Shown: positions 1-64,000 of the stretch, piece by piece | How the letters are laid out: the number at the start of each line of letters is the position of its first letter | Position numbering within the stretch: the first letter of the stretch is position 1 | From: Minisyncoccota bacterium | GTDB lineage: Bacteria > Patescibacteriota > Minisyncoccia > Phycocordibacterales > UBA1006 | NCBI GenBank assembly: GCA_036405175.1 | Contig: DASWYC010000002.1 | Span: 537,080-601,079 of the forward strand | Direction of reading: 5' to 3' | DNA: 64,000 nucleotides | The notes under the pieces: model-generated | What the model saw: only the letters and a program-made list of their open reading frames with translations | Database searches by the model: none | Told to the model about the DNA's origin: nothing | Position numbers and translations under genes: made by a program

Positions 1-67
1 AAATTTTCTTTTTCTATAAAAGCCTTTGATGCTCTCATCAAAGGCTTTTATCTTTTATTTAAATTTA

Positions 68-3000
68 CTAATAACTTAGATTATAGGCACTTGGATCATA
101 ATCCGCAGTTGATTTTGTGGTATAGAACTTAGAACATGAGAATCCTTGGAAATATTTATTTGGTGGATTACGTGCAGTATCTAATTTCCCGCTAATACCA
201 AACTTATCAGTTAGTGCACCCTTAAGATCTCTAAAAGCACCGACAAGGTCACCCAACCCTAACGCATTAGCGGCAACCTGCTGAATACCCATCACGGTGT
301 CAAATATCTTATCAGCCTTTGCAGCCCTTACAAGTTCTGGTGGCGGCTTACCGAATTCAAGACCTGCAATATATGGTGCATTATCACCTGCAAGATACCC
401 AGCAACACAGTAGTAAGATATTTCATTATCTTGTGCCTCATTTGCAATTTGAGTCAAAGAAGCAATATTTAACCCCATAATAGCTTTATCAATAGCACTA
501 TTATCAGTAGTGCGCACTGTTTGATATTCCCCACCAGATGTATAATTTCCAGATACACCTGTAGTTATTGTTCCGCCAGAACCATTAGCATCTCTTATAC
601 CTTCACAATATTGCTGGTTGGCATAAACCTCATTACCATTCCCGTCTGTTTCTTTTCTAAAGAAATAAGCTTTATCGATAGGAGTTGTCTCATCTGCCCA
701 TGGCCAAGGCGCCCCTGCAATAAGCGATCTGCAGGCTTTAGCGTCATTACTTTCAGGGTTTGCTGGAGAAATGGCTGATGCATTGATTGATATTGAATCT
801 TTTGACCCATCAATGAGCTTGCTATCTACCTTGATAGTACCCGCCTTTAATAACTCATTATAATACACCTGAGCATCAATTCCATTTCTTCCATTTCCAT
901 AATATGATTCTAGATACGCAATTTGCTCAGGACTAAACGTAACGTCAGGGATCTCTCCTGGGAGTGGGGCGGTTGGATCAAAATTCAAACGTTTAAGAAT
1001 TTCACGTGAATAGAGTTCTGAGTTTGGATTAATTGCTTTCCATGCTGAATAAATAAGTGCTGACTCGCGACTATTAAGATAGTTGTTCGCATTACGCTGC
1101 TTAATACAATCTTTGTTTGCCTTAATAACACTTGTTAGAAAGTCGAGTGTTTCAGCAAGCTGAGCTTCTGATTCTGCATTAGTTTCTGTATACCCAGAAT
1201 AGGACTCAAGCTCTTGAAGAAGTTTTAAGGTGTATCGAGGACCAATAGGTAAATTAGTTCCTGGCTCAGTACCCTGTTCCCAGATACTCTTAATTTCAAC
1301 CATGCGATCATACACCTTGAGATATCTACTCAACAATCCTTCTGCCTCTTTTTTGCGGGTAAATATGGTATCTGCTTGATCTACAAGACTTTTATACGAT
1401 GATCCACCCCTCACCGACATCATATCGACAGGGTTATTAATTTTCTTTTCTATATATGCGTTAATATCATTAAAACCAGAATCCAGACGTTGTGCATACT
1501 GTTCATAGAGAGGCACTTGGTATGTTCCATCTGCATTTTTTTGAAGTGTTCCACCGCTCGTCTCAGCAATGCGAGCGGTCAAAGCATTTCGTGAAGTAGT
1601 ATATGCTGTTGCAAAGCGACTTTCCCATCCTTTATCTGGACCCGGAATACAGATATCAAGCTTTCTTAGGTATGGAATCGCTTCTCCAATAACACGAGCA
1701 GCAATGTCGAGCTGTTCAATTTGCGTTTTTACAAGAGCAATCTTACTAAAGCCGCAGGTTTGACCAATACTTGCAAGGTCAGCATAGGTTTGTACATTTG
1801 ATGGAGCCAGCTTATACAAATCTCCCAACGTAGCAAAATCACCCGTATTATACTGAACAATATTAGCATTGATTTCATCAATAAATGGCTTAGCCAATCC
1901 AGCCTCTTTGAGACATTTCTCCATTTCTGGTGTCATGGTTGTTTCCAGGTCCTCATCAATAGATTGTCCGCTTAAATAGATCTCATTTGAATCGTATGAT
2001 TCTGGTGCTTCTGCAAGAAGTTTTTTGATTTGCTCTTGGGTAAAGATTTTTGCTCTATCAACCCCCTCCGCAACAGTCTTGCGTGCCCAATTTACTCCAA
2101 GACTAGTACCCTGCTTGGTCAATTCATCTGCAAGGGTTGTCATAGTGCTACTTAAAAGCTCATACCATGTATCAATGTTTTGTGCCTGTTCATTTGGAGT
2201 ATCAGCAGCTTTTTTAAACGCAGACTCTACCAGTGATCCTGGCAATGTAGTTGCATAGACAGCACACTCTTCTGGTTTTGCATATCGTGCATTTGCTATA
2301 GCATTTGGATCAGCAGCATCTTCATTGCTTGGTATTATCGCAAAATTTGGTTTTTGTTGTCCATTTTCATCATATGTATAATCTCCTATTTTAATATCTT
2401 TATTTTTCTTTTTTGAAATTAACCTTAAACATTCTTGCTGACCCTGGAATCCATTATTAAGCTGAAGATTTTTATCAACCACCTGCTGATTAGCAACGAT
2501 GGCCTTATTAATAGACTCTCTTGTTGTAAAGTATTCACCAAATAGATTACCTGAAGGCTTACTGAGTACCTGGTATTTTGACCAGAATCCAGTGAGGTTT
2601 TCTTTGCGAGCTTGAGCAGTAGGATTCCCATATCCCACACCTGTCAAGAATTTTGTCCATTTGGTTTTCTCCTGAATATTATTTCTAATGAAGGCATTGA
2701 TCTTATTAGTACTTGGATTGGTTGACTTCCCCGTATACTCAGAAATAAGCCCTAGAAGTATTTTTTTTGTATACGCACTCGCATATTCAGCAGTTGCATA
2801 TTCTTCAAGCTTCTGACGGAAGACTTTAGATTGTGCATTCTGATAGGTTAATTCCAAGTTCTGTATAAAGCTAGGTTTTCCATCAAAGCCAGTATATGCC
2901 CAAGAAACAACAGATTTAAGATTTTTATTGATGAAGCTCTGTGCAAGATTAAAAGCAATTTTATCAAATACTTTCAAGTCCAAAGAATTGCTTTTCTGCA

Positions 3001-3181
3001 TTGCATTACTTGTATTTGCAAGCGCCGCGATTTGAGGAAGATATTTATCGAGAGAAAGGCTGTTTGAGGTTGATTGAGCAGTTGCAAAGCGCGTACCATT
3101 TATAATACCAATCACAAAAGCAAATAATGTTGTTGTAACAAGAAGAGACGCTATTGTTTTTTTGTAGAATTTATTATTCAT
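68..3181 (-). CDS. Large secreted/cell-surface protein (1037 aa), N-terminal signal/TM anchor, function unknown
   Basis: Long uninterrupted ORF. N-terminus MNNKFYKKTIASLLVTTTLFAFVIGIINGTRFATAQS is a typical signal peptide or anchor. No catalytic motif recognised. Co-oriented downstream of map. Confidence 0.6.
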   Translation of the reverse strand: MNNKFYKKTIASLLVTTTLFAFVIGIINGTRFATAQSTSNSLSLDKYLPQIAALANTSNAMQKSNSLDLKVFDKIAFNLAQSFINKNLKSVVSWAYTGFDGKPSFIQNLELTYQNAQSKVFRQKLEEYATAEYASAYTKKILLGLISEYTGKSTNPSTNKINAFIRNNIQEKTKWTKFLTGVGYGNPTAQARKENLTGFWSKYQVLSKPSGNLFGEYFTTRESINKAIVANQQVVDKNLQLNNGFQGQQECLRLISKKKNKDIKIGDYTYDENGQQKPNFAIIPSNEDAADPNAIANARYAKPEECAVYATTLPGSLVESAFKKAADTPNEQAQNIDTWYELLSSTMTTLADELTKQGTSLGVNWARKTVAEGVDRAKIFTQEQIKKLLAEAPESYDSNEIYLSGQSIDEDLETTMTPEMEKCLKEAGLAKPFIDEINANIVQYNTGDFATLGDLYKLAPSNVQTYADLASIGQTCGFSKIALVKTQIEQLDIAARVIGEAIPYLRKLDICIPGPDKGWESRFATAYTTSRNALTARIAETSGGTLQKNADGTYQVPLYEQYAQRLDSGFNDINAYIEKKINNPVDMMSVRGGSSYKSLVDQADTIFTRKKEAEGLLSRYLKVYDRMVEIKSIWEQGTEPGTNLPIGPRYTLKLLQELESYSGYTETNAESEAQLAETLDFLTSVIKANKDCIKQRNANNYLNSRESALIYSAWKAINPNSELYSREILKRLNFDPTAPLPGEIPDVTFSPEQIAYLESYYGNGRNGIDAQVYYNELLKAGTIKVDSKLIDGSKDSISINASAISPANPESNDAKACRSLIAGAPWPWADETTPIDKAYFFRKETDGNGNEVYANQQYCEGIRDANGSGGTITTGVSGNYTSGGEYQTVRTTDNSAIDKAIMGLNIASLTQIANEAQDNEISYYCVAGYLAGDNAPYIAGLEFGKPPPELVRAAKADKIFDTVMGIQQVAANALGLGDLVGAFRDLKGALTDKFGISGKLDTARNPPNKYFQGFSCSKFYTTKSTADYDPSAYNLSY

Positions 3182-3209
3182 ATGCGTTATTGCTATGCTT
3201 CATTATACG

Positions 3210-4115
3210 CTATTGGGATTCACCCCACGTCTTCATGGCTGTGAGTAATGAAGAATATGCACCATAATATTTAGTAAAGGCCTCATTAATTGTTGCAAGT
3301 GAAGTAATAGAAAGTATTGGATCATTACTTTCTCTAAGAAGATAGTTGAGTTTTGTACGTACATCAACCACTGCGTTAAGCAATGCAAGATGTTGAGATA
3401 CCCACATTTCTGGAGGTGTGCTTCCTACTAGTATTTTTTCTAGACTAAACAAGTTATCACGAACATATGAAAGCTTTTGAGCTGCTACTGCCTCAACAGA
3501 TTCTGAGTTAATTGATTTAAAATCTTCTTGCGAAACAAAAGTAGACTGAAGAAACGGCATTGTAAGATTTATGTACTTATAAAATGATTCTCTGTAGTTA
3601 GATAGGTATCGTATATCAGCTGTTGTGTATACTTTTGAAACTTGTGTTGCTTTAATACTATCAACTAACGCCTCTGCACCGGTCTGAGGGTCTCCAGATA
3701 GTGATGGGTCTTTTGAAATCTTGAAAGTACTCATCGCAAATTCTTCAGTTTTATCAGGTTTGATTCCAATATCAGGTGCACTGTAATCAATAATATTATC
3801 TACAAAAATCTTATCACTTGTGCCTTCTCCAAAGCTTGATTTTGAGTTTGGATCAAGTCCATAAATATTCTCTTGCCAGTCAGGCACCCCGTCGCCATCA
3901 GTATCAAGGGTTTCAAAGTCAATAGAATCAAGCGCTTTCTGAATTTGTTCATCAAGCTTCTTGTCTTCTTCTGCAGAAATTACATCGGGAGTTGTTAATC
4001 CTCCTAAAATTTTTACATTACGCTTTTTGAGTACTAAAAAAACTGCAATTAAGATAATTATCGCAGCAATCCCCAATGTGATGTAGAGGAATTTCCTTGC
4101 AGTCTTTTTATCCAT
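3210..4115 (-). CDS. Membrane-anchored protein with thrombospondin type-3-like Ca-binding motif (DTDGDGVPDWQE)
   Basis: N-terminal TM helix (FLYITLGIAAIIILIAVFLVL) and DxDxDGxxDxxE motif. 29 bp upstream of the 1037-aa ORF on the same strand. Confidence 0.55.
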   Translation of the reverse strand: MDKKTARKFLYITLGIAAIIILIAVFLVLKKRNVKILGGLTTPDVISAEEDKKLDEQIQKALDSIDFETLDTDGDGVPDWQENIYGLDPNSKSSFGEGTSDKIFVDNIIDYSAPDIGIKPDKTEEFAMSTFKISKDPSLSGDPQTGAEALVDSIKATQVSKVYTTADIRYLSNYRESFYKYINLTMPFLQSTFVSQEDFKSINSESVEAVAAQKLSYVRDNLFSLEKILVGSTPPEMWVSQHLALLNAVVDVRTKLNYLLRESNDPILSITSLATINEAFTKYYGAYSSLLTAMKTWGESQ

Positions 4116-4159
4116 GCAATTAGTATATCACCCACTATCTATAAAATTTTCTTTTAAAA

Positions 4160-4933
4160 TTACAAATCCCCAAGTGCGGTCACTATCTCATGTCCTGTTT
4201 CGGTAATGATTACCGTATGTTCAAAGTGTGCCGCGGGTTTTTTATCTCGCGTAATCACGGTGTATTGATCATCTTGAAAGATCACGTCTTCTGTTCCAAG
4301 GGTAAATTGAGGCTCAATAGCAATAACCATGCCAGGTACCAATAATTCTCCACGCTTCTTGCGTCCATAGTTAGGAATATAGGGATCTTCATGAATAAAG
4401 CGCCCAACACCATGCCCTACCAACTCACGCACAATACCAACGCGTTTATCTACAAACTTTTCAATTGCATAACCAATATCCCCCACCGTGTTTCCGGGAA
4501 TCGCTTCAGCAATACCAATCGCTAGTGCATCTTCGGTAATAGCTACTAAATCACGTACTTCTTTAGTTGTTTTTCCAACAATTACCGTGCGAGCATGATC
4601 AGTAAAGGTGTTTTTCCATTTAACGCCACAATCAATTGAAACAACATCCCCTTCTTTAATTACGCGCCCACCGGGAATCCCATGTACAACTTCTTCATTT
4701 ACAGATACACAGAGTGTTTTTGGATAGCTCTTAGAAACACCGCTCGGACGATAACCCTTAAATGCTGGCTCGGCACCATATTTTATGATTTCTGCTTCTG
4801 CCAAGGCATCAAGCTCGTCAGTAGTGATGCCAATTTTCACATTTTGAATCACGTATTCAACAACACGCGCCAAAATCTGCCCTCCTTCACGAATGGCACT
4901 TAGTTCTTCTGGGGTTTTGATGATGATTCCCAT
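4160..4933 (-). CDS. map: Methionine aminopeptidase type I
   Basis: Translation shows the pita-bread fold metal-ligand pattern (…VVHGIPG…DVVSIDCG…HGVGR…AIEP…FEHT). Canonical position after adk in the secY-adk-map arrangement. Confidence 0.9.
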   Translation of the reverse strand: MGIIIKTPEELSAIREGGQILARVVEYVIQNVKIGITTDELDALAEAEIIKYGAEPAFKGYRPSGVSKSYPKTLCVSVNEEVVHGIPGGRVIKEGDVVSIDCGVKWKNTFTDHARTVIVGKTTKEVRDLVAITEDALAIGIAEAIPGNTVGDIGYAIEKFVDKRVGIVRELVGHGVGRFIHEDPYIPNYGRKKRGELLVPGMVIAIEPQFTLGTEDVIFQDDQYTVITRDKKPAAHFEHTVIITETGHEIVTALGDL

Positions 4934-4979
4934 ATTCTACACATCCTACACGATATAAACACAATCTCAAAATATCATT

Positions 4980-5603
4980 CTATTCAGAAAATAAAGCCTC
5001 GCTCATACTTTTAAACACTTCTTCCGGTGTTCCATTTCCATCAATCTCATGAAAATGATAGTTTCTATAGTCTTTTAAGAGCGAAAGTGCGGGCAACGTA
5101 TGCCAATCAAACCATTCAAGACGGGTCATAATTCCTTGTTCAGTATCATCTTTCCGATTCCGCGCCTTCATGCGCTTCATGCAATTTTCTTTTGAGGTAT
5201 TCAAATACACAATATGAATATTAAAGCGTTCAAAGAATTGAAGAGCTTGTTCAGCAATAAGCACCTCTTCTTGGCGACGGCAAAAACCATCTAAAATAAT
5301 GTCTGATTCTTTTTTAGCACTCGTTAAAAGTTTATGAGTCCATGACCAGATAGGCAGACATGCTGGCATAAGGCGGCCATGATCAATATTAAATTTCACC
5401 AGATGTCCTCCATAGGTATCCATTTCAGCTGCTTCACGCAACAATTCTCCAGTTTCAACCTTTACCACATGACGTTTGCGCTTTTCTAGAAACTCTTTTA
5501 AAAGTTTTGCTTGTGTTCCCTTTCCTGCTCCTGATCGTCCAAATAACAAAATTGTAAACGGTTCCTGAGGAGACAACATATCAGATTTATTATAACAAAC
5601 CAT
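4980..5603 (-). CDS. adk: Adenylate kinase (true start possibly the internal Met at MLSPQEP)
   Basis: P-loop LLFGRSGAGKGTQAKLL. Position between secY and map. Otherwise divergent sequence. Confidence 0.8.
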   Translation of the reverse strand: MVCYNKSDMLSPQEPFTILLFGRSGAGKGTQAKLLKEFLEKRKRHVVKVETGELLREAAEMDTYGGHLVKFNIDHGRLMPACLPIWSWTHKLLTSAKKESDIILDGFCRRQEEVLIAEQALQFFERFNIHIVYLNTSKENCMKRMKARNRKDDTEQGIMTRLEWFDWHTLPALSLLKDYRNYHFHEIDGNGTPEEVFKSMSEALFSE

Positions 5604-5640
5604 TTTCCAATAACTGGATTCAGCTCTGATTGTATTGCAT

Positions 5641-5674
5641 GAATAACTAAATTCAAAAGAATCGATTTAGTTAT
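5641..5674. terminator. Hairpin aataactaaat-N12-atttagttatt between adk and repeat copy A
   Basis: 11-bp perfect inverted repeat seen directly in the secY-adk spacer. Confidence 0.4.
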
Positions 5675-5684
5675 TTTGCTTTAG

Positions 5685-5809
5685 GGCTTATATGGTTTCT
5701 GAGTAGTCGCGCAGCGGCTGATAGGGAGCGCTATTGCGCAGCTTTGGCGCGACCATATCAGACCGTGAGCGTAGGCTCGGTAGAGGCCGCTACGAAGAAA
5801 CCATATAAG
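5685..5809. repeat. Structured repeat element copy A (long subtype), in the secY-adk spacer, inserted at the centre of palindrome gcttatatggtttct|agaaaccatataagc
   Basis: Shares conserved core with copies at 10043, 18383, 41624 and 45136: agtcgcgcagcggctgata…gcgcgaccatatcagacc.tgagcgtagg.tcggtagaggccgct. Flanked by a 15-bp perfect inverted repeat unique to this copy. Confidence 0.85.
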
Positions 5810-5874
5810 CTCATAATTCTAAATAATAACAAAAACCCCACTCTTTCGAGTAGGATTTTTTAGTTTCAATACAA

Positions 5875-7149
5875 TTAGAGCTGTCCAAGTTCCAAGTAGG
5901 CATCAACCTTCTTGATAACATCAGTAATCACGTTAACCGCAATCAATACCGAGGTTCCTCCAATAGCAAACAACTGCATGTTGGTTGCGTTTTGGATGAT
6001 AACTGGCAATACTGCAATGAGTCCTAAGAAGATAGAACCAAATACGGTGATGCGAGTAAGGATATTACCAATGTGCTCAGCAGTGTCTTCTCCTGGGCGA
6101 ACGCCTGGAATAAAGGCACCGTTCTTTTGGAGGTTTTCTGACATTGATTCTACATCAACCGTAACAGCGGTATAGAAGAAGGTAAAGATTACCACCAACA
6201 AGAAATATGTGAGCGGATACCAAATATGAGTTTGAGAGAACATTTCAAATGCACGCAATACATTATATGCGGTTCCCGTAGTACTCGTACCTACAATAAG
6301 GCGCAAGATAAACTGTGGGAACAACAAGATTGCTGGTGCAAAGATGATTGGCATCACTCCGGTCATGTTGATACGGAGTGGAATATAGCTTGATACACCA
6401 CCAAACATATTTCCGCTGCGTGTTGACTTAGCATATACAATTGGCACTGGACGTTCAGCCTCAGTTACATACGTAATACCTGCAACAATGATTACCAAGA
6501 GGAGCAAAAGCCCAATGTACATTGGCAACATTTGAGGGGTATATGTGAGCGACGCTTGTGAGACGATACGAGGAATTGATGCCACGATTCCGGCGAACAC
6601 CAGCATTGAGGTTCCATTTCCAATACCGTACTCGGTTAAGAGTTCTCCAATCCACATTGCCAATACTGACCCTGCGGTAATGATGAGCATGTTTGAAAGC
6701 ATGATCATCGGCGTCATATTTGGAATAACTCCTTGCTTAGACAAAAGCAACAAGAATGCGAGTCCCTGGATGAGTGCCAATGGCACGGTCAACCAACGCG
6801 TATAATTGTTGAATTTCTTGCGACCAATACTTCCCTCTTCGTGATACATCTTTTTGAGTGATGGAATCATCACCGTCATAAGCTGCAAAATAATAGAAGC
6901 GGTAATATATGGCCCAATTCCGAGCATTCCAAGAGAAAGGGTTGAAAGTCCTCCTCCTGAGAAGATGTTAATGAGTCCAAGGAACTGATTGGCATTCAAG
7001 AAATTTTGAATCTGAGATGCATCAATTCCAGGGATTGGAATATTTGAGAGCAATCTAAACGCAAAGAAACCAATCAAGATAGCCAAAAACTTTGCAAGAA
7101 TTCGTTTATCGCGGAACATTGCGGCAATTTTAGAGGTGGCTATATTCAT
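5875..7149 (-). CDS. secY: Preprotein translocase subunit SecY
   Basis: 424 aa, 10-TM profile. Conserved SecY segments (GIMPYITASIILQLM-like, plug and hinge regions). Directly downstream of rplO. Confidence 0.9.
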   Translation of the reverse strand: MNIATSKIAAMFRDKRILAKFLAILIGFFAFRLLSNIPIPGIDASQIQNFLNANQFLGLINIFSGGGLSTLSLGMLGIGPYITASIILQLMTVMIPSLKKMYHEEGSIGRKKFNNYTRWLTVPLALIQGLAFLLLLSKQGVIPNMTPMIMLSNMLIITAGSVLAMWIGELLTEYGIGNGTSMLVFAGIVASIPRIVSQASLTYTPQMLPMYIGLLLLLVIIVAGITYVTEAERPVPIVYAKSTRSGNMFGGVSSYIPLRINMTGVMPIIFAPAILLFPQFILRLIVGTSTTGTAYNVLRAFEMFSQTHIWYPLTYFLLVVIFTFFYTAVTVDVESMSENLQKNGAFIPGVRPGEDTAEHIGNILTRITVFGSIFLGLIAVLPVIIQNATNMQLFAIGGTSVLIAVNVITDVIKKVDAYLELGQL

Positions 7150-7165
7150 ATCATTTCTTGGTTAT

Positions 7166-7603
7166 TTATTCTGTAATGATACCAGAAGCGGCGATAATTG
7201 CATCCTTTGCTTTTTGAGAAACCTCAAGTCCTTCAAAGGTAAGCTTTTTGGTAAGGGTTCCAAAAGAAAGAACTTTTACCGGAAGGGTGCGAAGCTCTTT
7301 ATAGCTTACGAGTCCCTTTTCGTAGAGAGTTACCGGATTTACGGTTTCTCCTGCATCAAAGTTCTTATCAATTTTTGAAAGGTTAATACCAAGTGGCTTT
7401 ACGCGGATTGAGTTAAACTTGTATCCACGAAGCTTAGGCAAACGTTTAATGATATCACGCATTTCAGGACGCATACTTGCTCCTGCGCGTGCGGTTTGTC
7501 CTTTACCACCACGTCCCGAGGTTTTACCTCGCTTTCCTCCGCGTCCGATACGCTTAGAATCGGTTTGAGAGTTCTGTTGTGATCGAGTGAGTGTGTGCAA
7601 CAT
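7166..7603 (-). CDS. rplO: 50S ribosomal protein L15
   Basis: Gly/Arg-rich N-terminus (GRGGKRGKTSGRGGKGQ) typical of L15. Placed between rpsE and secY. Confidence 0.9.
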   Translation of the reverse strand: MLHTLTRSQQNSQTDSKRIGRGGKRGKTSGRGGKGQTARAGASMRPEMRDIIKRLPKLRGYKFNSIRVKPLGINLSKIDKNFDAGETVNPVTLYEKGLVSYKELRTLPVKVLSFGTLTKKLTFEGLEVSQKAKDAIIAASGIITE

Positions 7604-7612
7604 ACTTTCACT

Positions 7613-8311
7613 TTATTGGTTATCACCGCGTGGGCGGCGAGGTGCGGCTGACTTATCATCATCTCCTTCTGTGTAGGCAGTCATCTTTGGTGCACCGCGA
7701 CTAATTACAAAAGGTTCAAGAGCCTTAATGGTTGCGCGAGCAATGTTGAGGCTGTTCTTTGATGGTGAGATAACTTTTCCTGAAACATCCTGGATTCCAG
7801 CAAATTCCATAACGGTACGAAGTGATGATCCTGCCACCAATCCGCGTCCGTAGTTTGGACGAAGCTCAACGCGTGCTGAGTTTGCTTTTGCTGATACAGA
7901 GTGTTCGATTGAGAAGTCATTCGTAAGCTTAAGGTTGATCATGTTCTTGCGAGCATCGTTATATGCCTTATCAATTGCAAGAGCTGTATCTTGTCCTTTT
8001 CCTACTCCTACTCCTACAGATCCACGCTTGTTTCCAATAATAAGCACGATTGAGAAACTAAAGCGGCGTCCTCCTTTTACCACACGGGTAACGCGACGAG
8101 CTGAAATCATTTTCTGATCAAAGTCCGGCTTTACCTTTTCGCGCGCAACTTTACCACGTGGTCCGCGTCGGTCACCATCTTTTCCAAGACGTGCGCGTCC
8201 GCCACGAGGAGCTCCTCCTTGTGGACGTCGTCCACCGCGAGCTGGTCCACCTTGTTGAGGTGCTGCTGCTGGGGTTACTGGAGCTACTGGGGTTGTTTGT
8301 TGTTCTTCCAT
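7613..8311 (-). CDS. rpsE: 30S ribosomal protein S5 with ~60-aa Pro/Gly/Arg-rich N-terminal extension (start taken at MEEQQTT, not the upstream Met that overlaps rplR)
   Basis: S5 dsRBD and C-terminal domain motifs (VVKGGRRFSF…GVGKG…). Only 9 bp separate it from rplO, so there is no room for rpmD (L30). Confidence 0.85.
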   Translation of the reverse strand: MEEQQTTPVAPVTPAAAPQQGGPARGGRRPQGGAPRGGRARLGKDGDRRGPRGKVAREKVKPDFDQKMISARRVTRVVKGGRRFSFSIVLIIGNKRGSVGVGVGKGQDTALAIDKAYNDARKNMINLKLTNDFSIEHSVSAKANSARVELRPNYGRGLVAGSSLRTVMEFAGIQDVSGKVISPSKNSLNIARATIKALEPFVISRGAPKMTAYTEGDDDKSAAPRRPRGDNQ

Positions 8312-8315
8312 ATAT

Positions 8316-8669
8316 TTAGAATTGAAGACCGTTTTCACGAGCTTTTTCAGCGAGTGAAGCGATTCGACCGGTATATTTAAATCCACCACGATCAAATGAA
8401 ACAGTAGTGATCTTTGCTTTCTTTGCTGCATCAGCAATAAGCTTTCCTACCATTTCTGCACGTGCGGTTTTAGTAAGGGTTTCTTTTACTCCCATATCAT
8501 TAGCTGCTGCAAGGGTTACTCCTTTGGCATCATCAATGATTTGAGCGTAAATAAATTTATTAGAGCGAAATACAGAAAGACGTGGGCGTGCTTCTGTCCC
8601 AGTTACCTGTGAACGGATACGCTTGTGGCGTCGTACTCGCTTCTCGGTTTTACTATTGTTGAGTTTCAT
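8316..8669 (-). CDS. rplR: 50S ribosomal protein L18
   Basis: 117 aa. Basic N-terminus RRHKRIR, typical L18 length, order L6-L18-S5. Confidence 0.9.
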   Translation of the reverse strand: MKLNNSKTEKRVRRHKRIRSQVTGTEARPRLSVFRSNKFIYAQIIDDAKGVTLAAANDMGVKETLTKTARAEMVGKLIADAAKKAKITTVSFDRGGFKYTGRIASLAEKARENGLQF

Positions 8670-8691
8670 ACATTAGATTTACGAGAGAAGA

Positions 8692-9228
8692 CTATACGTT
8701 CTTCTTTCCTTGCTTACGTCTAATAATTTCTCCGTCATAGTGGAATCCCTTACCTTTGTATGGTTCAGGTTTCTTAAGAGCGCGAATTGAAGCAGCAAAC
8801 TGTCCAACTGCGGCCTTATCGATTCCAGTAATAGTGAGGTTGTTCTTTTCGGTTGCGGCAGTAATTCCTGCAGGGATTGGAACTGATACTGGATGTGAAA
8901 ATCCAAGTGCCATATCTACATTTTTCCCTACGACATTTACCTTGTATCCGATTCCATCAAGAATAAGTTTTTTGGTGTAGCCTTTGGTTACTCCCTCAAT
9001 CATATTGCGCACGAGCGCAGCATAGGTTCCAAGAAGTGCTCGTCCAAAAACAGTATTTTTGTTGAGCGTAAACACAACACCTTCTGCATTGGTTTCTACT
9101 GAAACTTCATTATGAATGAAAATTTGTTTGAGTTCTCCAAGAGGACCTTTTACCGTAATAGTTTTATCAGCAAGAGTTGCTGTTACTCCGGCAGGAAGTG
9201 CCATTGGCTTTTTTGCAAGACGTGACAT
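8692..9228 (-). CDS. rplF: 50S ribosomal protein L6 (start at internal MSRLAKKP)
   Basis: MSRLAKKP…GVT…TVKGPLGEL matches the L6 N-terminus. Two-domain length of ~179 aa. Confidence 0.85.
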   Translation of the reverse strand: MSRLAKKPMALPAGVTATLADKTITVKGPLGELKQIFIHNEVSVETNAEGVVFTLNKNTVFGRALLGTYAALVRNMIEGVTKGYTKKLILDGIGYKVNVVGKNVDMALGFSHPVSVPIPAGITAATEKNNLTITGIDKAAVGQFAASIRALKKPEPYKGKGFHYDGEIIRRKQGKKNV

Positions 9229-9232
9229 AGGC

Positions 9233-9625
9233 TTACCAAATTTCAAACAAGATTTCACCTCCAACGTGTTCAGCTCGCGCTTGATCACCGGTCATTACAC
9301 CTTTTGGAGTTGAGAGGATCACACGACCATATCCTTCTTTAATAGTTACAATATCTTTCACACCTGCATACAAGCGACGTGAAAGCTTTGAAATACGACG
9401 AACATCGTGAATCTTGTGATTTCCGCGATCATCGTATGCGAGAGTTACCTCAAGAACATCTCCTCCTTTTTTACGAGTTTTCTTCTCGTATGCTGAAATG
9501 TATCCAGCATCAAGGAGTGTCTTCATGATATCTTTCATGAAGTTGGTATAAGGAAGCAAAACAGTACCCTTCTTCGCAACACCTCCGTTCTTGAGCGTGA
9601 TGATTGCATTAGCAATTTTATCCAT
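9233..9625 (-). CDS. rpsH: 30S ribosomal protein S8
   Basis: 130 aa. MDKIANAIITLKNG… and C-terminal …GGEILFEIW are typical of S8. Confidence 0.9.
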   Translation of the reverse strand: MDKIANAIITLKNGGVAKKGTVLLPYTNFMKDIMKTLLDAGYISAYEKKTRKKGGDVLEVTLAYDDRGNHKIHDVRRISKLSRRLYAGVKDIVTIKEGYGRVILSTPKGVMTGDQARAEHVGGEILFEIW

Positions 9626-9648
9626 ACGCTATTAATTGGTCAGAGAGT

Positions 9649-9834
9649 CTACCATGATGACTTTCGTACTCCTGGAAGCATTCCTTCGTTCGCGAGTTCG
9701 CGGAAACAAATGCGACAAAGATCGAAATCACGCATGTATCCTCTACCACGTCCACAACGGAAGCAACGACTCTTCTGACGAGTAGAGAACTTTGCCTTCT
9801 TAAGAGAACGTACAAATACTGACGTTTTTGCCAT
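9649..9834 (-). CDS. rpsZ: 30S ribosomal protein S14 type Z (zinc-binding)
   Basis: 61 aa. CxxC…CxxC ([10 protein letters not shown]…CRICFRE) zinc ribbon characteristic of S14 type Z. Confidence 0.85.
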
Positions 9835-10042
9835 AATTATATATAAAGCGACCGCACCCCTACTGTGCGTAGTGGCGCATTAATTGATAACAGAGACGAT
9901 ATCTTCGTGATAATTGAGAACTATTCAAGTGTTTCTGCGTGAAATCTTGAGTGAGTTTTCATGTGCCACGGATCCTTCTCTAGGGAAAATACTAACAAAT
10001 TTAAGTGGTTTTGTCAAAAAGTTAGTCATGAGCCAACTTCTC

Positions 10043-10167
10043 AACCCTAGCCATGAGAGCAGTCGCGGAAACTGCCGATAGGGAGCGCTGTTGCGTAGCT
10101 TCGGCGCGACCATATCGGACAGTTGAGCGGAGGGCCGGTAGAGCCCGCTGCGATCATGGCCAGGGTT
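10043..10167. repeat. Structured repeat element copy B (long subtype, most diverged), between the rpsZ start and the divergent dsbA-like gene
   Basis: Core is homologous to copies A and E, with compensating changes (ccgata…tatcgg versus ctgata…tatcag). Flanked by near-perfect inverted repeat aaccctagccatga / tcatggccagggtt. Confidence 0.8.
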
Positions 10168-10193
10168 AAATTTGCTCATGATATACTTTCCTC

Positions 10194-10922
10194 ATGAAAG
10201 CACATCATAAGGAAAATACGATTTATACCACCATTTTAATAATAGTCCTTGGAATTATCGCTGTTTTTGCAGTTTCAGCATCAAAAACCCTTGATAGTAT
10301 TAATACCCCCCGAATTGGTAATTGGAGCCTCCTACCGCAGGTTATCAATGTGCCACTTTCAAAGGTTGGCGTGCGCGAAAAAGACCTTGCTCCATGTCTT
10401 GATAATCCAGAAACTCAACAAATTATTGCTCGCGATGCTGAAGAGGCTGGCCCTACCGGAACACCTCTCTTCTATATTTTCTCAAAGGATCACACTTATC
10501 GTATGGTTGGAGCAATTCCTGCAGCCATGCTCACTCAAATGATTGACACCCTTCAAGCTGGTCGTCCTATTGCTACCCCAGCAGAAGCCGAAGGTAATTT
10601 TCAAGAAATTTCTGCCGATGCTCCAGAAATGGCATATCTCAATCTTCGCCCTACCGATGCGCGCTTAAATGCAACACTTACAAACCCATCAGTAACAATC
10701 ATTGAGTACGGCGATCTTTCATGCCCTGCATGTAAATATGCGCACCAAGAACTCAAAAAGGCTCTTTCAAAAGAAACTACTGTGCAGTATATATATCGCC
10801 ATCACCCACTTACCAGCATTCACCCTGACGCACAAAAGCAAGCAGAAGTTGCCGTATGTGTGCAGCAACTTAAAGGATACAAGGCATTCTGGGACTTTGT
10901 AGATTACACCTACAAACAATAA
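10194..10922 (+). CDS. Membrane-anchored DsbA-like thiol:disulfide oxidoreductase with apparently permuted motif order
   Basis: N-terminal TM helix. The C-terminal half has …VTIIEYGDLSCPACKYAH…HHPL…FWDFVDY (the DsbA CxxC N-subdomain). The N-terminal half has …CLDNPETQQI…GPTGTPLFYIF… (normally the C-terminal DsbA subdomain). Confidence 0.65.
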   Translation: MKAHHKENTIYTTILIIVLGIIAVFAVSASKTLDSINTPRIGNWSLLPQVINVPLSKVGVREKDLAPCLDNPETQQIIARDAEEAGPTGTPLFYIFSKDHTYRMVGAIPAAMLTQMIDTLQAGRPIATPAEAEGNFQEISADAPEMAYLNLRPTDARLNATLTNPSVTIIEYGDLSCPACKYAHQELKKALSKETTVQYIYRHHPLTSIHPDAQKQAEVAVCVQQLKGYKAFWDFVDYTYKQ

Positions 10923-10926
10923 TCAC

Positions 10927-10957
10927 TAAAAAATCCCTCACTAGTGAGGGATTTTTT
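10927..10957. terminator. Bidirectional rho-independent terminator aaaaaatccctc-actagt-gagggatttttt
   Basis: Perfect 12-bp stem flanked by A and T runs. Lies downstream of both the dsbA-like gene (+) and rplE (-). Confidence 0.75.
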
Positions 10958-10973
10958 AGTGTGTCTGCAAATA

Positions 10974-11540
10974 TTATTTCTTCTTTGACTCCTCTTCTTT
11001 TTTGAATGGGAATCCAAGATAGGTAAAGAAGTCAGTTGCTTCCTTCTTGTTCTTTGCGGTTGAAACAACCGTAATAGACATTCCAAAAACATTTACCAAA
11101 TCTTCTTCAACAGTTTCTGGGAATACGTTGTGCTCTTTGAGTCCAACGGTAAGATTTCCCATTTTATCAACCGTAGTTTTTGAGATTCCACGGAAGTCTT
11201 TGGTGCGAGGGAATGCAATGTGTACCAACTTATCAAAGAAAGCATACATCTTATCTCCGCGAAGTGTTACTGCATATCCAACGGTGTCTCCTTGGCGGAG
11301 TTTGAAACCTGCGATAGACATACGTGCTGAACGCTTGGTAGGTTTCTGTCCGGTGATCCTTGCAATACGATCTTCAACGATTGCTTGAATCTGAGGATAG
11401 GTTCGCGCGCGGCGTCCTGTTCCTACATTCAATACAATCTTTACGAGCTTAGGTGCCTGCATCTTATTTTTATACCCTTGTGATTCTTTAAGAGCATCAT
11501 ATGCATCGGCTACTTTTTGTTTCGTTTGTGTAATACTCAT
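10974..11540 (-). CDS. rplE: 50S ribosomal protein L5
   Basis: 188 aa. …LNVGTGRRARTYP… and order L24-L5. C-terminal Lys/Glu-rich tail. Confidence 0.9.
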   Translation of the reverse strand: MSITQTKQKVADAYDALKESQGYKNKMQAPKLVKIVLNVGTGRRARTYPQIQAIVEDRIARITGQKPTKRSARMSIAGFKLRQGDTVGYAVTLRGDKMYAFFDKLVHIAFPRTKDFRGISKTTVDKMGNLTVGLKEHNVFPETVEEDLVNVFGMSITVVSTAKNKKEATDFFTYLGFPFKKEEESKKK

Positions 11541-11544
11541 AGGC

Positions 11545-11850
11545 TTACTTGATTTCAGCTCCAGACTTAGCTACGCGAGTTTTCTTTCCGTCTTTTACTA
11601 CGGTTTTAACACGAGTAGGCTTATCAGTCTTAGGATCCTTAATCATAACATTAGAAACATGGAGTGAACCTTCAACCTTTTTGAGTTCACCTTTTTCTCC
11701 TTCGGTGCGAGACTTTACGCTTTTAGTTTTGAGATTAATCCCAGAAACTACTACGCGCTCATTTACTCGATCTACCTTGGTCACCATTCCGCTCTTTCCT
11801 TTTTCTGATCCTGCAGTTACTACTACAGTATCTCCTTTTTTGATCTTCAT
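11545..11850 (-). CDS. rplX: 50S ribosomal protein L24
   Basis: MKIKKGDTVVVTAGSEKGKSG… is the KOW motif typical of L24. Confidence 0.9.
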   Translation of the reverse strand: MKIKKGDTVVVTAGSEKGKSGMVTKVDRVNERVVVSGINLKTKSVKSRTEGEKGELKKVEGSLHVSNVMIKDPKTDKPTRVKTVVKDGKKTRVAKSGAEIK

Positions 11851-11869
11851 ATAATTCTTTTACAATTAT

Positions 11870-12238
11870 TTAGAGAACCTCAGGAGCCAATGACGCAATT
11901 TTTTGGAAACCACGTTCTTGAACTTCGCGAGGAATAGGACCGAAGATGCGACCACCGATTGGCTCATTCTTCTTATCAATAATTACGACTGCGTTTTCAT
12001 CAAAACGAATGTATGATCCATCCGCGCGACGATACGCATTTTTTTGGCGTACAATTACTCCTCGTGTAACTTGTTTTTTCTTTACGGTCTTACGAGGTTC
12101 TGCCTTTTTAATAGAAAGCACAACGATATCTCCGAGTCCGGCGTAACGGCGCTTAGATCCACCAAGGATCTTGAACACCTTTCCTTCCTTTGCTCCAGAG
12201 TTATCGGCAATTGCAACGTTTGTTCCAGCTTGAATCAT
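11870..12238 (-). CDS. rplN: 50S ribosomal protein L14
   Basis: [17 protein letters not shown]… is the canonical L14 N-terminus. 122 aa. Confidence 0.9.
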
Positions 12239-12241
12239 AGG

Positions 12242-12487
12242 CTATGCTTTTGCAATTACTACAAATGACTTATCTTTAGAAATTGGCTTTGATTCCTGAA
12301 TAGAAACCGCGTCGCCAACTGCGTATTCATTTGCTTCATCATGCGCTTTATACTTCTTCGACTTCTTGAAGTATTTCTTGTACTTAGGGTGTTTAACGAA
12401 TCGCTCAACGAGAACAACTACCGTCTTATCCATTTTATCAGACACCACGGTGCCTTTAAGGATTCGTTTTCCGAGTGTTGTAGTCAT
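12242..12487 (-). CDS. rpsQ: 30S ribosomal protein S17
   Basis: 81 aa. …[28 protein letters not shown]… is S17-like. Confidence 0.9.
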
Positions 12488-12490
12488 ATA

Positions 12491-12649
12491 TTAATTTTTC
12501 ACTGACAACGAACGGGCAATAGATTTCTTGAGGGCACGCATTTGATTTGCTTTTGTCTGAGCATCAACAAACCCTACGCGCAATTTTGCCAACTCAATTT
12601 TCTTTGCGTTCATTTCGTCTTTGGTGAATTTTACAATTTCTTTCTTCAT
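12491..12649 (-). CDS. rpmC: 50S ribosomal protein L29 (start at MKKEIVKFT)
   Basis: Short helical protein …EMNAKKIELAKLR… between rplP and rpsQ. Confidence 0.8.
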   Translation of the reverse strand: MKKEIVKFTKDEMNAKKIELAKLRVGFVDAQTKANQMRALKKSIARSLSVKN

Positions 12650-12653
12650 ACGA

Positions 12654-13079
12654 TTACATGTCAAGTGATGACACAATCTTTACGGTTACTGGAAGTTTAG
12701 TTCCAGCCTTACGAAGTGCCTCCCGAGCGACCGCAGGAGTTGCGTTTGCTACCTCAAAAAGGATGCGTCCCGGAAGTACTTCAAAACAGTATCCTTCTGG
12801 GTTTCCCTTACCCTTTCCCATTCCTACCTGGTCGGCTTTCTTGGTAATTGGACGATCTGGGAATACGCGAATCCAGTAACGACCCGTCTTTCCAATCGTT
12901 CGAGAAACAACTTTACGAGCTGACTCGATTTGATTTGAACGGATACGTGCTGATGAGGTTGCTTTAAGACCGAATGTTCCAAACTGAAGATCTACTCCGC
13001 GAGTATCAACCACATCTTTTGAAAGGTTGCGACGCGCTGTTTGCCATCGGCGATGTTTAACTTTTTTAGGAAACAACAT
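12654..13079 (-). CDS. rplP: 50S ribosomal protein L16
   Basis: MLFPKKVKHRRWQ…GRYWIRVFPD… is typical of L16. 141 aa. Confidence 0.9.
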   Translation of the reverse strand: MLFPKKVKHRRWQTARRNLSKDVVDTRGVDLQFGTFGLKATSSARIRSNQIESARKVVSRTIGKTGRYWIRVFPDRPITKKADQVGMGKGKGNPEGYCFEVLPGRILFEVANATPAVAREALRKAGTKLPVTVKIVSSLDM

Positions 13080-13084
13080 ACAGA

Positions 13085-13777
13085 TTATGCATTCTTGTTA
13101 GCAGGTGTTTGCTGAGGTGCCTGTGTAAGTGAATCACCTTTGTAGATCCAAACCTTGATTCCAATTACTCCGTAACTCATATTTGCACGCTCACGAGCGA
13201 AATCAATATCAGCACGAATAAATTGAAGTGGGATTGAGCCTTTGTGAATTTCTTCAACACGAGACATATCTGCTCCACCAAGTCGACCAGAAAGAACAAT
13301 GCGAACTCCCTTAACTCCACGCGCTTGCATAACCTTTTCGGCCATTTGCTTCATTACGCGACGGAAGGTCATGCGCTTTTCAAGCATTTCAGCAATAGTT
13401 TGTCCAACGATTGCAGCATCAGCTTCTGGATTTTGTACTTCAACAATGTCGAGTACGATTTCCTTAGCTTCAGGGAGCTTTTGCTTGCGAATAAAGGTTG
13501 CAATGTCCTGACGGATCTTTTGGATTCCATCTCCACCGCGACCAATAATTGCACCGGGCTTACCGGTTTTGATAATAAGTTTAGTTTGCTTTTGAGAACG
13601 TTCAAACTCAAGTGACGCAACTTGCATACCCTTCATTCTCTTTTGGAGGAATTGGCGTACAAGTACATCGATTTTGAGAAGTTTGGTGTACTCTTTGCGA
13701 TCTTGTCCAAACCAGCGTGACTTCCAGTCACGGAGTTCTACAAGACGATGAGCATAAGGATGAACAGAATGTGACAT
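13085..13777 (-). CDS. rpsC: 30S ribosomal protein S3
   Basis: KH domain and …GAIIGRGG…GVKGVRIVLSGRLGGADMSR… typical of S3. 230 aa. Confidence 0.9.
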   Translation of the reverse strand: MSHSVHPYAHRLVELRDWKSRWFGQDRKEYTKLLKIDVLVRQFLQKRMKGMQVASLEFERSQKQTKLIIKTGKPGAIIGRGGDGIQKIRQDIATFIRKQKLPEAKEIVLDIVEVQNPEADAAIVGQTIAEMLEKRMTFRRVMKQMAEKVMQARGVKGVRIVLSGRLGGADMSRVEEIHKGSIPLQFIRADIDFARERANMSYGVIGIKVWIYKGDSLTQAPQQTPANKNA

Positions 13778-13781
13778 ACAA

Positions 13782-14111
13782 TTATTCCTTAATTCCTAGC
13801 TCAAGGTTAACTTGAGAGGTTCTCTTGTTAATACGAGCTCCACGACCGAATGCACGTGCTCGGAATCGTTTAAGGGTTGGACCCTTATCAACGGTTACTG
13901 ATTTTACAAAAAGCTGATCAGTTGAAGCTTTAAAGTTATGAGAAGCATTTGCAACAGCAGAATCAAGGAGCTTTTCGAGTGGAAGAGCTGAACGCTTGAT
14001 TACTTGGTGCAACACTACTTTTGCTTGCGCCACAGATTTTCCTCTGATTGCATCAGCTACGATGCGCACTTTGCGAGGAGATTGGCGATAGTTAGTAAGA
14101 GACGCTTTCAT
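13782..14111 (-). CDS. rplV: 50S ribosomal protein L22
   Basis: 109 aa. …RQSPRKVRIVADAIRGK… is L22-like. Confidence 0.9.
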   Translation of the reverse strand: MKASLTNYRQSPRKVRIVADAIRGKSVAQAKVVLHQVIKRSALPLEKLLDSAVANASHNFKASTDQLFVKSVTVDKGPTLKRFRARAFGRGARINKRTSQVNLELGIKE

Positions 14112-14113
14112 AC

Positions 14114-14470
14114 TTATTTCTTAGCAGGCGCTTTTGCGGTGCTGGTAGTTGCCTTAGCAGCTTTTGCGGCTGCGATTTCAGCATCTTTTCTCTTTTGATC
14201 AAGTTCCTTTTGCATCTTTCCTCCGTGACGGCTGAACGTACGTGTTGGTGAGAATTCACCAAGACGGTGTCCAATCATGTCTTCGGTAACAAGCACATTG
14301 ATGTGCTTCTTACCATTGTGAACGGCAAAGGTGAACCCAACCATCTCAGGAGAAATCTGAGAGGCGCGCGCCCAAGTTTTGATGGGTGCGGTATCTGCTG
14401 CTTTGCGACCCTCAACTTTCTTGAGAAGACGCTCATCAACATACGGACCTTTCTTTGTTGATCGTGACAT
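14114..14470 (-). CDS. rpsS: 30S ribosomal protein S19 with Lys/Ala-rich C-terminal tail
   Basis: [19 protein letters not shown]…[13 protein letters not shown] is canonical S19. Extra ~25-aa [16 protein letters not shown] tail. Confidence 0.9.
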
Positions 14471-14687
14471 ATTTTAAGTGATAGCTTTGTGGCTGCGAGT
14501 GTAAAAGAAACGCAGAAAACTATCAAAACAAGAGACAGCTACTGTGATGCGAGTGAGAGCTCGCCAGCAGTGTCTAAAAATTAATAATATTTGCCAGAGA
14601 CACACTCTTTTTAGGCTTACAGGAGTAAGCTATTTGGCTTATGAATAATAGCGAATTTTTAGGAAATAGTCAAATTTAGTAATAGAA

Positions 14688-14716
14688 AAACCCATCTAAA
14701 ATTAGATGGGAGTTCC
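14688..14716 (-). terminator. Terminator hairpin aaaaacccatctaaaattagatgggagtt downstream of the 224-aa membrane-protein gene
   Basis: 8-bp stem cccatcta/tagatggg. Sits between gene end 14740 and the rpsS promoter region. Confidence 0.5.
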
Positions 14717-14739
14717 AATTGTAAAAACGTTCTTCTCTT

Positions 14740-15414
14740 TTACGGTTGAATGAGCACTGGTAGCTGATTTTTTAGAAGCTCTAAGTGAAACTTCAATAGC
14801 CCACCGGCGTTCAAATTATTAATGAAATACCAAACAGACATCCTACTGCCAGAGTTGGGAGTCGGCATCATGCCGCTATCTTCCTTCTCAAATTTTTCCC
14901 GGTTACGAAGCCAGAAACCTGCGGATTCTGTCATGTCTTTAATCCTTCCAAGAAAGATATTATCCAGTGTTACCTCTTGCCCAGGCTGTGTGCGATTCAT
15001 GCCGTTTCTCCCAGCATACTTTATTACGCAATCTACTTCTTTTAAAGCCGCAATTATAGGAGCGATGCTTTCTTCTGAGCCAGTTGTTTTTATATAGGCA
15101 GTAACTTTATCAACAAAGCCTTTATCTTGCCACTTACTGGCGAATCTACAGAAATGAAGCAGTCTTTGAAGATTATTTCCGCTTTGGTCCTCTTCCAGAG
15201 CTTTTATTGTGGCTTGTGCCTCCTGCACAAATGTCTCCACAAGTTCATATAGCTGCTGTTCTCTTTCTGAGTCTTTGTAGGCATTATTAATGATTACAAG
15301 CATGGCAATAACTATTACCAACAGAACAGGCCCACCCATAGCAATTCCTATTTTTATTAGAACATACATACCAATTAGGAAGAAGGCGATACTTGGTTTT
15401 GAAGGTTTTTTCAT
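14740..15414 (-). CDS. Hypothetical membrane protein (two N-terminal TM helices) occupying the position where rplB is expected upstream of rpsS
   Basis: ORF with hydrophobic N-terminus (IAFFLIGMYVLIKIGIAMGGPVLLVIVIAMLVII). No recognisable domain. Confidence 0.5.
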   Translation of the reverse strand: MKKPSKPSIAFFLIGMYVLIKIGIAMGGPVLLVIVIAMLVIINNAYKDSEREQQLYELVETFVQEAQATIKALEEDQSGNNLQRLLHFCRFASKWQDKGFVDKVTAYIKTTGSEESIAPIIAALKEVDCVIKYAGRNGMNRTQPGQEVTLDNIFLGRIKDMTESAGFWLRNREKFEKEDSGMMPTPNSGSRMSVWYFINNLNAGGLLKFHLELLKNQLPVLIQP

Positions 15415-15522
15415 TGTTTTATAAAATTTGAGGCTTTTTAGGCCGTTTTTTGTGAATATTTGATTGTTAATTTAACAGGTATATTATAACATCTTTAATA
15501 TATTTTGTCAAATTACTACAAT

Positions 15523-16257
15523 TTACTTCAAATTTGCCTTAGTCCATCGATCTTCTTCGTCCTGAGTACTCACTTTTTTAAATTTTGCCAACTTCCCTTT
15601 TACACGCGCTTCGCACTCTGTCCAAGTAGTGTGTTTTTCAAGCTTTCCATCAACAATTGAAAGATACCAACCACCTGCAGATCCAGATTTCTTGGCGGTT
15701 TTTTTTGACGTAGTCTCTGCCTTTACCATAAGCTGCTCAACCGTAAGGGAGTACTTACCGAGTGGTCCTTCATACAGGTCTACATTCTTTCCTTGTGCAT
15801 ATCCTTGAGCAATATCATTTACGCGTTCATTTCCGAGTACACCCACGTGACCATTCACATGAATATACTCAATAGGAAGTTTTTTAAAGAGTTGTAGCTC
15901 ATCATTAAGAGCCATCCAGAGCTCTTTGTTTTTTACAGCCTCACCAGTACTCGTTATCCAATCATTTCTGATCCATCCTTTCATCCAGCTCATTACTCCG
16001 TTGCGAACATATTGAGAGTCTAAATATACATATATATGTACATCCTTATTAATTTTAAGATCACTTAATTTGCGAAGGCCTTCCAAGAGTGCCATCAATT
16101 CAGTTTCGTTATTGGTCGTTCGAGCAAGCTTATCACCAAGTTCATATACTTTTTCTTTTTGCACATCAACCACTAAAGTACCCCATCCCCCAGGACCAGG
16201 ATTTCCTGATGATGCTCCGTCGGTATAGATAATGATTGATTGTTCGCTAGGCTTCAT
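15523..16257 (-). CDS. rnhA: Ribonuclease HI with C-terminal hybrid-binding-domain-like extension
   Basis: RNase H motifs IIIYTDGAS…ETTNNETELMAL…YLDSQYV…HVNGHVG. C-terminal ~80 aa has GWYLSIVDGKLEKHTTWTECEARVKG…, similar to the RNase H1 hybrid-binding domain. Start taken at MKPSEQS, just after the recJ stop. Confidence 0.8.
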   Translation of the reverse strand: MKPSEQSIIIYTDGASSGNPGPGGWGTLVVDVQKEKVYELGDKLARTTNNETELMALLEGLRKLSDLKINKDVHIYVYLDSQYVRNGVMSWMKGWIRNDWITSTGEAVKNKELWMALNDELQLFKKLPIEYIHVNGHVGVLGNERVNDIAQGYAQGKNVDLYEGPLGKYSLTVEQLMVKAETTSKKTAKKSGSAGGWYLSIVDGKLEKHTTWTECEARVKGKLAKFKKVSTQDEEDRWTKANLK

Positions 16258-17899
16258 CATAAGGTATGATATCACGAATAAATAAAACGTACTCGTTACG
16301 GAAACTATCAAACTCTGCACTCCCCACCGCCTGTACGCGCTTTCCTATTTCAATTTTATTCTCGTCACCATAAAACCAAACTCCTCTGAGTGTTTCGGTT
16401 TCACCTTCCAGCGACACTTCATAGTGACTACCGTCTGAACCAAATGATTTAGTGCGCGCAATCGTAAACGGAATTGTTCCAATGAATGGCAACTTAAAGT
16501 CTTGCCCACACGGCTCAATTGCCTTAATTACTTCTACTAACTTTTGAATGTGATGCTTTTTTGCGATAAGAAAATCCACCTCCTCCGTGAGTTCTTCTGA
16601 AACTTTTTGTGACGGAAATGACTCAACTGCTTCAATCCATGGAATAAGATTCTTTTTATCGAGCGCGAATCCACCCGCCTGATGATGTCCTCCATAGGTG
16701 AGTAAATATTGTTTGGTGTATTCAAAAATATCAATCACACTTACTCGTGAGTGAGAGCGACACGATCCGCGCACAACCCCTTCCTCATCTACCGACCACA
16801 CAAACACCGGCACCTCAAACATATCCAAAAGTTTTCCGGCAATAATTCCAACTACTCCTAAATGCCATTTCTTATCTCCGATCACAATAATATTTTTTTG
16901 GAGCAAAACATCTTTTTTCTTTTCTGTCGATCTCACAACTTTTGCAGTTTCAAGTTTGCGTGCTTGGTTGAGTGCCACCAACTTTCGTGCAAGCACATCC
17001 GCATCATCAGAGTTTTTTGCAAGAAATAAATTGATTGCAACATGTGCATGGTCCATACGTGATGCACTGTTAATGAGCGGCACCAACGTGAATGAGATGT
17101 CGCTATATGAAATGTTTTTTATCTTTGCATAAAAAAGAAGTGATGTGAGTCCGATGAGTTTTGTTTTTTGGAGCACGCGCATGCCGTACTGCGCCAAAAT
17201 TCTATTTTGATTTTTGAGCGGCACCTGATCACCAAGTGTTGCAATGCACACCAAGTCAAGAAACCACTTCTCGCATCCTTCAATGAGTTGAGTGTTACCT
17301 CTCTCACGAAGTGTCTGATACAACGCACGACCAAGTTGCCATGCTACGGCTGCGCCACAGATCATGGTGTCACCCGTTCCGAGTTTTGGATTCACAATTG
17401 TGTATGCATCAGGCAGCGTGTCAGCTGGTTCGTGATGATCGGTAACAATCACATCAATTCCTTTCTCTTTCGCGTACGCAACCGTTGCATGTTCCTTGAT
17501 TCCAACATCAACGGTGATGATGAGCGACACCCCATTCTCAATTGCCTCATCAACAGCGCGTGTATGAAATCCGTAGCCTTGAGTGTGACGATTCGGGATC
17601 GCAACATCCGGCTCAATATTGATATCTCTAAAAAATCTCAAAAGTGTTACGGTTGAGCACACACCGTCACAATCATAATCACCGGCAATCATAATGCGCT
17701 CTTTGTGATCGATCGCTTCAATAATACGTGTCACCGCCTTCTCGACACCACCCATCACATATGGTGACTCCAAATCATCATAGGTAAGATCAAGATGTTT
17801 TTTTGCAGGATCAATACTTCGCGTCTTAAGGAGGTGAACAATAATTTCTTCAGGAGTTTGATCGATGATATTCTGTTCTGGAAATTGATACCGCTTCAT
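16247..17899 (-). CDS. recJ: Single-stranded-DNA-specific exonuclease RecJ (DHH/DHHA1)
   Basis: DHH motifs IAGDYDCDGV…, DHHEP, and DHHA1 GGHHQAGG. 550 aa. Confidence 0.85.
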   Translation of the reverse strand: MKRYQFPEQNIIDQTPEEIIVHLLKTRSIDPAKKHLDLTYDDLESPYVMGGVEKAVTRIIEAIDHKERIMIAGDYDCDGVCSTVTLLRFFRDINIEPDVAIPNRHTQGYGFHTRAVDEAIENGVSLIITVDVGIKEHATVAYAKEKGIDVIVTDHHEPADTLPDAYTIVNPKLGTGDTMICGAAVAWQLGRALYQTLRERGNTQLIEGCEKWFLDLVCIATLGDQVPLKNQNRILAQYGMRVLQKTKLIGLTSLLFYAKIKNISYSDISFTLVPLINSASRMDHAHVAINLFLAKNSDDADVLARKLVALNQARKLETAKVVRSTEKKKDVLLQKNIIVIGDKKWHLGVVGIIAGKLLDMFEVPVFVWSVDEEGVVRGSCRSHSRVSVIDIFEYTKQYLLTYGGHHQAGGFALDKKNLIPWIEAVESFPSQKVSEELTEEVDFLIAKKHHIQKLVEVIKAIEPCGQDFKLPFIGTIPFTIARTKSFGSDGSHYEVSLEGETETLRGVWFYGDENKIEIGKRVQAVGSAEFDSFRNEYVLFIRDIIPYDEA

Positions 17900-17990
17900 G
17901 GTTCAAGTATACCTGTGTTCATCCTGATTTTCCTTGACTCAATGACTAACAATTTTGTTATGAACATCTCTGGGAGTATTATAGAAATAT

Positions 17991-18350
17991 ATGACACTTT
18001 TTGAGAAAATTATTGCACGAGAAATCCCCGCACATATTGTGTACGAGGATGATCACCACATTGCCTTTTTAGATATTTTCCCTGACGCACCTGGGCACAC
18101 ATTGCTTGTTCCTAAAAAGGTTACACGCTGGTTTTATGAAATGTCCGAGGAAGAATTTGCAACCCTCATGACAACCGGACATAAACTCACCAAACACCTT
18201 AACGAGAAGTTGGGATCAGAGTCAGTGAAACTTTTAATCTATGGTGAGAAAGTTCCGCACACCCACCTTCACCTTATTCCTCTCTACCCAGAAGGTTATC
18301 CATTACCAACCGACACGCTTGAGCAAATGACGGAGCGGCTCAAGGTATAA
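17991..18350 (+). CDS. HIT-family (histidine triad) hydrolase
   Basis: HTHLHLIP histidine triad. 119 aa. Confidence 0.8.
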   Translation: MTLFEKIIAREIPAHIVYEDDHHIAFLDIFPDAPGHTLLVPKKVTRWFYEMSEEEFATLMTTGHKLTKHLNEKLGSESVKLLIYGEKVPHTHLHLIPLYPEGYPLPTDTLEQMTERLKV

Positions 18351-18382
18351 CCATCCCACAACTTGGTTAGCGAAACAGTGTT

Positions 18383-18499
18383 AACAAAAACCACTTTGTA
18401 GCAGTCGCGCAGACGGCTGATAATGAGCACGTTGTGCGAATATATCAGACCGCGAGCGTAGGGCCGATAGAGCCCGCTGCGTACAAAGTGGTTTTTGTT
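18383..18499. repeat. Structured repeat element copy C (short subtype), between convergent HIT and pgk genes, inserted at the centre of the 36-bp palindrome aacaaaaaccactttgta|tacaaagtggtttttgtt
   Basis: Conserved core gcagtcgcgcagacggctgataatgagcacgttgtgcgaatatatcagaccgcgagcgtagggccgatagagcccgctgcg. Flanked by a perfect 18-bp inverted repeat that resembles a split bidirectional terminator. Confidence 0.85.
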
Positions 18500-18515
18500 A
18501 TTTAAGAATGTTTCA

Positions 18516-19640
18516 CTATCTCAGCCCCTCAATCCCTACCAGTGTTCCGGTGCCAAGATAATCAAGCAATGCACCACCACCTGTTGAGACAAAAATATTT
18601 TTATGGTTCACAATCTCATCAGACAAGAATACCAGCGTATCACCTCCTCCCATCACCACCTTCTTATCAAGATTCATGAGAAGTTTCACCAACATATGAG
18701 TTGCTATACTATCCCCCTTCCCAAGTTGTCCATTCCAAAAAATCTTCTCAACATTTTTAAAACGTTCCACAAGAACAACCTCAAGTGTTTTCGGATCTGC
18801 ATCCCAGATCATTTCACCGGCTCGAATCTCTTTTACTGACACCGCATGATCCGTTGCAAGATTAGTGCGCACCAGCTCCGGTGCAAACATGCGAGTGTCG
18901 TGCGGAATGTCGGCAAGTTTAATATTCTTATCGGTGAGTGAATCACCAATTGAATACCCAAGTGATTCATAGTACGGATGAGCAAGTGCACCACCAAGCA
19001 TCAAAAACTGCAACAATGGATTTTCCAAAAATCCTTTCACAAGGGGCAGTTTGGTTGAAAGTTTATCTCCACCAATAATCACCCCAAGTGTTTCATCGCT
19101 CATAATGAAACTATCAATGGTGTGAAGTTCAAGAACCATTCCTTCTCCCAAATAGGCTGGTAACTTTTTTGCAATCCCCGAAACACTTGCGTGATCTCGA
19201 TGTGAAACAGAAAACGCCTCATTCACAAACACCTCACCGAGTGATGTGTATAAATCAACAACCGCTGGATCATTGGTAGTTTCACCAGTAAGCGTGCGTA
19301 CATTTTGAAGCAACAACACCTCACCATCTTCAAGGTTATTCACCACCTCTTTCAAACCTTCATCAAAACTTCCGTAGAAACTTGGATAAATGTTATAGAG
19401 TTCAAACAATGGAATAAGTGTCTCGGTGCTACGCGCACCATCGTCACCCAAGTGTGTCATCAAGATTACGCGTGCACCGGCTTCTGACAACTTATGAATA
19501 GTGTCCCGCGCACGCTCCAAACGAAGCAGTGAGATTCCTTTCTCTCCACGCTCCACAACTTCTTCTGGAATATTCCCATCAAAGCGCACAAGCACGCGCT
19601 TACCCTTACAATTTTTATAAAGATCGTGAATATTATTCAT
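18516..19640 (-). CDS. pgk: Phosphoglycerate kinase
   Basis: 374 aa. N-terminal …VLVRFDGNIP… and hinge/C-domain …GGGDT… are PGK-like. Adjacent to tpiA. Confidence 0.8.
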   Translation of the reverse strand: MNNIHDLYKNCKGKRVLVRFDGNIPEEVVERGEKGISLLRLERARDTIHKLSEAGARVILMTHLGDDGARSTETLIPLFELYNIYPSFYGSFDEGLKEVVNNLEDGEVLLLQNVRTLTGETTNDPAVVDLYTSLGEVFVNEAFSVSHRDHASVSGIAKKLPAYLGEGMVLELHTIDSFIMSDETLGVIIGGDKLSTKLPLVKGFLENPLLQFLMLGGALAHPYYESLGYSIGDSLTDKNIKLADIPHDTRMFAPELVRTNLATDHAVSVKEIRAGEMIWDADPKTLEVVLVERFKNVEKIFWNGQLGKGDSIATHMLVKLLMNLDKKVVMGGGDTLVFLSDEIVNHKNIFVSTGGGALLDYLGTGTLVGIEGLR

Positions 19641-19643
19641 ATA

Positions 19644-20363
19644 TTATTTGAGTGAATTAATAAACTGAGCGAGCTCGTCCGGCTTGCGTGACAGTGATCC
19701 GATCAAGAACCCATCTACATTAAACTGCGAAAGTTCTTCTGCCGAAAAATCTGATACTGATCCACCGTAAAGCACCTGATCAAATCCAAGACTTCTAATA
19801 TGTTCGATCGTGCGGATACAGTGTGTAACTACTTCCTCATGTATCATGCCAAACATATCATCTTTATTTGTTGAGATAAGCCACTGCGGTTCATATGCGA
19901 CAAAAATCACAAAATTTTTTGTTATTTTTAGTCTATGCAAATTCTCTAATTCCTGATAGAGGGTCTCCATAATGTCTGATGTTGGCGTTGCCTCTCCAAC
20001 GCAAACTACCAACGTTATTGTGTCTGGTGCAGCAGCAAGAATACGTTCAACTTCTTCTGCGGTCATTCCTGCGCGGCGTTCATCCGAATGACCCACCAAT
20101 CCGTACTTAACGCCAAATTGTGAAATAAACTGAGGATCAGTCGAGCCGGTACCGCCTCCCTCACTCAAACGTACACCTTGCACACCAACCCCGACCTTTC
20201 CCAAAACCTCTACCCCAAGATTGGCAACCTTCTCAACAAATACTGGTGGTACAAACATCACCACCTCCTGCTGAATACCCGAATACCCAGCAACCAACTC
20301 CTTGTACTCCTCGACCGACTTCAACGCATTCTTTGGATTCAAAAAAATATGGTATGGTTTCAT
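19644..20363 (-). CDS. tpiA: Triosephosphate isomerase
   Basis: …VAYEPQWLI…, …GHSDERR…, …YGGSV… TIM signature segments. 239 aa. Confidence 0.85.
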   Translation of the reverse strand: MKPYHIFLNPKNALKSVEEYKELVAGYSGIQQEVVMFVPPVFVEKVANLGVEVLGKVGVGVQGVRLSEGGGTGSTDPQFISQFGVKYGLVGHSDERRAGMTAEEVERILAAAPDTITLVVCVGEATPTSDIMETLYQELENLHRLKITKNFVIFVAYEPQWLISTNKDDMFGMIHEEVVTHCIRTIEHIRSLGFDQVLYGGSVSDFSAEELSQFNVDGFLIGSLSRKPDELAQFINSLK

Positions 20364-20532
20364 AACTCAAGTATACCCCCTTCTCTTTAAAATACCGATT
20401 CGCCCCAATCCAAAAATATGGTATGCTGAAATTGCGTCATGGTAGTCAACCGTGATTATTACAAAAATTAAAACAGGGCTCGTGCCGTCACTTGGCAACA
20501 TACAATTTATTGCACGGACGCCTCAACTAAAT

Positions 20533-21771
20533 ATGATCGATCTTAAAGCATTAAAGGCAACACTCGAACTGCTTGAAACCGAGAAAAATATTCCTCGCGA
20601 GAAAGTTATCGAAGCCATCGAATTTGCACTCGCTGCAGCATTCAAAAAGGATTACGGAAAGAAGGGTCAGGTTATCCGCTGTACCTTCAATCAGGAAACT
20701 GGCGAGATGGACTTTGTTCAAGTTAAGACTGTGGTTAATGACACCACGGTTCGCCCAGCGCTCACCGCTGCAGATCTCGAAGCAATGAAAGAAGGAACGT
20801 TTGTTGAAGATGAGCCATCCGAGGATGGCGTAGAACCACTTCCCCGCTTCGATCAGGAAAAACACATTAACATAGCTGATGCTAAAAAAATTAAAGGAGG
20901 TGTTGAGCTTGAAGACGAAATTGTCTTCCCACTTGAAACCCCGGATGGATTTGGACGCATCGCAGCACAAACCGCAAAACAGGTTATCATCTCTCGCATC
21001 AAAGATGCAGAACGTGAGACCGTTGCACATGAGTATCGTGAAAAGATTGGAAACATTCTTCACGGAGTAATTACTAAGTATGATCGCGGAACGGTGTACA
21101 TTGAATTCCCTCGCGCACTCGGAATTCTTGCTCGTGACGAACAGATTCCTGGAGAATTTTACAAACCAGGTCAACGCATCAAAGCATACCTTCAGGATGT
21201 TGAGAACAGCTACAAGGGAGTACTCCTTAAGCTCTCTCGCTCACACCCACTCTTTGTTGAATCACTCTTCACTCTTGAGTCTCCAGAAGTTGCCGGCGGC
21301 ATTGTTGAAATTAAATCAATCGCCCGTGAACCAGGATCACGCTCAAAGATTGCCGTGTCATCAAATGATCCAGCAATCGATCCAGTTGGATCATGTATTG
21401 GTCAACGTGGAAGCCGCGTAAGCTCAATCACCACAGAATTGAATGGCGAGAAAATCGACATCATTCCATGGTCAGCAGATGCAACCGAGTTTATTGCAAA
21501 CTCATTGGCACCGGCTCAAGTACTTTCTGTAACTATTGAAGAAGAGAATCACTTGGCGCACATTGATGTTGCTGAAGATCAACTCTCACTCGCAATTGGT
21601 AAAGGAGGACAAAATGTTCGCCTTGCAGTAAAGCTCACCGGATGGAGAATTGATATCAACGGAATCACTCCTGATGATAACTCAATCACCGAATTGGTTG
21701 ACTCACTTATTAAAACCGATGATTCAGAAGAAGCAGAAGCTGCTGACGACGAATCTGAAGACGATAAATAA
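20533..21771 (+). CDS. nusA: Transcription termination/antitermination factor NusA (start at MIDLKALKA)
   Basis: N-terminal domain …NIPREKVIEAIEFALAAAFKK…, S1 and tandem KH regions (…GKGGQNVRLAVKLTGWRIDI…), acidic tail. Confidence 0.85.
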   Translation: MIDLKALKATLELLETEKNIPREKVIEAIEFALAAAFKKDYGKKGQVIRCTFNQETGEMDFVQVKTVVNDTTVRPALTAADLEAMKEGTFVEDEPSEDGVEPLPRFDQEKHINIADAKKIKGGVELEDEIVFPLETPDGFGRIAAQTAKQVIISRIKDAERETVAHEYREKIGNILHGVITKYDRGTVYIEFPRALGILARDEQIPGEFYKPGQRIKAYLQDVENSYKGVLLKLSRSHPLFVESLFTLESPEVAGGIVEIKSIAREPGSRSKIAVSSNDPAIDPVGSCIGQRGSRVSSITTELNGEKIDIIPWSADATEFIANSLAPAQVLSVTIEEENHLAHIDVAEDQLSLAIGKGGQNVRLAVKLTGWRIDINGITPDDNSITELVDSLIKTDDSEEAEAADDESEDDK

Positions 21772-21776
21772 TTATA

Positions 21777-22315
21777 TGAATCTTTGGCATGACGTTACGC
21801 GAGGAGATAACTTCCCTCAAGAACTTAACACCATTATTGAGATCCAAGCAGGTTCACCTAATAAGTACGAGATTGATAAAGATACCGGACTTATTAAATT
21901 GGATCGTGCTAATTACTCAAGCGCTCCCTATCCATTTGATTACGGATTTGTTCCGCAAACATTATGGGATGATGGCGATGCGCTTGATGTGGTAGTGCTT
22001 ACCACCTACCCACTTTTCCCAGGAGTACTCGTGAATGTTCGTCCGGTTGCGATTATGGAAATGATCGACAGCGGCGAATCTGATCACAAGATCCTTGGAG
22101 TTCCGGTAGATGATAAGCGCTGGGATGATGTGCATGATCTTAAAGATCTCAACAAGCACACCCTCAAAGAAATCTCTCACTTTTTTGAAACCTATAAGGA
22201 ACTCAAGAAAGGCAAAAAAGGAGAAATTGAAATCGGGGAGTTTAAAGGAAAAGACGATGCACTTGCTGCGATCGAAAAATCTAAAAAGCTCTACGAAGAA
22301 AAGTTTGGGAAGTAA
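21777..22315 (+). CDS. ppa: Inorganic pyrophosphatase with short Lys-rich C-terminal tail
   Basis: …IEIQAGSPNKYEIDKDTG…DYGFVPQTLWDDGDALDVVVL… are family I PPase motifs. Start at MNLWHD. Confidence 0.85.
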
Positions 22316-22328
22316 TTTCCAGAACCAC

Positions 22329-22358
22329 AAAACCCCACATCAATTGATGTGGGGTTTT
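22329..22358. terminator. Bidirectional terminator aaaaccccacatcaattgatgtggggtttt
   Basis: Perfect 12-bp stem, flanked by A and T runs. Lies between ppa (+) and the Thr-rich ORF (-). Confidence 0.75.
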
Positions 22359-22438
22359 GCATATTTAGATGCTATAGAGAAAACCACCCTTTCGGGTGGT
22401 TTTCGATGTGCGATATATATGTGCGCGCACGAACGAGA

Positions 22439-22705
22439 CTATTTCTTTACTGGTGCTGCTGTTGTAGTAGCAGGTGCAGCTGGAACTACTGGAGTTTCTA
22501 CGGTAGTATTGGTTTCCGTAGTAGTGGTTGTAGTTTCTGCAGGAACTCCTTCAACTGGAGTTGTAGTAGTTTCTGTAGTTGTAGTTTCAGTAGTAGTCTC
22601 AGTTCCTTTCTTTGATGAACGGATTACGAATACAAGGATTACCACGATCGCGATCACGATAATTACTGCGAGTACTGCGCTTCCTTTTGCTGATTTATTG
22701 ATCAT
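22439..22705 (-). CDS. Small TM-anchored Thr/Pro-rich (mucin-like) protein
   Basis: N-terminal TM helix AVLAVIIVIAIVVILVFVI followed by TETTTETTTTETTTTP… low-complexity region. Terminator downstream. The plus-strand mirror ORFs are judged spurious. Confidence 0.4.
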   Translation of the reverse strand: MINKSAKGSAVLAVIIVIAIVVILVFVIRSSKKGTETTTETTTTETTTTPVEGVPAETTTTTTETNTTVETPVVPAAPATTTAAPVKK

Positions 22706-22856
22706 ATTTGAACTTTAATCTAGTGTACAAAGAGAACCGATGTTCTTTTATAATTACACATCGACCGTGTACCATCCTAGTATACAATGCTTATTTACAA
22801 GGTCAATTTACTTTCCACATAACACCACACAATTATTACTCAATAAAGTCTTCATG

Positions 22857-22883
22857 TTGAGTCGCGCCTGCGGCGCGACTCAA
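22857..22883. other. GC-rich perfect hairpin ttgagtcgcgcc-tgc-ggcgcgactcaa in the tig upstream region
   Basis: 12-bp stem seen directly. Shares the gagtcgcgc / ggcgcgac motifs with the 5-copy repeat family. Confidence 0.5.
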
Positions 22884-22946
22884 CCATATCCCATCTTTAC
22901 ATTTATAGGTTTTATCGGTACACTTCCGTAACTAATAACTATATAT

Positions 22947-24032
22947 ATGTCTATGAAATTCACCTCATCAAAAGCCGACAGCGCTACCCCATCACGTGTT
23001 GTACTTACGGTATCTATTCCCTGGAACGAGCTTGAATCGCTTCGTCCAGCAGCAATTAAAACCCTTGGTGCTCAAGTGCAGATGGACGGATTCCGTGCAG
23101 GACATGTTCCAGAAGAGATGCTCCTCAAAAAAATCCCGGCTCATCATATTTTGGGCGAAATGGCTGACAGTGCAATTCAAGCAGTCTATATTGATCTCAT
23201 TAAAGAAAATAATATTACCCCGATTGGAAAGCCCGACATTAATCTTAAAAAACTCGCAGAAGGAAATGAATTTGAATTTACCGTTGAAACTGATGTTCTT
23301 CCAGAAATCACCCTTCCAAAAGACCTTGAAGCACAAGCAAAGAAGTTCTTGTCTCCAGAAATTAATGTTGAGGTTTCAGATGATGAGGTGACCCAGGCAC
23401 TCAAAGAAATCCAAACGATGCGCTATCAACGTGACGGCCACGATGTTCCTGAAGAACTTCCCGAGCTTGATGACGCATTTGCTCAAACCCTTGGAAAGTT
23501 TCAAACGTTGGCAGAAGTGCGCGAGGTAATCAAAGACAATATTGAACACGAAAAAATGCACCATGAAATTGATAAACGCCACGGAGAATTCTATGACGCA
23601 ATTGCAGATGCAGTAACCACAGATATGCCGCAAAGCATTGTTCAATTTGAAATCGACAAGCGCATTTCCCAGCTTGAATACGATGCTGCAATGGGAGGCT
23701 CAACGCTCGATGAGTATCTTGCATCTATTGAGAAGACCCGTGAGACATTACTTGAAGAAATGACTCCCGTTGCCACCAAGTCTGCAAAGCTCGAACTTAT
23801 CTTTAACGAAATCGCCAACCAGAATAACTTAATACCCGATGAAAAGATGATTGAAGAAGAAGTACAAGCGGCCACAACTCGCTATAAAGATTCAAAAGAT
23901 TTTGATGTTAACCGCGCTCGCGACTACTTCTATACCGTATACAAAAATCGCATGGTAGTGCACCACCTTGATGTTCTTGGAGGACTCCCTCACATTCATC
24001 ATGATGAACATGACCACCATCACCACGACTAA
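22947..24032 (+). CDS. tig: Trigger factor lacking the PPIase domain, with His-rich C-terminal tail
   Basis: N-domain …AQVQMDGFRAGHVPEEMLLKK… and C-domain pattern. No FKBP-type GDxVxIDF segment. Tail HIHHDEHDHHHHD. Canonical tig-clpP adjacency. Confidence 0.75.
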   Translation: MSMKFTSSKADSATPSRVVLTVSIPWNELESLRPAAIKTLGAQVQMDGFRAGHVPEEMLLKKIPAHHILGEMADSAIQAVYIDLIKENNITPIGKPDINLKKLAEGNEFEFTVETDVLPEITLPKDLEAQAKKFLSPEINVEVSDDEVTQALKEIQTMRYQRDGHDVPEELPELDDAFAQTLGKFQTLAEVREVIKDNIEHEKMHHEIDKRHGEFYDAIADAVTTDMPQSIVQFEIDKRISQLEYDAAMGGSTLDEYLASIEKTRETLLEEMTPVATKSAKLELIFNEIANQNNLIPDEKMIEEEVQAATTRYKDSKDFDVNRARDYFYTVYKNRMVVHHLDVLGGLPHIHHDEHDHHHHD

Positions 24033-24061
24033 TTATTAGGATATAATTGAGATACATATAT

Positions 24062-24646
24062 ATGTTAATCCCAACCGTACTTGAAAAAACAGCTAATGGA
24101 GAACGCGCGTATGATATTTACTCTCGCCTTCTCCGCGATCGCATTATCTTTTTAGGAGATGCCGTTGATGATCATTCAGCAAGCTTGCTGGTTGCTCAAA
24201 TGCTTTTCCTTGAAGCAGAAGATCCGAAGAAAGATATTCACCTCTATGTAAACTCACCTGGAGGAAGCATCTCTGCCATGCTTGCGATCATTGACACCAT
24301 GAACCACATCAAACCGGATGTTTCTACGATTTGTGTAGGAATGGCGGCATCTGCAGGGGCATGGATCCTTTCAGCAGGCGCAAAAGGAAAACGATTTGCG
24401 CTCCCTAACTCAACCGTTATGCTTCACCAACCTCTTGGAGGAGCACAAGGACAAGCATCTGATATTGAAATTACCGCAAAAAATATTCTTAAGATTCGCG
24501 ACTTGATGGTAAAAATGATGGTAAAAAATACCGGAAAATCAGCCGAGCAAGTCCGCAAAGATATTGACCGCGATTACTGGCTTGATGCCGAAGAGGCTAA
24601 AAAGTACGGTATCGTAGATGAGATTTTAAAATCAAAACAGAAATAA
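24062..24646 (+). CDS. clpP: ATP-dependent Clp protease proteolytic subunit
   Basis: …[14 protein letters not shown]…; catalytic Ser context [11 protein letters not shown]; …MLHQPLGG…. Confidence 0.9.
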
Positions 24647-24660
24647 TTGGCAAAACAATT

Positions 24661-24692
24661 AAAGCCCGACGAGCTTCACTCGTCGGGCTTTA
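24661..24692 (+). terminator. Terminator aaagcccgacgagcttcactcgtcgggcttt after clpP
   Basis: 11-bp stem plus T-run. Confidence 0.7.
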
Positions 24693-24790
24693 ATCTTATC
24701 TTCATTTGTCGTCACAACAAAATCTGTTATGATCAAGATGAGGACCTTCCGTCACGACTGATCCTCATTACTCAATAATCATTTCCGCAT

Positions 24791-26308
24791 ATGCCCACCC
24801 TACAGATTCTTGGTGGTGTGGTGGCAGGTATTGGAATTGGATACATCATTTGGTATATCCGCCACCAGCTTGCAGCAAAAAATGTCGATTTTGACATCAA
24901 AGCAAAAACCCTGAAAGCCAAGGAAGAAATTCAAACCATGATGGACGAGGCTAAAGAAAAAGCCGAGAAAATCATTACCGAGGCACGCGACAAGCATGAC
25001 ATCCGTGAAAAAGAGCTCATAACGCTCCAGGAAAAGTTCCTCCAAAAAGAAGAATTGCTCGAAGCGCGCCGCAATGACATTACCAATCACGAGCAGCTCC
25101 TTAAAACCAAGATTGAAGAGATCGAAGCGCTCAAGGTTGAGGCTCGTCAAAAACTTGATGAACGTGCAAAAAAGATTGAAGATCTTGCCAAGCTTACCAA
25201 AGATGAGGCACTCGACCTTCTTAAGCATGAAGTCGCCAAAGATCATCAAGATGATCTCGCAAAGCTCATGGCAACATTTGAGCTTCAAAAAAAAGAAGAG
25301 CTTGGAAAACGAGCTCAAGATATTCTGGTTTCAACTATTCACCGTCTTGCTTCATCGACTGCATCAGAGATTACCGTAACCACGGTACAAATCCCGTCTG
25401 ATGAAATCAAAGGAAAAGTGATCGGACGCGAAGGACGCAATATTCGTACGTTTGAACGCGTGCTGGGCGTAGAGCTTTTGGTGGACGATACTCCAGGAGC
25501 AATAATTATCTCATCATTTGATCCGGTACGTCGCCAGATTGCCCGCGTTGCACTTGAGAACTTGATTAGCGACGGTCGCATTCAGCCCGCCAAGATTGAA
25601 GAGTTTGCCGAAAAAGCAAAGTCTGAAATCCATGAAATCATTAAACAACAAGGAGAAGCCGCTTGTTTAGAGCTTGGCATCTACAACTTTGATCCACGCC
25701 TCGTTGCTCTTGTTGGTCGTCTTCATTTTAGAACCAGTTACGGCCAAAATGTATTAAACCATTCAATTGAAATGGCGCACCTTGCAGCCATGCTTGCAGA
25801 AGAACTTGGCGCCGATGTATACATTTCAAAAGCAGCCGCACTCGTGCATGATATTGGAAAAGCACTTGATCACGAATTCCAAGGCTCACACATTGAAATT
25901 GGCATTAAAGTGCTTCGCAAATACGGCGTTGATGAGCGCATCATAACCGCCATGAAATCTCATCATGATGATTATCCTCATGAAACGATTGAAGCAGTTA
26001 TTATTCAAACCTGCGATATGATTTCTGGAGCGCGCCCCGGTGCTCGCCGTGATACCGTTGAGAATTACATTAAGCGACTCACTGATCTTGAAAATATTGC
26101 AAACAATATGGAGGGTATTGAAAAAGCATATGCCCTCTCTGCTGGTCGTGAGATTAGAGTATTTGTGAATCCACACGATATTACTGACATGGATGCATAC
26201 AAACTCGCTCGTGAACTTGCCCAGAAGATTGAATCTTCATTAAGTTATCCGGGTGAAATTAAAATCACCTTGATACGCGAATCACGCATTATTGATTTTG
26301 CGAGATAA
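24791..26308 (+). CDS. rny: Ribonuclease Y
   Basis: N-terminal TM helix, coiled coil, KH domain (…GREGRNIRTFE…), and HD domain (…HSIEMAHLAAMLAEELG…HDIGK…). Confidence 0.9.
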   Translation: MPTLQILGGVVAGIGIGYIIWYIRHQLAAKNVDFDIKAKTLKAKEEIQTMMDEAKEKAEKIITEARDKHDIREKELITLQEKFLQKEELLEARRNDITNHEQLLKTKIEEIEALKVEARQKLDERAKKIEDLAKLTKDEALDLLKHEVAKDHQDDLAKLMATFELQKKEELGKRAQDILVSTIHRLASSTASEITVTTVQIPSDEIKGKVIGREGRNIRTFERVLGVELLVDDTPGAIIISSFDPVRRQIARVALENLISDGRIQPAKIEEFAEKAKSEIHEIIKQQGEAACLELGIYNFDPRLVALVGRLHFRTSYGQNVLNHSIEMAHLAAMLAEELGADVYISKAAALVHDIGKALDHEFQGSHIEIGIKVLRKYGVDERIITAMKSHHDDYPHETIEAVIIQTCDMISGARPGARRDTVENYIKRLTDLENIANNMEGIEKAYALSAGREIRVFVNPHDITDMDAYKLARELAQKIESSLSYPGEIKITLIRESRIIDFAR

Positions 26309-26320
26309 TCAAATCATAGT

Positions 26321-26352
26321 AAATGCCTCTCATTAAAAATGAGAGGCATTTC
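26321..26352. terminator. Bidirectional terminator aaatgcctctcattaaaaatgagaggcattt
   Basis: 11-bp stem. Lies downstream of rny (+) and of the frameshifted membrane-protein gene (-). Confidence 0.7.
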
Positions 26353-26353
26353 T

Positions 26354-26720
26354 TTATTCGCCCAAAATCAAACCCCTTATCATGCCCACAACAACGAACT
26401 CTGCACCTACTAAGAGGGCAAGGAAAAGAATGATAGCAAAATTATTAAAACCCTTAGAGTATCCATATTTATATGTAAACCAGTGTCTTTTAACTCCTTC
26501 CCAAGATATCATAGCCACCACAGCAACATTCAACACAAGTAGCATGCTCAATATAGGCCACATATATTTTGTGTAATATATCTCAATATCTTCAGGTGTA
26601 CTCTCAAAATAAAGTATTGGAATAGCTTCTAAAAAGACTTGGACCCCAATAAATACTGCAATTATAGCGATCTTTAGCCAATAGCGCTCTCCGAGCCAAT
26701 AATGAAGTTGTTTTTTTCAT
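26354..26720 (-). pseudogene. Small multi-TM membrane protein gene interrupted by a +1 frameshift in an A7 tract immediately after the ATG (possible phase-variable or slippage site, or sequencing error)
   Basis: An ATG at 26718-26720 (minus strand) is followed by A7. Removing one A gives a continuous 121-aa ORF MKKQLHYWLGERYWLKIAIIAVFIGVQVFLEAIPILYF…MWPILSMLLVL…, which joins the 69-aa ORF called in the track. Confidence 0.45.
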
Positions 26721-26867
26721 TTCAGTTTTCTTTTAAATTAAGGATTATTTAAAAAACACTATACCAATCCACACAAATAAGTCAATACCACTTTTCAAAA
26801 ACCCTTAGTTTATAATATATCTAGCACGCATCGATGTGCTTAAGCATAATTACCAAACTATCTAAGT

Positions 26868-27140
26868 ATGAAGAAACAAGACATCATCAACATGTTCGCT
26901 GAGATGCTCGACATCACCAAGGTTAAAGCAACCGAAGTTGTTGAAGCACTCTTTGAAACCATTTCTAAAGAAATGAAGAAAGGAGGAAGTGTTGATATTG
27001 CAGGATTTGGTAGCTTCCTAGCTGCACCTGTAAAAGCTTCAGTAAAGCGCAACCCAAAGACCGGAGCATCAGTAAATGTTCCTGCGCACAAGAAGCCAAA
27101 ATTCCGTCCTGCAAAGGCACTCAAGGAATTGGTGTACTAA
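26868..27140 (+). CDS. hup: DNA-binding protein HU
   Basis: 90 aa. …GGSVDIAGFGSF…RNPKTGASVNVPAHKKPKFRPAKALKE is the HU arm motif. Confidence 0.85.
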   Translation: MKKQDIINMFAEMLDITKVKATEVVEALFETISKEMKKGGSVDIAGFGSFLAAPVKASVKRNPKTGASVNVPAHKKPKFRPAKALKELVY

Positions 27141-27220
27141 TTTGAGTCATCGACTCCCCTGCGGTCAACAGGGTCCTCTATATTTCTGGTGTAGTATCCG
27201 CAATACATATTACCCGCATT

Positions 27221-27244
27221 AAAATCCCTCGAATGAGGGATTTT
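27221..27244 (+). terminator. Terminator aaaatccctcgaatgagggatttt after hup
   Basis: 10-bp stem. Same stem sequence as the terminator at 10927 with a different loop. Confidence 0.65.
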
Positions 27245-27333
27245 AATGTACTCTATAATTTTAAGAGTTTGATATGGATTATTTAAGGAAGGACGAGCAA
27301 TAAATAAAACCTCATTTGAGGCTTTATTTTCTG

Positions 27334-27404
27334 TGCGGGTGAAGGGAATCGAACCCTTGTCTTCTGCTTGGAAGGCAGACATTCTACCACTAGACCACAC
27401 CCGC
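27334..27404 (-). tRNA. tRNA-Gly (anticodon UCC)
   Basis: Cloverleaf: acceptor gcgggtg/cacccgc; anticodon stem tctgc/gcaga with loop cttccaa; T-arm aaggg-ttcgatt-ccctt. Confidence 0.85.
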
Positions 27405-27451
27405 GTTGTTTCATATCATAGCAAAAAATGAACAAAAAGAAAAGAGCCTGT

Positions 27452-28078
27452 TTATGTAACAGCCTCTTGTTCTACTTGCAAAACAAACTCCTTCTCTAAG
27501 ATTGGCCTCACCTGACCCCAGAGCCCTTCTCGGGTTGTCTCCTTGTTGTTATAAACAACATAGTCAGCTATTTTTTCTCCAAGATCAATTTCAAATAAAG
27601 CTCTTTTGAGTCGTTCATCAATTGTCTCTTCTGAAGTGTCTTGTCTTTTTACAAGACGATCTCTTAACGTCTCAAGAACATTCTTTTGTAGAGAAATGAA
27701 AATCACAATTACCTTGTCTTTATATCTTTGTTTCAGGTTTTCTGCCCCCTTTACATCAATATCAAGAATAGGAGTAGCTCCGCTTTCAAGGGTTTTATTA
27801 ATTGCCTCAACGGAAGTGCCGTAAAAAACACCTTCGTAAACCATTTGCCACTCTAAAAAGAACTTCTTATGAACCATTTCAAAAAAAGTATTATAGTCAC
27901 AAAAGTTGTATGTTGTACCTGCTATATCTTTTTTACGAGGCGATCTTGTGGTTGTTGAGACAGAAAACGTAAAAAGACTTTTGAAAAACTTAAATATCAG
28001 AGTAACCAATGTCGACTTTCCTCCTCCCGAGGGTCCACAGATTACAAGGATTTTGCCTGTTAATTCTGTTTTTTCCAC
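27452..28078 (-). CDS. gmk: Guanylate kinase
   Basis: P-loop ICGPSGGGKSTLV and STTTRSPRKKDIAGTTYNF. Confidence 0.85.
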   Translation of the reverse strand: MEKTELTGKILVICGPSGGGKSTLVTLIFKFFKSLFTFSVSTTTRSPRKKDIAGTTYNFCDYNTFFEMVHKKFFLEWQMVYEGVFYGTSVEAINKTLESGATPILDIDVKGAENLKQRYKDKVIVIFISLQKNVLETLRDRLVKRQDTSEETIDERLKRALFEIDLGEKIADYVVYNNKETTREGLWGQVRPILEKEFVLQVEQEAVT

Positions 28079-28136
28079 TGTGTTATTAAAAGGTTTAGTT
28101 TGAAAAAAATTTCACCAACTATACCACACCTACGCA

Positions 28137-28162
28137 AAAACACCAGCTTTCACTGGTGTTTT
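28137..28162 (-). terminator. Terminator aaacaccagctttcactggtgttt downstream of gmk
   Basis: 8-bp stem caccag…ctggtg flanked by A and T runs. Confidence 0.55.
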
Positions 28163-28219
28163 AGATATCAACCACAAATCAATCCTCATTAAAAAGATAT
28201 CGTGGTTTATGAAACACTA

Positions 28220-28588
28220 TTACGCTTTTTTCTTATCAAGCCTATCGAGGCCCAACCCTTTAAATACAAAATACACAACGGCGGCAATAATGGCAAAGTC
28301 TACCATCGTTGCGATAAAGCTTCCATACTTAAGCGTTGTGCCACCAATATTAATAACAAGCTCCTTAAGATCTCCTGCTCCCCCCAAGATAAGTCCAATG
28401 AGTGGATTAATCACATCATCAACCAATGAAGCAACGATCTTTGAAACAGCACCTCCCAAAATAAATCCAACCGCAAGTCCCACTACCCCCTGTTCTCTAA
28501 TAAAAGTGACAAATCCCTCAACACGTGATTTTGTTTCGTGTGAAACTTCAATGATTTCTTCTTTAAGCTCTTGTTTAAATTCTTCCAT
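28220..28588 (-). CDS. mscL: Large-conductance mechanosensitive channel MscL (with N-terminal extension)
   Basis: …GVVGLAVGFILGGAVSKIVASLVDDVINPLIGLILGG… matches the MscL TM1 and periplasmic loop pattern. 122 aa. Confidence 0.8.
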   Translation of the reverse strand: MEEFKQELKEEIIEVSHETKSRVEGFVTFIREQGVVGLAVGFILGGAVSKIVASLVDDVINPLIGLILGGAGDLKELVINIGGTTLKYGSFIATMVDFAIIAAVVYFVFKGLGLDRLDKKKA

Positions 28589-28686
28589 AACAATTCACGA
28601 TGACTGATATATCTCTAGTATATAAGAAAAATTTGGCGTTTGGGGCTTTCCTATTCCCTGCTTGTATGCTATTCTTGGAATACCTA

Positions 28687-28759
28687 CGGGGTGTGGTGTA
28701 ACGGCTAACATGCTGGTTTTGGGTACCAGTGACTCCGGGTTCGAATCCCGGCACCCCGA
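28687..28759 (+). tRNA. tRNA-Pro (anticodon UGG)
   Basis: Acceptor cggggtg/caccccg; anticodon stem ctggt/accag with loop tttgggt (G37); T-arm ccggg-ttcgaat-cccgg. Confidence 0.85.
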
Positions 28760-28854
28760 CACGTAAAAGATTCAGTTGAAAAACTGGGTTTTTTAATTTC
28801 TCAATAAAATAGCCCCCATCCTCTTGCTAAAAAGCCACAGTCCATAGTTCAATT

Positions 28855-29208
28855 TTAGAGAATCTCAACAAAGTCTATCTCCGGTATACTGTTAATGATC
28901 TTTACACGAGCCGCCACAAACCTAACAGGGATACTAGGATATTGAGGAAAAACCTTTTGATAGTAGACGTGACGCATGCGTTCTACTTTTTGTGGATTAA
29001 CTGCAAAAAACGGATCATAGTCCATACTTCTCTCTTGGACAAGATGAGACTTCACCTCATACACATATATGTAGCGCCCCTTACGGCTCACAATGTCCAA
29101 TTCCCCACCTTTCCCGTAGATATTCCGGCCAATAATAACGTGTCCATTAGAGGTAAGTTCTTGAGCCACAACCTCTTCCGCATATTGTCCTTTATCACGC
29201 GTACTCAT
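28855..29208 (-). CDS. YraN/UPF0102-family endonuclease-like protein
   Basis: …GQYAEEVVAQELTSNGHVIIGRNIYGKGGELDIVSRKGRYIYVYEVK… matches the UPF0102 core. C-terminal extension. Confidence 0.6.
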   Translation of the reverse strand: MSTRDKGQYAEEVVAQELTSNGHVIIGRNIYGKGGELDIVSRKGRYIYVYEVKSHLVQERSMDYDPFFAVNPQKVERMRHVYYQKVFPQYPSIPVRFVAARVKIINSIPEIDFVEIL

Positions 29209-29347
29209 GTTTATATACTAGACTCTGTCCTTTTGAGAGTCTAATACTTTCTAACGAACATTTTTGTCATCCATATAGGACATATTGGTCATATTCTTAA
29301 AGGACATCTTAAAAGTTATCCCCAGTTTAGTATGGTTATACACTCAC

Positions 29348-29403
29348 TTATCCACACCACTTTCTCACTTTACCCTAAAAGTGGTGGATAAGTCTGTGGA
29401 TAG
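29348..29403. promoter_or_regulatory. Cluster of three DnaA-box-like 9-mers (ttatccaca; gtggataag; tgtggatag) ~29 kb from dnaA
   Basis: One perfect TTATCCACA and two 8/9 matches on alternating strands within 56 bp, in the yraN–tRNA-Gly spacer. Confidence 0.55.
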
Positions 29404-29515
29404 TGTGATTTTATCGGACAAAGAGGTGGTTTTAAAGGACATAAAAAGTGCTCGGGGGGTTCAAAAGAAAATGAGCTTTATTTTTTATAGCAAATAGCGT
29501 ATACTATTCTGCGTT

Positions 29516-29586
29516 GCGGGTATGGTCTAGTGGTAGAATGCGTCCTTGCCAAGGACGAGACAGGAGTTCGATTCTCCTTACCCGCA
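29516..29586 (+). tRNA. tRNA-Gly (anticodon GCC)
   Basis: Acceptor gcgggta/tacccgc; anticodon stem cgtcc/ggacg with loop ttgccaa; T-arm aggag-ttcgatt-ctcct. Confidence 0.9.
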
Positions 29587-29613
29587 CATTGAAAATAACA
29601 ATATTTTCAATAG

Positions 29614-29685
29614 GCACTTATGGTGAAATGGATATCACGACTGACTTCGGATCAGTTATTCTAGGTTCGAATCCTGGTAAGTGCA
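29614..29685 (+). tRNA. tRNA-Arg (anticodon UCG)
   Basis: Acceptor gcactta/taagtgc; D-arm gtga…tcac; anticodon stem actga/tcagt with loop cttcgga (G37); T-arm ctagg-ttcgaat-cctgg. Confidence 0.7.
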
Positions 29686-29744
29686 CCTGATTTACAATTA
29701 TCAACAGACTAAATCTTATTCCTATATACTCTAGGAAGAACACT

Positions 29745-31217
29745 ATGTTTACCCTTCCTCAAAAAATCAAAGAGCTTGCTCTCCTCTTTCATGCTCATAA
29801 TTATGAGCTTTTTCTCGTTGGTGGTTCAATCCGTGACCTTCTTATGGGTAAACAGCCTAAAGATTGGGACTTTACCACCAATATTTCACCTGAAATACTC
29901 TTAGAATTGGCAGAATCAGTAGGTATTCGAGCGGTTTACACCAACACCTTCGGTACTGTTTCGTACGTTTTTGAAGACGAAGCGCTTGATTCTCCTCTCC
30001 GCGAGCTTCAGATTACCCCATTCCGCTCAGAGTCTGGCTATAAAGATGGTCGTCACCCTACCCAAGTTTCATGGGCACAAACCGTAGAACAAGACCTTTC
30101 ACGTCGTGACTTCACCATTAACGCTATTGCCTATAATATTGCCGATGATACTTTAGTGGATCCATTTGGTGGACAAGCGGACATCAACGCTGGAATTCTT
30201 CGCACTGTCGGTAATCCAAAAGATCGTTTTACCGAGGATTACTTGCGTATCCTCCGCCTATTCCGCTTTAGCGCTACCCTATCATTCACCATTTCACGTG
30301 AAACATATGACGCCGTGGTGCCACTTGTGCCCAATATTGCTCAATTATCTCAAGAACGTATTCGTGATGAGTTCTTTAAAATCATTATGAGCCCTACCCC
30401 AGAGAAAGTGTTACACGAATTGCATGAAACAGGCATTCTCCAAATTTTCCTTCCCGAGCTTTCTGAGGGGTATGGATGTAGCCAATCACGCAGTCATATA
30501 TATGATGTGTTTACCCATAACATAAAAGCTCTGCAAAACGCTGCGGATAACAATTTTGTGTTACACGTGCGACTTGCCGCCTTATTCCACGATATTGGAA
30601 AACCTCGTACTAAGCGGTTTGATCAAGCTCAAAACCTTTATACTTTTTATGGACACGAAGTGGTGGGTGCTAAAATGTCCAATAAGATCCTTGTACGCCT
30701 TAAAGCGCCCTTAGATCTAACGGACACCGTAACCAAACTTGTTCGTTATCATATGTTTCTATCGGACACGGAAAAGGTAACTCATAGTGCAGCACGCCGC
30801 CTTGTCCGTAATGTAGGGAAGGAGCTTGTCTGGGATCTTATTGATGTCCGCAAGTGTGATCGCAAGGGAATGGGGAAGAGTGAAGAACCGGTGCGTCTCC
30901 GCCAGTTTGAAGTACTTATTGAAGAGGTGATTAGAGATCCAATTTCTGTAGCTCAGTTGGTTATTGGCGGTGATGACCTTATGAATACCCTTAAAATGAA
31001 GCCTGGTAAGCGTTTTGGATGGATTCTTCATGGACTTTTGGAGGAGGTGATTGAAGATCCGGCTCGCAATACTAAAGAATACCTTCTGCAAAGAGCAGGG
31101 GAGATGGAGCAATTATCAGACACCGAGCTCCAAAAAATAGGGGAGCAGGGCAAGGAAACCAAGGAAATAGCTGATCAGAAAGAGCGAGATATCATTAAAG
31201 AAAGCTATCGAGTATAA
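29745..31217 (+). CDS. cca: CCA-adding tRNA nucleotidyltransferase / poly(A) polymerase family protein with HD domain
   Basis: Pol-beta nucleotidyltransferase motif LVGGSIRDLLMGKQPKDWDFTT. HD segment …LFHDIGKP…. Confidence 0.85.
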   Translation: MFTLPQKIKELALLFHAHNYELFLVGGSIRDLLMGKQPKDWDFTTNISPEILLELAESVGIRAVYTNTFGTVSYVFEDEALDSPLRELQITPFRSESGYKDGRHPTQVSWAQTVEQDLSRRDFTINAIAYNIADDTLVDPFGGQADINAGILRTVGNPKDRFTEDYLRILRLFRFSATLSFTISRETYDAVVPLVPNIAQLSQERIRDEFFKIIMSPTPEKVLHELHETGILQIFLPELSEGYGCSQSRSHIYDVFTHNIKALQNAADNNFVLHVRLAALFHDIGKPRTKRFDQAQNLYTFYGHEVVGAKMSNKILVRLKAPLDLTDTVTKLVRYHMFLSDTEKVTHSAARRLVRNVGKELVWDLIDVRKCDRKGMGKSEEPVRLRQFEVLIEEVIRDPISVAQLVIGGDDLMNTLKMKPGKRFGWILHGLLEEVIEDPARNTKEYLLQRAGEMEQLSDTELQKIGEQGKETKEIADQKERDIIKESYRV

Positions 31218-31244
31218 GAAAAAGCCATATTTATATGCCTTTTT

Positions 31245-32033
31245 CTATGCTTTAAAGGTGATTTTGACGGGGCAATGGTCGGAACCCATGATGTCTGTTA
31301 GATGCTCACAGGCAATCACAGAAGGGAAGAGGCCTTGTGAAGCCAAGGCGTAATCAATGCGCCAACCCACGTTACGGGCTCGGGCAAAAGTTTTTTGATC
31401 CCAATAGGTGTAGGCGTCTAATTGTTCCTTGTGTAACACTCTAAAACAGTCCATATAACCAGTAGCCAACAGTGCATCAATCTTAGCTCGCTCAACAGGC
31501 AAGAACCCAACATTCTTTTCATTTTCTTTGGGACGCGCCAAGTCAATCTCGGTATGAGCAATATTTAAATCCCCCATGATTAAGCTTTTTGGATGTTCCA
31601 CAAGAAACTTTTTTTGCCATTCAATAAAAGCATCGTAAAAATCTAGTTTATACTGGAGTTTTTCAGGAACACCACCGCCTCCATTAGGGAAGTAGCCGTT
31701 AATCAATGAAAAGTCTTTGGTGTGAACCGTTAATAAACGCCCTTGTTCATCTAATGCCTGATGCGGAGCGGGGAATGACACTTCAGATAAGACAATAGGA
31801 ATTTTGCTATAAATTGCGGTTCCACTATAGCCTTTTTTATGAAGTGGACTATGGAATAATGCTGTATATCCTTCTCTTTGAAGAATCTCTGCAGTTAATT
31901 GTTCTTTATGAGCTTTAGTTTCTTGAATCAGCAATAAATCTGGTTGCTCATGAAACACCACATCAAGCGCACCTTTTGTTTGTGAAGCACGAATCCCATT
32001 CACATTCCACGAAATAATCGTATATTCTTTCAT
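31245..32033 (-). CDS. xth: Exodeoxyribonuclease III / AP endonuclease
   Basis: MKEYTIISWNVNGIRA…LLIQETK…MGDLNIAHTEIDL…SDHCPV are EEP-family motifs. Confidence 0.85.
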   Translation of the reverse strand: MKEYTIISWNVNGIRASQTKGALDVVFHEQPDLLLIQETKAHKEQLTAEILQREGYTALFHSPLHKKGYSGTAIYSKIPIVLSEVSFPAPHQALDEQGRLLTVHTKDFSLINGYFPNGGGGVPEKLQYKLDFYDAFIEWQKKFLVEHPKSLIMGDLNIAHTEIDLARPKENEKNVGFLPVERAKIDALLATGYMDCFRVLHKEQLDAYTYWDQKTFARARNVGWRIDYALASQGLFPSVIACEHLTDIMGSDHCPVKITFKA

Positions 32034-32069
32034 AGGTCTATCATACTATGAACATTCAATAATCTCACC

Positions 32070-32106
32070 TTGTACAAAAGCGCCTGACCGTACGGTCAGG
32101 CGCTTT
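32070..32106 (-). terminator. Terminator acaaaagcgcctgaccgtacggtcaggcgcttttgt
   Basis: 15-bp GC-rich stem flanked by A/T runs. Downstream of the methyltransferase gene. Confidence 0.7.
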
Positions 32107-32123
32107 TGTATCACGTGTACCAT

Positions 32124-32777
32124 TTACTTTCTCTGATATCCAATAAAATTTAACACCAATTGTTCGCCGGGATCAGTGCGTGAATCATAGGTTCGTTCCT
32201 CATGAAACACCTGATCAAAATGTTTTAAGAATCGATTTTTCAGGAAATGCTCAGAAAAGATTCTATGAGGCACACCAAATTTAATAAATTCTTGTGATTG
32301 CAATTCATCTTTGCGCGGACGATATCCATACAAACTCGTTGTTTTAATTGAATATCCAATATGCAAAAAGAATCCATTTGGTTTTATTACACGCTCAACC
32401 TCTTTAACAACTCTAAAAATTTCTTCATCACTTAAATACGTAAAAATACCACCATCACTTACGAGGTCAAAAGCTTCGTCAGTAAAAGGAATTTCGTCAG
32501 CAGATGCCTCAACAACACCAATATTCTTAATCTTTTCTTTCCTGATCTGTTCTTTGGTTTCACGAATAACTTGAGGATTTGTATCAATACCAAATAATTT
32601 ATGACGTGTATTCTTAAGCGGTAATAATGAAAGCGCGCGCCCAACACCTAATTCAAGAATATATGGATGTTCTCCCGGCATTGAATCAATATACTGTGCA
32701 ATTTCTTGATGATAGGGAATATGACTCCAGACATCTGATCCAGTTCTGTATACGTTTTCAAAATACGTACGTGACAT
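32124..32777 (-). CDS. Class I SAM-dependent methyltransferase (start probably the internal MSRTYFEN)
   Basis: Motif I LELGVGRALS and overall Rossmann MTase pattern. Confidence 0.6.
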   Translation of the reverse strand: MSRTYFENVYRTGSDVWSHIPYHQEIAQYIDSMPGEHPYILELGVGRALSLLPLKNTRHKLFGIDTNPQVIRETKEQIRKEKIKNIGVVEASADEIPFTDEAFDLVSDGGIFTYLSDEEIFRVVKEVERVIKPNGFFLHIGYSIKTTSLYGYRPRKDELQSQEFIKFGVPHRIFSEHFLKNRFLKHFDQVFHEERTYDSRTDPGEQLVLNFIGYQRK

Positions 32778-32900
32778 GATTCTATTGTACCTTACGTAAT
32801 ATATGATGTTACACATATATTCATCACACAAAAATCGCACCGTATTTTCTATATATAGTGCGATTTCTTTATATAATTCGTATACGTGTCATGTGAAACG

Positions 32901-33815
32901 TTACCGAGAGTGGAATTTTTTATGAATATCCATCAAATGTTTATCCGTAACGTGCGTATAAATTTGTGTTGTTCCAATATGCGCATGACCAAGCATCGCC
33001 TGTACACTTCTAAGATCCGCACCGTTCTCTAATAAGTTGGTTGCAAATGAATGTCTAAATACGTGCGGTGTTACGCGCTTTGAAATTCCTGCCTTCACGG
33101 CATAAAATGCAACGAGTCGCTCGATAGAACGTGGAGTTAATCGTCCTTCAATGGTTTTATTAAGTGTTCTATGTGAAACGTCTCTAAATAAGGGCTCGGC
33201 CATATCTTTGCGAGCTTTCAAATAGTTTTGAATCGCAGTACGCGCTTCATCAGACACAAATACCACTCTAATTTTTTCTCCTTTTCCTCTGATTGAAAAT
33301 TCTGAACGAGATAAATCCAAATCTCTGTTTAATGAACATAATTCTGAAACACGAAGGCCGGTAGAGTAGAGAAGTTCCAAAAGCGCACGATCACGTAACC
33401 CCTTTTCTTCTGAAAGATCTGGCGCATCCAAGATACGGGTTAATTCTTGAAAGGTAAGAAAATCAATATCACGCTCACCAACCTTAGCTAATTCAATCAT
33501 TTCAGGGCGCGCGGCAGAAATACCACGTTTCATAAGAAATTTGAGCAGCATTCTCAAGGCAATTAAATAGTAGTTTTGGGTCTTTTTCTTCATCGTATCC
33601 TGTGTTTGACCCTTTCTTGAAGCACCTTTTTTACGATTTAAAATCCCACGGAATGCACGAATCGATTCCTCGGTAATATCTTTGGTATTTTTAATATTCA
33701 TCGTAGCAATATATTCACGCAAATAGCGTTCATAGTTTTCAAGAGTTTTCAGGCTGCGACCCTTTTCGATCTCCAAATATTCAAGAAAACTGCGCAAAGC
33801 TTGATTAATATCCAT
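32901..33815 (-). CDS. Tyrosine site-specific recombinase XerC/XerD family
   Basis: C-terminal catalytic box …HVFRHSFATNLLENGADLRSVQAMLGHAHIGTTQIYTHV. 304 aa. Confidence 0.85.
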   Translation of the reverse strand: MDINQALRSFLEYLEIEKGRSLKTLENYERYLREYIATMNIKNTKDITEESIRAFRGILNRKKGASRKGQTQDTMKKKTQNYYLIALRMLLKFLMKRGISAARPEMIELAKVGERDIDFLTFQELTRILDAPDLSEEKGLRDRALLELLYSTGLRVSELCSLNRDLDLSRSEFSIRGKGEKIRVVFVSDEARTAIQNYLKARKDMAEPLFRDVSHRTLNKTIEGRLTPRSIERLVAFYAVKAGISKRVTPHVFRHSFATNLLENGADLRSVQAMLGHAHIGTTQIYTHVTDKHLMDIHKKFHSR

Positions 33816-33903
33816 ATTGGTAAGTATATCGTATTGTGCGACGTTCCTTATTTTGAGATTTTTCCCTTATTTCGTAAGGCTTTTACGGCTCCACAGAATT
33901 ACT

Positions 33904-33932
33904 TGACAAGCATATCTCAATATGCTATATTA
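33904..33932 (+). promoter_or_regulatory. Sigma-70-like promoter TTGACA-N17-TATATT upstream of rpsO
   Basis: Consensus -35 and near-consensus -10 with 17-bp spacer, read directly. Followed by a ~200-nt structured leader. Confidence 0.6.
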
Positions 33933-33939
33933 TATACGG

Positions 33940-34133
33940 CATGCACGGCTTAGGCGGAAGGTGGGAGTGCCTTCTAGAGTCTGTGCGCTATGTATACGAA
34001 ACCCTTGATCATAGAGATTGAGGGTTTTATTTATAACACCCTCTTATTATTAAGATCCTAAAGAATAATATCTGTTCCCATATTTATATTAACGGGCTTG
34101 CTTTTTTTTCAAGAATATGGTAGTATACTGGAT
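33940..34133 (+). promoter_or_regulatory. rpsO 5' leader with GC-rich hairpin (gcacgg…gaagg-tgggagtg-ccttc…ctgtgc) and terminator-like hairpin plus U-tract (aaaccct-N14-agggttt tattt)
   Basis: Inverted repeats seen directly. Located between the promoter and the rpsO ATG. Confidence 0.4.
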
Positions 34134-34400
34134 ATGCTAACTAAGCGAGTTAAGTCACAAGTAATCAAGAAATTCCAGGTTCATGACGCTGATACTGGTT
34201 CTGCAAAGTCACAAATTGGACTTTTGAGCCGCCGTATTGATGAACTTGCTCTTCACCTCAAGAAGCACGCTAAGGATCTTCACTCTCGAAGAGGACTTAT
34301 CGGACTTGTTGCCGACCGAAGAAAACATTTGAAATATCTTGAAAAAACCGATAAAAAAGGGTACGTAGCTCTCACTAAAGAACTCGGACTCAAAAAATAA
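34134..34400 (+). CDS. rpsO: 30S ribosomal protein S15 (start at MLTKRVK)
   Basis: …TGSAKSQIGLLSRRIDELALHLKKHAKDLHSRRGLIGLVADRRKHLKYL… is canonical S15. Confidence 0.9.
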   Translation: MLTKRVKSQVIKKFQVHDADTGSAKSQIGLLSRRIDELALHLKKHAKDLHSRRGLIGLVADRRKHLKYLEKTDKKGYVALTKELGLKK

Positions 34401-34425
34401 TACTCGCTCAGCGAGTATTATTTAT
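34397..34425 (+). terminator. Terminator aataatactcgctcagcgagtattatt after rpsO
   Basis: Perfect stem tactcgct/agcgagta with A/T flanks. Confidence 0.65.
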
Positions 34426-34556
34426 TAATCATATTTTTGAGGGACACGCGCACAACCGAGCGTTCATATTTACGCATCACAAATTTTGCGTTTCATATTT
34501 TCATCAGCCCTCACACAGACAATAAACCTTGTCTGATATACTTTTAACTAGTATTT

Positions 34557-35210
34557 ATGCTACAAACTCATGAACGCGTCGTTTTCTTAATTGACGCACA
34601 AAACTGTTATCACACAACTCAAAATCTCTATCATCGTAATCCAAACTTTTTGGGAATCATTAAAGAAATTCTTGGTGATCGCCATCTTTTACGTGCACTT
34701 GCATATGTAATTGCAACGGAAAAGGGGGACGAAACCGCATTTCTTGAAGCACTTTCTTCAAACGGTATTGAGCTCCGTAAAAAAGATCTTCAAGTCTTTT
34801 ACGACGGCGCCAAAAAAGGTGATTGGGATGTTGGAATGGCTATTGATGCGGTTATTCTTGCCGAAAAAGCTGACACTATTGTGTTGGTTACGGGAGATGG
34901 AGACTTCGTTCCACTCGTGGATTATCTTCGTCATAAAGGTGTTCGCGTTGAAATTGCATCATTTGTACAGCGCACCTCGCAAAAACTTGTTGATGCGTCG
35001 CACCGATTCTTTAATCTTTCAGAAGCACCATCAAAATTTGTGATTGGAGGATTGGGCAATAACGGCCGTAAACATGCCGCAAAACGCCCACGTGCAAAAG
35101 CAAACAATGCTAATAGTAATAGTGCAACAGGAAATACCACTCCGGCAGCACCAAAAAAGCAACAAGCGCCTGAACAGGTGAAGCTTACCAAAGCGAATAG
35201 TGTTAACTAA
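34557..35210 (+). CDS. NYN/LabA-like (PIN-related) domain protein with basic C-terminal tail
   Basis: …VFLIDAQN…DVGMAIDAVILAEKADTIVLVTGDGDFVPLVDYLRHKGVRV… matches the NYN/DUF88 core. Confidence 0.7.
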   Translation: MLQTHERVVFLIDAQNCYHTTQNLYHRNPNFLGIIKEILGDRHLLRALAYVIATEKGDETAFLEALSSNGIELRKKDLQVFYDGAKKGDWDVGMAIDAVILAEKADTIVLVTGDGDFVPLVDYLRHKGVRVEIASFVQRTSQKLVDASHRFFNLSEAPSKFVIGGLGNNGRKHAAKRPRAKANNANSNSATGNTTPAAPKKQQAPEQVKLTKANSVN

Positions 35211-35213
35211 TAT

Positions 35214-35241
35214 AAAAATCGCAGAGCAATCTGCGATTTTT
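35214..35241. terminator. Bidirectional terminator aaaaatcgcagagcaatctgcgattttt
   Basis: 9-bp stem with A/T flanks, between convergent genes. Confidence 0.7.
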
Positions 35242-35249
35242 ATATATTT

Positions 35250-36041
35250 CTAAAGAATAAAATCTTTTGAAAACTTTTTTGTATAGGCTTCAGCTTTTTT
35301 AATATTCCGTGAAATTCTTAGTTTGACTTTGTGATTTCCATTAACCAACTCTGTTACACGAGCAACCAATTCTTTTTCTGTATCCGATGTTTCATAAATG
35401 CCGTCCAAGTCTTCAGCAAAACCAACCGTAAATTGAGCTTCAAAAACATAATCACCCAACACATTCACATATTCATATGTAGGAATTTTATAATCAAGGC
35501 CCGTATTAATAGAAATAAAATCTGATCGATACTTCTTTGCAAACAACAAATCATTTTCTGTATCTTTTGCAACACTTACACATAACCTACGCTTATCTTG
35601 ATTAAATTTATTAAATACAGCCTCTTCACTTTCTTTATGGGCCACCATAAACCACTCGTGGGGATCGTAAATAAAAACTGGTCCGTTTGTTTCTGAATAT
35701 GCCTGCAAAAAGTAATGCGCCCAGATTCTGTCTGTCTCCAAAGGATTAAAGAACGAAAGTGCAATAGAATCACCCTCTTCAAGATGGTTTGGAAGAATAT
35801 TTGACGGAGAGAGGGAAGCAATGAGCTTTTCTTTCCATAAGTTATTTATAAGGAATTGGGTACCCTGTTTAAGCACCACCTTTTCTTCAATCAGATTGTT
35901 GAGGGATTTATACATTCCTTGTTTTGAGTATTTAGCTTGTTTATTTATTGAACCTAAAAGATCTTTTCCTGATTGAGGGGATATTTGAAGAAGCGTATCA
36001 ATAATAAGTTCTTTTAAATGTTCTGAGCGAAAGAGATTCAT
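35250..36041 (-). CDS. Putative wHTH transcriptional regulator (TrmB/MarR-like N-terminus + ~200-aa C-terminal domain), paralog 1
   Basis: N-terminal …SPQSGKDLLGSINKQAKYSKQGMYKSLNNLIEEKVV… Colinear similarity to ORF 37694-38491 over the full length, for example …KVKLRISRNIKK… versus …KFTLRIYKNSQK…. Confidence 0.5.
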   Translation of the reverse strand: MNLFRSEHLKELIIDTLLQISPQSGKDLLGSINKQAKYSKQGMYKSLNNLIEEKVVLKQGTQFLINNLWKEKLIASLSPSNILPNHLEEGDSIALSFFNPLETDRIWAHYFLQAYSETNGPVFIYDPHEWFMVAHKESEEAVFNKFNQDKRRLCVSVAKDTENDLLFAKKYRSDFISINTGLDYKIPTYEYVNVLGDYVFEAQFTVGFAEDLDGIYETSDTEKELVARVTELVNGNHKVKLRISRNIKKAEAYTKKFSKDFIL

Positions 36042-36146
36042 ATGTTATTAATAGTATAAACCAATGGTTTACTATTTTTATATTCACTACTCTTACTAAG
36101 CAGATCTACACATTTTTAAACTTTTTCTTTACAAAGTGACCAATAT

Positions 36147-36172
36147 TTGACTATTTACTGAAAGTATTGCAA
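36147..36172 (+). promoter_or_regulatory. Operator/promoter-like motif TTGACT-atttaCTGAAAGTATTGcaa upstream of the 36264 gene (copy 1 of 2)
   Basis: Near-identical motif at 38617-38643. Both lie in the divergent spacer next to a paralogous wHTH regulator. Confidence 0.55.
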
Positions 36173-36263
36173 ATATCAGATACAGTATCCTAGAAATCAT
36201 TTAAAAAACCTGTTTACTGGTTACCCTAAAATGGAAAACCTATGCTCATCCTACGCTTAAGAA

Positions 36264-36731
36264 ATGGATAGTAAACATAAACCATATACGAACATGTCAC
36301 TATTAATGTTTATCATTATCGCAGCCGTTATTCTTATCATTAGCGCATATTTCATTATTGGACAAATGTCTATGATGCCAAAGATCTACCCTGAGGCTAT
36401 TGCTAAGCATGGCGATATTGAGCAGCTCAACATCAAAAAGGACAGAATGGCAAGGATATTTTTTATCATAAGTATTATCTTTTTTATAATAGGCTTACCC
36501 ACGTACTTCTTGTTTGAAACTTTTGGTGCAATGGTACGCTCAGAAGCAGGGAGGGCTTCTCTTCTTGCACTAGAAGCATTGGGTTTTTCTATGTTCTACC
36601 TTATGGTTTACTTAAAAAATCTCCACGATGACGAAAAAGTCCTTACGAATGAGCCCGTTGATCTGAGCCAGATTCCCAATACTGCACCAGATTTTATAGA
36701 GGCTATTCCAGGGGCTTCTAACCTCACATAG
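36264..36731 (+). CDS. Hypothetical membrane protein (3 TM helices)
   Basis: Hydrophobic segments LLMFIIIAAVILIISAYFIIG, IFFIISIIFFIIGLPTYFLF, LLALEALGFSMFYLMVYL. Confidence 0.5.
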   Translation: MDSKHKPYTNMSLLMFIIIAAVILIISAYFIIGQMSMMPKIYPEAIAKHGDIEQLNIKKDRMARIFFIISIIFFIIGLPTYFLFETFGAMVRSEAGRASLLALEALGFSMFYLMVYLKNLHDDEKVLTNEPVDLSQIPNTAPDFIEAIPGASNLT

Positions 36732-36909
36732 AAGTCTTTAGCGTTTTTCACAATAAGAGTAATTATAATAATTACTCTTATTTTTTTATCCACCTTGGTA
36801 AACCTTTACTTTACAATCTATTAATTATTTACATATTTTAAGCAATTTTGTCAATAATCTACTAGAATGGTTCTTGAAGCAACTACCTGTTTCATTCAAA
36901 CCAAAAACT

Positions 36910-37680
36910 ATGAAAAAAGAACTTATCATCATTGTCGGAGCAAACGGAGAAATCGGAACTGAATATATCAACTCCTTAAAAACCAATTTGAATATTGAAA
37001 TACTTGCTGTTACACTTTCAAAACCTTATCACGATCCTTCAATTAACAATATTAGAGTTGACGTGCGAGATTATGAGGCGATTGAGCAGGCACTTGCTCA
37101 CATTAATTTACAAGACTACTTACGCGTTATTTATCTTCACTCTATTGGAACAGACGTATTTGAGTGGACTAACTACCCTCAAAAGCTTTATCGAAAAACT
37201 ATTCCGGAAAGCGTTTATGATTCAAACGTAAACACCTTTAAATATCTTTTACGATATTTATCAGAAAAGCTAAAGCGCACCAATACTGAACTTAAGGTGG
37301 TACAAATTGCCGGAGTTGCTGATAAATATGGATTTATGGTGATTGAATCGTTTCATGAGTGTAAAAAAATCACGAGAGCCTATGCGCGAGACCTTTGTGA
37401 TCTATATCCAAACATTTCAGGGCTTACAATTAATATCACCTCTTGTATCACCAAATCAGCATTGGAAGTGCGTCCTTTTGCGGATACTTCAAAGGGATGG
37501 CTTACACCTCAGGAAGTTGTATCTGAAAGTATTTCTTCAATACTAAGTAGCGAATGTGGATATCAAGAAATAAATATTCTCAAGCCGCTTCCCAGCTTTA
37601 ATCCTCAGGAATATTACGAGAATCAAGATCGTATATATGAAAAGTGGGCTAAAGAAATTGGAATCAAAAAAGCCATGTAA
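36910..37680 (+). CDS. NAD(P)-binding Rossmann-fold protein (SDR/epimerase-like)
   Basis: N-terminal IIIVGANGEIGTEY glycine-rich dinucleotide-binding motif. Confidence 0.5.
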   Translation: MKKELIIIVGANGEIGTEYINSLKTNLNIEILAVTLSKPYHDPSINNIRVDVRDYEAIEQALAHINLQDYLRVIYLHSIGTDVFEWTNYPQKLYRKTIPESVYDSNVNTFKYLLRYLSEKLKRTNTELKVVQIAGVADKYGFMVIESFHECKKITRAYARDLCDLYPNISGLTINITSCITKSALEVRPFADTSKGWLTPQEVVSESISSILSSECGYQEINILKPLPSFNPQEYYENQDRIYEKWAKEIGIKKAM

Positions 37681-37697
37681 TTTCATGGCTTTTTTAT
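37666..37697. terminator. Bidirectional terminator aaaaaagccatgtaatttcatggctttttt
   Basis: Stem gccatg…catggc with A/T flanks, between convergent genes. Confidence 0.65.
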
Positions 37698-38491
37698 ATA
37701 ATTTCTTTTTTAATTCTTTTCCAAATTTTCTGTTGTTTTTGAGAGTTTTTGTAAATACGGAGCGTAAACTTTGAAGGATTATCAATTACCCTATTAACAA
37801 TATCTCTTGGTGTACCAGATTCAAAAAAATCAGTCATCATATCCATCCACTGTGAATCATATGTAGTCTCAATCATATAATCATCAAACAAGTTAAACCC
37901 TACATATTTATCAAGCTTTTCGTCAAACACCACCTGCACACCCAGAGATCTAATTTCCGAGATATCAGCCATCATGGTGTCATTAATAGCAGGAAGAGAG
38001 ACCCAAACGATCGAGTATCCAAAACTTTGCAAGTGCTTGATAAAAAGTGTTGCCTGTTCTTTTGAGTACCGGAAATACATTGAATACGGCTCAAACAAAC
38101 AATAATATCGCTTTTCTTTCTGAGACTTTTTTAAAAGGAAAGCTGCATTGTCCCAAAAGTTATTAAGATCCTTAAAAGTTTCAAATACGAATGACACCTT
38201 GGAGGTGTCTTTAATTTCCGGTAAAAACGCAAGAGTAGCATCATCCTTATAATAAGTTTTAGTGAGTGCTAGGTAATATTCTCGAATACGAGCAATAAAT
38301 AATGCAGAAATAGCTAATATTTTTGCATTTTCGATAATTACTTCTTTATCCTTAAGCTTATTAATAATCTTATAAACACCCTGAGGAGTCATGGAAAGCT
38401 TTTTTGAAATATCAGAAATAAGTTTCTTTTTTATAATTGGTCCTTTTTCGAGTAGCTCAATTACTTCTTTTTCTGGAGAATCAAACACCAT
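37694..38491 (-). CDS. Putative wHTH transcriptional regulator, paralog 2
   Basis: N-terminal …ISKKLSMTPQGVYKIINKLKDKEVI… Colinear similarity to ORF 35250-36041. Confidence 0.5.
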   Translation of the reverse strand: MVFDSPEKEVIELLEKGPIIKKKLISDISKKLSMTPQGVYKIINKLKDKEVIIENAKILAISALFIARIREYYLALTKTYYKDDATLAFLPEIKDTSKVSFVFETFKDLNNFWDNAAFLLKKSQKEKRYYCLFEPYSMYFRYSKEQATLFIKHLQSFGYSIVWVSLPAINDTMMADISEIRSLGVQVVFDEKLDKYVGFNLFDDYMIETTYDSQWMDMMTDFFESGTPRDIVNRVIDNPSKFTLRIYKNSQKQQKIWKRIKKEII

Positions 38492-38616
38492 ATTGAAATT
38501 AGTGTATCATATTTTAAACTCAATGTTTATTTTTTTAATTAAAACTACCCCATACACCACATTAAATGCAAAATTTGTTTATTTTTAAACTATTTATTTA
38601 AAATGGTGCTGTATTA

Positions 38617-38643
38617 TTGACTTTTTCTGAAAGTATTGTGACT
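38617..38643 (+). promoter_or_regulatory. Operator/promoter-like motif TTGACT-ttttCTGAAAGTATTGtga upstream of the 38698 gene (copy 2 of 2)
   Basis: Matches 36147-36172. Followed by tatact -10-like hexamer at 38651. Confidence 0.55.
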
Positions 38644-38697
38644 TTAAACTATACTGTTCTCAGATAAATTATTTACAAACCAAAAACATTTAAAAAT

Positions 38698-39168
38698 ATG
38701 AAAAATATATTAGTATACGGACAAAGAAACAGCTTCATTGAAAATGACCTTAATACAGGCTGGACTATATATGGCAATGTATCAGTTTTTGCAGCCTACA
38801 AAGGCATGCATCTATCAGAAGAAGGTGGCTTTGGTGAGAATGAAGTACAAATAGAGTTCTCTCAAAAAATGTCATCACACCTCTCGCTATCATTATTGAT
38901 CATGCTTCAAGAATATTCTCATTTATTCGACAAAGTATATGTTTATCTTGATGGGGTAAGGTATACAACACTCATTGATGAGTTACAATTCCGCAATATC
39001 CCAGCAGATAAAGTTATATTCTTTATTATGCCCGACAAACAGTCTACACTTAAGAAAGAACAGTATCTGGAGGAGCGTGGGTATGGAAAGTCTGAAATAA
39101 TTGATTGTGACTCGTGTGCGGTGGAAGAAATAGGAATACTTATAAACAATTTTAAAAAGGAGGTATAA
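38698..39168 (+). CDS. Hypothetical protein (156 aa)
   Basis: Clean ORF. Operator motif upstream, strong terminator downstream. No recognisable motif. Confidence 0.5.
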   Translation: MKNILVYGQRNSFIENDLNTGWTIYGNVSVFAAYKGMHLSEEGGFGENEVQIEFSQKMSSHLSLSLLIMLQEYSHLFDKVYVYLDGVRYTTLIDELQFRNIPADKVIFFIMPDKQSTLKKEQYLEERGYGKSEIIDCDSCAVEEIGILINNFKKEV

Positions 39169-39186
39169 AATGAGAAATTTTATTAG

Positions 39187-39213
39187 AGGACAACCCTGGT
39201 TGTCCTTTTTTTA
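39187..39213 (+). terminator. Terminator aggacaaccctggttgtccttttttt
   Basis: Stem ggacaacc/ggttgtcc plus T7. Confidence 0.75.
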
Positions 39214-39338
39214 TACCCTAACCTCAAATATGATATAGTGCACTCATACAAGTAATGATTGTCTTTTCACGGAATTTGCTTTGGCCTCATAATCATATGA
39301 ACCAGCCGAGTGCGTACGTGAGGAGATAATCTATAAAT

Positions 39339-41549
39339 ATGAAAGAAACTGTGTACACATTTACACATCCGCTCTTGGGCACATCGCCTTTGACGGTAAC
39401 GTTTACGGATCTTGCCAATCAGGCAGATTCAAACATTCTTATCAGCCATAACGACACCGTGCTTCACGTTGCCGTTTGTACTGGTGATGATGCAGAAAAA
39501 AACCCAGGATACCTTAACTTAACCGTTGAATATCAGGAGCGCTACTATGCAGCTGGGAAAATTCTTGGAGCTCGCTACACCCGTAGAGAAGGAGCACCTT
39601 CAACACGATCAATTATCGTTTCACGTATTATTGATCGCACCATTCGTCCGCTCATTCCATCACATATTAAAAACTCAATGCAGCTGGTAATTACCGCGCT
39701 TTCACTTGGTGAAACCGACCCAAGTATTTTAGGAGTTATTGGAGCATCAATTGCGCTTACGCACAGTAGTATTCCATTTAATGGTCCCGTATCTGCGCTT
39801 TCAATGATTCAAACAGCACCCGATGCACCAAAAATATATTTTGCGCGCAAACCAGAAGGAACCGATGCATGGCATATTGATAGTATTATCTGCGGTAACG
39901 AGCAGGGAATTGATATGATCGAGGCGTCATTCAAAGAACTTACCGAGAAAGAAGTTGCCGCAATTATTACCGAATCTGAAAAATTCATTGAAGAGCTTAA
40001 TAAGTGGCAACTCACGCTTCCTAATTTGTCTCAAAAAATGAAGTTTGCAGAAGCGCCAACCGATGAACGCATCACCAAATTCTTTGAAGATCAAGGACGC
40101 ACCATGATTGTTGAACATTTATTTGCCAACTTTGAACTCACCACCAAAGCACGTATTAAAAATCTCACCAAAGAAGTCCTTGCAGCATTTGAAGAATCTG
40201 TTGGTGTTGAAGAATTTCCACTTCTTAAACGTTCATTCTTAGACGTTTTGGATACCGAGATGGATGTTGCGCTTCATGAACAGGGAATCAATAATAAGAA
40301 GCGTTCTGATGGCCGCAATCTTAATACGGTGCGCCCACTCTTTGCCAAAGCAGGAGCAGGATTGCCACGCGTTCATGGATCAGGAATTTTTTACCGAGGA
40401 GAAACGCATGTGCTTGCAACAGCAACGCTTGCTGGACCAGAAGGATATTTGTTTGAAGAGCACATGGAGCAGCAACAAGATAAACGATTCTTTTTGCACT
40501 ACAATTTCCCACCATTTTCTGTTGGAGAAACAGGACGCATGGGAGGAATTAACCGCCGCAGTACCGGACACGGAATGCTTGCAGAAAAAGCATTGTTGGC
40601 AGTTATTCCAACTGAGCTTGAATTCCCATACACCATCCGTGTTGTGAGTGAATGCTTGGCATCAAATGGTTCAACTTCACAAGGAACTATTTGTGCAGGA
40701 ACCTTGGCACTTATGGATGCGGGAGTTCCTATCTCTGCACCAGTAGTTGGAATTTCTATTGGACTCTTGTATGAAAATCCTAACAAATATGTTTTGTTAA
40801 CCGATATTCAAGGACCAGAAGATCATCACGGAGATATGGATTTTAAAATTGCGGGAACCAAAAATGGAATTACCGCAATCCAACTTGATATTAAATTGTC
40901 TGGAATTTCTTCAAAAATCTTGATTGAAGCATTGAGTGAATCACGCACCGCACATACAACGCTTCTTAAATCAATTACCGATGTGATTTCTGAGCCACGT
41001 GCACAGCTTTCTGAGTACGCACCACGTATTGAAGTGCTTCAGGTTGCTGAGGAAAAGATTGGTAAGGTTATTGGTCCAAAGGGAGAAACTATTCAAAATC
41101 TTCAAAAAGAAACTCAAACTATTATTACCGTCAAAGACGATGGAACGGTAATTATTTCTGGTTCACAAGATGGGGCAAAAGCCGCGCGTAGTTTTATTGA
41201 AACGCTTACCAAAGAATGGAAGATTGGTGATAGAACTGAAGGAGTTATTGTGAAAATCCTTGATGAAATTGGTGCGATTGTTGAATTTGCTAAGGGAGTT
41301 GATGGAATGGTGCACATTTCTGAAATTGGAAACTTCCGCGTTCGTGCTGTATCTGATGTGCTTAAGCAGGGGATGACGGTGCCGGTAACCATTATTAATA
41401 TTGATAGAGAACGTGGCAAAATCTCACTCTCAATTAAAAAAGATAATCCTGAATTCATTAAAATCAGCGAGGTTCCACAAGCTGCACAAGCACCTCGCAA
41501 TGCACCCCAAAAACCAACTCAACGAGAACGCTTGCAAGAAGAAGAATAG
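39339..41549 (+). CDS. pnp: Polyribonucleotide nucleotidyltransferase (PNPase)
   Basis: Two RNase PH domains, KH (…GKVIGPKGETIQNLQ…) and S1 (…GTVVKI…FGAFVEF-like EGVIVKILDEIGAIVEF) domains. 736 aa. Confidence 0.9.
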   Translation: MKETVYTFTHPLLGTSPLTVTFTDLANQADSNILISHNDTVLHVAVCTGDDAEKNPGYLNLTVEYQERYYAAGKILGARYTRREGAPSTRSIIVSRIIDRTIRPLIPSHIKNSMQLVITALSLGETDPSILGVIGASIALTHSSIPFNGPVSALSMIQTAPDAPKIYFARKPEGTDAWHIDSIICGNEQGIDMIEASFKELTEKEVAAIITESEKFIEELNKWQLTLPNLSQKMKFAEAPTDERITKFFEDQGRTMIVEHLFANFELTTKARIKNLTKEVLAAFEESVGVEEFPLLKRSFLDVLDTEMDVALHEQGINNKKRSDGRNLNTVRPLFAKAGAGLPRVHGSGIFYRGETHVLATATLAGPEGYLFEEHMEQQQDKRFFLHYNFPPFSVGETGRMGGINRRSTGHGMLAEKALLAVIPTELEFPYTIRVVSECLASNGSTSQGTICAGTLALMDAGVPISAPVVGISIGLLYENPNKYVLLTDIQGPEDHHGDMDFKIAGTKNGITAIQLDIKLSGISSKILIEALSESRTAHTTLLKSITDVISEPRAQLSEYAPRIEVLQVAEEKIGKVIGPKGETIQNLQKETQTIITVKDDGTVIISGSQDGAKAARSFIETLTKEWKIGDRTEGVIVKILDEIGAIVEFAKGVDGMVHISEIGNFRVRAVSDVLKQGMTVPVTIINIDRERGKISLSIKKDNPEFIKISEVPQAAQAPRNAPQKPTQRERLQEEE

Positions 41550-41554
41550 ATTTA

Positions 41555-41582
41555 TTAAAGCTCCACATATGTGGAGCTTTAA
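41555..41582 (+). terminator. Terminator ttaaagctccacatatgtggagctttaa after pnp
   Basis: 11-bp stem. Confidence 0.7.
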
Positions 41583-41623
41583 TTTTCTAAACAGATTATT
41601 GCAAGTGCTTTTAAGGTCTTCTC

Positions 41624-41734
41624 AAATCTCTATCATCAAGCAGTCGCGCAGCGGCTGATAATGAGCACATGGTGCGAATATATCAGACCGCGAGCGTAGG
41701 CCCGGTAGAGGCCGCTGCGCGATGATAGAGATTT
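41624..41734. repeat. Structured repeat element copy D (short subtype), downstream of the pnp terminator, at the centre of palindrome aaatctctatcatc|gatgatagagattt
   Basis: Core cagtcgcgcagcggctgataatgagcacatggtgcgaatatatcagaccgcgagcgtaggcccggtagaggccgctgcgc. Inner 10-bp stem gcgcagcggc/gccgctgcgc. Outer stem 14 bp. Confidence 0.85.
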
Positions 41735-41757
41735 AATATGAGCTATAATAAAACCAC

Positions 41758-43113
41758 ATGTTGATCAAACAAGTTTTTATTGTCACCGAATGCAATACTA
41801 CCAAAGCAGAGGATCTTTGGTATCAAGATGTTGCTCGTCATCTTCAGGCGATTTTTGACATTAAATCTTTTTTGATTGATCTTACCCAGGTAAAAACAGA
41901 AGATGATCTTAAAAAACAACAACAAGAATTTGAACTCATCACTCGTTCAATGCGCGATCCGTTTTTAATCATTTCTCACGGCATTGGATCACGCATGGTA
42001 ACGCAATCACAGATACTTACCCGCATGCCACATATTATGGTGGCGCCGTATTTGTATCACAGCTCTAATCATGAGTACGAAGCAATCGCGCAACCATTTA
42101 ATTTTCTTCCATTTGGATGGCCAGAGCTTGAAAAATTTACCGATACGTTTCTTATTGAACTTGGTGGCGATACCTTAATTGACAAAATTTCACACAAGGA
42201 AGCAGGAACGTTGCGCCAACTTCACTTTCATTACGTGCCATATGATGGACACGGTGCAATAACTGGTTCACACAATGAGCAAATTCCTGATATCACCGCA
42301 GAAGTTATGCGTATTATGGTGCAACGTGGTTACGCATTAGAAAATGAAAAGTTTTTGCAATTCAAAAAAGAACTCACCGTGCATCCGCTCCATATCACAC
42401 CAGCTATTGAAATTGAAACACTCAGTCGCGAGCTTGCGTTAGCAACATCAGAAACAAGCCCTGCAGCAATTTCTGCGTTGTTGCGTGAAGCGCGTGAAAA
42501 AGAAGCTTTCTATGCAAAAGTGACTCATGCTCGTAAAGATAAATTTGATAAGCAAATTGCAATCCTTGTGCTTATCTTTGGTATTTTTGCACTCATCATT
42601 ATTTTATTAAACGACACAATCTCATTTACTGCACCAAAACCAGTCACTACTCAAACCGGAATCTATATACAGACGCCATATATTAAAAACGTACTCGCAT
42701 CAAACGACACTGTTTTGTTTGAAACTTCAAAAAATTCACAAGAGATTTTTAATCGCAAAACATATTTAATTGATAAAGGAATAAGTGAAGCAATTCTTGT
42801 AACATCTGGGTTTGAAGATGTATACCTCATAGAAGCTCCAAAATCGCCTCGTACGATTCTTTTTGAGATAAATGACACAACTGCATATCTTTCTCAACAA
42901 GATGATCTTATGCGTGCTTTCTTGCGTGTACCGATGACTGAGAAATTAGATGTTGAGTTTAACCTTGAGCAACAACTCTATTCAATTACCTACAAAGACA
43001 TAACCCTCTACTCAACCTGTGTTTCAGGAACCATATGTGGAATGTCTACCAACAAAGATTTACTCTTAAAAATGAAGTCTGAAATATTTAGCAGCGACAC
43101 GATTAAAAAATAA
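41758..43113 (+). CDS. Hypothetical bitopic membrane protein: ~250-aa cytoplasmic domain, one TM helix, ~160-aa extracytoplasmic domain
   Basis: TM helix IAILVLIFGIFALIIILL. N-terminal domain contains …LIISHGIGSRM… (possible hydrolase-like elbow). No confident family assignment. Confidence 0.5.
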   Translation: MLIKQVFIVTECNTTKAEDLWYQDVARHLQAIFDIKSFLIDLTQVKTEDDLKKQQQEFELITRSMRDPFLIISHGIGSRMVTQSQILTRMPHIMVAPYLYHSSNHEYEAIAQPFNFLPFGWPELEKFTDTFLIELGGDTLIDKISHKEAGTLRQLHFHYVPYDGHGAITGSHNEQIPDITAEVMRIMVQRGYALENEKFLQFKKELTVHPLHITPAIEIETLSRELALATSETSPAAISALLREAREKEAFYAKVTHARKDKFDKQIAILVLIFGIFALIIILLNDTISFTAPKPVTTQTGIYIQTPYIKNVLASNDTVLFETSKNSQEIFNRKTYLIDKGISEAILVTSGFEDVYLIEAPKSPRTILFEINDTTAYLSQQDDLMRAFLRVPMTEKLDVEFNLEQQLYSITYKDITLYSTCVSGTICGMSTNKDLLLKMKSEIFSSDTIKK

Positions 43114-43136
43114 CCAAAAAATTGGTTATTTTTTAC
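43107..43136 (+). terminator. Terminator aaaataaccaaaaaattggttatttttt
   Basis: Stem taaccaa/ttggtta with T-run. Confidence 0.55.
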
Positions 43137-43239
43137 TTTACGTGGATTATTATTGAGCGCTAAGCTGTATCTGGAATCAGTTATTGGTCCACCATGTTTC
43201 CACTTGACTTACCGTCCTAGGTTGCTACAATCACCCCTA

Positions 43240-43542
43240 ATGACAGCTAAACCAAACCCTAAGGGTACTCAAGGAAAAATGACTCGAGAAGAGTTTTTTC
43301 AACGACTTTTAAAGGAAAAAAAGGAGATTGAGGCCTTGATGGCACATTATGGACACAAGACTGATGGGGGAGAATGGGTAAGCAATGTTACTGAAGAAAA
43401 CAGTGGATCTGAGGGTGATGATGCCGATCAAGCTGACCAGTTTGAAACTGAGGCAAAAAATGCGACCATTCTTGCAACCCTTGAGGAACGCCTTGTGCAA
43501 GTTAACGCAAAAATCAAGGAGTTTGAATCATCCGCTAAATAA
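43240..43542 (+). CDS. Small acidic coiled-coil protein (DksA-like tip motif DDADQAD, no zinc finger), hypothetical
   Basis: ORF immediately upstream of the comM-like gene. Helical, acidic. Start at MTAKPN (alternatively MTREEF). Confidence 0.4.
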   Translation: MTAKPNPKGTQGKMTREEFFQRLLKEKKEIEALMAHYGHKTDGGEWVSNVTEENSGSEGDDADQADQFETEAKNATILATLEERLVQVNAKIKEFESSAK

Positions 43543-43545
43543 TTA

Positions 43546-45078
43546 ATGACCGATAAAATTTCATATGCACGATGCTACACCATTCAACCAAGCTTGAGGG
43601 GTGGTAGTTTAGTGTGTGTAGAAGCTGACGTTACCAGAAACTTATTCAATTACACCGTTGTTGGACTCCCGGATAAAGGAGTTCAAGAATCCAGTGAGCG
43701 CATTCATGGTGCACTTAAAAATAGTGGACTTCCGTCACCAAAGCAGGGATCACTTAAAACAACTATTTCATTATCACCGAGCAATCTTAAAAAAGAGGGT
43801 TCGCATTATGATGCACCGATTGCACTAGCATTTTTATCTGCATTGGAAGGATTTCCAATTCCTGGTGATTGTTTAATTGGTGGTGAACTTACGTTGTTTG
43901 GTGAAGTATTGCCTATTCAAGGTGTACTTTCGTTTGCCTATGCAGCATTGCGAGAAGGGAAAACAAGGTTATTTGTACCTACTCAACATGTTGAGATTCT
44001 AAGCATGTTTAATGATTTAGAGATTTATGGATTTTCAACGATTCGTGAATTGGTGAATCATTTTAAAGAGATTGAAGTTATTCTGCCAGCGCACCCTACT
44101 ATATTTAATCAAACAAATAATTCTATTCTCTATGAATTAGGAGATGTTGTTGGACAAGATCATGCATTGCGTAGTTGCTTAATTGCAGCATGTGGTCACC
44201 ATAATTGCAGTTTTTATGGACCACCGGGAACCGGCAAAACCATGCTTGCCCGAGCACTTGCTGATTTGTTGCCGCCACTTTCATATACTGAAGCACTCGA
44301 GACCTATGAGATTTACTCCTATACTCATGAATCTTTTTCTCAATTACCAACAAAAGCTCCTTTTAGAACTCCTCATCATACTTCGAGTTATGTAGCACTA
44401 CTAGGTGGAGGATCATCAGTTCAGCCTGGTGAAATCTCTTTAGCACACAATGGCGTATTGTTTATGGATGAATTTCCTGAATTTGAAACACGTGTTTTAG
44501 AAGCGTTGCGTCAACCGCTTGAAGATAAACAGATTGTAGTAGCACGCGTGAAACAAACCATAGTATTGCCAGCACGTTTCTTACTCATAACTGCATTGAA
44601 TCCGTGCCCGTGTGGCTATAGATTTTCTGATCACAAAGTCTGCACCTGTACGCAACAACAGCTTTTAAAATATAGAAAGAAGTTGAGTGGTCCTATTATG
44701 GATAGAATTGATATGTGGATTCCGGTGCTTCATACATCGCTTCAAAATATTAGCACCGCAAAGGGGGCACCAAAAACTGCTGAATATCGGAATAGTATTC
44801 AAAAAACTCAAGAAGCAATTAAAGAGCGCTCTTTAAATCTCTTTAAAAAAGAACTTCACAATAGTGAACTTTCGCTTAAACAACTACAAATGCTGCCGAT
44901 TTCTGACCGTGCTCGCCAAATTCTGATTGGTTCATGTGAAAAGTTAGGGTTATCGCCCCGCGTATTCTTAAAGATTTATAAACTCGCCCGAACCATTGCC
45001 GACATTGAACAATCAGCATCTATTCAAGAAAACCATGTTTTGGAAGCGCTCCAACAACGCAAGCCACCCCAACTTTAA
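43546..45078 (+). CDS. YifB/ComM-family Mg-chelatase-like AAA+ ATPase
   Basis: N-terminal Lon-protease-like domain. Walker A GPPGTGKTMLA. …LFMDEFPEF… sensor/arginine finger. C-terminal domain. 510 aa. Confidence 0.85.
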   Translation: MTDKISYARCYTIQPSLRGGSLVCVEADVTRNLFNYTVVGLPDKGVQESSERIHGALKNSGLPSPKQGSLKTTISLSPSNLKKEGSHYDAPIALAFLSALEGFPIPGDCLIGGELTLFGEVLPIQGVLSFAYAALREGKTRLFVPTQHVEILSMFNDLEIYGFSTIRELVNHFKEIEVILPAHPTIFNQTNNSILYELGDVVGQDHALRSCLIAACGHHNCSFYGPPGTGKTMLARALADLLPPLSYTEALETYEIYSYTHESFSQLPTKAPFRTPHHTSSYVALLGGGSSVQPGEISLAHNGVLFMDEFPEFETRVLEALRQPLEDKQIVVARVKQTIVLPARFLLITALNPCPCGYRFSDHKVCTCTQQQLLKYRKKLSGPIMDRIDMWIPVLHTSLQNISTAKGAPKTAEYRNSIQKTQEAIKERSLNLFKKELHNSELSLKQLQMLPISDRARQILIGSCEKLGLSPRVFLKIYKLARTIADIEQSASIQENHVLEALQQRKPPQL

Positions 45079-45103
45079 CGTGAGTAATTTTTGATTAAAA
45101 AAT

Positions 45104-45130
45104 ATAGCCAGAATTATTCTGGCTTTTTAT
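45104..45130 (+). terminator. Terminator atagccagaattattctggctttttat after comM-like gene
   Basis: Stem agccagaat/attctggct plus T-run. Confidence 0.7.
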
Positions 45131-45135
45131 ATTCC

Positions 45136-45254
45136 AAACACTTCTTGTGGAGCAGTCGCGCAGTGGCTGATACGAGCGCCATTGCGTAGCTTTGGCGCGA
45201 CCATATCAGACCACGAGCGTAGGGTCGTAGCCCGCTGCGACACAAGAAGTGTTT
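45136..45254. repeat. Structured repeat element copy E (long subtype), between convergent comM-like and M23 peptidase genes, at the centre of palindrome aaacacttcttgtg|cacaagaagtgttt
   Basis: Core gagcagtcgcgcagtggctgatacgagcgccattgcgtagctttggcgcgaccatatcagaccacgagcgtagggtcgtagcccgctgcga. Outer stem is a perfect 14-bp inverted repeat. Confidence 0.85.
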
Positions 45255-45255
45255 A

Positions 45256-46266
45256 TTAACACGCTGTCATCCCAAATGATACACATGGAATTGGTGGACC
45301 GTTACGAATTTCAAAATGAAGGTGAGGACCAGTTGATTGCCCGGTATTTCCTGATTCTCCAATCACCGTTCCTTGTGAAACATACTCACCAACTGATACA
45401 AAGTTTTTTGAATGGTGTGCATACAATGTCTGTGATCCGTTTGCGTGCTCAATAACAATATAGGTTCCATATCCACCACCCCATCCACCTGATGAAGCAA
45501 TGATTACCGTTCCACTCATTGAGGCAACTACAGGAGTTCCAACAGGTGCGCCAATATCGATTGCGCGGAAACGTCCATGATATCCTTGTGTTTTTACTCC
45601 TTTACCAGCAAGCGGATGTTTATACGATGAACTTCCAGCGCCAGAGCTACTTGTTGCTTTTTCTTTCTTAGCAATCTTTTCAAGCACTTTTGGTGTTTGT
45701 TTTGGCTTTACGGGTGTTGCAACCACAAGAGGTTCTGCTCCTGGAACAATGATTTTATCGCCAACCTTAATCGTTCCTTCACCGTCAATACTGTTAAAAT
45801 CACGAATTTCAGATTCTTGTGCTTTATATAATTGTGCAATTTTAGAAATAGTTTCTCCTGATTTCACGACGTGGGTCACTCCATCAACTGGCAAAATTAC
45901 CAATTGCTGCCCAACTTTAAGTGCATCTTTAGCATTTAAACCATTTTGCCATCGAATAGTGTTTACGGTTACGCCAAATTTCTGTGAAAGAGAAGAAAGA
46001 GTATCGCCAGTTTGAACCGTATAGGTGGTAATATCTCCGTATTCTTCATCATCAGGATCAACAATTCCTTCTTCAGAAATTGATTCAAATCCGCGAGAAC
46101 TCAAAATGAGTGGCATCTCGGTTGGTGTTGGCATGGTATCTGCCGTTAAACTTTGTTTTGAAAGTAAATCAACGTGATCATTCACCACAGCATCTTGAGC
46201 CTGTGCCTTACTTGAATGAATTAAAATACTGATTCCAGCAAGCAATAAACACCCCACCCCAAGCAC
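45256..46266 (-). CDS. Secreted M23-family metallopeptidase with two LysM domains
   Basis: Signal peptide. LysM segments (…YTVQTGDTLSSLSQKFGVTVNTIRWQN…; …HVVKSGETISKIAQLYKAQESEIRDFN…). M23 core …HLHFEI… with HxxxD/HxH pattern. Confidence 0.8.
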   Translation of the reverse strand: MLGVGCLLLAGISILIHSSKAQAQDAVVNDHVDLLSKQSLTADTMPTPTEMPLILSSRGFESISEEGIVDPDDEEYGDITTYTVQTGDTLSSLSQKFGVTVNTIRWQNGLNAKDALKVGQQLVILPVDGVTHVVKSGETISKIAQLYKAQESEIRDFNSIDGEGTIKVGDKIIVPGAEPLVVATPVKPKQTPKVLEKIAKKEKATSSSGAGSSSYKHPLAGKGVKTQGYHGRFRAIDIGAPVGTPVVASMSGTVIIASSGGWGGGYGTYIVIEHANGSQTLYAHHSKNFVSVGEYVSQGTVIGESGNTGQSTGPHLHFEIRNGPPIPCVSFGMTAC

Positions 46267-46585
46267 AAGGCGTAGGGAGAAGGTTTTTTTGAAGGTCCGC
46301 CTAGGCGGTACACGATCTTGAGGTGGTTGGAATAAAATAAGCCGTAAATAAGGAAATGTGTGTCACAATACACTCCTTAGCGATTCAGATGGTCGGTCAT
46401 GACGGTCAAGCAGAGAGTTCTGAAAATAGCTCATTTAGCATACCATGCGCGTATTAGCGCACACATCTTTACCCGGCAATTTTTCTATGGTGTAACCGTA
46501 TTTTCATGAATTTTTTCTTCATTTATAAGGATTATCAAAAATAACTGATTTTCTTGTGATGGGTCTGTCTGGTACCATAGATATC

Positions 46586-48523
46586 ATGACTCATTTCCTA
46601 GAAACACTTAACAACGAACAACGAGACGCTGTAATGACTACTGACGGAGCCCTCCTTATTGTGGCTGGAGCAGGAACCGGTAAAACCAAGACCTTAACCT
46701 CACGAATAGCGTATTTAATAGAGCAGGGGGTTGACCCAAAATCAATCCTCGCAGTCACCTTTACCAATAAAGCAGCCAAGGAAATGCGAGAGCGTATTGC
46801 TCACTTAACAAATCTTGAATACTATAACTCACCCCTCCTGTTAACATTTCACTCGCTTGGTGTATATATTTTACGTAATTTTGGGCAACCATTTGGGGTG
46901 CCAAAGAATTTCCGCATCATAGATATTGATGATTGTGAGGATTTAATCAAAGAAGCACTTACCAAGCTTGGATACAACACCAAACAATACGATCCGCGCA
47001 CCATTCAGAAATATATTTCTAAAATTCGTAATGAAAACAAGAATCCCGGAGAAATGGATGAGCAACGCTACGGCGGCCGGCCGCTGGATAGTATTGTTAA
47101 AAAAGTCTATCCACTTTATGAGGAATATAAAAAACGCGATAAATCATATGACTTTGACGATTTACTGGTGGTGACCCGCGATTTGATTAAGAAAAATAAA
47201 GATCTTCAGCAACAACTTAGTACTACCTGGAAATATGTTCATATTGATGAGTATCAGGATACCAACGAGCTTCAATATGAATTAGCTGACTTATTAGTAC
47301 AAGGCCATGGAAATATTTGCGTAGTAGGAGATGGGGATCAGACTATTTATTCATGGCGTGGAGCAACTATTCGTAATATTCTCCAATTTAGCCAAGACTT
47401 TCCTGGAGCTAAGCAGGTGATACTTAAATACAACTACCGTTCAACCAAAAGTATTCTTGATGCGGCTCATGCTGTGGTGTCAAAAAATGTGGCTCGTATT
47501 GATAAGGAGCTCCTTTCAACCAAAGAAGACGGTAAAAAGATTCAACTTGCCATGTATCGCACTGACAAAGAAGAAGCAGAAGCAGTGCTCAGAAGTATTA
47601 AGGATTTACTCAATAGTGGAATTTCTGAACACGAAATTGCGGTGCTATACCGCACCAACGCACAGTCACGCGCCCTCGAAGAAGCAGCGATTCATGCCGG
47701 TATTAATTACTCAATTACCGGGGTTCGCTTCTTTGATCGTAAAGAAATTAAGGATATTGTTGGTTACTTGCGATTATTGCTTGAACCAACCAGTCTGGTT
47801 GATATTAAACGCGTAGTAAATGTGCCTACGCGCGGTATTGGTCCGGCATCGGTTGCAAAAATTATTTCCGGCGACATTAATGGTCTTTCTCCAAAAGCAC
47901 GCGCATCATATGAAGAATTTAGCAATGTAATTCTTCATTCAAAAAAGTTCTTGCAAACCAACACCCTTCACGAAACAATTCTTGAATTGTTAAAGAAAGC
48001 AAAATTCCTTGAACAATACAGCGAATCAAATCCTGAAGATTTAGAACGCCTTCAGAACATTGACGAATTAATTAACTACGCATCACAGTTTGGCAATCTT
48101 CCTGGAGAAGAAGCACTCATTTTGATGCTTGATGAAGTTATGTTGATGTCTGGAACCGAGCAGTCACGCAAGAGTGATTCTTCTGAGCAAATTAAAAGTG
48201 TTAGCTTTATGACCATTCACAGCGCAAAAGGTCTTGAATTTAATGCGGTGTTTATTGTTGGACTTGAAGAGGGAATTTTTCCAAGCATGCGCGCAGAAAC
48301 AAAAGAATTGGAAGAGGAGCGTCGGCTTATGTATGTCGCAATTACGCGAGCAAAAGAAGAACTCTTTCTTTCTTATTGTTCTATGCGCCGTATTTATGGG
48401 CAGCTCACATTTTCACTCCCATCTCAATTCATTAATGATATTCCTCACACACTTATTGAATCTCAATTACCAAGTAAACAAAATGATAAATCACTGCCAA
48501 CCATTTATTTTGATGATTTTTAA
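46586..48523 (+). CDS. uvrD: ATP-dependent DNA helicase UvrD/PcrA family
   Basis: Walker A VAGAGTGKT; motifs …TFHSLG…, …VDEYQDTN…, …YRS…, …VTRAKEEL…. Confidence 0.85.
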   Translation: MTHFLETLNNEQRDAVMTTDGALLIVAGAGTGKTKTLTSRIAYLIEQGVDPKSILAVTFTNKAAKEMRERIAHLTNLEYYNSPLLLTFHSLGVYILRNFGQPFGVPKNFRIIDIDDCEDLIKEALTKLGYNTKQYDPRTIQKYISKIRNENKNPGEMDEQRYGGRPLDSIVKKVYPLYEEYKKRDKSYDFDDLLVVTRDLIKKNKDLQQQLSTTWKYVHIDEYQDTNELQYELADLLVQGHGNICVVGDGDQTIYSWRGATIRNILQFSQDFPGAKQVILKYNYRSTKSILDAAHAVVSKNVARIDKELLSTKEDGKKIQLAMYRTDKEEAEAVLRSIKDLLNSGISEHEIAVLYRTNAQSRALEEAAIHAGINYSITGVRFFDRKEIKDIVGYLRLLLEPTSLVDIKRVVNVPTRGIGPASVAKIISGDINGLSPKARASYEEFSNVILHSKKFLQTNTLHETILELLKKAKFLEQYSESNPEDLERLQNIDELINYASQFGNLPGEEALILMLDEVMLMSGTEQSRKSDSSEQIKSVSFMTIHSAKGLEFNAVFIVGLEEGIFPSMRAETKELEEERRLMYVAITRAKEELFLSYCSMRRIYGQLTFSLPSQFINDIPHTLIESQLPSKQNDKSLPTIYFDDF

Positions 48524-48752
48524 TAAAAGTATCCTAGAGAAAAACCCCAGAAACAAGGCTCCTGGGATTTCTTTAATCTATTTTATTTTGTAATAATCTA
48601 TCTTTTGAGATTACTCTTGTTTTTTCTTTCGTCAAGTTAATAAAAAGAAGTGCTAGAAACTCTCTAACACTTCCATAATCAAACTCAAAACACCTATTGT
48701 TATTCTTCCTTTCTTTCTAATTTGTAATTTAATTATAGTTTTATAAAAATTT

Positions 48753-50927
48753 TTGTCAAAAATATTTTTAACATGCGATATACTAATACGTATGGATGAT
48801 CAGCACGATGACAAATTAGCATATTCACTTCCACGTCGTGACACGATTGCAGATGAAGAATTAGATCTTAAAAAACTTCAGGAAGAAGAGTTGCTCAAAT
48901 CTCAAGCACCTCTTTTGGGTTTCACGTACATCAATCTTAAAATTACTCCGCTCACCAACGATGCGCTTGGTGCAATTGCAGAAGATAGAGCTCGCAAAGC
49001 ATTCTGTGCTGGATTTAAACTTATCAACAAAGATCTCCACATTGCTATTCGCTATCCATCATCAGATGAATGGAAAAATCTTTTAACTGAATTACAAAAA
49101 ACTTATACGGTTCATCTGTATCTTGCTTCACTTGAAAGCCTCAACTTTGCATGGTCACACTATGAAGATATTTCACGTGCAACACGCTCACGAGAGTCTT
49201 TGATTGATCTTTCAGAAACCAGTATTCAAGAAATTGAATCAAAGATTTCTACCAATGCAGATATTATTGCACTCTTTAAAACTATTTCTGAACAAGATAC
49301 TCAGCGTGTTACCCGCATGATTGAAATCTTGATGGGAAGTGCCATTGCAACAAAATCTTCAGATATTCACGCAGAGCCTACAGAAACTAATGTCCGCATT
49401 CGCTATCGCCAAGATGGTGTTTTACAGGATGTTTTAACCCTTACTCACGAAACGTACAAACAAGTTTTATCTCGTATCAAAGTGCTTTCTGGACTTAAAA
49501 TTACTCGCACCAAAGAAGCACAAGATGGACGATTTTCTATTAAGTCTCACGACAAAGATGTTGAAGTACGTGTTTCTACCGTTCCAAGTGCATACGGAGA
49601 AAGTTTAGTAATGCGTGTACTTGACCCTGATGGACTTCAGGTTGATCTTACTGAACTCGGATTCAACGAGACTCTGCTTCCTATTATTCAACAGGAAATT
49701 ATTCGTCCTGATGGTCTTATTTTAACCTGTGGACCAACCGGATCAGGAAAAACCACCACCCTCTATTCATTCTTAAAGCAAGTATATAGCCCTGATTCAA
49801 AAATCATTACTATTGAAGATCCAATTGAATATCACCTTGATGGTATTGAGCAAACTCAAGTTGAAACAGAAAAAGGATATACATTCTTGCTTGGACTTCG
49901 ATCAGCGCTTCGCCAGGATCCAGATATCATCATGGTGGGAGAAATTCGTGACGGAGAAACAGCACAAACTGCCATTAATGCATCATTGGCAGGGCACATG
50001 GTGTTCTCAACGCTTCACACCAACTCAGCAGCAGGAGCAATTCCACGCCTTTTGGATTTGAAAGTTTCAGGAGGAACCCTCAGATCGTCGCTTCAAACTA
50101 TTTTGGCACAGCGATTGGTGCGTAAATTGTGTCCGCATTGCAAAGAAGCGTATAAAGCATCGGAGCATGAAATGGATATTCTTAAAAAAATCATCACTAA
50201 TGCATCACCAGCTAAAAATTTAAGTTCATACCTCACACAAACTGAAGAACCTTTTACACTTTATAAACATGTTGGCTGTCCGCAATGTGATGGAACAGGA
50301 TATAAAGGTCGTATTGGAATCTTTGAAGGTATTCAAATGACACATGAGATTGAAAATCTTCTTGAGAATAACAATATTCCAAGTGAACGTGACGTATGGT
50401 ATGCCGCTCGCAATCAAGGAATTCTTACGATGGGTGAGGATGGAGTCGTAAAACTCTTAAACGGAGTAACATCATACGATGAAGTGGAGCGTGTTGTTGA
50501 TCTTACTGGATATGGAACCATTTATGATTCAACTATTGGTCAACCAATCGCATCAGCAACTGCTTCACCAACATTTGCACAGATGGAACATCACATTGAA
50601 GTATCACCGGATGTACCAACAATTACTGAAACTTCAACACCATTTGCGTTACTCTTAAATTATCTTGAACTTCTTATTACAGAACAAACAAAAAACCCAA
50701 CAAAGAATGCAACACATCAAATTGAGTTGGTAAAAAAAGCTCTTGGCGAGCTTCAACAACAAAATAGTTTTACACCACGGCACAATGATGCATCGGGTGC
50801 ACAAGAACTTAGTAAAATTTTAAATTTCCTTGATGCACTTTCAAATCATCAACAGCAAAATCCACATATTGGCGTAGAACAAGAACTCGAAAATGTAAAG
50901 TTGCATTTATCTGACTTACAAAAGTAA
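48753..50927 (+). CDS. Type II secretion / type IV pilus assembly ATPase (GspE/PilB family) with ~170-aa unique C-terminal extension
   Basis: Walker A LTCGPTGSGKTTT, Asp box …DPDIIMVGEIRD…, His box …GHMVFSTLHTNSA…, tetra-Cys CPHC…CPQCDGTGY. The C-terminal tail (…QQQNSFTPRHN…HQQQNPHIG…) has no counterpart in canonical PilB. Confidence 0.8.
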   Translation: MSKIFLTCDILIRMDDQHDDKLAYSLPRRDTIADEELDLKKLQEEELLKSQAPLLGFTYINLKITPLTNDALGAIAEDRARKAFCAGFKLINKDLHIAIRYPSSDEWKNLLTELQKTYTVHLYLASLESLNFAWSHYEDISRATRSRESLIDLSETSIQEIESKISTNADIIALFKTISEQDTQRVTRMIEILMGSAIATKSSDIHAEPTETNVRIRYRQDGVLQDVLTLTHETYKQVLSRIKVLSGLKITRTKEAQDGRFSIKSHDKDVEVRVSTVPSAYGESLVMRVLDPDGLQVDLTELGFNETLLPIIQQEIIRPDGLILTCGPTGSGKTTTLYSFLKQVYSPDSKIITIEDPIEYHLDGIEQTQVETEKGYTFLLGLRSALRQDPDIIMVGEIRDGETAQTAINASLAGHMVFSTLHTNSAAGAIPRLLDLKVSGGTLRSSLQTILAQRLVRKLCPHCKEAYKASEHEMDILKKIITNASPAKNLSSYLTQTEEPFTLYKHVGCPQCDGTGYKGRIGIFEGIQMTHEIENLLENNNIPSERDVWYAARNQGILTMGEDGVVKLLNGVTSYDEVERVVDLTGYGTIYDSTIGQPIASATASPTFAQMEHHIEVSPDVPTITETSTPFALLLNYLELLITEQTKNPTKNATHQIELVKKALGELQQQNSFTPRHNDASGAQELSKILNFLDALSNHQQQNPHIGVEQELENVKLHLSDLQK

Positions 50928-50964
50928 TCTACGACAAGAGCGTGAGCTAAAAACTCTGATATAC

Positions 50965-51140
50965 TTAATCACGTACAGCTTTGTACGCACACAAAAACCC
51001 ACACACAAGTTTCTTGGCTACCCTACCCCTGAAGAGGTATTGAGAAAGTAGATGAGGATAACCACAGCCTAGGCCATGATGTCCTTTCTAAGAACTCAGA
51101 CTTGCGCCGGTAACCAAGAAACTTATACGTGGGTTGTAAG
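50965..51140 (+). ncRNA. Candidate structured RNA / structured 5' region in the 430-bp pilB–ruvB spacer
   Basis: Hairpin cgtaca-gctt-tgtacg (50971-50988). Long-range complementarity 50993-51020 (aaacccacacacaagtttcttggctacc) versus 51109-51135 (ggtaaccaagaaacttatacgtgggtt), ~25 bp with G·U pairs, enclosing ~90 nt. Strand not determined. Confidence 0.25.
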
Positions 51141-51360
51141 TGCGTCTCCTAAAGATATAAAAAATCACATCTCATATTTTGAGACGACTACACCGCTATT
51201 CAAATTACAAAAATCTATCAAATGATCCTTAATTTGCTAACACTACTATCTTAGCATATTTTATTTCATTTGTCAAATAATCTATAAAAAGAGCTTTTCT
51301 GTCAATAACTTATACCACACGCCGTTTGGCGGTTTTTTTATTTGCTCGTATACTATCATC

Positions 51361-52326
51361 ATGACTCATCTTAAAGATGTTACAAAAATTTCTGATCATG
51401 ATTTACGCCCAACTACGTGGAATGATTACATTGGACAAGACATGATTAAAAAAAATCTCCTTATTTTACTTGAAGCCGCACAATCACGATCAGTTTCTCC
51501 TGATCATATTCTTCTCTATGGACAACCAGGACTTGGTAAAACAACATTAGCTCATTTAATTGCAAAACATTTAGGAACCAACTTAATTCAAACAACGGGA
51601 CCGGTCATTGAAAAGGCGAGTGATCTTACCAGCACATTATCTTCTTTGTCTGCAGGTGATGTGTTGTTTATTGATGAAATTCATCGTCTTCCAAAAAGTG
51701 TTGAGGAAATTTTATATCCTGCAATGGAATCTGGAACGCTCGATATTATGATTGGAAAAGGTCCATCAGCACGCACGGTGCATATTGATTTGCAACCTTT
51801 TACCTTAATTGGTGCAACAACACGCTTATCTGAGCTTTCATCACCACTCAGAAGCCGATTTTCTGGAGGAATTTTTAAGCTTGAACCATATTCAAATAAC
51901 GATTTACATAATATCCTCAAGCGAACCGCTCGATTATTGGACATTAATCATGATGAAGATGTTTTACTTCATATTGCTGAGCGTTCACGCCGCACACCAC
52001 GCACCGCTAACTATTATTTACGTCGCGCCAGTGATTTGGCGCACATTCGCAATTCACAATTAACAGAATTACTGATCAAAGAAGCACTTACCTTGCTTGG
52101 AATTTCTCCGGAAGGACTTAGTTATACTGACCAGGAATACATAAAAGCATTACGCGATACGTTTAGCGGGGGACCAGTAGGGGTAAAAACTATTGCCGCA
52201 GCTATTGGAGAAGAGTCAAAAACGGTTGAAGATGTGATTGAACCCTACCTTTTATATGAGGGAATTATTGAAAAAACTCCTCAAGGACGTAAATTAACCA
52301 CGCGCGGCTACACTCTGCAGTTTTAA
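51361..52326 (+). CDS. ruvB: Holliday junction branch-migration helicase RuvB
   Basis: …LRPTTWNDYIGQD…; Walker A GQPGLGKTTLA; …LFIDEIHRL…; sensor and winged-helix domains. Confidence 0.9.
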   Translation: MTHLKDVTKISDHDLRPTTWNDYIGQDMIKKNLLILLEAAQSRSVSPDHILLYGQPGLGKTTLAHLIAKHLGTNLIQTTGPVIEKASDLTSTLSSLSAGDVLFIDEIHRLPKSVEEILYPAMESGTLDIMIGKGPSARTVHIDLQPFTLIGATTRLSELSSPLRSRFSGGIFKLEPYSNNDLHNILKRTARLLDINHDEDVLLHIAERSRRTPRTANYYLRRASDLAHIRNSQLTELLIKEALTLLGISPEGLSYTDQEYIKALRDTFSGGPVGVKTIAAAIGEESKTVEDVIEPYLLYEGIIEKTPQGRKLTTRGYTLQF

Positions 52327-52327
52327 T

Positions 52328-52807
52328 ATGAAAATCTTAGGTATTGATCCGGGCTATGATCGATTAGGAATTGCAATTATTGAATCACAATCACGTATTC
52401 AGGCTCATTATCTGAGTTCTGAATGTTTTACCACCAATAATACACTTGAATTTAATGAGCGCTTAGCACTCATTGTTGGACATATTGATGAAGTTTTCAA
52501 ACAAGAACAGCCAAATGCGCTTGTTTTGGAACTTTTATATATAAATAGCAACCAAAAAACCGTTATGTTTGTGGCCGAAGTCCGCGGAGCACTTAAAACA
52601 TTGGCTCATATTCACCGTATACCTATATATGAGATGAACCCACTTCAGATAAAATCAGCCATTACAGGACACGGACAGGCCTCAAAAAGCTCAGTAGCCT
52701 TTATGATTCCTAAGCTAATCACGCTTCCTACGCGTAAAATGATTGATGATGAAGTAGATGCTATTGGAATTGCCTTAGCCGGTGTGGCCCATTTTTCACT
52801 ATTTTAA
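52328..52807 (+). CDS. ruvC: Crossover junction endodeoxyribonuclease RuvC
   Basis: MKILGIDPGYDRLGIAIIE… (RNase H-like fold, catalytic Asp) …DAIGIALAG… Directly follows ruvB. Confidence 0.85.
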   Translation: MKILGIDPGYDRLGIAIIESQSRIQAHYLSSECFTTNNTLEFNERLALIVGHIDEVFKQEQPNALVLELLYINSNQKTVMFVAEVRGALKTLAHIHRIPIYEMNPLQIKSAITGHGQASKSSVAFMIPKLITLPTRKMIDDEVDAIGIALAGVAHFSLF

Positions 52808-52934
52808 TTAAAACTTAATGATTTTTGTAATAAGATCCATATACTACCGTCTTTATTGGGACTGTTTACATTTTCTGTATTCTGTTCTACATTTCCATGA
52901 TACGATTAGAAAGAGAAATATTTCTTTTATTTAT

Positions 52935-55460
52935 ATGAATCAAACGCCAATCCACAAAAAAGTTCTCGTTCGCAAAAAGAAGCCAAATCCGTTTCTTAAA
53001 TTCCTCGAATCGCTTGTAATTGCAGGGGTTTCTGGAGTATTTATCCTTGCGGGAGTGCTCTTTTTATGGATTTCTCTTCTCCAGGTGCCACCACTTGAAG
53101 GATTTCATGAGCGTATTGTTTCAAACTCAACCAAAATCTATGATCGCACCGGGAAAGTAGTACTCTATGATATTTACGAAAATGCACAACGCACCCTTGT
53201 TCCTCTTAAGGATATTTCTCCTTTAATCCTTAAAGCGGTTGTTTCTACCGAGGACAAAAGCTTTTATCAGCACCACGGAATTGACATTAAATCAACTACG
53301 CGTGCAATTACTTATACCGCACTCAACAAACTAGGAATCAACAAAAAGCTTGAAGTACAGGGAGGTTCTACTATTACTCAACAGGTTCTTAAGAATACTG
53401 TTCTTACGAGCGATAAAACCCTTACCCGTAAACTTAAAGAGTGGTTCTTAGCGGTTCGCCTTGAACAAAAACTCTCAAAAGATGAAATCATTGAACACTA
53501 TTTGAATGAAATCCCATTTGGAGGATCACTGTACGGTATTGAAGAAGCATCTCAGACCTTCTTTGGTAAAAAATCAAGCGAGGTAACCACCGCAGAAGCA
53601 GCGTATCTTGCAGCTATCATTAACCTTCCAACCTATTATTCTCCATATGGAAATAATCGCGTTAAGCTTGATGCTCGCAAAAACTTTGTACTTTCAAACA
53701 TGTTAAATGAGGGTTATATCACCAAAGACGAATATAATAAAGCAAAAGCAGAAGTAATCACCTTTCAGCCACTCTCAGAAACTCAATCAAAAGCTATTCA
53801 CTTTGTACTTTCAGTACGTGAATACCTTGAAAATAAATATGGAAAAGATATGGTTGAAAACCAGGGACTTAAAGTAACCACGACACTTGATTGGGAGCTT
53901 CAAGAAAAAGCAGAAGAAATTGTAAAAAAGAATGCCGAAGCAAATGAAGCAGCCTGGAACGCAAAAAATCAAGCGCTCATCGCAATTCAGCCAAAGACTG
54001 GGCAAATCCTTGCCATGGTTGGATCACGTGATTACAACAACGACGAAGTTGATGGAAAATTCAATATCACCACATCAGCACTTCGTCAGCCAGGATCATC
54101 ATTCAAGCCGTTTATTTACGCAGCCTCATTTGAAAAAGGCTATACCGACAAATCAATTCTCTTTGATGTCCCAACGCAATTTACCCAAAGCTGTGATGTA
54201 AATCAGTTTACGCAAAAGGACGGATGTTATTCACCTAATAATTACGACGGCAAGTATCGTGGAGCAATGAGTGTTCGCAACGCACTTGCGCAATCTATTA
54301 ACGTTCCGGCGGTGAAAATGCTCTATTTGGTTGGAGTTCCTGAATCACTCACCATGGCTAAACGTCTTGGAATCACCACCCTTAAAGATGCAAACCAGTA
54401 CGGACTTACCTTGGTGCTTGGAGGTGGAGAAGTAACACTTCTTCAAATGACGAGCGCGTATGGAGTATTTGCAAACGATGGGGTTCGCAACGCACCAACT
54501 CAAATCCTGAAGGTTGAAACCTTTGATGGAAAAGTTCTTGAATCATATACACCAAAAGAAGAAAAAGTACTTGCACCACAAGTTGCACGCATGATTACCG
54601 ATATTCTTGCTGACAACGTAGCACGTACACCACTCTTTGGATCAAATTCATTCCTTTACTTTGGATCAGGAGTGAATGTTGCAGGAAAAACAGGAACCAC
54701 CAATAACAATAAAGATGCATGGTTGATTGGGTATACTCCGGAAATAGCGATTGGTGTTTGGAGTGGAAACAACAACAACACCGCCATGAAAAAAGGTTCT
54801 GCAATTTCTGGACCAACTTTTAAAGAGGTTATGAATGAAGCAATTAAGCTCTATGGTGTAACCAACTTTATGCCACCAGAACAAATTATTACCGGCAAAC
54901 CTATTCTGGATGGTCTTTGGCAAGGAGATACCGTTGATTCACGCCAAATTGGAACCGATGCTAATGGAAATCCTATTAAAGAAACCGTAGTACAACCAAA
55001 TCTTCACTCAGAACTTTACTGGATTAACCGCACCGATCCAACAGGACCACGTCCCGCCAACCCAAGCGCTGCAAGTTCACTCTTTGCTCACTTTGAAGCT
55101 GGAATAATTAAATACTTTGGTTATAGCGGCGAACAAGGAGATGCTGTAGTACTTGGTGGCAGCGGAGCTCCTAAAAAGAATGGGAAAGCATATCTCTTGC
55201 TTGAAACTGAAAATAAGATATCTCGTTCAAAGCCAACCACTATTTCATTTGAAAAGGCTGAACCAGAAACTGAAATTGAATACGTAGAATTTACTGTTGG
55301 CTCAAAAGTAATCGGACGCATCACTAATGGCTCATACAGAATAACTGTTGATCCTGCTGATGTCCAAAATCTTGGAGAAACGAGCACTCTTACCGTCACT
55401 ACCAAGCTTAAAAATGGAGAACTTTCTAACTTTGAGTATAAAGTAACCATTGTAAACTAA
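52935..55460 (+). CDS. Class A penicillin-binding protein (GT51 transglycosylase + transpeptidase) with ~180-aa C-terminal extension; start at MNQTPIHKK
   Basis: N-terminal TM helix. GT51 motifs …EDKSFYQHHGID… and …GGSTITQQ… Transpeptidase SxxK-context …GSSFKP…, …SxN (SIN)…, KTGT. Confidence 0.85.
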   Translation: MNQTPIHKKVLVRKKKPNPFLKFLESLVIAGVSGVFILAGVLFLWISLLQVPPLEGFHERIVSNSTKIYDRTGKVVLYDIYENAQRTLVPLKDISPLILKAVVSTEDKSFYQHHGIDIKSTTRAITYTALNKLGINKKLEVQGGSTITQQVLKNTVLTSDKTLTRKLKEWFLAVRLEQKLSKDEIIEHYLNEIPFGGSLYGIEEASQTFFGKKSSEVTTAEAAYLAAIINLPTYYSPYGNNRVKLDARKNFVLSNMLNEGYITKDEYNKAKAEVITFQPLSETQSKAIHFVLSVREYLENKYGKDMVENQGLKVTTTLDWELQEKAEEIVKKNAEANEAAWNAKNQALIAIQPKTGQILAMVGSRDYNNDEVDGKFNITTSALRQPGSSFKPFIYAASFEKGYTDKSILFDVPTQFTQSCDVNQFTQKDGCYSPNNYDGKYRGAMSVRNALAQSINVPAVKMLYLVGVPESLTMAKRLGITTLKDANQYGLTLVLGGGEVTLLQMTSAYGVFANDGVRNAPTQILKVETFDGKVLESYTPKEEKVLAPQVARMITDILADNVARTPLFGSNSFLYFGSGVNVAGKTGTTNNNKDAWLIGYTPEIAIGVWSGNNNNTAMKKGSAISGPTFKEVMNEAIKLYGVTNFMPPEQIITGKPILDGLWQGDTVDSRQIGTDANGNPIKETVVQPNLHSELYWINRTDPTGPRPANPSAASSLFAHFEAGIIKYFGYSGEQGDAVVLGGSGAPKKNGKAYLLLETENKISRSKPTTISFEKAEPETEIEYVEFTVGSKVIGRITNGSYRITVDPADVQNLGETSTLTVTTKLKNGELSNFEYKVTIVN

Positions 55461-55463
55461 GAT

Positions 55464-55489
55464 AAAAGCCTCAATTTCTTGAGGCTTTT
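55464..55489. terminator. Bidirectional terminator aaaagcctcaatttcttgaggctttt
   Basis: 9-bp stem gcctcaa…ttgaggc with A/T flanks, between convergent genes. Confidence 0.7.
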
Positions 55490-55739
55490 ATCGTATATGA
55501 GTAATATAAATTTGTTGTTTTCTTAGAGATTCGATAATTTCTTCAGTATGAGCAAGAAGATTTTGTTTTTGAGAGGGAAGAAGCTTAATAGTGAGTGCTG
55601 CGTGACCTTTTTTAACATGAGCTTGTGTGAAAGGCACATCAATATACTGCTGCAATGCTTCAAAAATCACCAATTCTTCTGGCTTTTTTATTGAAAAGTG
55701 CTGAAGGAGCTGAGGAATCTGTGCAGTAATATGATTCAT
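55488..55739 (-). CDS. Small protein downstream of dnaN, possibly DUF721/DciA-like
   Basis: 83-aa ORF. …TQAHVKKGHAALTIKLLPSQKQNLLAHTEEIIESL… loosely fits the DUF721 pattern. Conserved position after dnaN. Confidence 0.35.
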   Translation of the reverse strand: MNHITAQIPQLLQHFSIKKPEELVIFEALQQYIDVPFTQAHVKKGHAALTIKLLPSQKQNLLAHTEEIIESLRKQQIYITHIR

Positions 55740-55864
55740 GAATTAAGTATACGCCAACCAACCACCTGTTCATGAATAGCGATATACACATCTTGACGGG
55801 TTATTGAGTAAGTTTTTTAAGTTAAAAGCACATTACTGTGCTTTTAAGATCGCAAGGTATACCA

Positions 55865-56971
55865 CTATGCTTGCATTGGCATGATTAAGTAGGTGAAATC
55901 TGGAGTATCTTTACCTCTAATGGTAAGCGGCTTCTTAGGAGAAATAGTAAATATCAACACATCGCTGTGGATTTTTGAAATTCCTTCAATTAAATACTGT
56001 TCATTTAAGGCGAAGGTGTATTCTTCACCTTCAAGTGCACCTTTAATAACTCCTTCTATTGAACCTTTTTCATCATTTTCTGTTTTCACCACCATTCCAA
56101 CTTCACTATTGAGCGAAACAGTAAGCTTGCGCACTGAATTTGAAACCACGGAAGACAATTTAAGAATATCTTCAACATCGCTTTTTAGGCAGGTAACCTT
56201 TGAGACTGTTTCTTGAGGAATAATACGCTGATAATCAGGGAACGCTCCATCAATATGACGCACCATAAGCGTAGTTTTTGGTAGTGAAACACGTAACAAG
56301 TGCTCAGACACACCACATTCGCAGCTTTCTTCTGGTGTAAAATTGCTTAAAATCTTAACCATATCCACCACGTTCTTAATAGGGATTAAAATTTTTGGAA
56401 ATCCTTGTGGAACGTTAATTTTCTTTTTAAGCTCTGCAAGACGAAATGAATCTGTTGCTACAGAAACTAATGTTTCATCAGTTTCATTTCTCCATAAACA
56501 TACTGCAGCAATTTCAGGTTTAATATCCGATGAAGATGCAGCAAACTCCACCATCTTAAGCAGCTCACTAAATTGACCAACAGGAAGCGAAAAGGTGAAA
56601 GTGTCACTTGGTAATGGAGTTGATGGAAATTCTTCTGATGAGACAATTTTGAGCGTCACAGATACATCAGGAGATATAACTTTCATTATTCCTTTTTGAA
56701 CATCAAGAGTAATAGTAGATTGTTTTGAAATTTTACTAATAAGTGCCGTAAGAAGCCCACCATCAACACATACTGATCCGGAAACTTCTACTTTTGCAGG
56801 CAATGCAACTTCAAGGGCGCAATTAAGATTGTTTGCGCGAATTGTACATCCGTCTTCATTGCATTCAATAAGATAGTTTGTAAGTAGTGGTGTCAAACTT
56901 TGCTTAATTGAAATTCCTGAGAGGATTCTCAAACTTCGTTCAAGGTCTTCCTGGGTAAAACTGGCTTTCAT
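55865..56971 (-). CDS. dnaN: DNA polymerase III beta sliding clamp
   Basis: 368 aa, three-domain length. Immediately downstream of dnaA. N-terminal MKASFTQEDL…L pattern typical of beta-clamp. Confidence 0.85.
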   Translation of the reverse strand: MKASFTQEDLERSLRILSGISIKQSLTPLLTNYLIECNEDGCTIRANNLNCALEVALPAKVEVSGSVCVDGGLLTALISKISKQSTITLDVQKGIMKVISPDVSVTLKIVSSEEFPSTPLPSDTFTFSLPVGQFSELLKMVEFAASSSDIKPEIAAVCLWRNETDETLVSVATDSFRLAELKKKINVPQGFPKILIPIKNVVDMVKILSNFTPEESCECGVSEHLLRVSLPKTTLMVRHIDGAFPDYQRIIPQETVSKVTCLKSDVEDILKLSSVVSNSVRKLTVSLNSEVGMVVKTENDEKGSIEGVIKGALEGEEYTFALNEQYLIEGISKIHSDVLIFTISPKKPLTIRGKDTPDFTYLIMPMQA

Positions 56972-57295
56972 AGTTGTATATTACTGCTTTTTAAAAATAA
57001 ATAAAAGTAATAGCAATAGATAACAGTAAGGTTTGTGGATTTTGTGAATAACTCGAAAAGTGCCTTAAATTTAAGGAAGTTTGATGACTTTTGACTGGGG
57101 AAATGCAAGGAATAACTCGGGGAATTATTATAGGAAAACATGGGGAGAATATGTGAATAGTATACCCGTGGGGGAAAACCGAACGTTATCCTGGGGTTAT
57201 TGATAGGTTATCCTGAAGGAAATCCACGCATAATCCCCAGTTATTTGGGGAAACTGGGGATGAGACACTTGAATAAGTGTATATGAATATATGTA
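56972..57295. promoter_or_regulatory. dnaA–dnaN intergenic region with DnaA-box-like sites and ≥7 iterated TGGGGA(A) motifs: candidate oriC module
   Basis: tgtggattt, atccacgc, ttatcctgg, ttatcctga. G4 tracts at ~57097, 57118, 57142, 57170, 57193, 57247, 57256 on one strand plus one inverted copy (taatcccca). Confidence 0.55.
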
Positions 57296-58681
57296 TTACC
57301 GAGTAGCTAGGTGTCCACGAATGGTTTCAAGGTCGTGAATCATTTGCGCATCATTTTGAGAAAGATCTTTTACTTTTTCTACCGAGTGGATTACGGTTGT
57401 GTGATCACGTCCTCCAAATTCCTTACCAATATTAGGGAATGAAATATTATAGTCCTCGCGAAGAATATACATTGCTACTTGGCGCACATGCACTACTTCT
57501 TTCCTGCGCGTTTTATCAAAGAGTTCTTCTGGTGATTGATTGAAGTAGTTGGCAACAATCTTTACAATATCTTCAATTGAAACTGATTTATGGGCTTTTT
57601 GGCTGTTTTTAAGAAGATTTCCCACAAATGCTGGCGTTACTACTTCTGGCCGGGTCTTCATGGTGGTAATCACTAAATTACACATTCCTTCAAGTTCACG
57701 AATATTTCCCTCCAATGCTTCAGCAATAGCAGAAATAATCTCTTCTGGAAGCACTACGCCTTCTTTTTCAGCCTTTCGTTTAATGATTACATAGCGAGAT
57801 TCATAATCCGGAAGACTTACATCAACCGTCATTCCTTGTTGGAATCGTGATGTCATGCGAGATTCAAATCCCTGCAAGAGTGATGGGTGCTTATCTGATG
57901 AGAAAATAATTTGTTTTCCTTCGTTGTGAAGTTCGTTAAAGATATTAAAGAGAATTTCCTGCACTTTTTCTTTTCCTCCCACAAACTGAATATCATCAAC
58001 AATAAAAACATCATATTTTGTATAGCGATTTTTAAGATTGTTAATACTATTAGTGATGTTTGGATTCACAAATGAATTAATGATATCAGTGATAAATTTA
58101 TCAGAACTTGTATAAAACACTGATAATTCAGGATGTTTTTCACGAAATGCATTTCCAGTTGCCTGAATAAGATGCGTTTTTCCAATCCCGGTAGGTCCAA
58201 AAATAAAGAGCGGATTGTATTTTCCTGGTTCATTTACCGTTGCAACAGCAGTGTGATATGCAATTTCATTAAACGTACCTAAAATATAGTTATCAAAGGT
58301 GTAGCGTGTATTGAGATTGCTGAGTTTGTTTACATACAGGTCAGAAATAGGTAATTCATTGCCAAGTTGTTGATGAATAGGTTTCTTTTCTGATTTTGGT
58401 TTGTCAGTAATGGGGTTTTTGCGTGAAACGGTAAATTCAATAGCACGAATTGAGTCATTAATTTCTCGTAAAATGCGGAGCAAGGTTTTTTGGAATTTAG
58501 TAGCAAGCCATTCTTTTACAAATTCATTCGGTGTTCCAAGATAAACGGTACCCTCATGATCAACTGAATCAATAAACGTTCCTTTAAACCATGTTTGAAA
58601 TGCTGCTGGTGAAATTTCTGTTTGGAGTTTCGTCAATGATTCTTCCCATAATGATTGTGTATCAAGTGATGAAATTTCCAT
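57296..58681 (-). CDS. dnaA: Chromosomal replication initiator DnaA
   Basis: AAA+ Walker A GPTGIGKTHL; Walker B …VFIVDDIQF…; C-terminal DNA-binding domain …LIGKEFGGRDHTTVIHS…. Confidence 0.9.
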   Translation of the reverse strand: MEISSLDTQSLWEESLTKLQTEISPAAFQTWFKGTFIDSVDHEGTVYLGTPNEFVKEWLATKFQKTLLRILREINDSIRAIEFTVSRKNPITDKPKSEKKPIHQQLGNELPISDLYVNKLSNLNTRYTFDNYILGTFNEIAYHTAVATVNEPGKYNPLFIFGPTGIGKTHLIQATGNAFREKHPELSVFYTSSDKFITDIINSFVNPNITNSINNLKNRYTKYDVFIVDDIQFVGGKEKVQEILFNIFNELHNEGKQIIFSSDKHPSLLQGFESRMTSRFQQGMTVDVSLPDYESRYVIIKRKAEKEGVVLPEEIISAIAEALEGNIRELEGMCNLVITTMKTRPEVVTPAFVGNLLKNSQKAHKSVSIEDIVKIVANYFNQSPEELFDKTRRKEVVHVRQVAMYILREDYNISFPNIGKEFGGRDHTTVIHSVEKVKDLSQNDAQMIHDLETIRGHLATR

Positions 58682-58896
58682 AGTTGAATACTATTATACG
58701 TGGATACAATTTTGTGCAAAACCAACAACCATACTACAGGTTATCCACAAAAAGTTGTAAAGACTGTGGAGAAATAGGAAAATAAGGGGAAAGACCTGTG
58801 GATTAGTGTGGATAACTTTGGGGATTAGATGTTGAATAGATGAAGGTCCTAAAAACTCTTGCAAAATAGGCCGAACTTTGATAGTATTTCTGTACT
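58682..58896. promoter_or_regulatory. dnaA upstream / rpmH upstream region with DnaA-box cluster (2 perfect + 3 imperfect) and candidate rpmH promoter TTGCAA-N17-TAGTAT
   Basis: ttatccaca at 58741-58749 and tgtggataa at 58807-58815 are perfect. cgtggatac, ctgtggaga and tgtggatta are imperfect. -35/-10-like hexamers at 58859-58887. Confidence 0.6.
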
Positions 58897-59031
58897 ATGT
58901 CAATTACGTATCACCCACGAAAAAAGAAAAGAAAGACTACTCACGGATTCTTGGTACGCATGAAAACCGCGAATGGACGTTCTGTAATCCGTCGCCGTCG
59001 TGCCCAAGGACGAAAATCATTGAGCGTGTAA
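58897..59031 (+). CDS. rpmH: 50S ribosomal protein L34
   Basis: [44 protein letters not shown] is canonical L34 (44 aa). Missed by the longest-ORF track because an overlapping frame was reported instead. Confidence 0.9.
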
Positions 59032-59048
59032 TACGCTATAGTAGGCAT

Positions 59049-59396
59049 ATGATACCTAAATCATGCCGACTCAGTTATCAAGACATTTTGATAGTAAAAA
59101 AACAGGGTATTAGAACACGGATTTCGTGGATTTTAGTGCAGTCTATGCCTGTGCCGCAAGGTAATTCAGCTAAATTAGGAGTGGTAGTAAGTAAGAAAAT
59201 TGCATCAAGCTCAGTAGCTCGTCACCGGATAAAACGTATTTTATTGGATGAACTTTTTTCTACGGCTCTTACAACAAATAAATATATATTAGTGAGTATT
59301 CAACAACTTCCTGAGGGTGTGGGAAGTTTAAGAACAGTTGCGGAGCGGCGTGTTTTTAGAGAGGAAATTGGAAGAATCGCTGAAAAGCTTATATAA
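59049..59396 (+). CDS. rnpA: Ribonuclease P protein component
   Basis: 115-aa basic protein directly after rpmH, …LGVVVSKKIASSSVARHRIKRILLD…. Confidence 0.85.
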   Translation: MIPKSCRLSYQDILIVKKQGIRTRISWILVQSMPVPQGNSAKLGVVVSKKIASSSVARHRIKRILLDELFSTALTTNKYILVSIQQLPEGVGSLRTVAERRVFREEIGRIAEKLI

Positions 59397-59399
59397 AGT

Positions 59400-59606
59400 A
59401 TGGGAGTTCTTAAATCAACTTATAAATTTATTCGTATTATTACCCAAACAGATTATGTGGGGGAATGCCGCTTTCACCCTACCTGTAGTGAATATTGTGC
59501 TGAATGCTACAAAAAATATGATCCATTTAAGGCTACAGTAAAGTCTGCGTGGCGATTATTACGATGTAATCCATGGAATAAATCATATGGAGTTGATGTG
59601 CCGTAA
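59400..59606 (+). CDS. yidD: Membrane protein insertion efficiency factor YidD
   Basis: …CRFHPTCSEYCAECYKKYDP… has the conserved Cys pattern. 68 aa. Confidence 0.85.
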   Translation: MGVLKSTYKFIRIITQTDYVGECRFHPTCSEYCAECYKKYDPFKATVKSAWRLLRCNPWNKSYGVDVP

Positions 59607-59617
59607 TGTAGATTAAT

Positions 59618-59655
59618 AAAAACAGCCCGATCAGCGAAGCTGATCGGGCTGTTTT
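59618..59655 (+). terminator. Palindromic terminator aaaacagcccgatcagc-gaag-gctgatcgggctgtttt
   Basis: 16-bp perfect stem with GATC-containing core ccgatcagc/gctgatcgg. Core recurs at 60948-60990 in inverted orientation. Confidence 0.7.
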
Positions 59656-59727
59656 ACTGTAAATTTAGACCACAGATAAATATAACGATTACTTGGTAAA
59701 AACGGAATTTCGTTTATACTAGAATCC

Positions 59728-60459
59728 ATGTTTAAGACAATTTTTGTTGCACCGCTTTATAACGCCTTTATTTTTATTACCTCACATGTAGGAAATTCTG
59801 CAATTCTTGGGCTTATTATTATCACTTTGATAATCAAACTTATTTTGCTCTACTTTACCTACAAAACCACCATCTCTCAGTGGTATCAAAAACTCCTTGA
59901 GCCAGAAGTTGAAGCTATTAAAAAGAATGTTCTAGATACAATTGAACAAAATAAACAAGTTTTTGCACTGTATGGGCGCTACAATATTAATCCATTTTCA
60001 GGATGTCTCCCTATTTTGATTCAATTACCAATCATTATTGCGCTTTATCAGATTTTTTATCGAGGAATTGATGCCTATAAAGAACTTTTATATGTGCCAT
60101 TTGATTTAACTACGATTTCATACACAATCGCTGGGCTTGATTTCTCTCATTCGGTACCACTGTTTGCAATTCTTGCTGGAGTTGTGCAATTCTTGTATGG
60201 ATATTTGAGTCAAAAGCGCCTTGATACTATTCAGAAAAAAGTAAACCAAGGAATTGTTAAAGAAGTAAATCCAGAAAATCCTCTTGATATGTCGAATATT
60301 CTTAAGAAGCAAATGCTCTATTTGGCACCAGCGATGATTATTGGATTTGGATTGTATTTGCCAGGGGCAGTAGCAATCTATTGGATTATTTCTACTGGAT
60401 TTAGTATGCTACAAGAAGCAGTGATGTGGCGCCGCTGGAAGCGTAAACATCTCGCCTAA
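59728..60459 (+). CDS. yidC: Membrane protein insertase YidC (short form)
   Basis: 5-TM 60-kDa-inner-membrane-protein core (…PFSGCLPILIQLPIIIALYQ…), 243 aa. Position after yidD. Confidence 0.85.
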   Translation: MFKTIFVAPLYNAFIFITSHVGNSAILGLIIITLIIKLILLYFTYKTTISQWYQKLLEPEVEAIKKNVLDTIEQNKQVFALYGRYNINPFSGCLPILIQLPIIIALYQIFYRGIDAYKELLYVPFDLTTISYTIAGLDFSHSVPLFAILAGVVQFLYGYLSQKRLDTIQKKVNQGIVKEVNPENPLDMSNILKKQMLYLAPAMIIGFGLYLPGAVAIYWIISTGFSMLQEAVMWRRWKRKHLA

Positions 60460-60463
60460 TGGT

Positions 60464-60934
60464 ATGAATACTGAACACCACAAAGAAATTGCTCAAAAAA
60501 TACTCGCATATTGTGGTGAAGAAGTACTTGCGGTAGAAACAACCATACGAAGCGATCTTGGGGTAACCTTAATTAATTTCCGCCTCACCGACGGTAAGAA
60601 ATTCATCTATAATCAAGGTGAAGCATTGCGTGCGTTCAATACGGTTATTCGCTCAATTGTTGAAAAAAATGTTGGAACACTTAAAGAGACTGCGTGGCTG
60701 ATAGATATTAATAATTTTTATTTTCATTATATTGAGGATATTCAGCAAGGAACACGGCACATTATTGAAAAAGTAAAAAAGACCGGAAAACCTCATGACC
60801 TGCCACCTCAAAATCCGTTTGATCGACGTATTGTGCATCATACGGTGCAGAGTGATGGTCACGTAATTTCCACCTCAGAAGGAGAAGGGTTTGAACGACA
60901 CATTGTTATTTCTTTGAAGGAAAGCGGTGAATAA
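60464..60934 (+). CDS. Jag/KhpB-like R3H-domain RNA-binding protein
   Basis: C-terminal R3H region …FDRRIVHHTVQSDGHVISTSEGEGFERHIVI… Conserved position after yidC. Confidence 0.75.
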   Translation: MNTEHHKEIAQKILAYCGEEVLAVETTIRSDLGVTLINFRLTDGKKFIYNQGEALRAFNTVIRSIVEKNVGTLKETAWLIDINNFYFHYIEDIQQGTRHIIEKVKKTGKPHDLPPQNPFDRRIVHHTVQSDGHVISTSEGEGFERHIVISLKESGE

Positions 60935-60947
60935 AAAAGTGGGAGGA

Positions 60948-60990
60948 TTGATAAGAGTCCGATCAGCTTCGCTGATCGGACTCTTATCAA
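60948..60990 (+). terminator. Palindromic terminator ttgataagagtccgatcagc-ttcg-gctgatcggactcttatcaa
   Basis: 19-bp perfect stem. Same core as 59618-59655 with different outer stem. Confidence 0.7.
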
Positions 60991-61001
60991 ATTGGATAGT
61001 T

Positions 61002-62555
61002 TTACTTCACAAAATCAACCAACGATACCATCCAAGGTTCCATAGTTAAGCGATTAATGAATCCAAAGTATTTATTTTCCGAACTAACCACTCCCTTAAA
61101 TACATCTACTTCTTCTGTAGGTTGAGGAAGACTAATTAGAATATTATCTATGATGCTATACGCCTTAATTTCATCATTCGTACTATAGCCCTTAAGCCAC
61201 TCGTCGGGACTTAATCCACCATCAGCAGGTATTCCGCAAATAATATATTTTGAATCATGGGTCCAAGCGCATTTATCAGGAAGGGTAACAAATGGAACTT
61301 GTATAGAAATGAACGTTGAATTATTAAGGATATAAAGTGTTTGGTGATCGTCACTTTCTGAATAGAGGGTGTAATTCCCATCAGGGCTTACTAATGTCAT
61401 AAGTCCGGGAATATTTTCTAATAATGTAGTGCGAGCGCCAGTTTTTACATTAAATTTATATGAAACACCGTCATATCCTGTTGCGGGGCGGGCTGTTAGT
61501 ATTAAGGTCTCTGAGTTTGGAAATTCATGATTAAAATCAGTGAATGGTGATGTAAAAATTTGATTATAGGTTGCTGGTTTTGATACATCACTTATAACTC
61601 CAAAGGAAATAGAGTCGTTATTAAGCAAAAGAATGCTTCCCTTAGTGTCTGTGGGTGACAATAACATATCATTTACAGTATTGCTTTGGAGTTGATATGT
61701 AAGGAGATATTCTGGTATTTCTTCACCACTTGCTCTTTTTTCTTCCTTGATGATGTCTGAGCACGTATTTGAAAGAAGATTTAATGTAGTTTGGTCAAGT
61801 AAGCCTGTTGGTTTTTTAGAAAGACTTTTTTGTGTTTGAAATACCTGAATAAGACTTTGAACATTTGTCTTGTAGTCTGTAAAAGGAGGAAAACTTGCTG
61901 GAATTATAGAGTTAACTTGAAGTAGTCCGTATATTTGCTCGAGTTCTTCCTGATTATAAATATTTTTTTTATTAATTACCAGAGAATAAGGGCAATAATT
62001 AGTATTATTTTTAGTAAGATAGCCAACACGATGACTCAAGCTGGTAAGTGTTCGCGAACGGGCAATAATAGTTGAGAGATTATTTCCAAAACTCGCATCA
62101 AACAGCTCTGGCGTATCACCGCTCGCAAAAAGCGTTTCTTGAGGCTGGGCATTTTTAAAAGCTATGCGTTTAATAGTTCCATTTTCTTCTGTAATTAAAC
62201 GTGGAAATGGAAGAAATTGCGGAAGATCTGGAGAGCTTGAGACTATAGATTCCTCAGGGACGCTAATTCCCACAGTAGGGGTGGTAGTTAATTTAACTAC
62301 ATTTGGAATACCTTGTGAATCATTATTAAAATCTTTAAGACTATTAGGAATTATTTTTTTTGTTTGTTCTCCAAGATATTCCGTAACGGTATCAACGGTT
62401 TCGCGTGTAAGATTTTTAATACCTTCAAAAAGAGTAGGATTTCCCTCGCTAGTCTTAGGTTCTCTGCTTTTGAGCGCTGTAACCACAATAATGATTACAA
62501 TTAAAATACCACCAACAATAAGAAATAACTTTCCGCGAGACTGTCCTGAATTCAT
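61002..62555 (-). CDS. Membrane-anchored extracytoplasmic protein with probable beta-propeller (PD40/TolB-like) C-terminal region
   Basis: N-terminal TM helix LFLIVGGILIVIIIVVTAL. Repeated …DG.Y… strand-like segments (SPDGNYTLYSESDD…, DGVSYKFNVKTG…). Confidence 0.5.
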   Translation of the reverse strand: MNSGQSRGKLFLIVGGILIVIIIVVTALKSREPKTSEGNPTLFEGIKNLTRETVDTVTEYLGEQTKKIIPNSLKDFNNDSQGIPNVVKLTTTPTVGISVPEESIVSSSPDLPQFLPFPRLITEENGTIKRIAFKNAQPQETLFASGDTPELFDASFGNNLSTIIARSRTLTSLSHRVGYLTKNNTNYCPYSLVINKKNIYNQEELEQIYGLLQVNSIIPASFPPFTDYKTNVQSLIQVFQTQKSLSKKPTGLLDQTTLNLLSNTCSDIIKEEKRASGEEIPEYLLTYQLQSNTVNDMLLSPTDTKGSILLLNNDSISFGVISDVSKPATYNQIFTSPFTDFNHEFPNSETLILTARPATGYDGVSYKFNVKTGARTTLLENIPGLMTLVSPDGNYTLYSESDDHQTLYILNNSTFISIQVPFVTLPDKCAWTHDSKYIICGIPADGGLSPDEWLKGYSTNDEIKAYSIIDNILISLPQPTEEVDVFKGVVSSENKYFGFINRLTMEPWMVSLVDFVK

Positions 62556-62620
62556 AGAACTAGTATAGCAATATAATTTAGCTAATTTATACGTAAAACC
62601 GGCTTATGGCCGGTTTTAAT

Positions 62621-64000
62621 TTATTTATTTTGACTTTCAAGCATAAGTTTAATATCTGCTTCTGCTTGTTTTGCTTTTTTAACCACTGCATCTCCATAAA
62701 ATTCATTTGGTGGATTTCTACCCGGAGTACATGGGCTACCAGAATAATATTTACAAGCAGCATCTCTTAGTGAATCATAAGAAGTATTTGCGCCATTTAG
62801 CATATAAAGTATCGATGCTCCAAATATTGCCTGTCGCATATCCCAAGGGTCGGTTATAGAAATACCAAGTTTTGAAGCAGCTTTGGTTACCGATAACCAC
62901 GTTGTTGGTATAAATTGCAGAGGTCCCATTGCTCCTCCGCGTCCGCCGCCAGATGGACAAGAGAGGGGTTGGTTTTCTTTCTTGCGATGAAGAATGTTAT
63001 CCATTATTTCTATATAAGCTTTTTGATCGGCTTGTCCATTAGTGCTATTTCCCATAATTGTTTGCCAATTAGGTGTTCCAGCAACATTACATTTTCCAAT
63101 ATTTCCCCCAAGTGCACTTTCTTGTTGAAGGGTTGCCATGATAAAAGCTGCAGGTATCTTTGTTATACCCTCTGCTTCTTTTGCAATTTTATATGCGTCA
63201 GCAAATGCAATCGTTTGTTTTTTTCCGGTTACTGGGTCAAATGATGTATTAAACTCAATATCAGGGAATCCTTGCTCGCTCAAATTGAAGTTTGTTATTC
63301 CAAAGTCAACATCAGTAAGTTTTGGGTCAATAATTGAAAGAATGAGGTATGAACCCAATAGAATAGCAATGGCAATAAATACACGCGAAAGCCATTCCTT
63401 AAGAACTTTAAGTTTTTCAGAATTATCTCTATTTGATGCAATTGCAATACCAATGTAGATAAGGACTGCTACTGAGATAAGACCAAAAATCCCCATAAAT
63501 AACTTAAAAAGATAGGTAACAAAGTGTCCGATATAAAATCTTCCCACAATTACCGTCTTGAAGATTCCTGGAATAACTTTTCCGTTCTTATCTCGTGCTT
63601 CTAAATATCCGACTTGATCAGATACGGGGTCTGTAGCATTAAACTTAATAGGAAGACCTGAAAGAAGGGTGTAGCATTCATCTTTACCTGCAGCTATTTG
63701 TTCGGGCTTTAAATCTTTAATTTGTGTTTGTTTTGGATTTTTAAGGTCTAAATATGTCACCATTTTTTGAGTTTCAGGATCATAGCAAGGATCCCAAGAA
63801 AATCCTTCTTTAATTGTCGTTGATCCAAAACTTCCCAAATCTGTTCCAGGTACGTCCGATCTAATAATAACTGCAGGAATTTTATCAAGCTCTTTATTTA
63901 TCGGAATGCGAACTTTATAGGGATAGAAATCTCCCTGTTTGAGTATGTTTCCCGTAGTGCTCTTTGCAAACACTGCAAGGCTACAATTATAAACTCTATA
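62621..64000 (-). CDS. Membrane protein with C-terminal lytic-transglycosylase/lysozyme-like domain; 5' end extends beyond the window
   Basis: Two TM helices (IGHFVTYLFKLFMGIFGLISVAVLIYIGIAIA; VFIAIAILLGSYLILSII). SLT-like motifs …ATLQQESALGGN… and …GAMGPLQFIPTTW… Frame stays open to the window edge. Confidence 0.6.
   Translation of the reverse strand, partial: YRVYNCSLAVFAKSTTGNILKQGDFYPYKVRIPINKELDKIPAVIIRSDVPGTDLGSFGSTTIKEGFSWDPCYDPETQKMVTYLDLKNPKQTQIKDLKPEQIAAGKDECYTLLSGLPIKFNATDPVSDQVGYLEARDKNGKVIPGIFKTVIVGRFYIGHFVTYLFKLFMGIFGLISVAVLIYIGIAIASNRDNSEKLKVLKEWLSRVFIAIAILLGSYLILSIIDPKLTDVDFGITNFNLSEQGFPDIEFNTSFDPVTGKKQTIAFADAYKIAKEAEGITKIPAAFIMATLQQESALGGNIGKCNVAGTPNWQTIMGNSTNGQADQKAYIEIMDNILHRKKENQPLSCPSGGGRGGAMGPLQFIPTTWLSVTKAASKLGISITDPWDMRQAIFGASILYMLNGANTSYDSLRDAACKYYSGSPCTPGRNPPNEFYGDAVVKKAKQAEADIKLMLESQNK

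What the first reader, a model, noticed from the sequence alone, without database searches (positions are those of the whole stretch)
29348..29403. DnaA-box cluster ~29 kb away from dnaA/oriC
Three sites lie within 56 bp, in the spacer between the yraN-like gene and a tRNA cluster: TTATCCACA (perfect), cTTATCCACc and cTATCCACA on the opposite strand. The arrangement resembles DnaA-titration or regulatory loci (datA/DARS-like), or a DnaA-regulated promoter.
Basis: partly seen in the sequence, partly recalled or inferred. Interest (0 to 1): 0.5.

Follow-up and report, generated by a model that had tools for sequence, protein, structure and literature searches.

The report
DnaA-box array inside the chromosome's centromere
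The reported DnaA boxes are real and conserved: they are this genome's enlarged copy of a non-coding module, found across Paceibacterota (candidate phyla radiation bacteria), that puts a binding site for the replication initiator DnaA in the middle of the parS "centromere" cluster, 28 kb from the replication origin.

Summary
The three boxes belong to an array of five, at 29316-29403: three point one way and two the other. A density of 4 boxes (at most 1 mismatch) per 100 bp arose in 0 of 300 simulations. It occurs only here and upstream of dnaA.

The boxes are under selection. Against a relative whose CCA enzyme is 71% identical, box positions are 87% identical and the rest of the spacer is 46%.

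In 62 unique loci from distant Paceibacterota, a consensus box (TGTGGATAA or TGGGGATAA) lies upstream of yraN, always in the same orientation. It sits in a conserved DNA module of about 260 bp that also holds TAAAGGACA-type repeats and canonical parS sites. The window has parS-like sites at 28532, 29882, 30290 and 32107.

The module is not an RNA: there is no Rfam hit, no consensus fold and no compensatory change. In this genome it is not the origin. Third-codon GC skew switches at dnaA/dnaN (57 kb) and not at 29.3 kb.

My best reading is a non-origin DnaA docking or sink site at the centromere. This resembles the DnaA sites at the Caulobacter centromere more than E. coli datA or DARS. The mechanism is inferred, not shown.

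The parts
29316..29324 (+). DnaA box TTATCCCCA. It reads TGGGGATAA on the yraN sense strand and is the homologue of the strong box conserved across the clade.
   Evidence: Its flanks, AAAC..CT, match the consensus AAAAC-TG(T/G)GGATAA-CT of 56 relatives. It reads TTATCCACA in L001.
29336..29344 (+). Weak DnaA-box-like site TTATACACT.
   Evidence: Read. Eight of the nine positions are unchanged in L013 and L001. It has one mismatch to the relaxed consensus TTWTNCACA, which I quote from memory.
29348..29356 (+). Perfect DnaA box TTATCCACA.
   Evidence: Identical in L013 and L001.
29383..29391 (-). DnaA box TTATCCACC, in inverted orientation.
   Evidence: It reads TTATCCACT in L013 and TTATCCACA in L001.
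29395..29403 (-). DnaA box CTATCCACA, in inverted orientation.
   Evidence: Kept in L013 and lost in L001, where it reads TGTTTATAA on the + strand.
29298..29306 (+). TAAAGGACA motif, the copy on the left of the boxes.
   Evidence: The same motif family flanks the box in relatives.
29433..29441 (+). TAAAGGACA motif, the copy on the right of the boxes. It is a direct repeat of 29298-29306, 135 bp away.
29216..29246 (.). Palindrome TACTAGACTCT-N9-AGAGTCTAATA with TGTCCTTTT across its loop. It overlaps the tentative yraN promoter (TAGACT-N17-TAGTAT on the - strand) and occupies the place that a parS site holds in typical relatives.
   Evidence: inverted repeat I2. The promoter was read by eye and matches only 8 of 12 consensus positions, so it is tentative.
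28532..28547 (.). parS-like site TGTTTCGTGTGAAACT (3 mismatches), inside mscL.
   Evidence: Counterparts at the same position in L013 and L001.
29882..29897 (.). parS-like site TATTTCACCTGAAATA (3 mismatches), inside the CCA-enzyme gene.
   Evidence: L013 has TGTTTCAGGTGAAACA (1 mismatch) at the same place.
30290..30305 (.). parS-like site CATTTCACGTGAAACA (2 mismatches; the central 14 bp are perfect), inside the CCA-enzyme gene.
32107..32122 (.). parS-like site TGTATCACGTGTACCA (3 mismatches), intergenic.
28855..29208 (-). yraN (UPF0102 nuclease), the gene the module is found next to in every locus examined.
29516..29687 (+). tRNA-Gly(GCC) and tRNA-Arg(TCG), transcribed away from the boxes. 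The likely -10 element is TATACT at 29500-29505.
   Evidence: The promoter block is conserved in L013 and L001.
56972..57295 (-). For reference: the dnaA-dnaN spacer, the likely oriC. It has tandem boxes TTATTCACA-AAATCCACA beside an AT-rich stretch.
   Evidence: Relatives carry box-box-TAG/TAA-trio modules in this spacer.
58741..58815 (.). For reference: the four-box cluster between dnaA and rpmH.

Best explanation
The boxes form a five-site DnaA-binding array. This array is the lineage-specific, amplified form of a conserved non-coding DNA module of Paceibacterota, which lies between the tRNA-Gly/tRNA-Arg-cca genes and yraN.

In typical relatives the module contains, in fixed order and orientation:
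- one consensus DnaA box;
- a weaker box 21 bp away;
- four TAAAGGACA/TGTCCTTTA sites for an unknown factor;
- an AT-rich stretch;
- one or two canonical parS sites, with more parS sites inside the flanking cca and yraN genes.

The module therefore sits at the centre of the chromosome's ParB-loading (centromere) region, close to the origin but separate from it. The origin is at dnaA-dnaN.

Proposed mechanism (inferred): DnaA occupies these high-affinity sites beside the ParB-parS complex. The locus is copied soon after initiation, so it doubles a local DnaA sink. It also places DnaA where ParB and ParA act, which would link initiation to segregation, as reported for DnaA at the Caulobacter centromere. 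With 3-4 strong boxes in both orientations instead of one, the window's clade would hold more DnaA, so a sink role is more plausible here than in typical relatives.

Shown: the sites, their clustering, their conservation, their co-location with parS, and that the locus is neither an RNA nor the skew-defined origin. Inferred: that DnaA and ParB bind, and what follows from that.
For: - Clustering beyond chance.
- Footprint within the clade: box positions 39/45 identical to L001 against 120/262 for the rest of the spacer, and 43/45 against 212/262 for L013. L001 has three perfect boxes with the same spacing: 31 and 34 bp, against 32 and 35 bp here.
- Conservation across Paceibacterota: 70 of the 80 metagenome yraN loci carry TG[TG]GGATAA on the yraN sense strand within 450 bp upstream (five of the ten without it have under 180 bp of upstream sequence). 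Every box with at most 1 mismatch that matches this motif is in that orientation. Perfect-box density is 1.66/kb upstream against 0.062/kb elsewhere. The invariant alignment columns spell TG.GGATAA....G........G...ATAA..GAC.
- parS: all 62 unique loci have a parS (at most 2 mismatches) within 800 bp of the box, at 1.68/kb against 0.052/kb elsewhere. Three dnaA loci have none with at most 2 mismatches. The window has 5 parS-like sites against 0.44 expected, 0 of 100 shuffles reaching that, and 4 of them lie at 28.5-32.1 kb. The parS consensus string TGTTNCACGTGAAACA occurs in the ParB literature.
- Not the origin: GC3 skew is negative on both gene strands over 1-56.9 kb and positive over 57-64 kb. 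There is no change at the module in the window, L001 or L013.
- TTATCCCCA also occurs upstream of dnaA in L102, so that variant is used at a known DnaA target.
- Precedent: DnaA binds directly at the Caulobacter parS centromere (Mera et al. 2014, as cited in PMC11151105). There parS is 8 kb from ori (PMC6667618).
Against: - There is no binding data for DnaA or ParB.
- No ParB gene was found in the 64-kb window or the fetched loci; this was only a regular-expression search for the GERR motif. The rest of the roughly 668-kb genome was not available.
- Typical relatives have only one strong box, which is poor for a sink. Fixed orientation and spacing suit a structured complex or a transcriptional role better than plain titration.
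- The window's own parS-like sites carry 2-3 mismatches, and the parS next to yraN has been replaced by a different palindrome.
- Pooled +-3 kb flanks in typical genomes show a skew step of origin polarity that this explanation does not account for.
Confidence: 0.5

Rival explanations
1. DnaA-dependent transcriptional control. DnaA bound at the array activates or represses yraN (a transformation D-loop nuclease) and/or the divergent tRNA-Gly-tRNA-Arg-cca unit. Alternatively, it acts as an orientation-dependent roadblock to read-through from the upstream tRNA.
For: - In every locus examined the box lies next to yraN, in one orientation, 89-260 bp from its start codon. The caveat is that these loci were retrieved by searching with YraN.
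- In typical loci the box follows a tRNA and a terminator-like hairpin, CTTAT-N3-5-ATAAGGATTTT.
- DnaA is an established transcription factor in E. coli and B. subtilis (my own knowledge; PMC11317965 abstract).
- YraN acts in natural transformation together with ComM (bioRxiv 10.1101/2024.02.06.579203).
Against: - The boxes lie about 70-190 bp upstream of both candidate promoters in the window, and roughly 130 bp or more upstream of the yraN-proximal TAAAAT element in typical loci (my own reading). They overlap no -35 or -10 element.
- The whole 170-bp stretch is conserved, including spacers, which is more than an operator needs.
- The promoter scan gave only weak hits.
Confidence: 0.25
2. The module is a replication origin: either the ancestral or actual oriC of typical Paceibacterota, or a second origin, with the dnaA-proximal boxes serving only autoregulation.
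For: - It combines a DnaA box, a weak box, an AT-rich stretch and adjacent parS sites.
- Flanking genes diverge from it.
- Pooled +-3 kb flanks of 28 loci show GC skew of -0.124 on the left and +0.039 on the right, with right greater than left in 27 of 28. GC3 skew also shifts within each gene strand.
- L002 shows a step in per-gene GC3 skew.
Against: - In the window, L001 and L013 the skew keeps one sign across the module and switches at dnaA-dnaN.
- In +-10 kb flanks of three typical genomes, per-gene GC3 skew shows no consistent sign change; L098 and L099 stay mostly negative on both sides.
- The dnaA-dnaN spacers of typical relatives carry the box-box-TAG/TAA-trio-AT-rich arrangement described for bacterial origins, for example GTAATCCACATATCCACAAGTATAGTAGTAATAATAATG (PMC8287927). 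No such trio run adjoins the yraN box.
- The pooled flanks are dominated by two gene families: cca on the left and an M23/LysM peptidase on the right.
Confidence: 0.07
3. The 9-mers are bound by some other protein, or are part of a larger site for the factor that recognises TAAAGGACA, and only resemble DnaA boxes.
For: - Conservation extends well beyond the 9-mer, over the block TGTGGATAACTATGTTAGTAATGTTTATAAAGGACA.
- A quarter of the loci carry TGGGGATAA, which departs from the classical consensus at a core position.
Against: - The conserved core is the canonical box. The same perfect 9-mer occurs twice upstream of dnaA in this genome.
- The window clade multiplied the 9-mer itself, in both orientations, without the flanking block.
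- TTATCCCCA is also found upstream of dnaA in L102.
- This genome's DnaA has a normal C-terminal DNA-binding domain (Pfam Bac_DnaA_C, E = 5e-27).
Confidence: 0.08
4. The element is a structured RNA, or a small protein-coding gene, transcribed from the spacer.
For: - Inverted repeats are present: TGTCCTTTA...TAAAGGACA in relatives, and CACCACTTT/AAAGTGGTG here.
- A 70-codon ORF lies at 29285-29497.
Against: - There is no Rfam match beyond tRNAs, apart from one sub-threshold chance hit overlapping a tRNA.
- RNAalifold finds 0 consensus pairs in 56 sequences.
- Changes in the repeat arms break pairing 33:5 and 37:5, with only 1 and 2 compensatory cells.
- The window's extra palindrome is not kept in L013.
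- The ORF has no Pfam hit. L013 has 22- and 24-nt insertions within it.
Confidence: 0.02

Closest known systems
DnaA-binding sites in the Caulobacter crescentus parS centromere region (Mera, Kalogeraki and Shapiro 2014)
   Same: Initiator-binding sites lie inside the ParB/parS centromere, a few to tens of kb from the origin and separate from it. The proposed role is to link initiation with segregation.
   Different: Here the evidence is sequence only. The module is conserved across a whole candidate-phyla-radiation lineage and has a fixed architecture with an extra repeated motif (TAAAGGACA). I could not read the Caulobacter paper itself; I rely on its citation in PMC11151105.
Bacillus subtilis DnaA-box clusters outside oriC (DBCs)
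   Same: They are intergenic clusters of consensus boxes, near the origin but outside it, in a genome whose oriC is at dnaA-dnaN. They are thought to sequester DnaA and/or regulate neighbouring genes. This description is from my own knowledge.
   Different: I know of no association of DBCs with parS. DBCs are not conserved as a sequence module across a phylum-level group. Typical relatives here have one strong box rather than a cluster.
E. coli datA
   Same: It is a non-origin cluster of high-affinity DnaA boxes next to a tRNA-Gly(GCC) gene. In MG1655, four box-like sites lie within 250 bp just downstream of glyVXY. That this region is datA is from my own knowledge.
   Different: datA works through IHF-dependent hydrolysis of DnaA-bound ATP and is confined to enterobacteria and their relatives. 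No IHF site or IHF gene was seen here (the window encodes HU). There is no sequence homology, and the tRNA-Gly adjacency is probably coincidence.
E. coli DARS1/DARS2
   Same: They are small clusters that include oppositely oriented DnaA boxes, located away from oriC.
   Different: DARS is defined functionally, by release of ADP from DnaA, and DARS2 needs IHF and Fis. None of this can be tested here, and I know of no link to parS.
oriC basal unwinding system (tandem DnaA boxes plus DnaA-trios)
   Same: A strong box followed by a weaker box in the same orientation, with AT-rich DNA nearby.
   Different: The boxes are 21 bp apart centre to centre rather than adjacent. No run of TAG/TAA trios follows them. 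There is no skew switch here. The dnaA-dnaN spacers of the same lineage do carry that system (PMC8287927).

Membership tests
Chromosomal replication origin (oriC) | A cluster of DnaA boxes | tested here: met
   Five box-like sites at 29316-29403.
Chromosomal replication origin (oriC) | Strand-composition (GC-skew) switch of origin polarity at the site | tested here: not met
   GC3 skew is negative on both gene strands on both sides of 29.3 kb. The switch is at about 57 kb, and the same holds in L001 and L013. In typical relatives the result is inconclusive.
Chromosomal replication origin (oriC) | Adjacent unwinding module: tandem boxes, then DnaA-trios (TAG/TAA repeats), then an AT-rich element | tested here: not met
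   Read by eye: no trio run next to any of the boxes. Relatives' dnaA-dnaN spacers do have one.
Non-origin DnaA-box cluster (general class: datA, DARS, B. subtilis DBCs) | Several boxes at or near consensus, closely spaced, outside oriC, and more than chance would give | tested here: met
   Conserved in relatives.
Non-origin DnaA-box cluster (general class: datA, DARS, B. subtilis DBCs) | Bound by DnaA in vivo or in vitro | not testable with these tools
   Needs ChIP-seq, DAP-seq or EMSA.
E. coli datA | An IHF-binding site among the boxes, and IHF-dependent stimulation of hydrolysis of DnaA-bound ATP | not tested
   I ran no scan for the IHF consensus. The only nucleoid protein seen in the window is HU. 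The biochemistry cannot be tested here.
E. coli DARS | A core of three boxes in a defined arrangement that promotes release of ADP from DnaA | not testable with these tools
   The definition is functional. Oppositely oriented boxes exist here, but that is not diagnostic.
parS centromere region | 16-bp palindromes matching TGTTNCACGTGAAACA, clustered | tested here: met
   Relatives: perfect or near-perfect sites in all 62 unique loci, 32-fold enriched near the box. Window: four sites with 2-3 mismatches at 28.5-32.1 kb, and 5 in total against 0.44 expected.
parS centromere region | Located near the origin | tested here: met
   About 25-29 kb from dnaA-dnaN, in a source contig reported as 667,975 bp.
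parS centromere region | A ParB protein encoded in the genome and binding the sites | tested here: inconclusive
   No ORF with the ParB GERR motif in the window or the fetched loci.
DnaA-regulated promoter | A box overlapping or immediately next to the -35/-10 elements or the transcription start | tested here: inconclusive
   The candidate promoters are weak consensus matches: TATACT at 29500-29505, and a tentative TAGACT-N17-TAGTAT at 29243-29215 on the - strand. The scan hit at 29436-29408 (-) is also weak. The boxes lie about 70-190 bp from the first two, and no transcription start sites are known.
Structured non-coding RNA | A conserved secondary structure supported by covariation | tested here: not met

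The most novel reading that the evidence does not exclude
Paceibacterota, and perhaps candidate phyla radiation bacteria more widely, have a composite centromere in which a consensus DnaA box, sites for an unidentified TAAAGGACA-binding factor and parS are held in fixed geometry. That would make recruitment of DnaA to the centromere an ancient, widespread way of coupling replication initiation to chromosome segregation, rather than a peculiarity of Caulobacter. A bolder variant is that the module is a second or ancestral origin, which the window's clade gave up in favour of dnaA-dnaN.
Probability: 0.3. Interest if true: 0.75.

Novelty: new variant of a known kind. Interest (0 to 1): 0.6.

Why it matters
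Non-origin DnaA-box loci that control initiation have been worked out mainly in a few model bacteria. A direct link between DnaA and the centromere rests, to my knowledge, mostly on Caulobacter.

Here, sequence alone identifies a DnaA-box module that sits inside the parS cluster and is conserved in 62 unique loci of an uncultivated, reduced-genome lineage. It comes with a second, unassigned DNA motif.

The module gives three things:
- a concrete, testable target for how these small-genome bacteria coordinate replication and segregation;
- a practical landmark (parS plus DnaA box plus yraN) for orienting and checking assemblies of these genomes from metagenomes;
- a natural comparison between one-box lineages and the multi-box lineage of this window.

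Tried and rejected
- **Chance.** Rejected by cluster simulations and by conservation.
- **Hairpin or palindrome as the selected feature.** The CACCACTTT/AAAGTGGTG extension around boxes 2 and 3 is not kept in L013, while the boxes are.
- **Known RNA family.** Only tRNAs were found, apart from one sub-threshold chance hit.
- **New structured RNA.** RNAalifold gave 0 pairs, and arm changes are not compensatory.
- **Small ORF at 29285-29497.** No Pfam hit, and L013 has insertions within it.
- **Box 2 overlapping a yraN -10 element.** I first read TGTGGATAA-N7-TATAA(C/A/T) as a promoter. The wider alignment showed that the 'TATAA' is part of a second, weak DnaA box (TGT[TG]NATAA), so I dropped this.
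- **Strong box doubling as a -35 element (TGGATA-N17-TATAAA).** Rejected. The putative -10 lacks the final T and begins with C in many loci, and the spacer is conserved as strongly as the hexamers.
- **Origin at the module.** I followed this furthest: pooled skew, +-10 kb flanks of three genomes and dnaA loci of three genomes. It is contradicted for the window clade and inconclusive, leaning negative, for typical genomes.
- **Finding the source contig beyond the window.** The 668-kb NCBI record could not be reached. Only short Logan contigs of the same organism were returned.
- **Literature.** A search on origins or DnaA boxes in Patescibacteria found nothing relevant, and one on ParB in candidate phyla radiation bacteria found nothing either. 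Two papers could not be opened: Livny et al. 2007 and Mera et al. 2014.

Full report
**1. What is in the window**

The window comes from a candidate phyla radiation (CPR) bacterium of the Paceibacterota. Its YraN and DnaA are identical to proteins that NCBI lists from a "MAG TPA: Candidatus Paceibacterota bacterium" on a 667,975-bp contig.

The finding lies in the 307-bp spacer between two units:
- yraN (28855-29208, minus strand; Pfam UPF0102);
- a divergent unit of tRNA-Gly(GCC) at 29516, tRNA-Arg(TCG) at 29614 and a CCA-adding enzyme gene at 29745-31217.

All three reported sites are present at the stated coordinates. The array is larger than reported:
- TTATCCCCA at 29316 (+);
- a weak TTATACACT at 29336 (+);
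- TTATCCACA at 29348 (+);
- TTATCCACC at 29383 (-);
- CTATCCACA at 29395 (-).

Two perfect copies of TAAAGGACA, at 29298 and 29433, bracket the boxes.

**2. More than chance**

Box-like 9-mers taken singly are not enriched in the window: 24 against 19 expected. Clusters are. Four boxes within 100 bp occurred in 0 of 300 second-order Markov simulations, and the window has exactly two such clusters, this one and 58741-58815 upstream of dnaA. Perfect boxes number 3 against 0.63 expected, and all three lie in these two clusters.

**3. Where the origin is**

- dnaA (57296-58681, -) and dnaN (55865-56971, -) are followed on the other side by rpmH, rnpA, yidD and yidC.
- The dnaA-dnaN spacer has tandem boxes (TTATTCACA-AAATCCACA) next to an AT-rich stretch.
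- Third-codon GC skew, measured separately for genes on each strand, is negative from 1 to 56.9 kb and positive from 57 to 64 kb. It does not change sign at 29.3 kb. A contig of the same organism extends the pattern 3.9 kb further.
- In three more distant Paceibacterota, the dnaA-dnaN spacer carries tandem boxes followed by TAG/TAA trios and AT-rich DNA. That is the arrangement described for bacterial origins (PMC8287927).

The origin of this group is therefore at dnaA-dnaN, and the 29.3-kb array is a separate element.

**4. Conservation in close relatives**

L013-L016 are one species, with YraN 85% identical to the window's. They keep all five sites, while the spacer beyond box 4 has diverged and carries indels.

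L001 (CCA enzyme 71% identical, same gene order) has three perfect boxes with the same orientations and spacings: 31 and 34 bp, against 32 and 35 bp here. Against L001, box positions are 39/45 identical and the rest of the spacer 120/262.

The extra palindrome around boxes 2 and 3 is not conserved. The boxes are.

**5. Conservation across the lineage**

A metagenome scan with a YraN alignment returned 80 loci with YraN 28-44% identical.
- 70 of the 80 loci carry TG[TG]GGATAA on the yraN sense strand within 450 bp upstream of the match. Five of the ten without it have under 180 bp of upstream sequence.
- The box lies 89-260 bp before the yraN start codon.
- Perfect-box density is 1.66/kb upstream against 0.062/kb elsewhere in the same loci.

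Anchoring on the box shows a conserved module of about 260 bp. Read on the yraN sense strand, it runs:
1. the 3' end of a tRNA;
2. TGTCCTTTA;
3. a small hairpin ending in ATAAGGATTTT;
4. AAAAC-TGTGGATAA-CTATGTTAGTAA-TGTTTATAA-AGGACAT;
5. TTGTCTTTTA;
6. an AT-rich stretch, ...AAAATATGTTGnAAAATAAGGATATTTT...;
7. TAAAAGACAT;
8. GTTTCACGTGAAAC;
9. yraN.

The second site, TGT[TG]NATAA, is a weak DnaA box 21 bp from the first. By its flanks (AAAC...CT), the window's box at 29316 is the homologue of the conserved strong box. The other boxes are additions made in the window's clade.

Gene order is also conserved: cca(-), two tRNAs, the module, yraN(+). The tRNA pair flips between lineages.

**6. It is DNA, not RNA or protein-coding**

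- Rfam finds only tRNAs, apart from one sub-threshold hit overlapping a tRNA.
- RNAalifold predicts no consensus pair in 56 sequences.
- Changes in the TGTCCTTTA/TAAAGGACA and TGTCTTTTA/TAAAAGACA arms break pairing 33:5 and 37:5, with 1 and 2 compensatory cells.
- Conservation shows no three-base periodicity that I could see.
- The local 70-codon ORF has no family match, and L013 has 22- and 24-nt insertions within it.

**7. The parS connection**

The palindrome next to the box is the canonical ParB site, TGTTNCACGTGAAACA. That consensus string occurs in the ParB literature, for example PMC7022226.
- Every one of 62 unique loci has at least one parS (at most 2 mismatches) within 800 bp of the box: 1.68/kb against 0.052/kb elsewhere.
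- The sites fall in three places: between the box and yraN, inside yraN, and inside the 5' part of cca.
- L002 has seven parS-like sites in 1.3 kb, and L097-L099 have five or six each in about 1 kb.
- Three dnaA loci have none with at most 2 mismatches.
- Two cca loci from other Patescibacteria, L004 and L005, have no parS-like site and no DnaA-box cluster.

In the window, 5 parS-like sites (at most 3 mismatches) occur against 0.44 expected, with 0 of 100 shuffles reaching that. Four lie at 28532, 29882, 30290 and 32107, around the array. Three of these are positionally conserved in L013 and L001.

So the DnaA-box module sits in the centre of the chromosome's centromere-like region, which is near the origin as parS clusters usually are (PMC7333895).

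**8. How it most likely works**

*Shown:* the sites, their clustering, their selection, their fixed geometry, their co-location with parS, and that the locus is neither the skew-defined origin nor an RNA.

*Inferred:* DnaA binds the boxes. The same perfect 9-mer is used upstream of dnaA, and this genome's DnaA has a normal DNA-binding domain. ParB binds the parS sites. The locus then holds DnaA at the centromere.

Two consequences are plausible:
- a DnaA sink that doubles soon after initiation;
- coupling of initiation to ParA/ParB-driven segregation, as proposed for DnaA bound at the Caulobacter centromere (cited in PMC11151105).

The window's clade has 3-4 strong boxes in both orientations where typical relatives have one strong and one weak box. 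A sink role is therefore more credible here.

A transcriptional role is the main rival. YraN is a transformation D-loop nuclease that works with ComM. However, the boxes lie about 70-190 bp from both candidate promoters, so simple occlusion is unlikely.

**9. The origin alternative**

Pooled +-3 kb flanks of 28 typical loci show a skew step of origin polarity, and the flanking genes diverge from the module. Against this:
- the flanks are dominated by two gene families;
- +-10 kb flanks of three genomes show no consistent GC3 sign change;
- origin-type modules sit at dnaA-dnaN in the same lineage;
- the window clade shows no step at all.

I rate this reading at about 7% and list the step as unexplained.

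**10. Comparison with known systems, and verdict**

The locus belongs to the general class of non-origin DnaA-box clusters. It is closest in logic to the DnaA sites at the Caulobacter centromere and to the B. subtilis DnaA-box clusters.

It is not demonstrably datA or DARS, whose defining features are biochemical. The adjacency to tRNA-Gly(GCC), which E. coli datA shares, is probably coincidence.

What seems new is the conservation across Paceibacterota of a fixed composite of DnaA box, TAAAGGACA repeats and parS. Two literature searches found no description of it.

Verdict: a real, conserved element that is more interesting than first proposed. Its mechanism remains unproven.

Noticed in passing
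window 28532-28547, 29882-29897, 30290-30305, 32107-32122, 49169-49184; L002:4680-5996; L097:9177-10219: There is a cluster of parS (ParB-binding) palindromes around the yraN-tRNA-cca locus, several of them inside coding sequences. They identify this locus as the chromosome's centromere-like region.
   Followed up: yes
window 29186, 29226, 29274, 29298, 29433; L097:8918, 8950, 9753, 9832: A repeated motif, TAAAGGACA/TGTCCTTTA (and TAAAAGACA/TGTCTTTTA), flanks the DnaA box in all relatives and recurs 32 bp apart inside the cca gene. It does not cluster at the dnaA loci (none within 4 kb of dnaA). What binds it is unknown.
   Followed up: partly
window 28855-45200, compared with L097-L099: Typical relatives have the order cca(-)...module...yraN(+)-Zip-M23 peptidase(-)-UvrD(+). 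In the window, M23 (45256-46266, -) and UvrD (46556-48523, +) instead follow the PNPase end of the block, so the segment from yraN to PNPase looks inverted in this clade. The segment's GC3 skew already fits its present orientation.
   Followed up: partly
window 38698-55460 and 61002-63973; L100-L102: Genes on both sides of dnaA/dnaN point towards it (RuvB, RuvC, a penicillin-binding protein and a type II secretion ATPase on one side; type IV secretion genes on the other). They are therefore head-on to forks leaving the skew-defined origin. The same convergent layout is seen in three distant relatives.
   Followed up: no
L017-L096, flanks of the module (pooled): There is a GC-skew step of origin polarity across the module in 27 of 28 typical loci (left -0.124, right +0.039). 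It is not reproduced cleanly in +-10 kb per-gene GC3 profiles. It may come from gene composition or may be real.
   Followed up: partly
window 56972-57295; L100:11345-11600; L102:11345-11600: Relatives have textbook origin modules in the dnaA-dnaN spacer: tandem boxes, then TAG/TAA trios, then AT-rich DNA. The window keeps the tandem boxes and the AT-rich stretch, but its trio run is poor.
   Followed up: partly
window 29516-29687; L097:9440-9745; L099:9450-9760; L002:5443-5913: The tRNA-Gly(GCC)/tRNA-Arg(TCG) pair beside the module is flipped or reordered between lineages, as if the pair inverts repeatedly. The window is unusual in having both tRNAs transcribed away from the boxes.
   Followed up: partly
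L054:2917-2930, L097:9943-9956 and equivalent positions in relatives; window 29216-29246: In typical relatives a parS site sits where the -35 region of the yraN promoter should be, so ParB could repress this transformation nuclease. In the window that parS is replaced by a different palindrome (TAGACTCT...AGAGTCTA). ParB is reported to modulate competence in S. pneumoniae (PMC4488948, title seen).
   Followed up: no
L103 (E. coli MG1655 4392677-4392926): Four DnaA-box-like sites lie directly downstream of glyVXY, the tRNA-Gly(GCC) genes. From memory this is the datA position, and it mirrors the tRNA-Gly adjacency of the Paceibacterota box. This is probably coincidence.
   Followed up: partly
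window 61002-63973; L104:47-6848: Type IV secretion-like genes (TraG-type ATPase and others) lie next to the dnaA-rpmH-yidC block here and in L100-L102. A 2025 paper on the Patescibacteria type IV secretion system also mentions the origin of replication (PMC12102498, listed); I did not read it.
   Followed up: no

Follow-up and report, generated by a model that had tools for sequence, protein, structure and literature searches.

The regulators Reg1 and Reg2, encoded on the minus strand at positions 35250-36041 and 37694-38491 of the window (the whole 64-kb stretch of DNA analyzed here), belong, as their sequences indicate, to a large unnamed and uncharacterized family of ultra-small (Candidate Phyla Radiation; CPR) bacteria, and their likely binding site is a palindrome approximately 30 bases upstream of the sequence block shared by the two divergent spacers. 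The block itself, TTGACT-N4/5-CTGAAAGTATTG, is assigned to positions -46 to -24 of the target promoter, i.e., to the -35 hexamer CTGAAA with conserved flanks. The palindrome and the promoter probably form a cassette of operator and promoter that is controlled by TrmB-like local regulators and drives strain-variable cargo genes. Transcriptional regulation is very poorly understood in CPR bacteria, which cannot be cultured by themselves and in which few regulators are recognizable. The locus opens onto a family whose diverged members number in the hundreds and for which a confident predicted fold, a consensus operator, a Lys/G base-contact rule, and a fixed promoter geometry can be proposed from sequence alone; together, these provide targets for in vitro work and for regulon prediction in uncultured genomes.

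Reg1 (263 aa) and Reg2 (265 aa), whose reading frames and orientations are those of the original prediction, align colinearly over their full length (22% identity, BLASTP E = 7e-12), as expected for the distant paralogs they were proposed to be. Reg1 is nearer to the homologs of other organisms (~30% identity, E = 1e-33) than to Reg2, and sequence comparison places the two as anciently diverged paralogs. For this reason, the idea that a regulator-operator module had been duplicated as a unit is abandoned: only the promoter cassette was copied. The family comprises 832 representatives at E<=1e-3, all of approximately 260 to 290 aa; Reg1 scores 250 bits against the family HMM, and Reg2, a divergent member, scores 182 bits. 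In model searches, no Pfam or NCBIfam model covered the Reg1/Reg2 family; Reg1 gave no match to Pfam TrmB (PF01978), and Reg2 gave only sub-threshold matches to HTH_24 and HTH_11.

A single chain is predicted to fold into a winged helix (residues 1 to 65 of Reg1), a linker helix, and a phospholipase D (PLD)-like α/β domain, as in archaeal TrmB and TrmBL2, so that all three elements of the TrmB fold are present in the prediction. At the sequence level, PF01978 matched just 2 of 78 family members (E ~0.003), Regulator_TrmB (PF11495) matched 0 of 78 at E<=0.01, and a search of PDB sequences with the family profile did not retrieve TrmB at E<=10. The sole invariant residue over the 78 sequences is Tyr44, which sits in the predicted recognition helix (residues 40 to 52; S-K-Q-G-M-Y44 in Reg1 and T-P-Q-G-V-Y in Reg2). 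The PLD catalytic motif HxK(x)4D is absent, since the conserved His stands within Y-N-P-H-E-W-F and position +2 is not a Lys, and we propose that the domain may be a non-catalytic PLD-fold sensor. Reg2 has Tyr in place of this conserved His and lacks several family-conserved residues of the C-terminal domain (Asp104, His128, Glu139, and Tyr191 in Reg1 numbering).

The divergent arrangement of regulator and target that was originally noted proved to be a hallmark of the family: the upstream neighbor is divergent in 55 of 60 homologs and almost always so in 80 metagenome loci. The partners encode short-chain dehydrogenase/reductase (SDR)-like, AdoMet-decarboxylase-like, or unknown small proteins and are not sugar-related. 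Within the intervening spacers, the palindrome AGTAAAC-N5-GTTTACT is conserved: of 48 non-redundant spacers, 40 contain it at <=2 mismatches in 14 positions, where 0.07 would be expected. The best target -10 lies at +57 from the palindrome center in 23 of these 40 loci and at 56 or 59 in 3 more, a spacing that could also arise simply because the divergent promoters interleave. The half-sites vary with the regulator. Among the 59 scored members with a Lys in the recognition helix, G occurs in both half-sites in 47 and in one in 7, and all 8 members without that Lys lack the G, these tallies being counts of sequences rather than of independent events. This co-variation suggests a base-contact rule in which the Lys pairs with the half-site G; Lys regulators (T-K-Q, e.g., Reg1) would correspond to AGTAAAC-N5-GTTTACT and T-P-Q regulators (e.g., Reg2) to TTTAAAC-N5-GTTTAAA.

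In the window, perfect cores (TAAAC-N5-GTTTA) occur only twice, each within approximately 20 nt of a regulator start codon, and 6 of the 8 matches with <=1 mismatch in the 64-kb scan lie within 36057-38600. The first perfect core (36057-36071) belongs to site O1 of Reg1, AGTATAAACCAATGGTTTACT (36053-36073), which has the family consensus and overlaps a minus-strand TATACT -10 hexamer 12 nt before the Reg1 ATG; it is a putative autoregulatory operator. The second (38515-38529) belongs to O1 of Reg2, TTTAAACTCAATGTTTATT (38513-38531), which has T-type half-sites and lies ~21 nt before the ATG of Reg2. Farther into each spacer is a second operator-like palindrome, box A. That of cassette 1, TTTAAACTTTTTCTTTACA (36115-36133, center 36124), combines one T-type and one G-type half-site and has one core mismatch, while that of cassette 2, TTTAAACTATTTATTTAAA (38584-38602, center 38593), is T-type (Reg2-type); both are imperfect, mismatching once in the 10-nt core and 2 to 4 times over the 14 specified positions. 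The leader of the membrane-protein gene contains a third operator-like site, O3, TTTAAAAAACCTGTTTACT (36200-36218, one mismatch), which matches the G-type half-site perfectly in its right half and may function as an operator. A putative operator of the SDR gene, GGTAAACCTTTACTTTACA (36797-36815, center 36806), has two G-type (Reg1-type) half-sites. The palindromes centered at 36124, 36806, and 38593 stand at the +57 spacing, with a -10-like hexamer at exactly +57 in all three promoters. A small multi-promoter regulon is plausible.

Both divergent spacers do carry the block TTGACT-N4/5-CTGAAAGTATTG on the plus strand, as first described: copy 1, TTGACT-ATTTA-CTGAAAGTATTG, at 36147-36169 (+23 to +45 from the box A center), and copy 2, TTGACT-TTTT-CTGAAAGTATTG, at 38617-38638 (+24 to +45). 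The TTGACT hexamers occupy 36147-36152 and 38617-38622, and the exact 12-mer is found just twice in 64 kb (36158-36169 and 38627-38638), with 11 nt between it and the -10 hexamer in either spacer. By consensus matching, on which all promoter assignments here rest, the target -35 is CTGAAA (36158-36163 and 38627-38632), followed after 17 nt by TACAGT (36181-36186) in the membrane-protein promoter and TATACT (38650-38655) in the promoter of the 156-aa gene, both at +57 from the box A center. A leftward promoter on the opposite strand places -10-like and -35-like hexamers on either side of copy 1. A 12-mer shared by two AT-rich spacers is not rare by itself (2.9% of mononucleotide shuffles); the significance lies in the colinear similarity of ~60 nt, which starts at ATTTTTAAAC and includes the 12-mer; its local alignment score is 52, versus 22 ± 3.2 for shuffled spacers, and none of 2,000 shuffles reaches it. 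The block is also distinct from the general promoter consensus of the genome, the other promoters having TTGACA. As an operator, it gives way to the family-conserved palindrome, which is located elsewhere in both spacers, because the block sits at the target -35 position of the family layout and is identical beside three regulators with differing palindromes; i.e., the palindrome co-varies with the regulator whereas the block does not.

The ~100-nt cassette, consisting of box A, the core promoter, and a leader, is found in five copies in three related genomes, each before a different, unrelated small gene; in this species group, at least five such genes carry it. In the sister strain L001, the cassette is kept and the reading frames differ from the start codon onward, so that different genes take the place of cargo gene 2; thus, between near-identical strains, the promoter that is predicted to be regulated stays and the gene behind it is exchanged. 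L001 contains a second cassette without an adjacent regulator. L109, with flanking genes ~84% identical, encodes a Reg2 homolog (40% identity) with its own site, TTTAACAAAAAATGTTAAA, and has a cassette 1.7 kb away in which box A reads TTTAACATAAAATGTTAAA and the shared block is unchanged (21 of 21 bases), while the adjacent segments differ. Conservation over the copies is block-wise, at 17 of 20 positions in box A, 21 of 23 in the shared block, and ~35% in the segments between, and in all five the block keeps its distance from box A and from the -10 to within 1 nt. The sister strain without Reg1 is also without the membrane-protein cassette.

Conservation of the 23-nt block, especially of TTGACT, 5 nt ahead of the -35 hexamer assigned here, exceeds the need of such a hexamer alone, and three other explanations of the block were considered. 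In the first, which we judge unlikely, the block is itself a binding site of the regulator, either the primary operator, as originally proposed, or a secondary site over the -35 that a tetramer binds together with box A, in the manner of LysR-type regulators at their two sites. This would account for a block kept between flanks that are near random, and the block has some dyad character: copy 1 contains TACT-GAA-AGTA, a palindrome of the TrmB type TACT-N3-AGTA (PMC4158304), as well as ATTTACT, which comes close to a perfect half-site; four copies have the palindrome ACTTT-N5-AAAGT; and the block center is ~38 nt from that of box A. The dyad is, however, just 4 to 5 bp long and imperfect or differently spaced among copies, its half-sites are everted, which misfits the dimer geometry implied by 7-N5-7, and nothing comparable occurs at that position in 40 family loci. 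Moreover, it is box A, and not the block, that changes with the regulators. In the second explanation, which is quite improbable, the block would be recognized by an alternative sigma factor at its -35, or by an unlinked second transcription factor, and would define a promoter class for accessory genes. The assigned -35 (C/ATGAAA) does depart from the TTGACA of the genome's other promoters, the conserved sequence reaches 11 nt beyond it on the upstream side and 6 nt on the downstream side, and in three genomes one block precedes five cargo genes that are unrelated. Nevertheless, the -10 hexamers are ordinary for the genome (TATACT type) and stand at the usual distance of 17 nt, the loci have no linked gene for a candidate sigma factor or a further regulator, and CTGAAA fits the family -35 TTGAnA at 4 of 5 specified positions and at the exact family position. 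Shared ancestry alone, with recently duplicated cassettes whose common words have not yet diverged, is very improbable: although the cassette was clearly copied (the second copy in L001 and the fifth in L109 attest to this) and a 12-mer common to AT-rich spacers has by itself p ~0.03, the divergence is block-wise rather than uniform, L109 retains the block among changed segments, and the spacings are held.

The preferred reading is a regulated cassette promoter. The comparisons establish the homology and fold of the regulators, the conservation and spacing of the sites, and their co-variation with the protein, while binding, the sign of regulation, and the ligand are inferred. A regulator dimer would bind the 7-N5-7 palindrome. 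At the proximal site (36053-36073 or 38513-38531), which overlaps the regulator's own promoter, binding would cause autorepression; at box A, 57 nt upstream of the target -10 and approximately -69 from the start site, it would activate the cassette promoter, with its weak -35, when the C-terminal domain senses a ligand. Many target promoters of the family are near the consensus TTGACA-17-TATAAT, which disfavors obligatory activation and makes repression of both promoters a live alternative.

A similar dependence on position is described for TrmB-family members, which activate from a site upstream of the promoter and repress from one downstream (PMC4158304). Reg1 and Reg2 are about as long as TrmBL2 (264 aa), a protein without the effector subdomain (PMC4158304). 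Tyr50 of TrmB is required for DNA recognition (PMC4158304), and the invariant Tyr44, in the predicted recognition helix, may be its counterpart. TrmB-family sites, TATCAC-N5-GTGATA (TGM) and TACT-N3-AGTA (PMC4158304), include hexamer-N5-hexamer palindromes and AGTA/TACT words, comparable to the 7-N5-7 palindrome found here. On the other hand, sequence-level membership is lacking, as the profile matches given above indicate; the hosts are bacterial (here, a Candidatus Paceibacterota genome) with sigma-70-type promoters, whereas TrmB is archaeal; and the regulators are local, are divergent from SDR-like, AdoMet-decarboxylase-like, or small unknown partners, and keep a constant spacing of 57 nt, whereas TrmB governs a global sugar regulon with sugar transporters as partners. 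LysR-type systems share the divergent regulator gene, an interrupted palindrome near -65/-70 of the target promoter and also within or overlapping the regulator promoter, and a second, less symmetric conserved block over the target -35; their fold is unrelated, and Reg1 and Reg2 have no LysR substrate-binding domain, so that the resemblance may be one of working rather than of membership. Local autoregulated repressors of the MarR, PadR, and IclR types likewise pair a small winged-helix dimer, as proposed here, with a palindrome in the divergent spacer, but their operator lies over the target core promoter rather than upstream of the -35, and the PLD-fold C-terminal domain is not an IclR, GAF-like, or MarR dimerization domain.

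In the membrane-protein cassette, the operators are hybrids: box A and O3 each join a Reg1-type half-site to a Reg2-type one. A joint reading, which we regard as doubtful, is that the cassette is a portable "regulon plug" and that a Reg1:Reg2 heterodimer acts at the hybrid operators. If so, copies of the cassette, some accompanied by a regulator gene and others not, would enter strain-variable islands of these reduced genomes, newly acquired small genes would come under the control of the resident TrmB-like regulator, and the membrane-protein promoter would respond only when both paralogs are present. Integron-type gene cassettes have an adjacent IntI integrase with attI and an attC recombination site flanking each cassette; here, a Xer-like tyrosine recombinase is encoded nearby, but the exchange of cargo starts within a conserved promoter, at the start codon.

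Cargo gene 1 (36264-36731, plus strand) encodes a predicted membrane protein of 155 aa with three transmembrane segments and no family assignment. Its transcription unit ends at a plus-strand intrinsic terminator (36752-36789), a 14-bp AT-rich hairpin (36752-36782; ΔG = -12.9, z = -3.1) followed by a T-run. Downstream on the same strand, an open reading frame that begins at TTG 36874 encodes, from ATG 36910 (36910-37680), a 256-aa SDR-like Rossmann protein of divergent sequence, whose profile matches solved SDR structures (E = 8e-10). The membrane-protein and Rossmann genes that were originally placed together are thus both present, but the strong terminator and the SDR gene's own operator and promoter indicate two transcription units rather than one operon. 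The SDR promoter, with TGTCAA (36849-36854) at +43 to +48 and TAGAAT (36863-36868) at +57, has exactly the layout of the SDR-type promoters of the family and is derived differently from the cassette promoters. SDR homologs are the divergent neighbor in 5 loci at 42 to 46% identity and in ~11 more at 22 to 24%, and by this comparison the SDR gene is the family-typical partner of Reg1. Where the SDR gene and Reg2 converge, in a 13-nt gap, a hairpin (37666-37695) is terminator-like on both strands because an A-run and a T-run flank its stem. Cargo gene 2 (38698-39168, plus strand) encodes a 156-aa protein of unknown function. A gene for a Xer-like tyrosine recombinase (32901-33815) is located 1.4 kb away and is present in both strains.

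The two minus-strand open reading frames at 35250-36041 (Reg1, 263 aa) and 37694-38491 (Reg2, 265 aa), described in the original prediction as paralogous winged-helix regulators, align end to end with 22% identity (E = 7e-12), and each is indeed divergent from a plus-strand gene. Neither protein reached a Pfam or NCBIfam threshold. A word-indexed homolog search, run with each regulator and then with a 78-sequence profile, gave nothing but self-matches and a single variant of 97% identity, and an exhaustive HMMER profile search was therefore needed. At E ≤ 1e-3 the latter recovered 832 cluster representatives, of which 368 were also within E ≤ 1e-10; every one is approximately 260 to 290 aa long and is matched over its full length. 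The one source name given for Reg1 is that of a Candidatus Paceibacterota (CPR) genome. The family is therefore large, and it has no name: one member is annotated as "Lrp family regulator" (JGI), and the others are hypothetical or unnamed. Structure prediction from just the two sequences was of no use (pLDDT 39), whereas the AlphaFold2 model obtained from the 78-sequence alignment is confident (pLDDT 93.7) and consists of a winged helix (residues 1 to 65), a linker helix, and an α/β domain. This last domain takes the phospholipase D (PLD) fold (Foldseek; Zucchini, Nuc, MITD1), and it lacks the HxK motif that PLD enzymes use for catalysis. Because a winged helix and a linker helix are combined with a PLD-fold domain lacking HxK, the build is like that of archaeal TrmB and TrmBL2, although the sequences fall outside the TrmB Pfam families; i.e., the suggested TrmB_C-like C-terminal domain is borne out by the fold of the predicted model and not by sequence membership. 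No literature on TrmB in CPR/Patescibacteria was found.

A scan of metagenome contigs, with a 21-sequence subset as the query alignment, yielded 80 related loci. In 55 of 60 family members the upstream neighbor is transcribed divergently, with a spacer of some 50 to 180 nt separating the two genes, and the palindrome AGTAAAC-N5-GTTTACT occurs with at most 2 mismatches in 14 positions in 40 of 48 nonredundant spacers (0.07 in shuffles), usually 25 to 29 nt away from the regulator start codon. The -10 element of the best sigma-70-like promoter facing the neighbor started exactly 57 nt from the palindrome center in 23 of 40 loci and at 56 or 59 nt in 3 more. When all loci are aligned on the palindrome center, the target promoter has a -35 element TTGAnA at +34 to +39 and a -10 element TATAAT at +57 to +62, and on the opposite strand the regulator-direction -10 and -35 elements lie near +19 to +24 and +43 to +48, respectively. 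This fixed layout places the operator at approximately -69 of the target, and the operator is predicted to overlie the regulator's own promoter or to fall just downstream of it. The commonest divergent partner is a short-chain dehydrogenase/reductase (SDR; approximately 16 loci, 5 of them at 42 to 46% identity). A second recurrent partner (L033, L037, L041, L053, L093, and L101) is a protein of approximately 125 aa with a weak, subthreshold match to S-adenosylmethionine decarboxylase (Pfam AdoMet_dc, E = 1.7e-4).

The perfect core TAAAC-N5-GTTTA is found only twice in the 64 kb (36057-36071 and 38515-38529), in both cases within approximately 20 nt of the start codon of Reg1 or Reg2, and six of the eight cores with at most one mismatch lie between 36057 and 38600. 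A further palindrome, box A, is centered on 36124 in spacer 1 and on 38593 in spacer 2, and the predicted -10 elements TACAGT (36181) and TATACT (38650) follow at +57. The same distance separates the site centered on 36806 from TAGAAT (36863) upstream of the Rossmann gene (36910-37680, plus strand), which encodes a divergent SDR; TGTCAA at +43 to +48 of this site matches the SDR-type promoters of the family. A strong hairpin terminator closes the preceding membrane-protein gene (36264-36731, plus strand), and the two genes are thus separate transcription units. Reg1 and the SDR gene look like an ancestral pair, between which the membrane-protein cassette sits.

The motif that had been proposed as the operator (TTGACT, 4 or 5 nt, and a 12-mer; 36147-36169 and 38617-38638) is a different element. 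The 12-mer CTGAAAGTATTG has two exact copies in the 64 kb, one in each divergent spacer, with TTGACT ahead of it and TACAGT or TATACT 11 nt after it. In DNA this AT-rich (39.6% GC), a 12-mer common to both spacers is by itself weak evidence (p ~0.03, shuffle test), and the sharing is nevertheless real, since colinear similarity between the spacers extends over 60 nt with a score of 52 versus 22 ± 3.2 in shuffles (0 of 2,000). In the genome contig collection without this genome, TTGACTN{5,6}TGAAAGTATTRYRA gave 23 matches, approximately the chance number, all in unrelated taxa. The motif falls at +23 to +45 from the palindrome center, and the CTGAAA within it is the predicted target -35 element, 17 nt ahead of the -10 element; the rest of the motif flanks this hexamer.

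Two lines of covariation, from the recognition helix and from a related genome, point to the palindrome as the element recognized by the regulator. Of the scored members, 59 have Lys in the T-K-Q motif; G is present in both of their half-sites (AGTAAA) in 47 cases and in one half-site in 7, and it is present in none of the eight members without this Lys (Reg2, P0003, P0028, P0007, P0130, P0018, and two metagenome members). According to this rule, the site beside Reg1 and the SDR operator are Reg1-type (G-type), the site beside Reg2 and the spacer-2 box A are Reg2-type (T-type), and the membrane-protein promoter has two hybrids, namely its box A and a third site (36200-36218). In the related genome (L109; flanking genes ~84% identical), a 2.6-kb island (L109 146-2762) between the counterparts of 44933-45077 and 45256-46151 carries a regulator, a 117-aa protein, a methyltransferase, and a cassette with a 150-aa gene. 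The regulator is homologous to Reg2 (40% identity) and has TTTAACAAAAAATGTTAAA as its own site; 1.7 kb away, in the cassette that precedes the 150-aa gene, itself unrelated, box A reads TTTAACATAAAATGTTAAA, TTGACTTTTTATGAAAGTATT is identical, and the -10 element is again at +57. Box A therefore tracks the regulator, and the shared motif does not, which argues that the latter is a core promoter (-35 region) rather than an operator. These features describe a well-defined TrmB-like local regulator in CPR bacteria whose operator code can be deduced. In one member (L116, 1380-1500) the recognition-helix Lys is replaced by Phe (S-F-Q) and the palindrome is ATTCAAC-N5-GTTGAAT, which hints that the code may be wider than the Lys/G rule.

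The original finding is thus real and biologically coherent, and its central reading needs correction also with respect to the copied unit, which had been taken for a regulator-operator module and appears from sequence comparison to be the promoter cassette (approximately 100 nt: box A, core promoter, and leader). Five copies occur in three genomes ahead of five unrelated small genes, and conservation is blockwise, covering box A, the 23-nt -35 block, the -10 element, and the first ~20 nt of the leader, with near-random sequence in between. In the sister strain (L001), Reg2 is 97% identical, the flanks are 93 to 96% identical, and 35247-37690 (Reg1, membrane protein, and SDR) is missing entirely. 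Its spacer-2 cassette is kept up to the start codon, beyond which a different 126-aa protein is encoded in place of the 156-aa protein (38698-39168, plus strand). Downstream of that gene lie another copy of the cassette and a gene for a 92-aa membrane protein, which no regulator gene adjoins. The SDR-gene spacer was ruled out as a third copy by sequence (scores of 24 to 27, as in shuffles), despite having the family layout. The cargo proteins have no match to defense, phage, or curated families, and together with the regulators they gave nothing meaningful against PADLOC and PHROGs. The locus is an instructive case of strain-variable genes behind a conserved promoter whose regulation is predicted. 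The 2.44-kb segment absent from L001 has the same terminator tail, TTTTTATATA, on both edges (35245-35250 and 37686-37695; L001 6792-6801), and this microhomology could have mediated its insertion or deletion.

The homology, fold, site conservation, spacing, and covariation of the regulator system are established computationally. Regulator dimers would bind the palindrome; the sites close to the start codons are predicted to overlap TATACT/TACACT -10 elements, where binding would result in autorepression, and box A, at approximately -69, would act on the cassette promoter. Activation from box A is favored on three grounds: TrmB-family members activate from sites upstream of the promoter (PMC4158304), the cassette has a weak -35 element, and its spacing is helix-face specific. 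Repression of both promoters is a plausible alternative, consistent with the near-consensus promoters at many family targets. The 23-nt block may also be a secondary regulator site or the target of another factor, since the whole block, TTGACT above all, is strongly conserved in a manner that the -35 reading does not explain; the core promoter reading is preferred. TTGACT as the target -35 element was ruled out by the lack of a -10-like hexamer 16 to 18 nt on in any copy, and a sigma-54 or sporulation-sigma-like promoter was ruled out by unfit words and spacing.

Several other features of the region were observed. The leaders of the SDR and 156-aa genes have in common the 12-mer CAAACCAAAAAC just ahead of the ATG (36894-36905 and 38677-38688); the related GTTCATTTAAAAC recurs in target-gene 5' untranslated regions of several family loci (L065, L076, L079, and L096), and GTTCATT is found in 7 of 51 target leaders (0.12 expected). 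Leaderless or near-leaderless mRNAs may be common in this genome because a TATACT-type -10 element sits only 6 to 12 nt ahead of many start codons in the window (e.g., 16247-17899, 19644-20363, 48792, 51361, 55488-55739, and 61002-62555). A GC-rich repeat of ~95 nt (…GCAGTCGCGCAGCGGCTGATA…TATCAGACCGCGAGCGTAGG…CCGCTGCG) is located in four intergenic regions of this AT-rich genome, always on the plus strand (~5690-5790, 18400-18500, 41630-41730, and 45140-45235). It has no match in Rfam, and RNAalifold gave 35 pairs, 10 with compensatory changes, from four copies only; the repeat could represent a structured RNA that has yet to be described, or else an element of the REP/MITE type. Two of its sites coincide with strain-variable gene content: at 41550-41757, L001 carries an additional gene for a GNAT acetyltransferase (2046-2522), and 45079-45255 is the site of the L109 island.

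Follow-up and report, generated by a model that had tools for sequence, protein, structure and literature searches.

Gene neighborhood and G-run array of the dnaA–dnaN spacer

The window analyzed here is the whole 64-kb stretch of DNA, and the feature under study is the 324-bp spacer at positions 56972–57295, which lies between two minus-strand genes, dnaN and dnaA. The first of these (55865–56971) encodes a DNA polymerase III beta clamp of 368 aa with Pfam DNA_pol3_beta domains 1–3. The second (57296–58681) encodes a protein of 461 aa that was identified as DnaA by Pfam, by its translation, and by alignment to solved DnaA structures, and that has the recognition helix GGRDHTTVIHS; both genes carry their full Pfam domain sets. 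On the opposite flank of dnaA, rpmH, rnpA, yidD, yidC, and jag follow on the plus strand, and these gene surroundings are the classic origin neighborhood. Cumulative GC skew over the 64-kb window drops from position 1 to ~55 kb and climbs from ~57 kb, a turn at the spacer that matches the expectation for an origin and bears out the placement made in the initial annotation, which had named GC skew as the check. The dnaA–dnaN spacer is thereby supported as the replication origin (oriC) of an ultra-small bacterium, whose DnaA assigns it to the Paceibacteria (Patescibacteria/CPR). A search of 56500–59100 against Rfam gave no match at E ≤ 1, and a scan of the spacer for sigma-70-like promoters and intrinsic terminators found neither. 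Short ORFs inside the spacer (21–57 aa) lie in sequence that is unconserved in relatives.

Several other features of the surroundings were recorded. In the mechanical ORF list, rpmH (ATG at 58898) and rnpA are fused as one 172-aa ORF with a TTG start (58878–59396, plus strand), and the gene calls of contig L108 give an rnpA of 115 aa and a yidD of 68 aa. A 517-aa ORF (61002–62555, minus strand) and an 83-aa ORF (55488–55739, minus strand), both without a Pfam match, flank the origin block, and they are also adjacent to the origin in the relative whose DnaA is 89% identical (L112/L113). The block itself (jag-yidC-yidD-rnpA-rpmH, dnaA-dnaN) is flipped with respect to these flanks when window positions 55488–62555 are compared with L112:1–7401. 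The order in the window is 517-aa gene, origin block, and 83-aa gene with PBP1a; in L112/L113 it is PBP1a with the 83-aa gene, origin block, and 517-aa gene. The arrangement suggests that a small segment spanning oriC was inverted. Elsewhere in the window, the composition profile shows a region at 35000–39000 with a GC fraction of 0.33–0.34, compared to ~0.40 in the remainder.

Seven runs of at least four G start on the plus strand of the spacer, at 57097, 57119, 57142, 57170 (a run of five), 57193, 57247, and 57256, and a single inverted copy (CCCC) is found at 57235. The intervals between starts are 22, 23, 28, 23, 54, and 9 bp; the spacing of 21–29 bp first described for the array therefore holds for the first five tracts and fails for the later intervals of 54 and 9 bp. 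Every G-run and DnaA-box-like string quoted in the initial annotation was located in the sequence, as were two GGGGA motifs that it had placed upstream of dnaA (58786–58790 and 58820–58824). The spacer reaches nine GGGG/CCCC per 200 bp, which is the maximum of the 64-kb window (every 200-bp stretch elsewhere has fewer than six), and the array is non-random, mostly one-stranded, and regularly placed, in support of the earlier description. The hexamer TGGGGA occurs 16 times in 64 kb, counting both strands, with five occurrences inside 165 bp of spacer sequence and one upstream of dnaA. Near variants of its complement TCCCCA are also present in the spacer (CCCCCA, ACCCCA, and TCCCCG).

The repeat families that were detected have two copies of 8–17 nt and none of them covers the array, whose repeating unit is a core of 6–9 bp only. 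Plasmid-type iterons, which consist of direct repeats of ~17–22 bp together with a Rep gene, were considered and rejected on this basis, and there is no rep among the neighboring genes.

Probable DnaA-box variants and the predicted layout of the origin

Read on the strand that encodes dnaA, the repeated motif is (T/A)TnTCCCCA, i.e., the DnaA box TTATCCACA with A replaced by C at position 7 (hereafter C7, as opposed to A7, sites); the left half and the C8-A9 end are common to both. The C7 sites have two or three strict mismatches to TTATCCACA, and zero or one if position 3 may be W, position 5 N, and position 7 either A or C. Several sites have three strict mismatches and 9-mers matching the relaxed pattern occur at ~1.75 per kb across the window, so a single site is not significant alone. 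For the spacer as a whole, the observed box count was matched in 6 of 2000 Markov-1 simulations. Within the window, C7 boxes are most densely clustered in the dnaA–dnaN spacer, and A7 boxes in a 300-bp stretch from ~58508 that overlaps the region upstream of dnaA; the spacer has ~8 C7 and three A7 sites, and the region upstream of dnaA has four good A7 boxes.

The recognition helix of the DnaA encoded here is canonical, and the protein can be aligned over its full length to solved DnaA structures. The helix core DHTTV(I/M)H (DHTTVIH in the window) does not vary among the 120 homologues retrieved. Because the helix is unchanged, this DnaA would be expected to read sites of the TTATCCACA type. 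Position 7 is stringent in DnaA of the E. coli type, and the affinity of C7 sites may thus be very low.

The dnaN side of the spacer has the predicted layout of a standard unwinding module, composed of tandem boxes, a 4-bp linker, trio-like repeats, and an AT-rich stretch. This last element, at 56972–57001, is the candidate DNA-unwinding element; GC is 0.22–0.23 in 60-bp windows at 56960–57049, the minimum of the spacer. In L107 and L112, the two close relatives described in the next section, no part of the spacer is better conserved than the block from TTTTATTTATTT to AAAAAGCAGTAATATACA. Next comes a DnaA-trio-like array on the plus strand at 57002–57029, read from the sequence as 5'-TAA AAG TAA TAG CAA TAG a TAA CAG TAA-3'. 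In the 3' to 5' direction, leading away from the boxes, the array gives AAT GAC AAT (a) GAT AAC GAT AAT GAA AAT, with three trios at 4 bp from the proximal box, a 1-nt offset, and then six more. The linker (57030–57033) is GGTT on the plus strand and AACC on the dnaA strand, and CCCC in both L107 and L112. The trio-proximal box AAATCCACA (57034–57042, minus strand) is 62 bp from the dnaN ATG, with TTGTCCACA as its counterpart in L107 and TCATCCACA in L112. The second box of the pair, TTATTCACA (57043–57051, minus strand), is at 71 bp and has one mismatch, at the tolerated position 5; L107 has TTATCCACA at this site and L112 has TTTTCCCCA, with A7 and C7 swapped at a fixed position.

The rules of a published search program for the basal unwinding system (BUS), the unwinding module of origins, ask for a box with at most two mismatches, an optional second tandem box with at most four, a spacer of 0–16 bp, and at least three NAN trios (PMC8287927). 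The sequence of the window fits this pattern: TTATTCACA has one mismatch and AAATCCACA two, a gap of 4 bp separates the pair from TTA CTG TTA (dnaA strand), and beyond the trios lies the AT-rich region (GC 0.22–0.23) that a BUS should have. Counted from the better box, the distance to the trios is 13 bp, and 13 bp is the modal box–trio spacer reported for these systems (PMC8287927). The strand of the trios relative to the boxes was assigned from the notation of the BUS papers and from the pattern conserved in Paceibacteria. The initial annotation had seen no resemblance to the DnaA-trio, which is correct for the G-runs but overlooks the trio-like array ~70 bp away. Six of the distant Paceibacteria spacers (L002, L004, L011, L049, L051, and L052) contain a very similar and cleaner module, for example TCCACAtaTCCACAgcgCTAATAGTAATAATAG.

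The sites of the array proper begin farther from dnaN, and the first five of them are on the minus strand. They are a C7 (W-type) box, ATTTCCCCA, at 57096–57104 (124 bp from dnaN; TTATCCTCA in L107 and CTTTCCACA in L112); a weaker C7-type site, AATTCCCCG, at 57118–57126 (146 bp; TCATCCCCA in L107 and ATATCCACA in L112); a C7 box, TTCTCCCCA, at 57141–57149 (169 bp; TTATCCCCG at 167 bp in L107 and TTATCCCCA, shifted to 158 bp, in L112); an A7 box-like site, CTATTCACA, at 57152–57160 (180 bp; TTATTAACA at 179 bp in L112 and a TCCACA core ~2 bp off in L107); and the C7 box TTTCCCCCA at 57169–57177, which corresponds to the run of five G on the plus strand (197 bp; TTATCCCCA in L107 and TTATCCACA at 195 bp in L112). 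Two overlapping half-sites at 57186–57200, TTATCCTGG (plus strand, 57186–57194) and ATAACCCCA (minus strand, 57192–57200), are weak matches and the least certain members. Three boxes on the plus strand then face dnaA, namely TTATCCTGA (57208–57216), AAATCCACG (57220–57228), and TAATCCCCA (57231–57239), the last two being 11 bp apart from start to start. Two abutting C7 boxes on the minus strand, GTTTCCCCA (57246–57254) and TCATCCCCA (57255–57263), fall in an alignment gap and are without counterpart in L107 and L112.

A second cluster of boxes lies upstream of dnaA at 58699–58827, in a block that is kept in L107 and L112. On the dnaA strand it comprises TAATCCCCA (58819–58827), TTATCCACA (58807–58815), TAATCCACA (58797–58805), CTTTCCCCT (58785–58793), TTCTCCACA (58765–58773), and GTATCCACG (58699–58707), with one inverted TTATCCACA on the plus strand (58741–58749). 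Most boxes of the spacer face the unwinding module and the few nearest dnaA (57186–57239) face the opposite way, an arrangement of opposite-facing dnaA-proximal boxes that also occurs in L107, L112, and distant relatives. Spacings between boxes are 9, 52–53, 22–23, 11–12, and 16–17 bp, mostly near multiples of a helical turn for the few sites available. Inverted box pairs near dnaA were also observed in distant spacers, either TGTGGA..TGTGGA or, in L031, TGGGGA..TGGGGA, and two arrays thus face each other.

Position 7 in close and distant relatives

Relatives were sought in genome contigs, in metagenome contigs, and in a search of 5.8 billion proteins. Those with DnaA identity above ~50% were limited to L107 (92%) and L001, which is the same as L112/L113 (89%); L108–L111 are the same strain as the window and have an identical spacer, and the fine-scale conservation described here rests on three genomes (the window, L107, and L112). 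The three spacers were anchored at the dnaN start and compared ungapped, with the spacer bounds of the close relatives taken from gene calls in place of automatically picked dnaN starts, which shortened some spacers (that of L108, for example, to 225 bp). Boxes in the three genomes stand at 62, 71, 123/124, 146, 167–169, 179–180, and 195–197 bp from the dnaN ATG, and base 7 at these shared positions is A, C, or, once, T. Identity around the boxes, at 63–215 bp from dnaN, is only 36–52%. In each relative, six of the seven window sites have a site at the same place, compared to ~1.3–1.5 expected under random placement (P ~1e-4), though kinship inflates the independence assumed in this value, and the coincidence of positions is partly inherited, and not independently selected, in three related genomes.

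L107 carries the full 9-mers TTATCCCCA, TTATCCCCG, and TCATCCCCA, and TTATCCCCA, which has a single mismatch to the consensus, is present in both L107 and L112. In the conserved canonical-box block upstream of dnaA, the window and L107 both have TAATCCCCA where L112 has TCATCCACA. C7 sites thus interchange with canonical boxes at orthologous positions. Conservation of the TGGGGA spacing across related spacers had been put forward as a check on the array; the relatives keep the box positions and have A7 boxes (TGTGGA) in place of G-runs there. A 55-aa gene is called on the opposite strand inside the dnaA–dnaN spacer of L112 (L112:4446–4613, minus strand), overlapping the box array; this call is probably spurious.

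For a wider view we used 51 unique dnaA–dnaN spacers from distant Paceibacteria, totaling 12 kb with GC mostly between 0.15 and 0.35, and 112 kb of coding sequence as controls. The canonical core TCCACA was counted 100 times in the spacers and 40 times in the controls, and TCCCCA 22 and 53 times, respectively. Counts for the other two bases at this position were 0 and 23 for TCCGCA, and 3 and 50 for TCCTCA. Among exact 9-mers in the same 51 spacers, TTATCCCCA occurs 11 times and the perfect consensus 19 times. The three bases that precede TCCCCA are T (85%), T (80%), and A/T (95%), which is the same TT(A/T) prefix that canonical boxes have.

Spacer pairs that can be aligned show recurrent A7/C7 swaps at matching positions. 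L002 and L004, which are 90% identical, differ at two box sites, with GTTATCCCCA versus GTTATCCACA and GTAATCCCCA versus GTAATCCACA. The neighbor of the trio-proximal box is itself C7 in L002 and L011, and the regions upstream of dnaA follow the same trend. C7 would accordingly be a common and positionally interchangeable box variant across Paceibacteria, as judged from these alignments and counts, and this is new. One spacer of the set (L010:3857–4216) begins with a homopolymer tract of the A8-G7 type (aaaaaaaagggggggtaaaaaagg) and, at 360 bp and GC 0.38, is unusually long and GC-rich for the group.

Interpretation of the array and comparison with known origins

We put the probability at roughly 85% that the iterated TGGGGA(A) motifs are DnaA boxes of the C7 type, belonging to the W-box hexamer class, within a conventional two-module oriC. 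The spacer is most likely a normal origin with many predicted initiator sites that are probably weak. The architecture had been called unusual, a description that does not hold up: apart from the C at position 7 the motif reads as an ordinary DnaA box, relatives have canonical boxes in its place, and TCCCCA is the hexamer of the Caulobacter W-box.

An array that runs on one strand with regular spacing of 22–28 bp could also represent iterons bound by a protein other than DnaA, either origin-binding or regulatory and specific to the lineage (cf. CtrA, Spo0A, AdpA, HP1021), the likeness to DnaA boxes then reflecting overlap or competition. Other bacteria do have regulators whose sites overlap DnaA boxes (PMC4285127), and the nine GGGG/CCCC of the window spacer, against four or fewer in each of ~60 related spacers, also count in favor of this reading. 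We nevertheless consider such a protein quite unlikely: only the 6–9 bp box core repeats, with no longer repeat family found; canonical A7 boxes stand at the same positions in L107 and L112, where a GGGG-specific protein would lose its sites; and the genes beside the spacer (dnaA, dnaN, rpmH, rnpA, yidC, and jag) include no candidate for it. What stands of the original proposal of iterons for an origin-binding protein is that the array is probably a set of binding sites, which we assign to DnaA itself and not to a separate protein. Folding of the G-runs into a G-quadruplex, or of the C-rich strand into an i-motif, as an aid to unwinding or a mark of it is very improbable. Seven G-runs of at least four on one strand and a local G4Hunter score of 1.36 around 57240–57264 are in its favor, but no match was found to G3+N1–7 or G3+N1–12, the loops being 18, 19, 24, 18, 50, and 5 nt long, the G-runs are 90–290 bp from the AT-rich unwinding site, and the TGTGGA that replaces them at the same positions in relatives would abolish a quadruplex. 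The suggestion of a G-rich structural element, for which quadruplex prediction had been the proposed check, is therefore not upheld, with no pattern at loops of up to 12 nt and most loops at 18–24 nt.

The remaining alternative is that the C7 sites have no role in initiation, being either former boxes that have decayed and lost their function or a product of base composition. Many of the sites do have two or three mismatches, relaxed matches are common (~1.75 per kb window-wide), the sequence between boxes evolves quickly, and decay is possible for individual weak sites such as 57186–57200 and 57118–57126. As an account of the array it is unlikely, since the positions are kept in three genomes while their flanks diverge and the Markov-1 simulations of the spacer seldom reach the observed count (6 of 2000). 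In addition, TCCCCA is ~4-fold denser in the AT-rich Paceibacteria spacers than in coding DNA, and TCCGCA and TCCTCA are nearly absent from those spacers.

The C7 boxes resemble the W-boxes of the Caulobacter crescentus origin, Cori. Three reviews describe these (Taylor et al., 2011) as having the consensus TCCCCA and as very weak DnaA sites that need cooperativity; there are five of them, they depend on G-boxes, and higher W-box affinity can lower replication (PMC4285127, PMC4468827, PMC6393856). Common to both systems are a core, TCCCCA, that equals the last six bases of a DnaA box with C as the fourth, and several copies inside a chromosomal origin that outnumber the stronger boxes, with the affinity in our case predicted from sequence. 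Caulobacter W-boxes are described as 6-mers that act together with G-boxes; CtrA sites are interspersed among them, and the origin lies between hemE and duf299. The sites here, in contrast, are full 9-mers with a TT(A/T) left half, located in a dnaA–dnaN spacer beside a module of box pair, trios, and AT-rich DNA, and no CtrA-like sites were seen in this spacer.

In overall layout, the origin appears to match the bipartite type of Bacillus subtilis, with a BUS. Shared features are the dnaA–dnaN location, and tandem boxes, a short linker, NAN trios, and AT-rich DNA next to dnaN (PMC6669920, PMC8287927, PMC10721633), as well as additional upstream boxes, at distances that may be helically phased here, and a second cluster upstream of dnaA. 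The incC upstream boxes of B. subtilis raise local DnaA and show helical phasing (PMC6669920). Unlike in B. subtilis, the upstream boxes of the window are mostly C7, the trio array has a frame offset of 1 nt, and exact GAT is infrequent (two GAT, four AAT, and one each of GAC, AAC, and GAA).

Two further systems offer partial parallels. In E. coli, oriC likewise has arrays of low-affinity sites that are co-oriented, sub-consensus, and more numerous than the high-affinity boxes, in two groups that face each other (Rozgaja et al., 2011, summarized in PMC4285127). Gaps of 2 bp give those sites an 11-bp register, in an origin that is not adjacent to dnaA, whereas the sites in the window are mostly 22–23 bp apart. 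For the dnaA–dnaN origin of Mycobacterium tuberculosis, the sequence of a primer pair called "DnaA box 8-9" includes CTGTCCCCA, a 9-mer of the C7 type (PMC2607554); unlike the sites here, it stands alone among 13 degenerate boxes, and the genome is GC-rich.

A literature search found no paper pairing DnaA boxes with Patescibacteria. Searches for the 9-mers TTATCCCCA and TGGGGATAA returned unrelated primer matches only, and one for TTGTCCCCA together with DnaA found nothing relevant. A "weak box" of Streptomyces may have the sequence TTGTCCCCA, and it forms no part of the comparison. What appears to be new here, from comparison of sequences, is the taxon, the interchangeability of C7 across Paceibacteria, and the near-exclusive use of C7 in the upstream boxes of this genome.

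If the motifs are DnaA boxes, oriC would consist of a basal unwinding module on the dnaN side and an array of ~7–9 sub-consensus boxes on the dnaA side, held at fixed positions ~11, 22–23, or 52 bp apart, most oriented toward the unwinding site and a few in the opposite direction. By analogy with established models, DnaA would occupy the better boxes, which are the pair next to the trios and, upstream of dnaA, the perfect copies of TTATCCACA, and ATP-DnaA would then fill the weak C7 boxes cooperatively. The filled array may raise the local DnaA concentration or guide the oligomer, possibly via a loop, onto the trios, where the duplex would open. Low affinity of the C7 sites would tie initiation to the level of active DnaA.

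Seen as C7 boxes, the odd G-rich repeat would be explained as ordinary origin grammar, and no new mechanism is opened. The window would provide the first sequence-level picture of oriC for a Paceibacteria (CPR) lineage, with a box pair, trios, an AT-rich stretch, and a positionally conserved array of the TCCCCA type. The results also suggest that, for Paceibacteria, TTATCCCCA should be included among the boxes that origin-finding programs recognize. Switching between A7 and C7 at fixed positions would amount to a small, clean natural experiment on the upkeep of weak initiator sites. A further proposal, which we make only tentatively and think less likely than not, is that Paceibacteria DnaA may take C7 about as well as A7 despite its unchanged helix, and that lineages such as this one would switch fixed boxes between the two to tune initiation, this genome being an extreme with C7 in nearly all of its upstream boxes. 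If that is true, position 7 would give ultra-small, host-dependent bacteria a natural dial by which affinity, and with it origin firing, is set.
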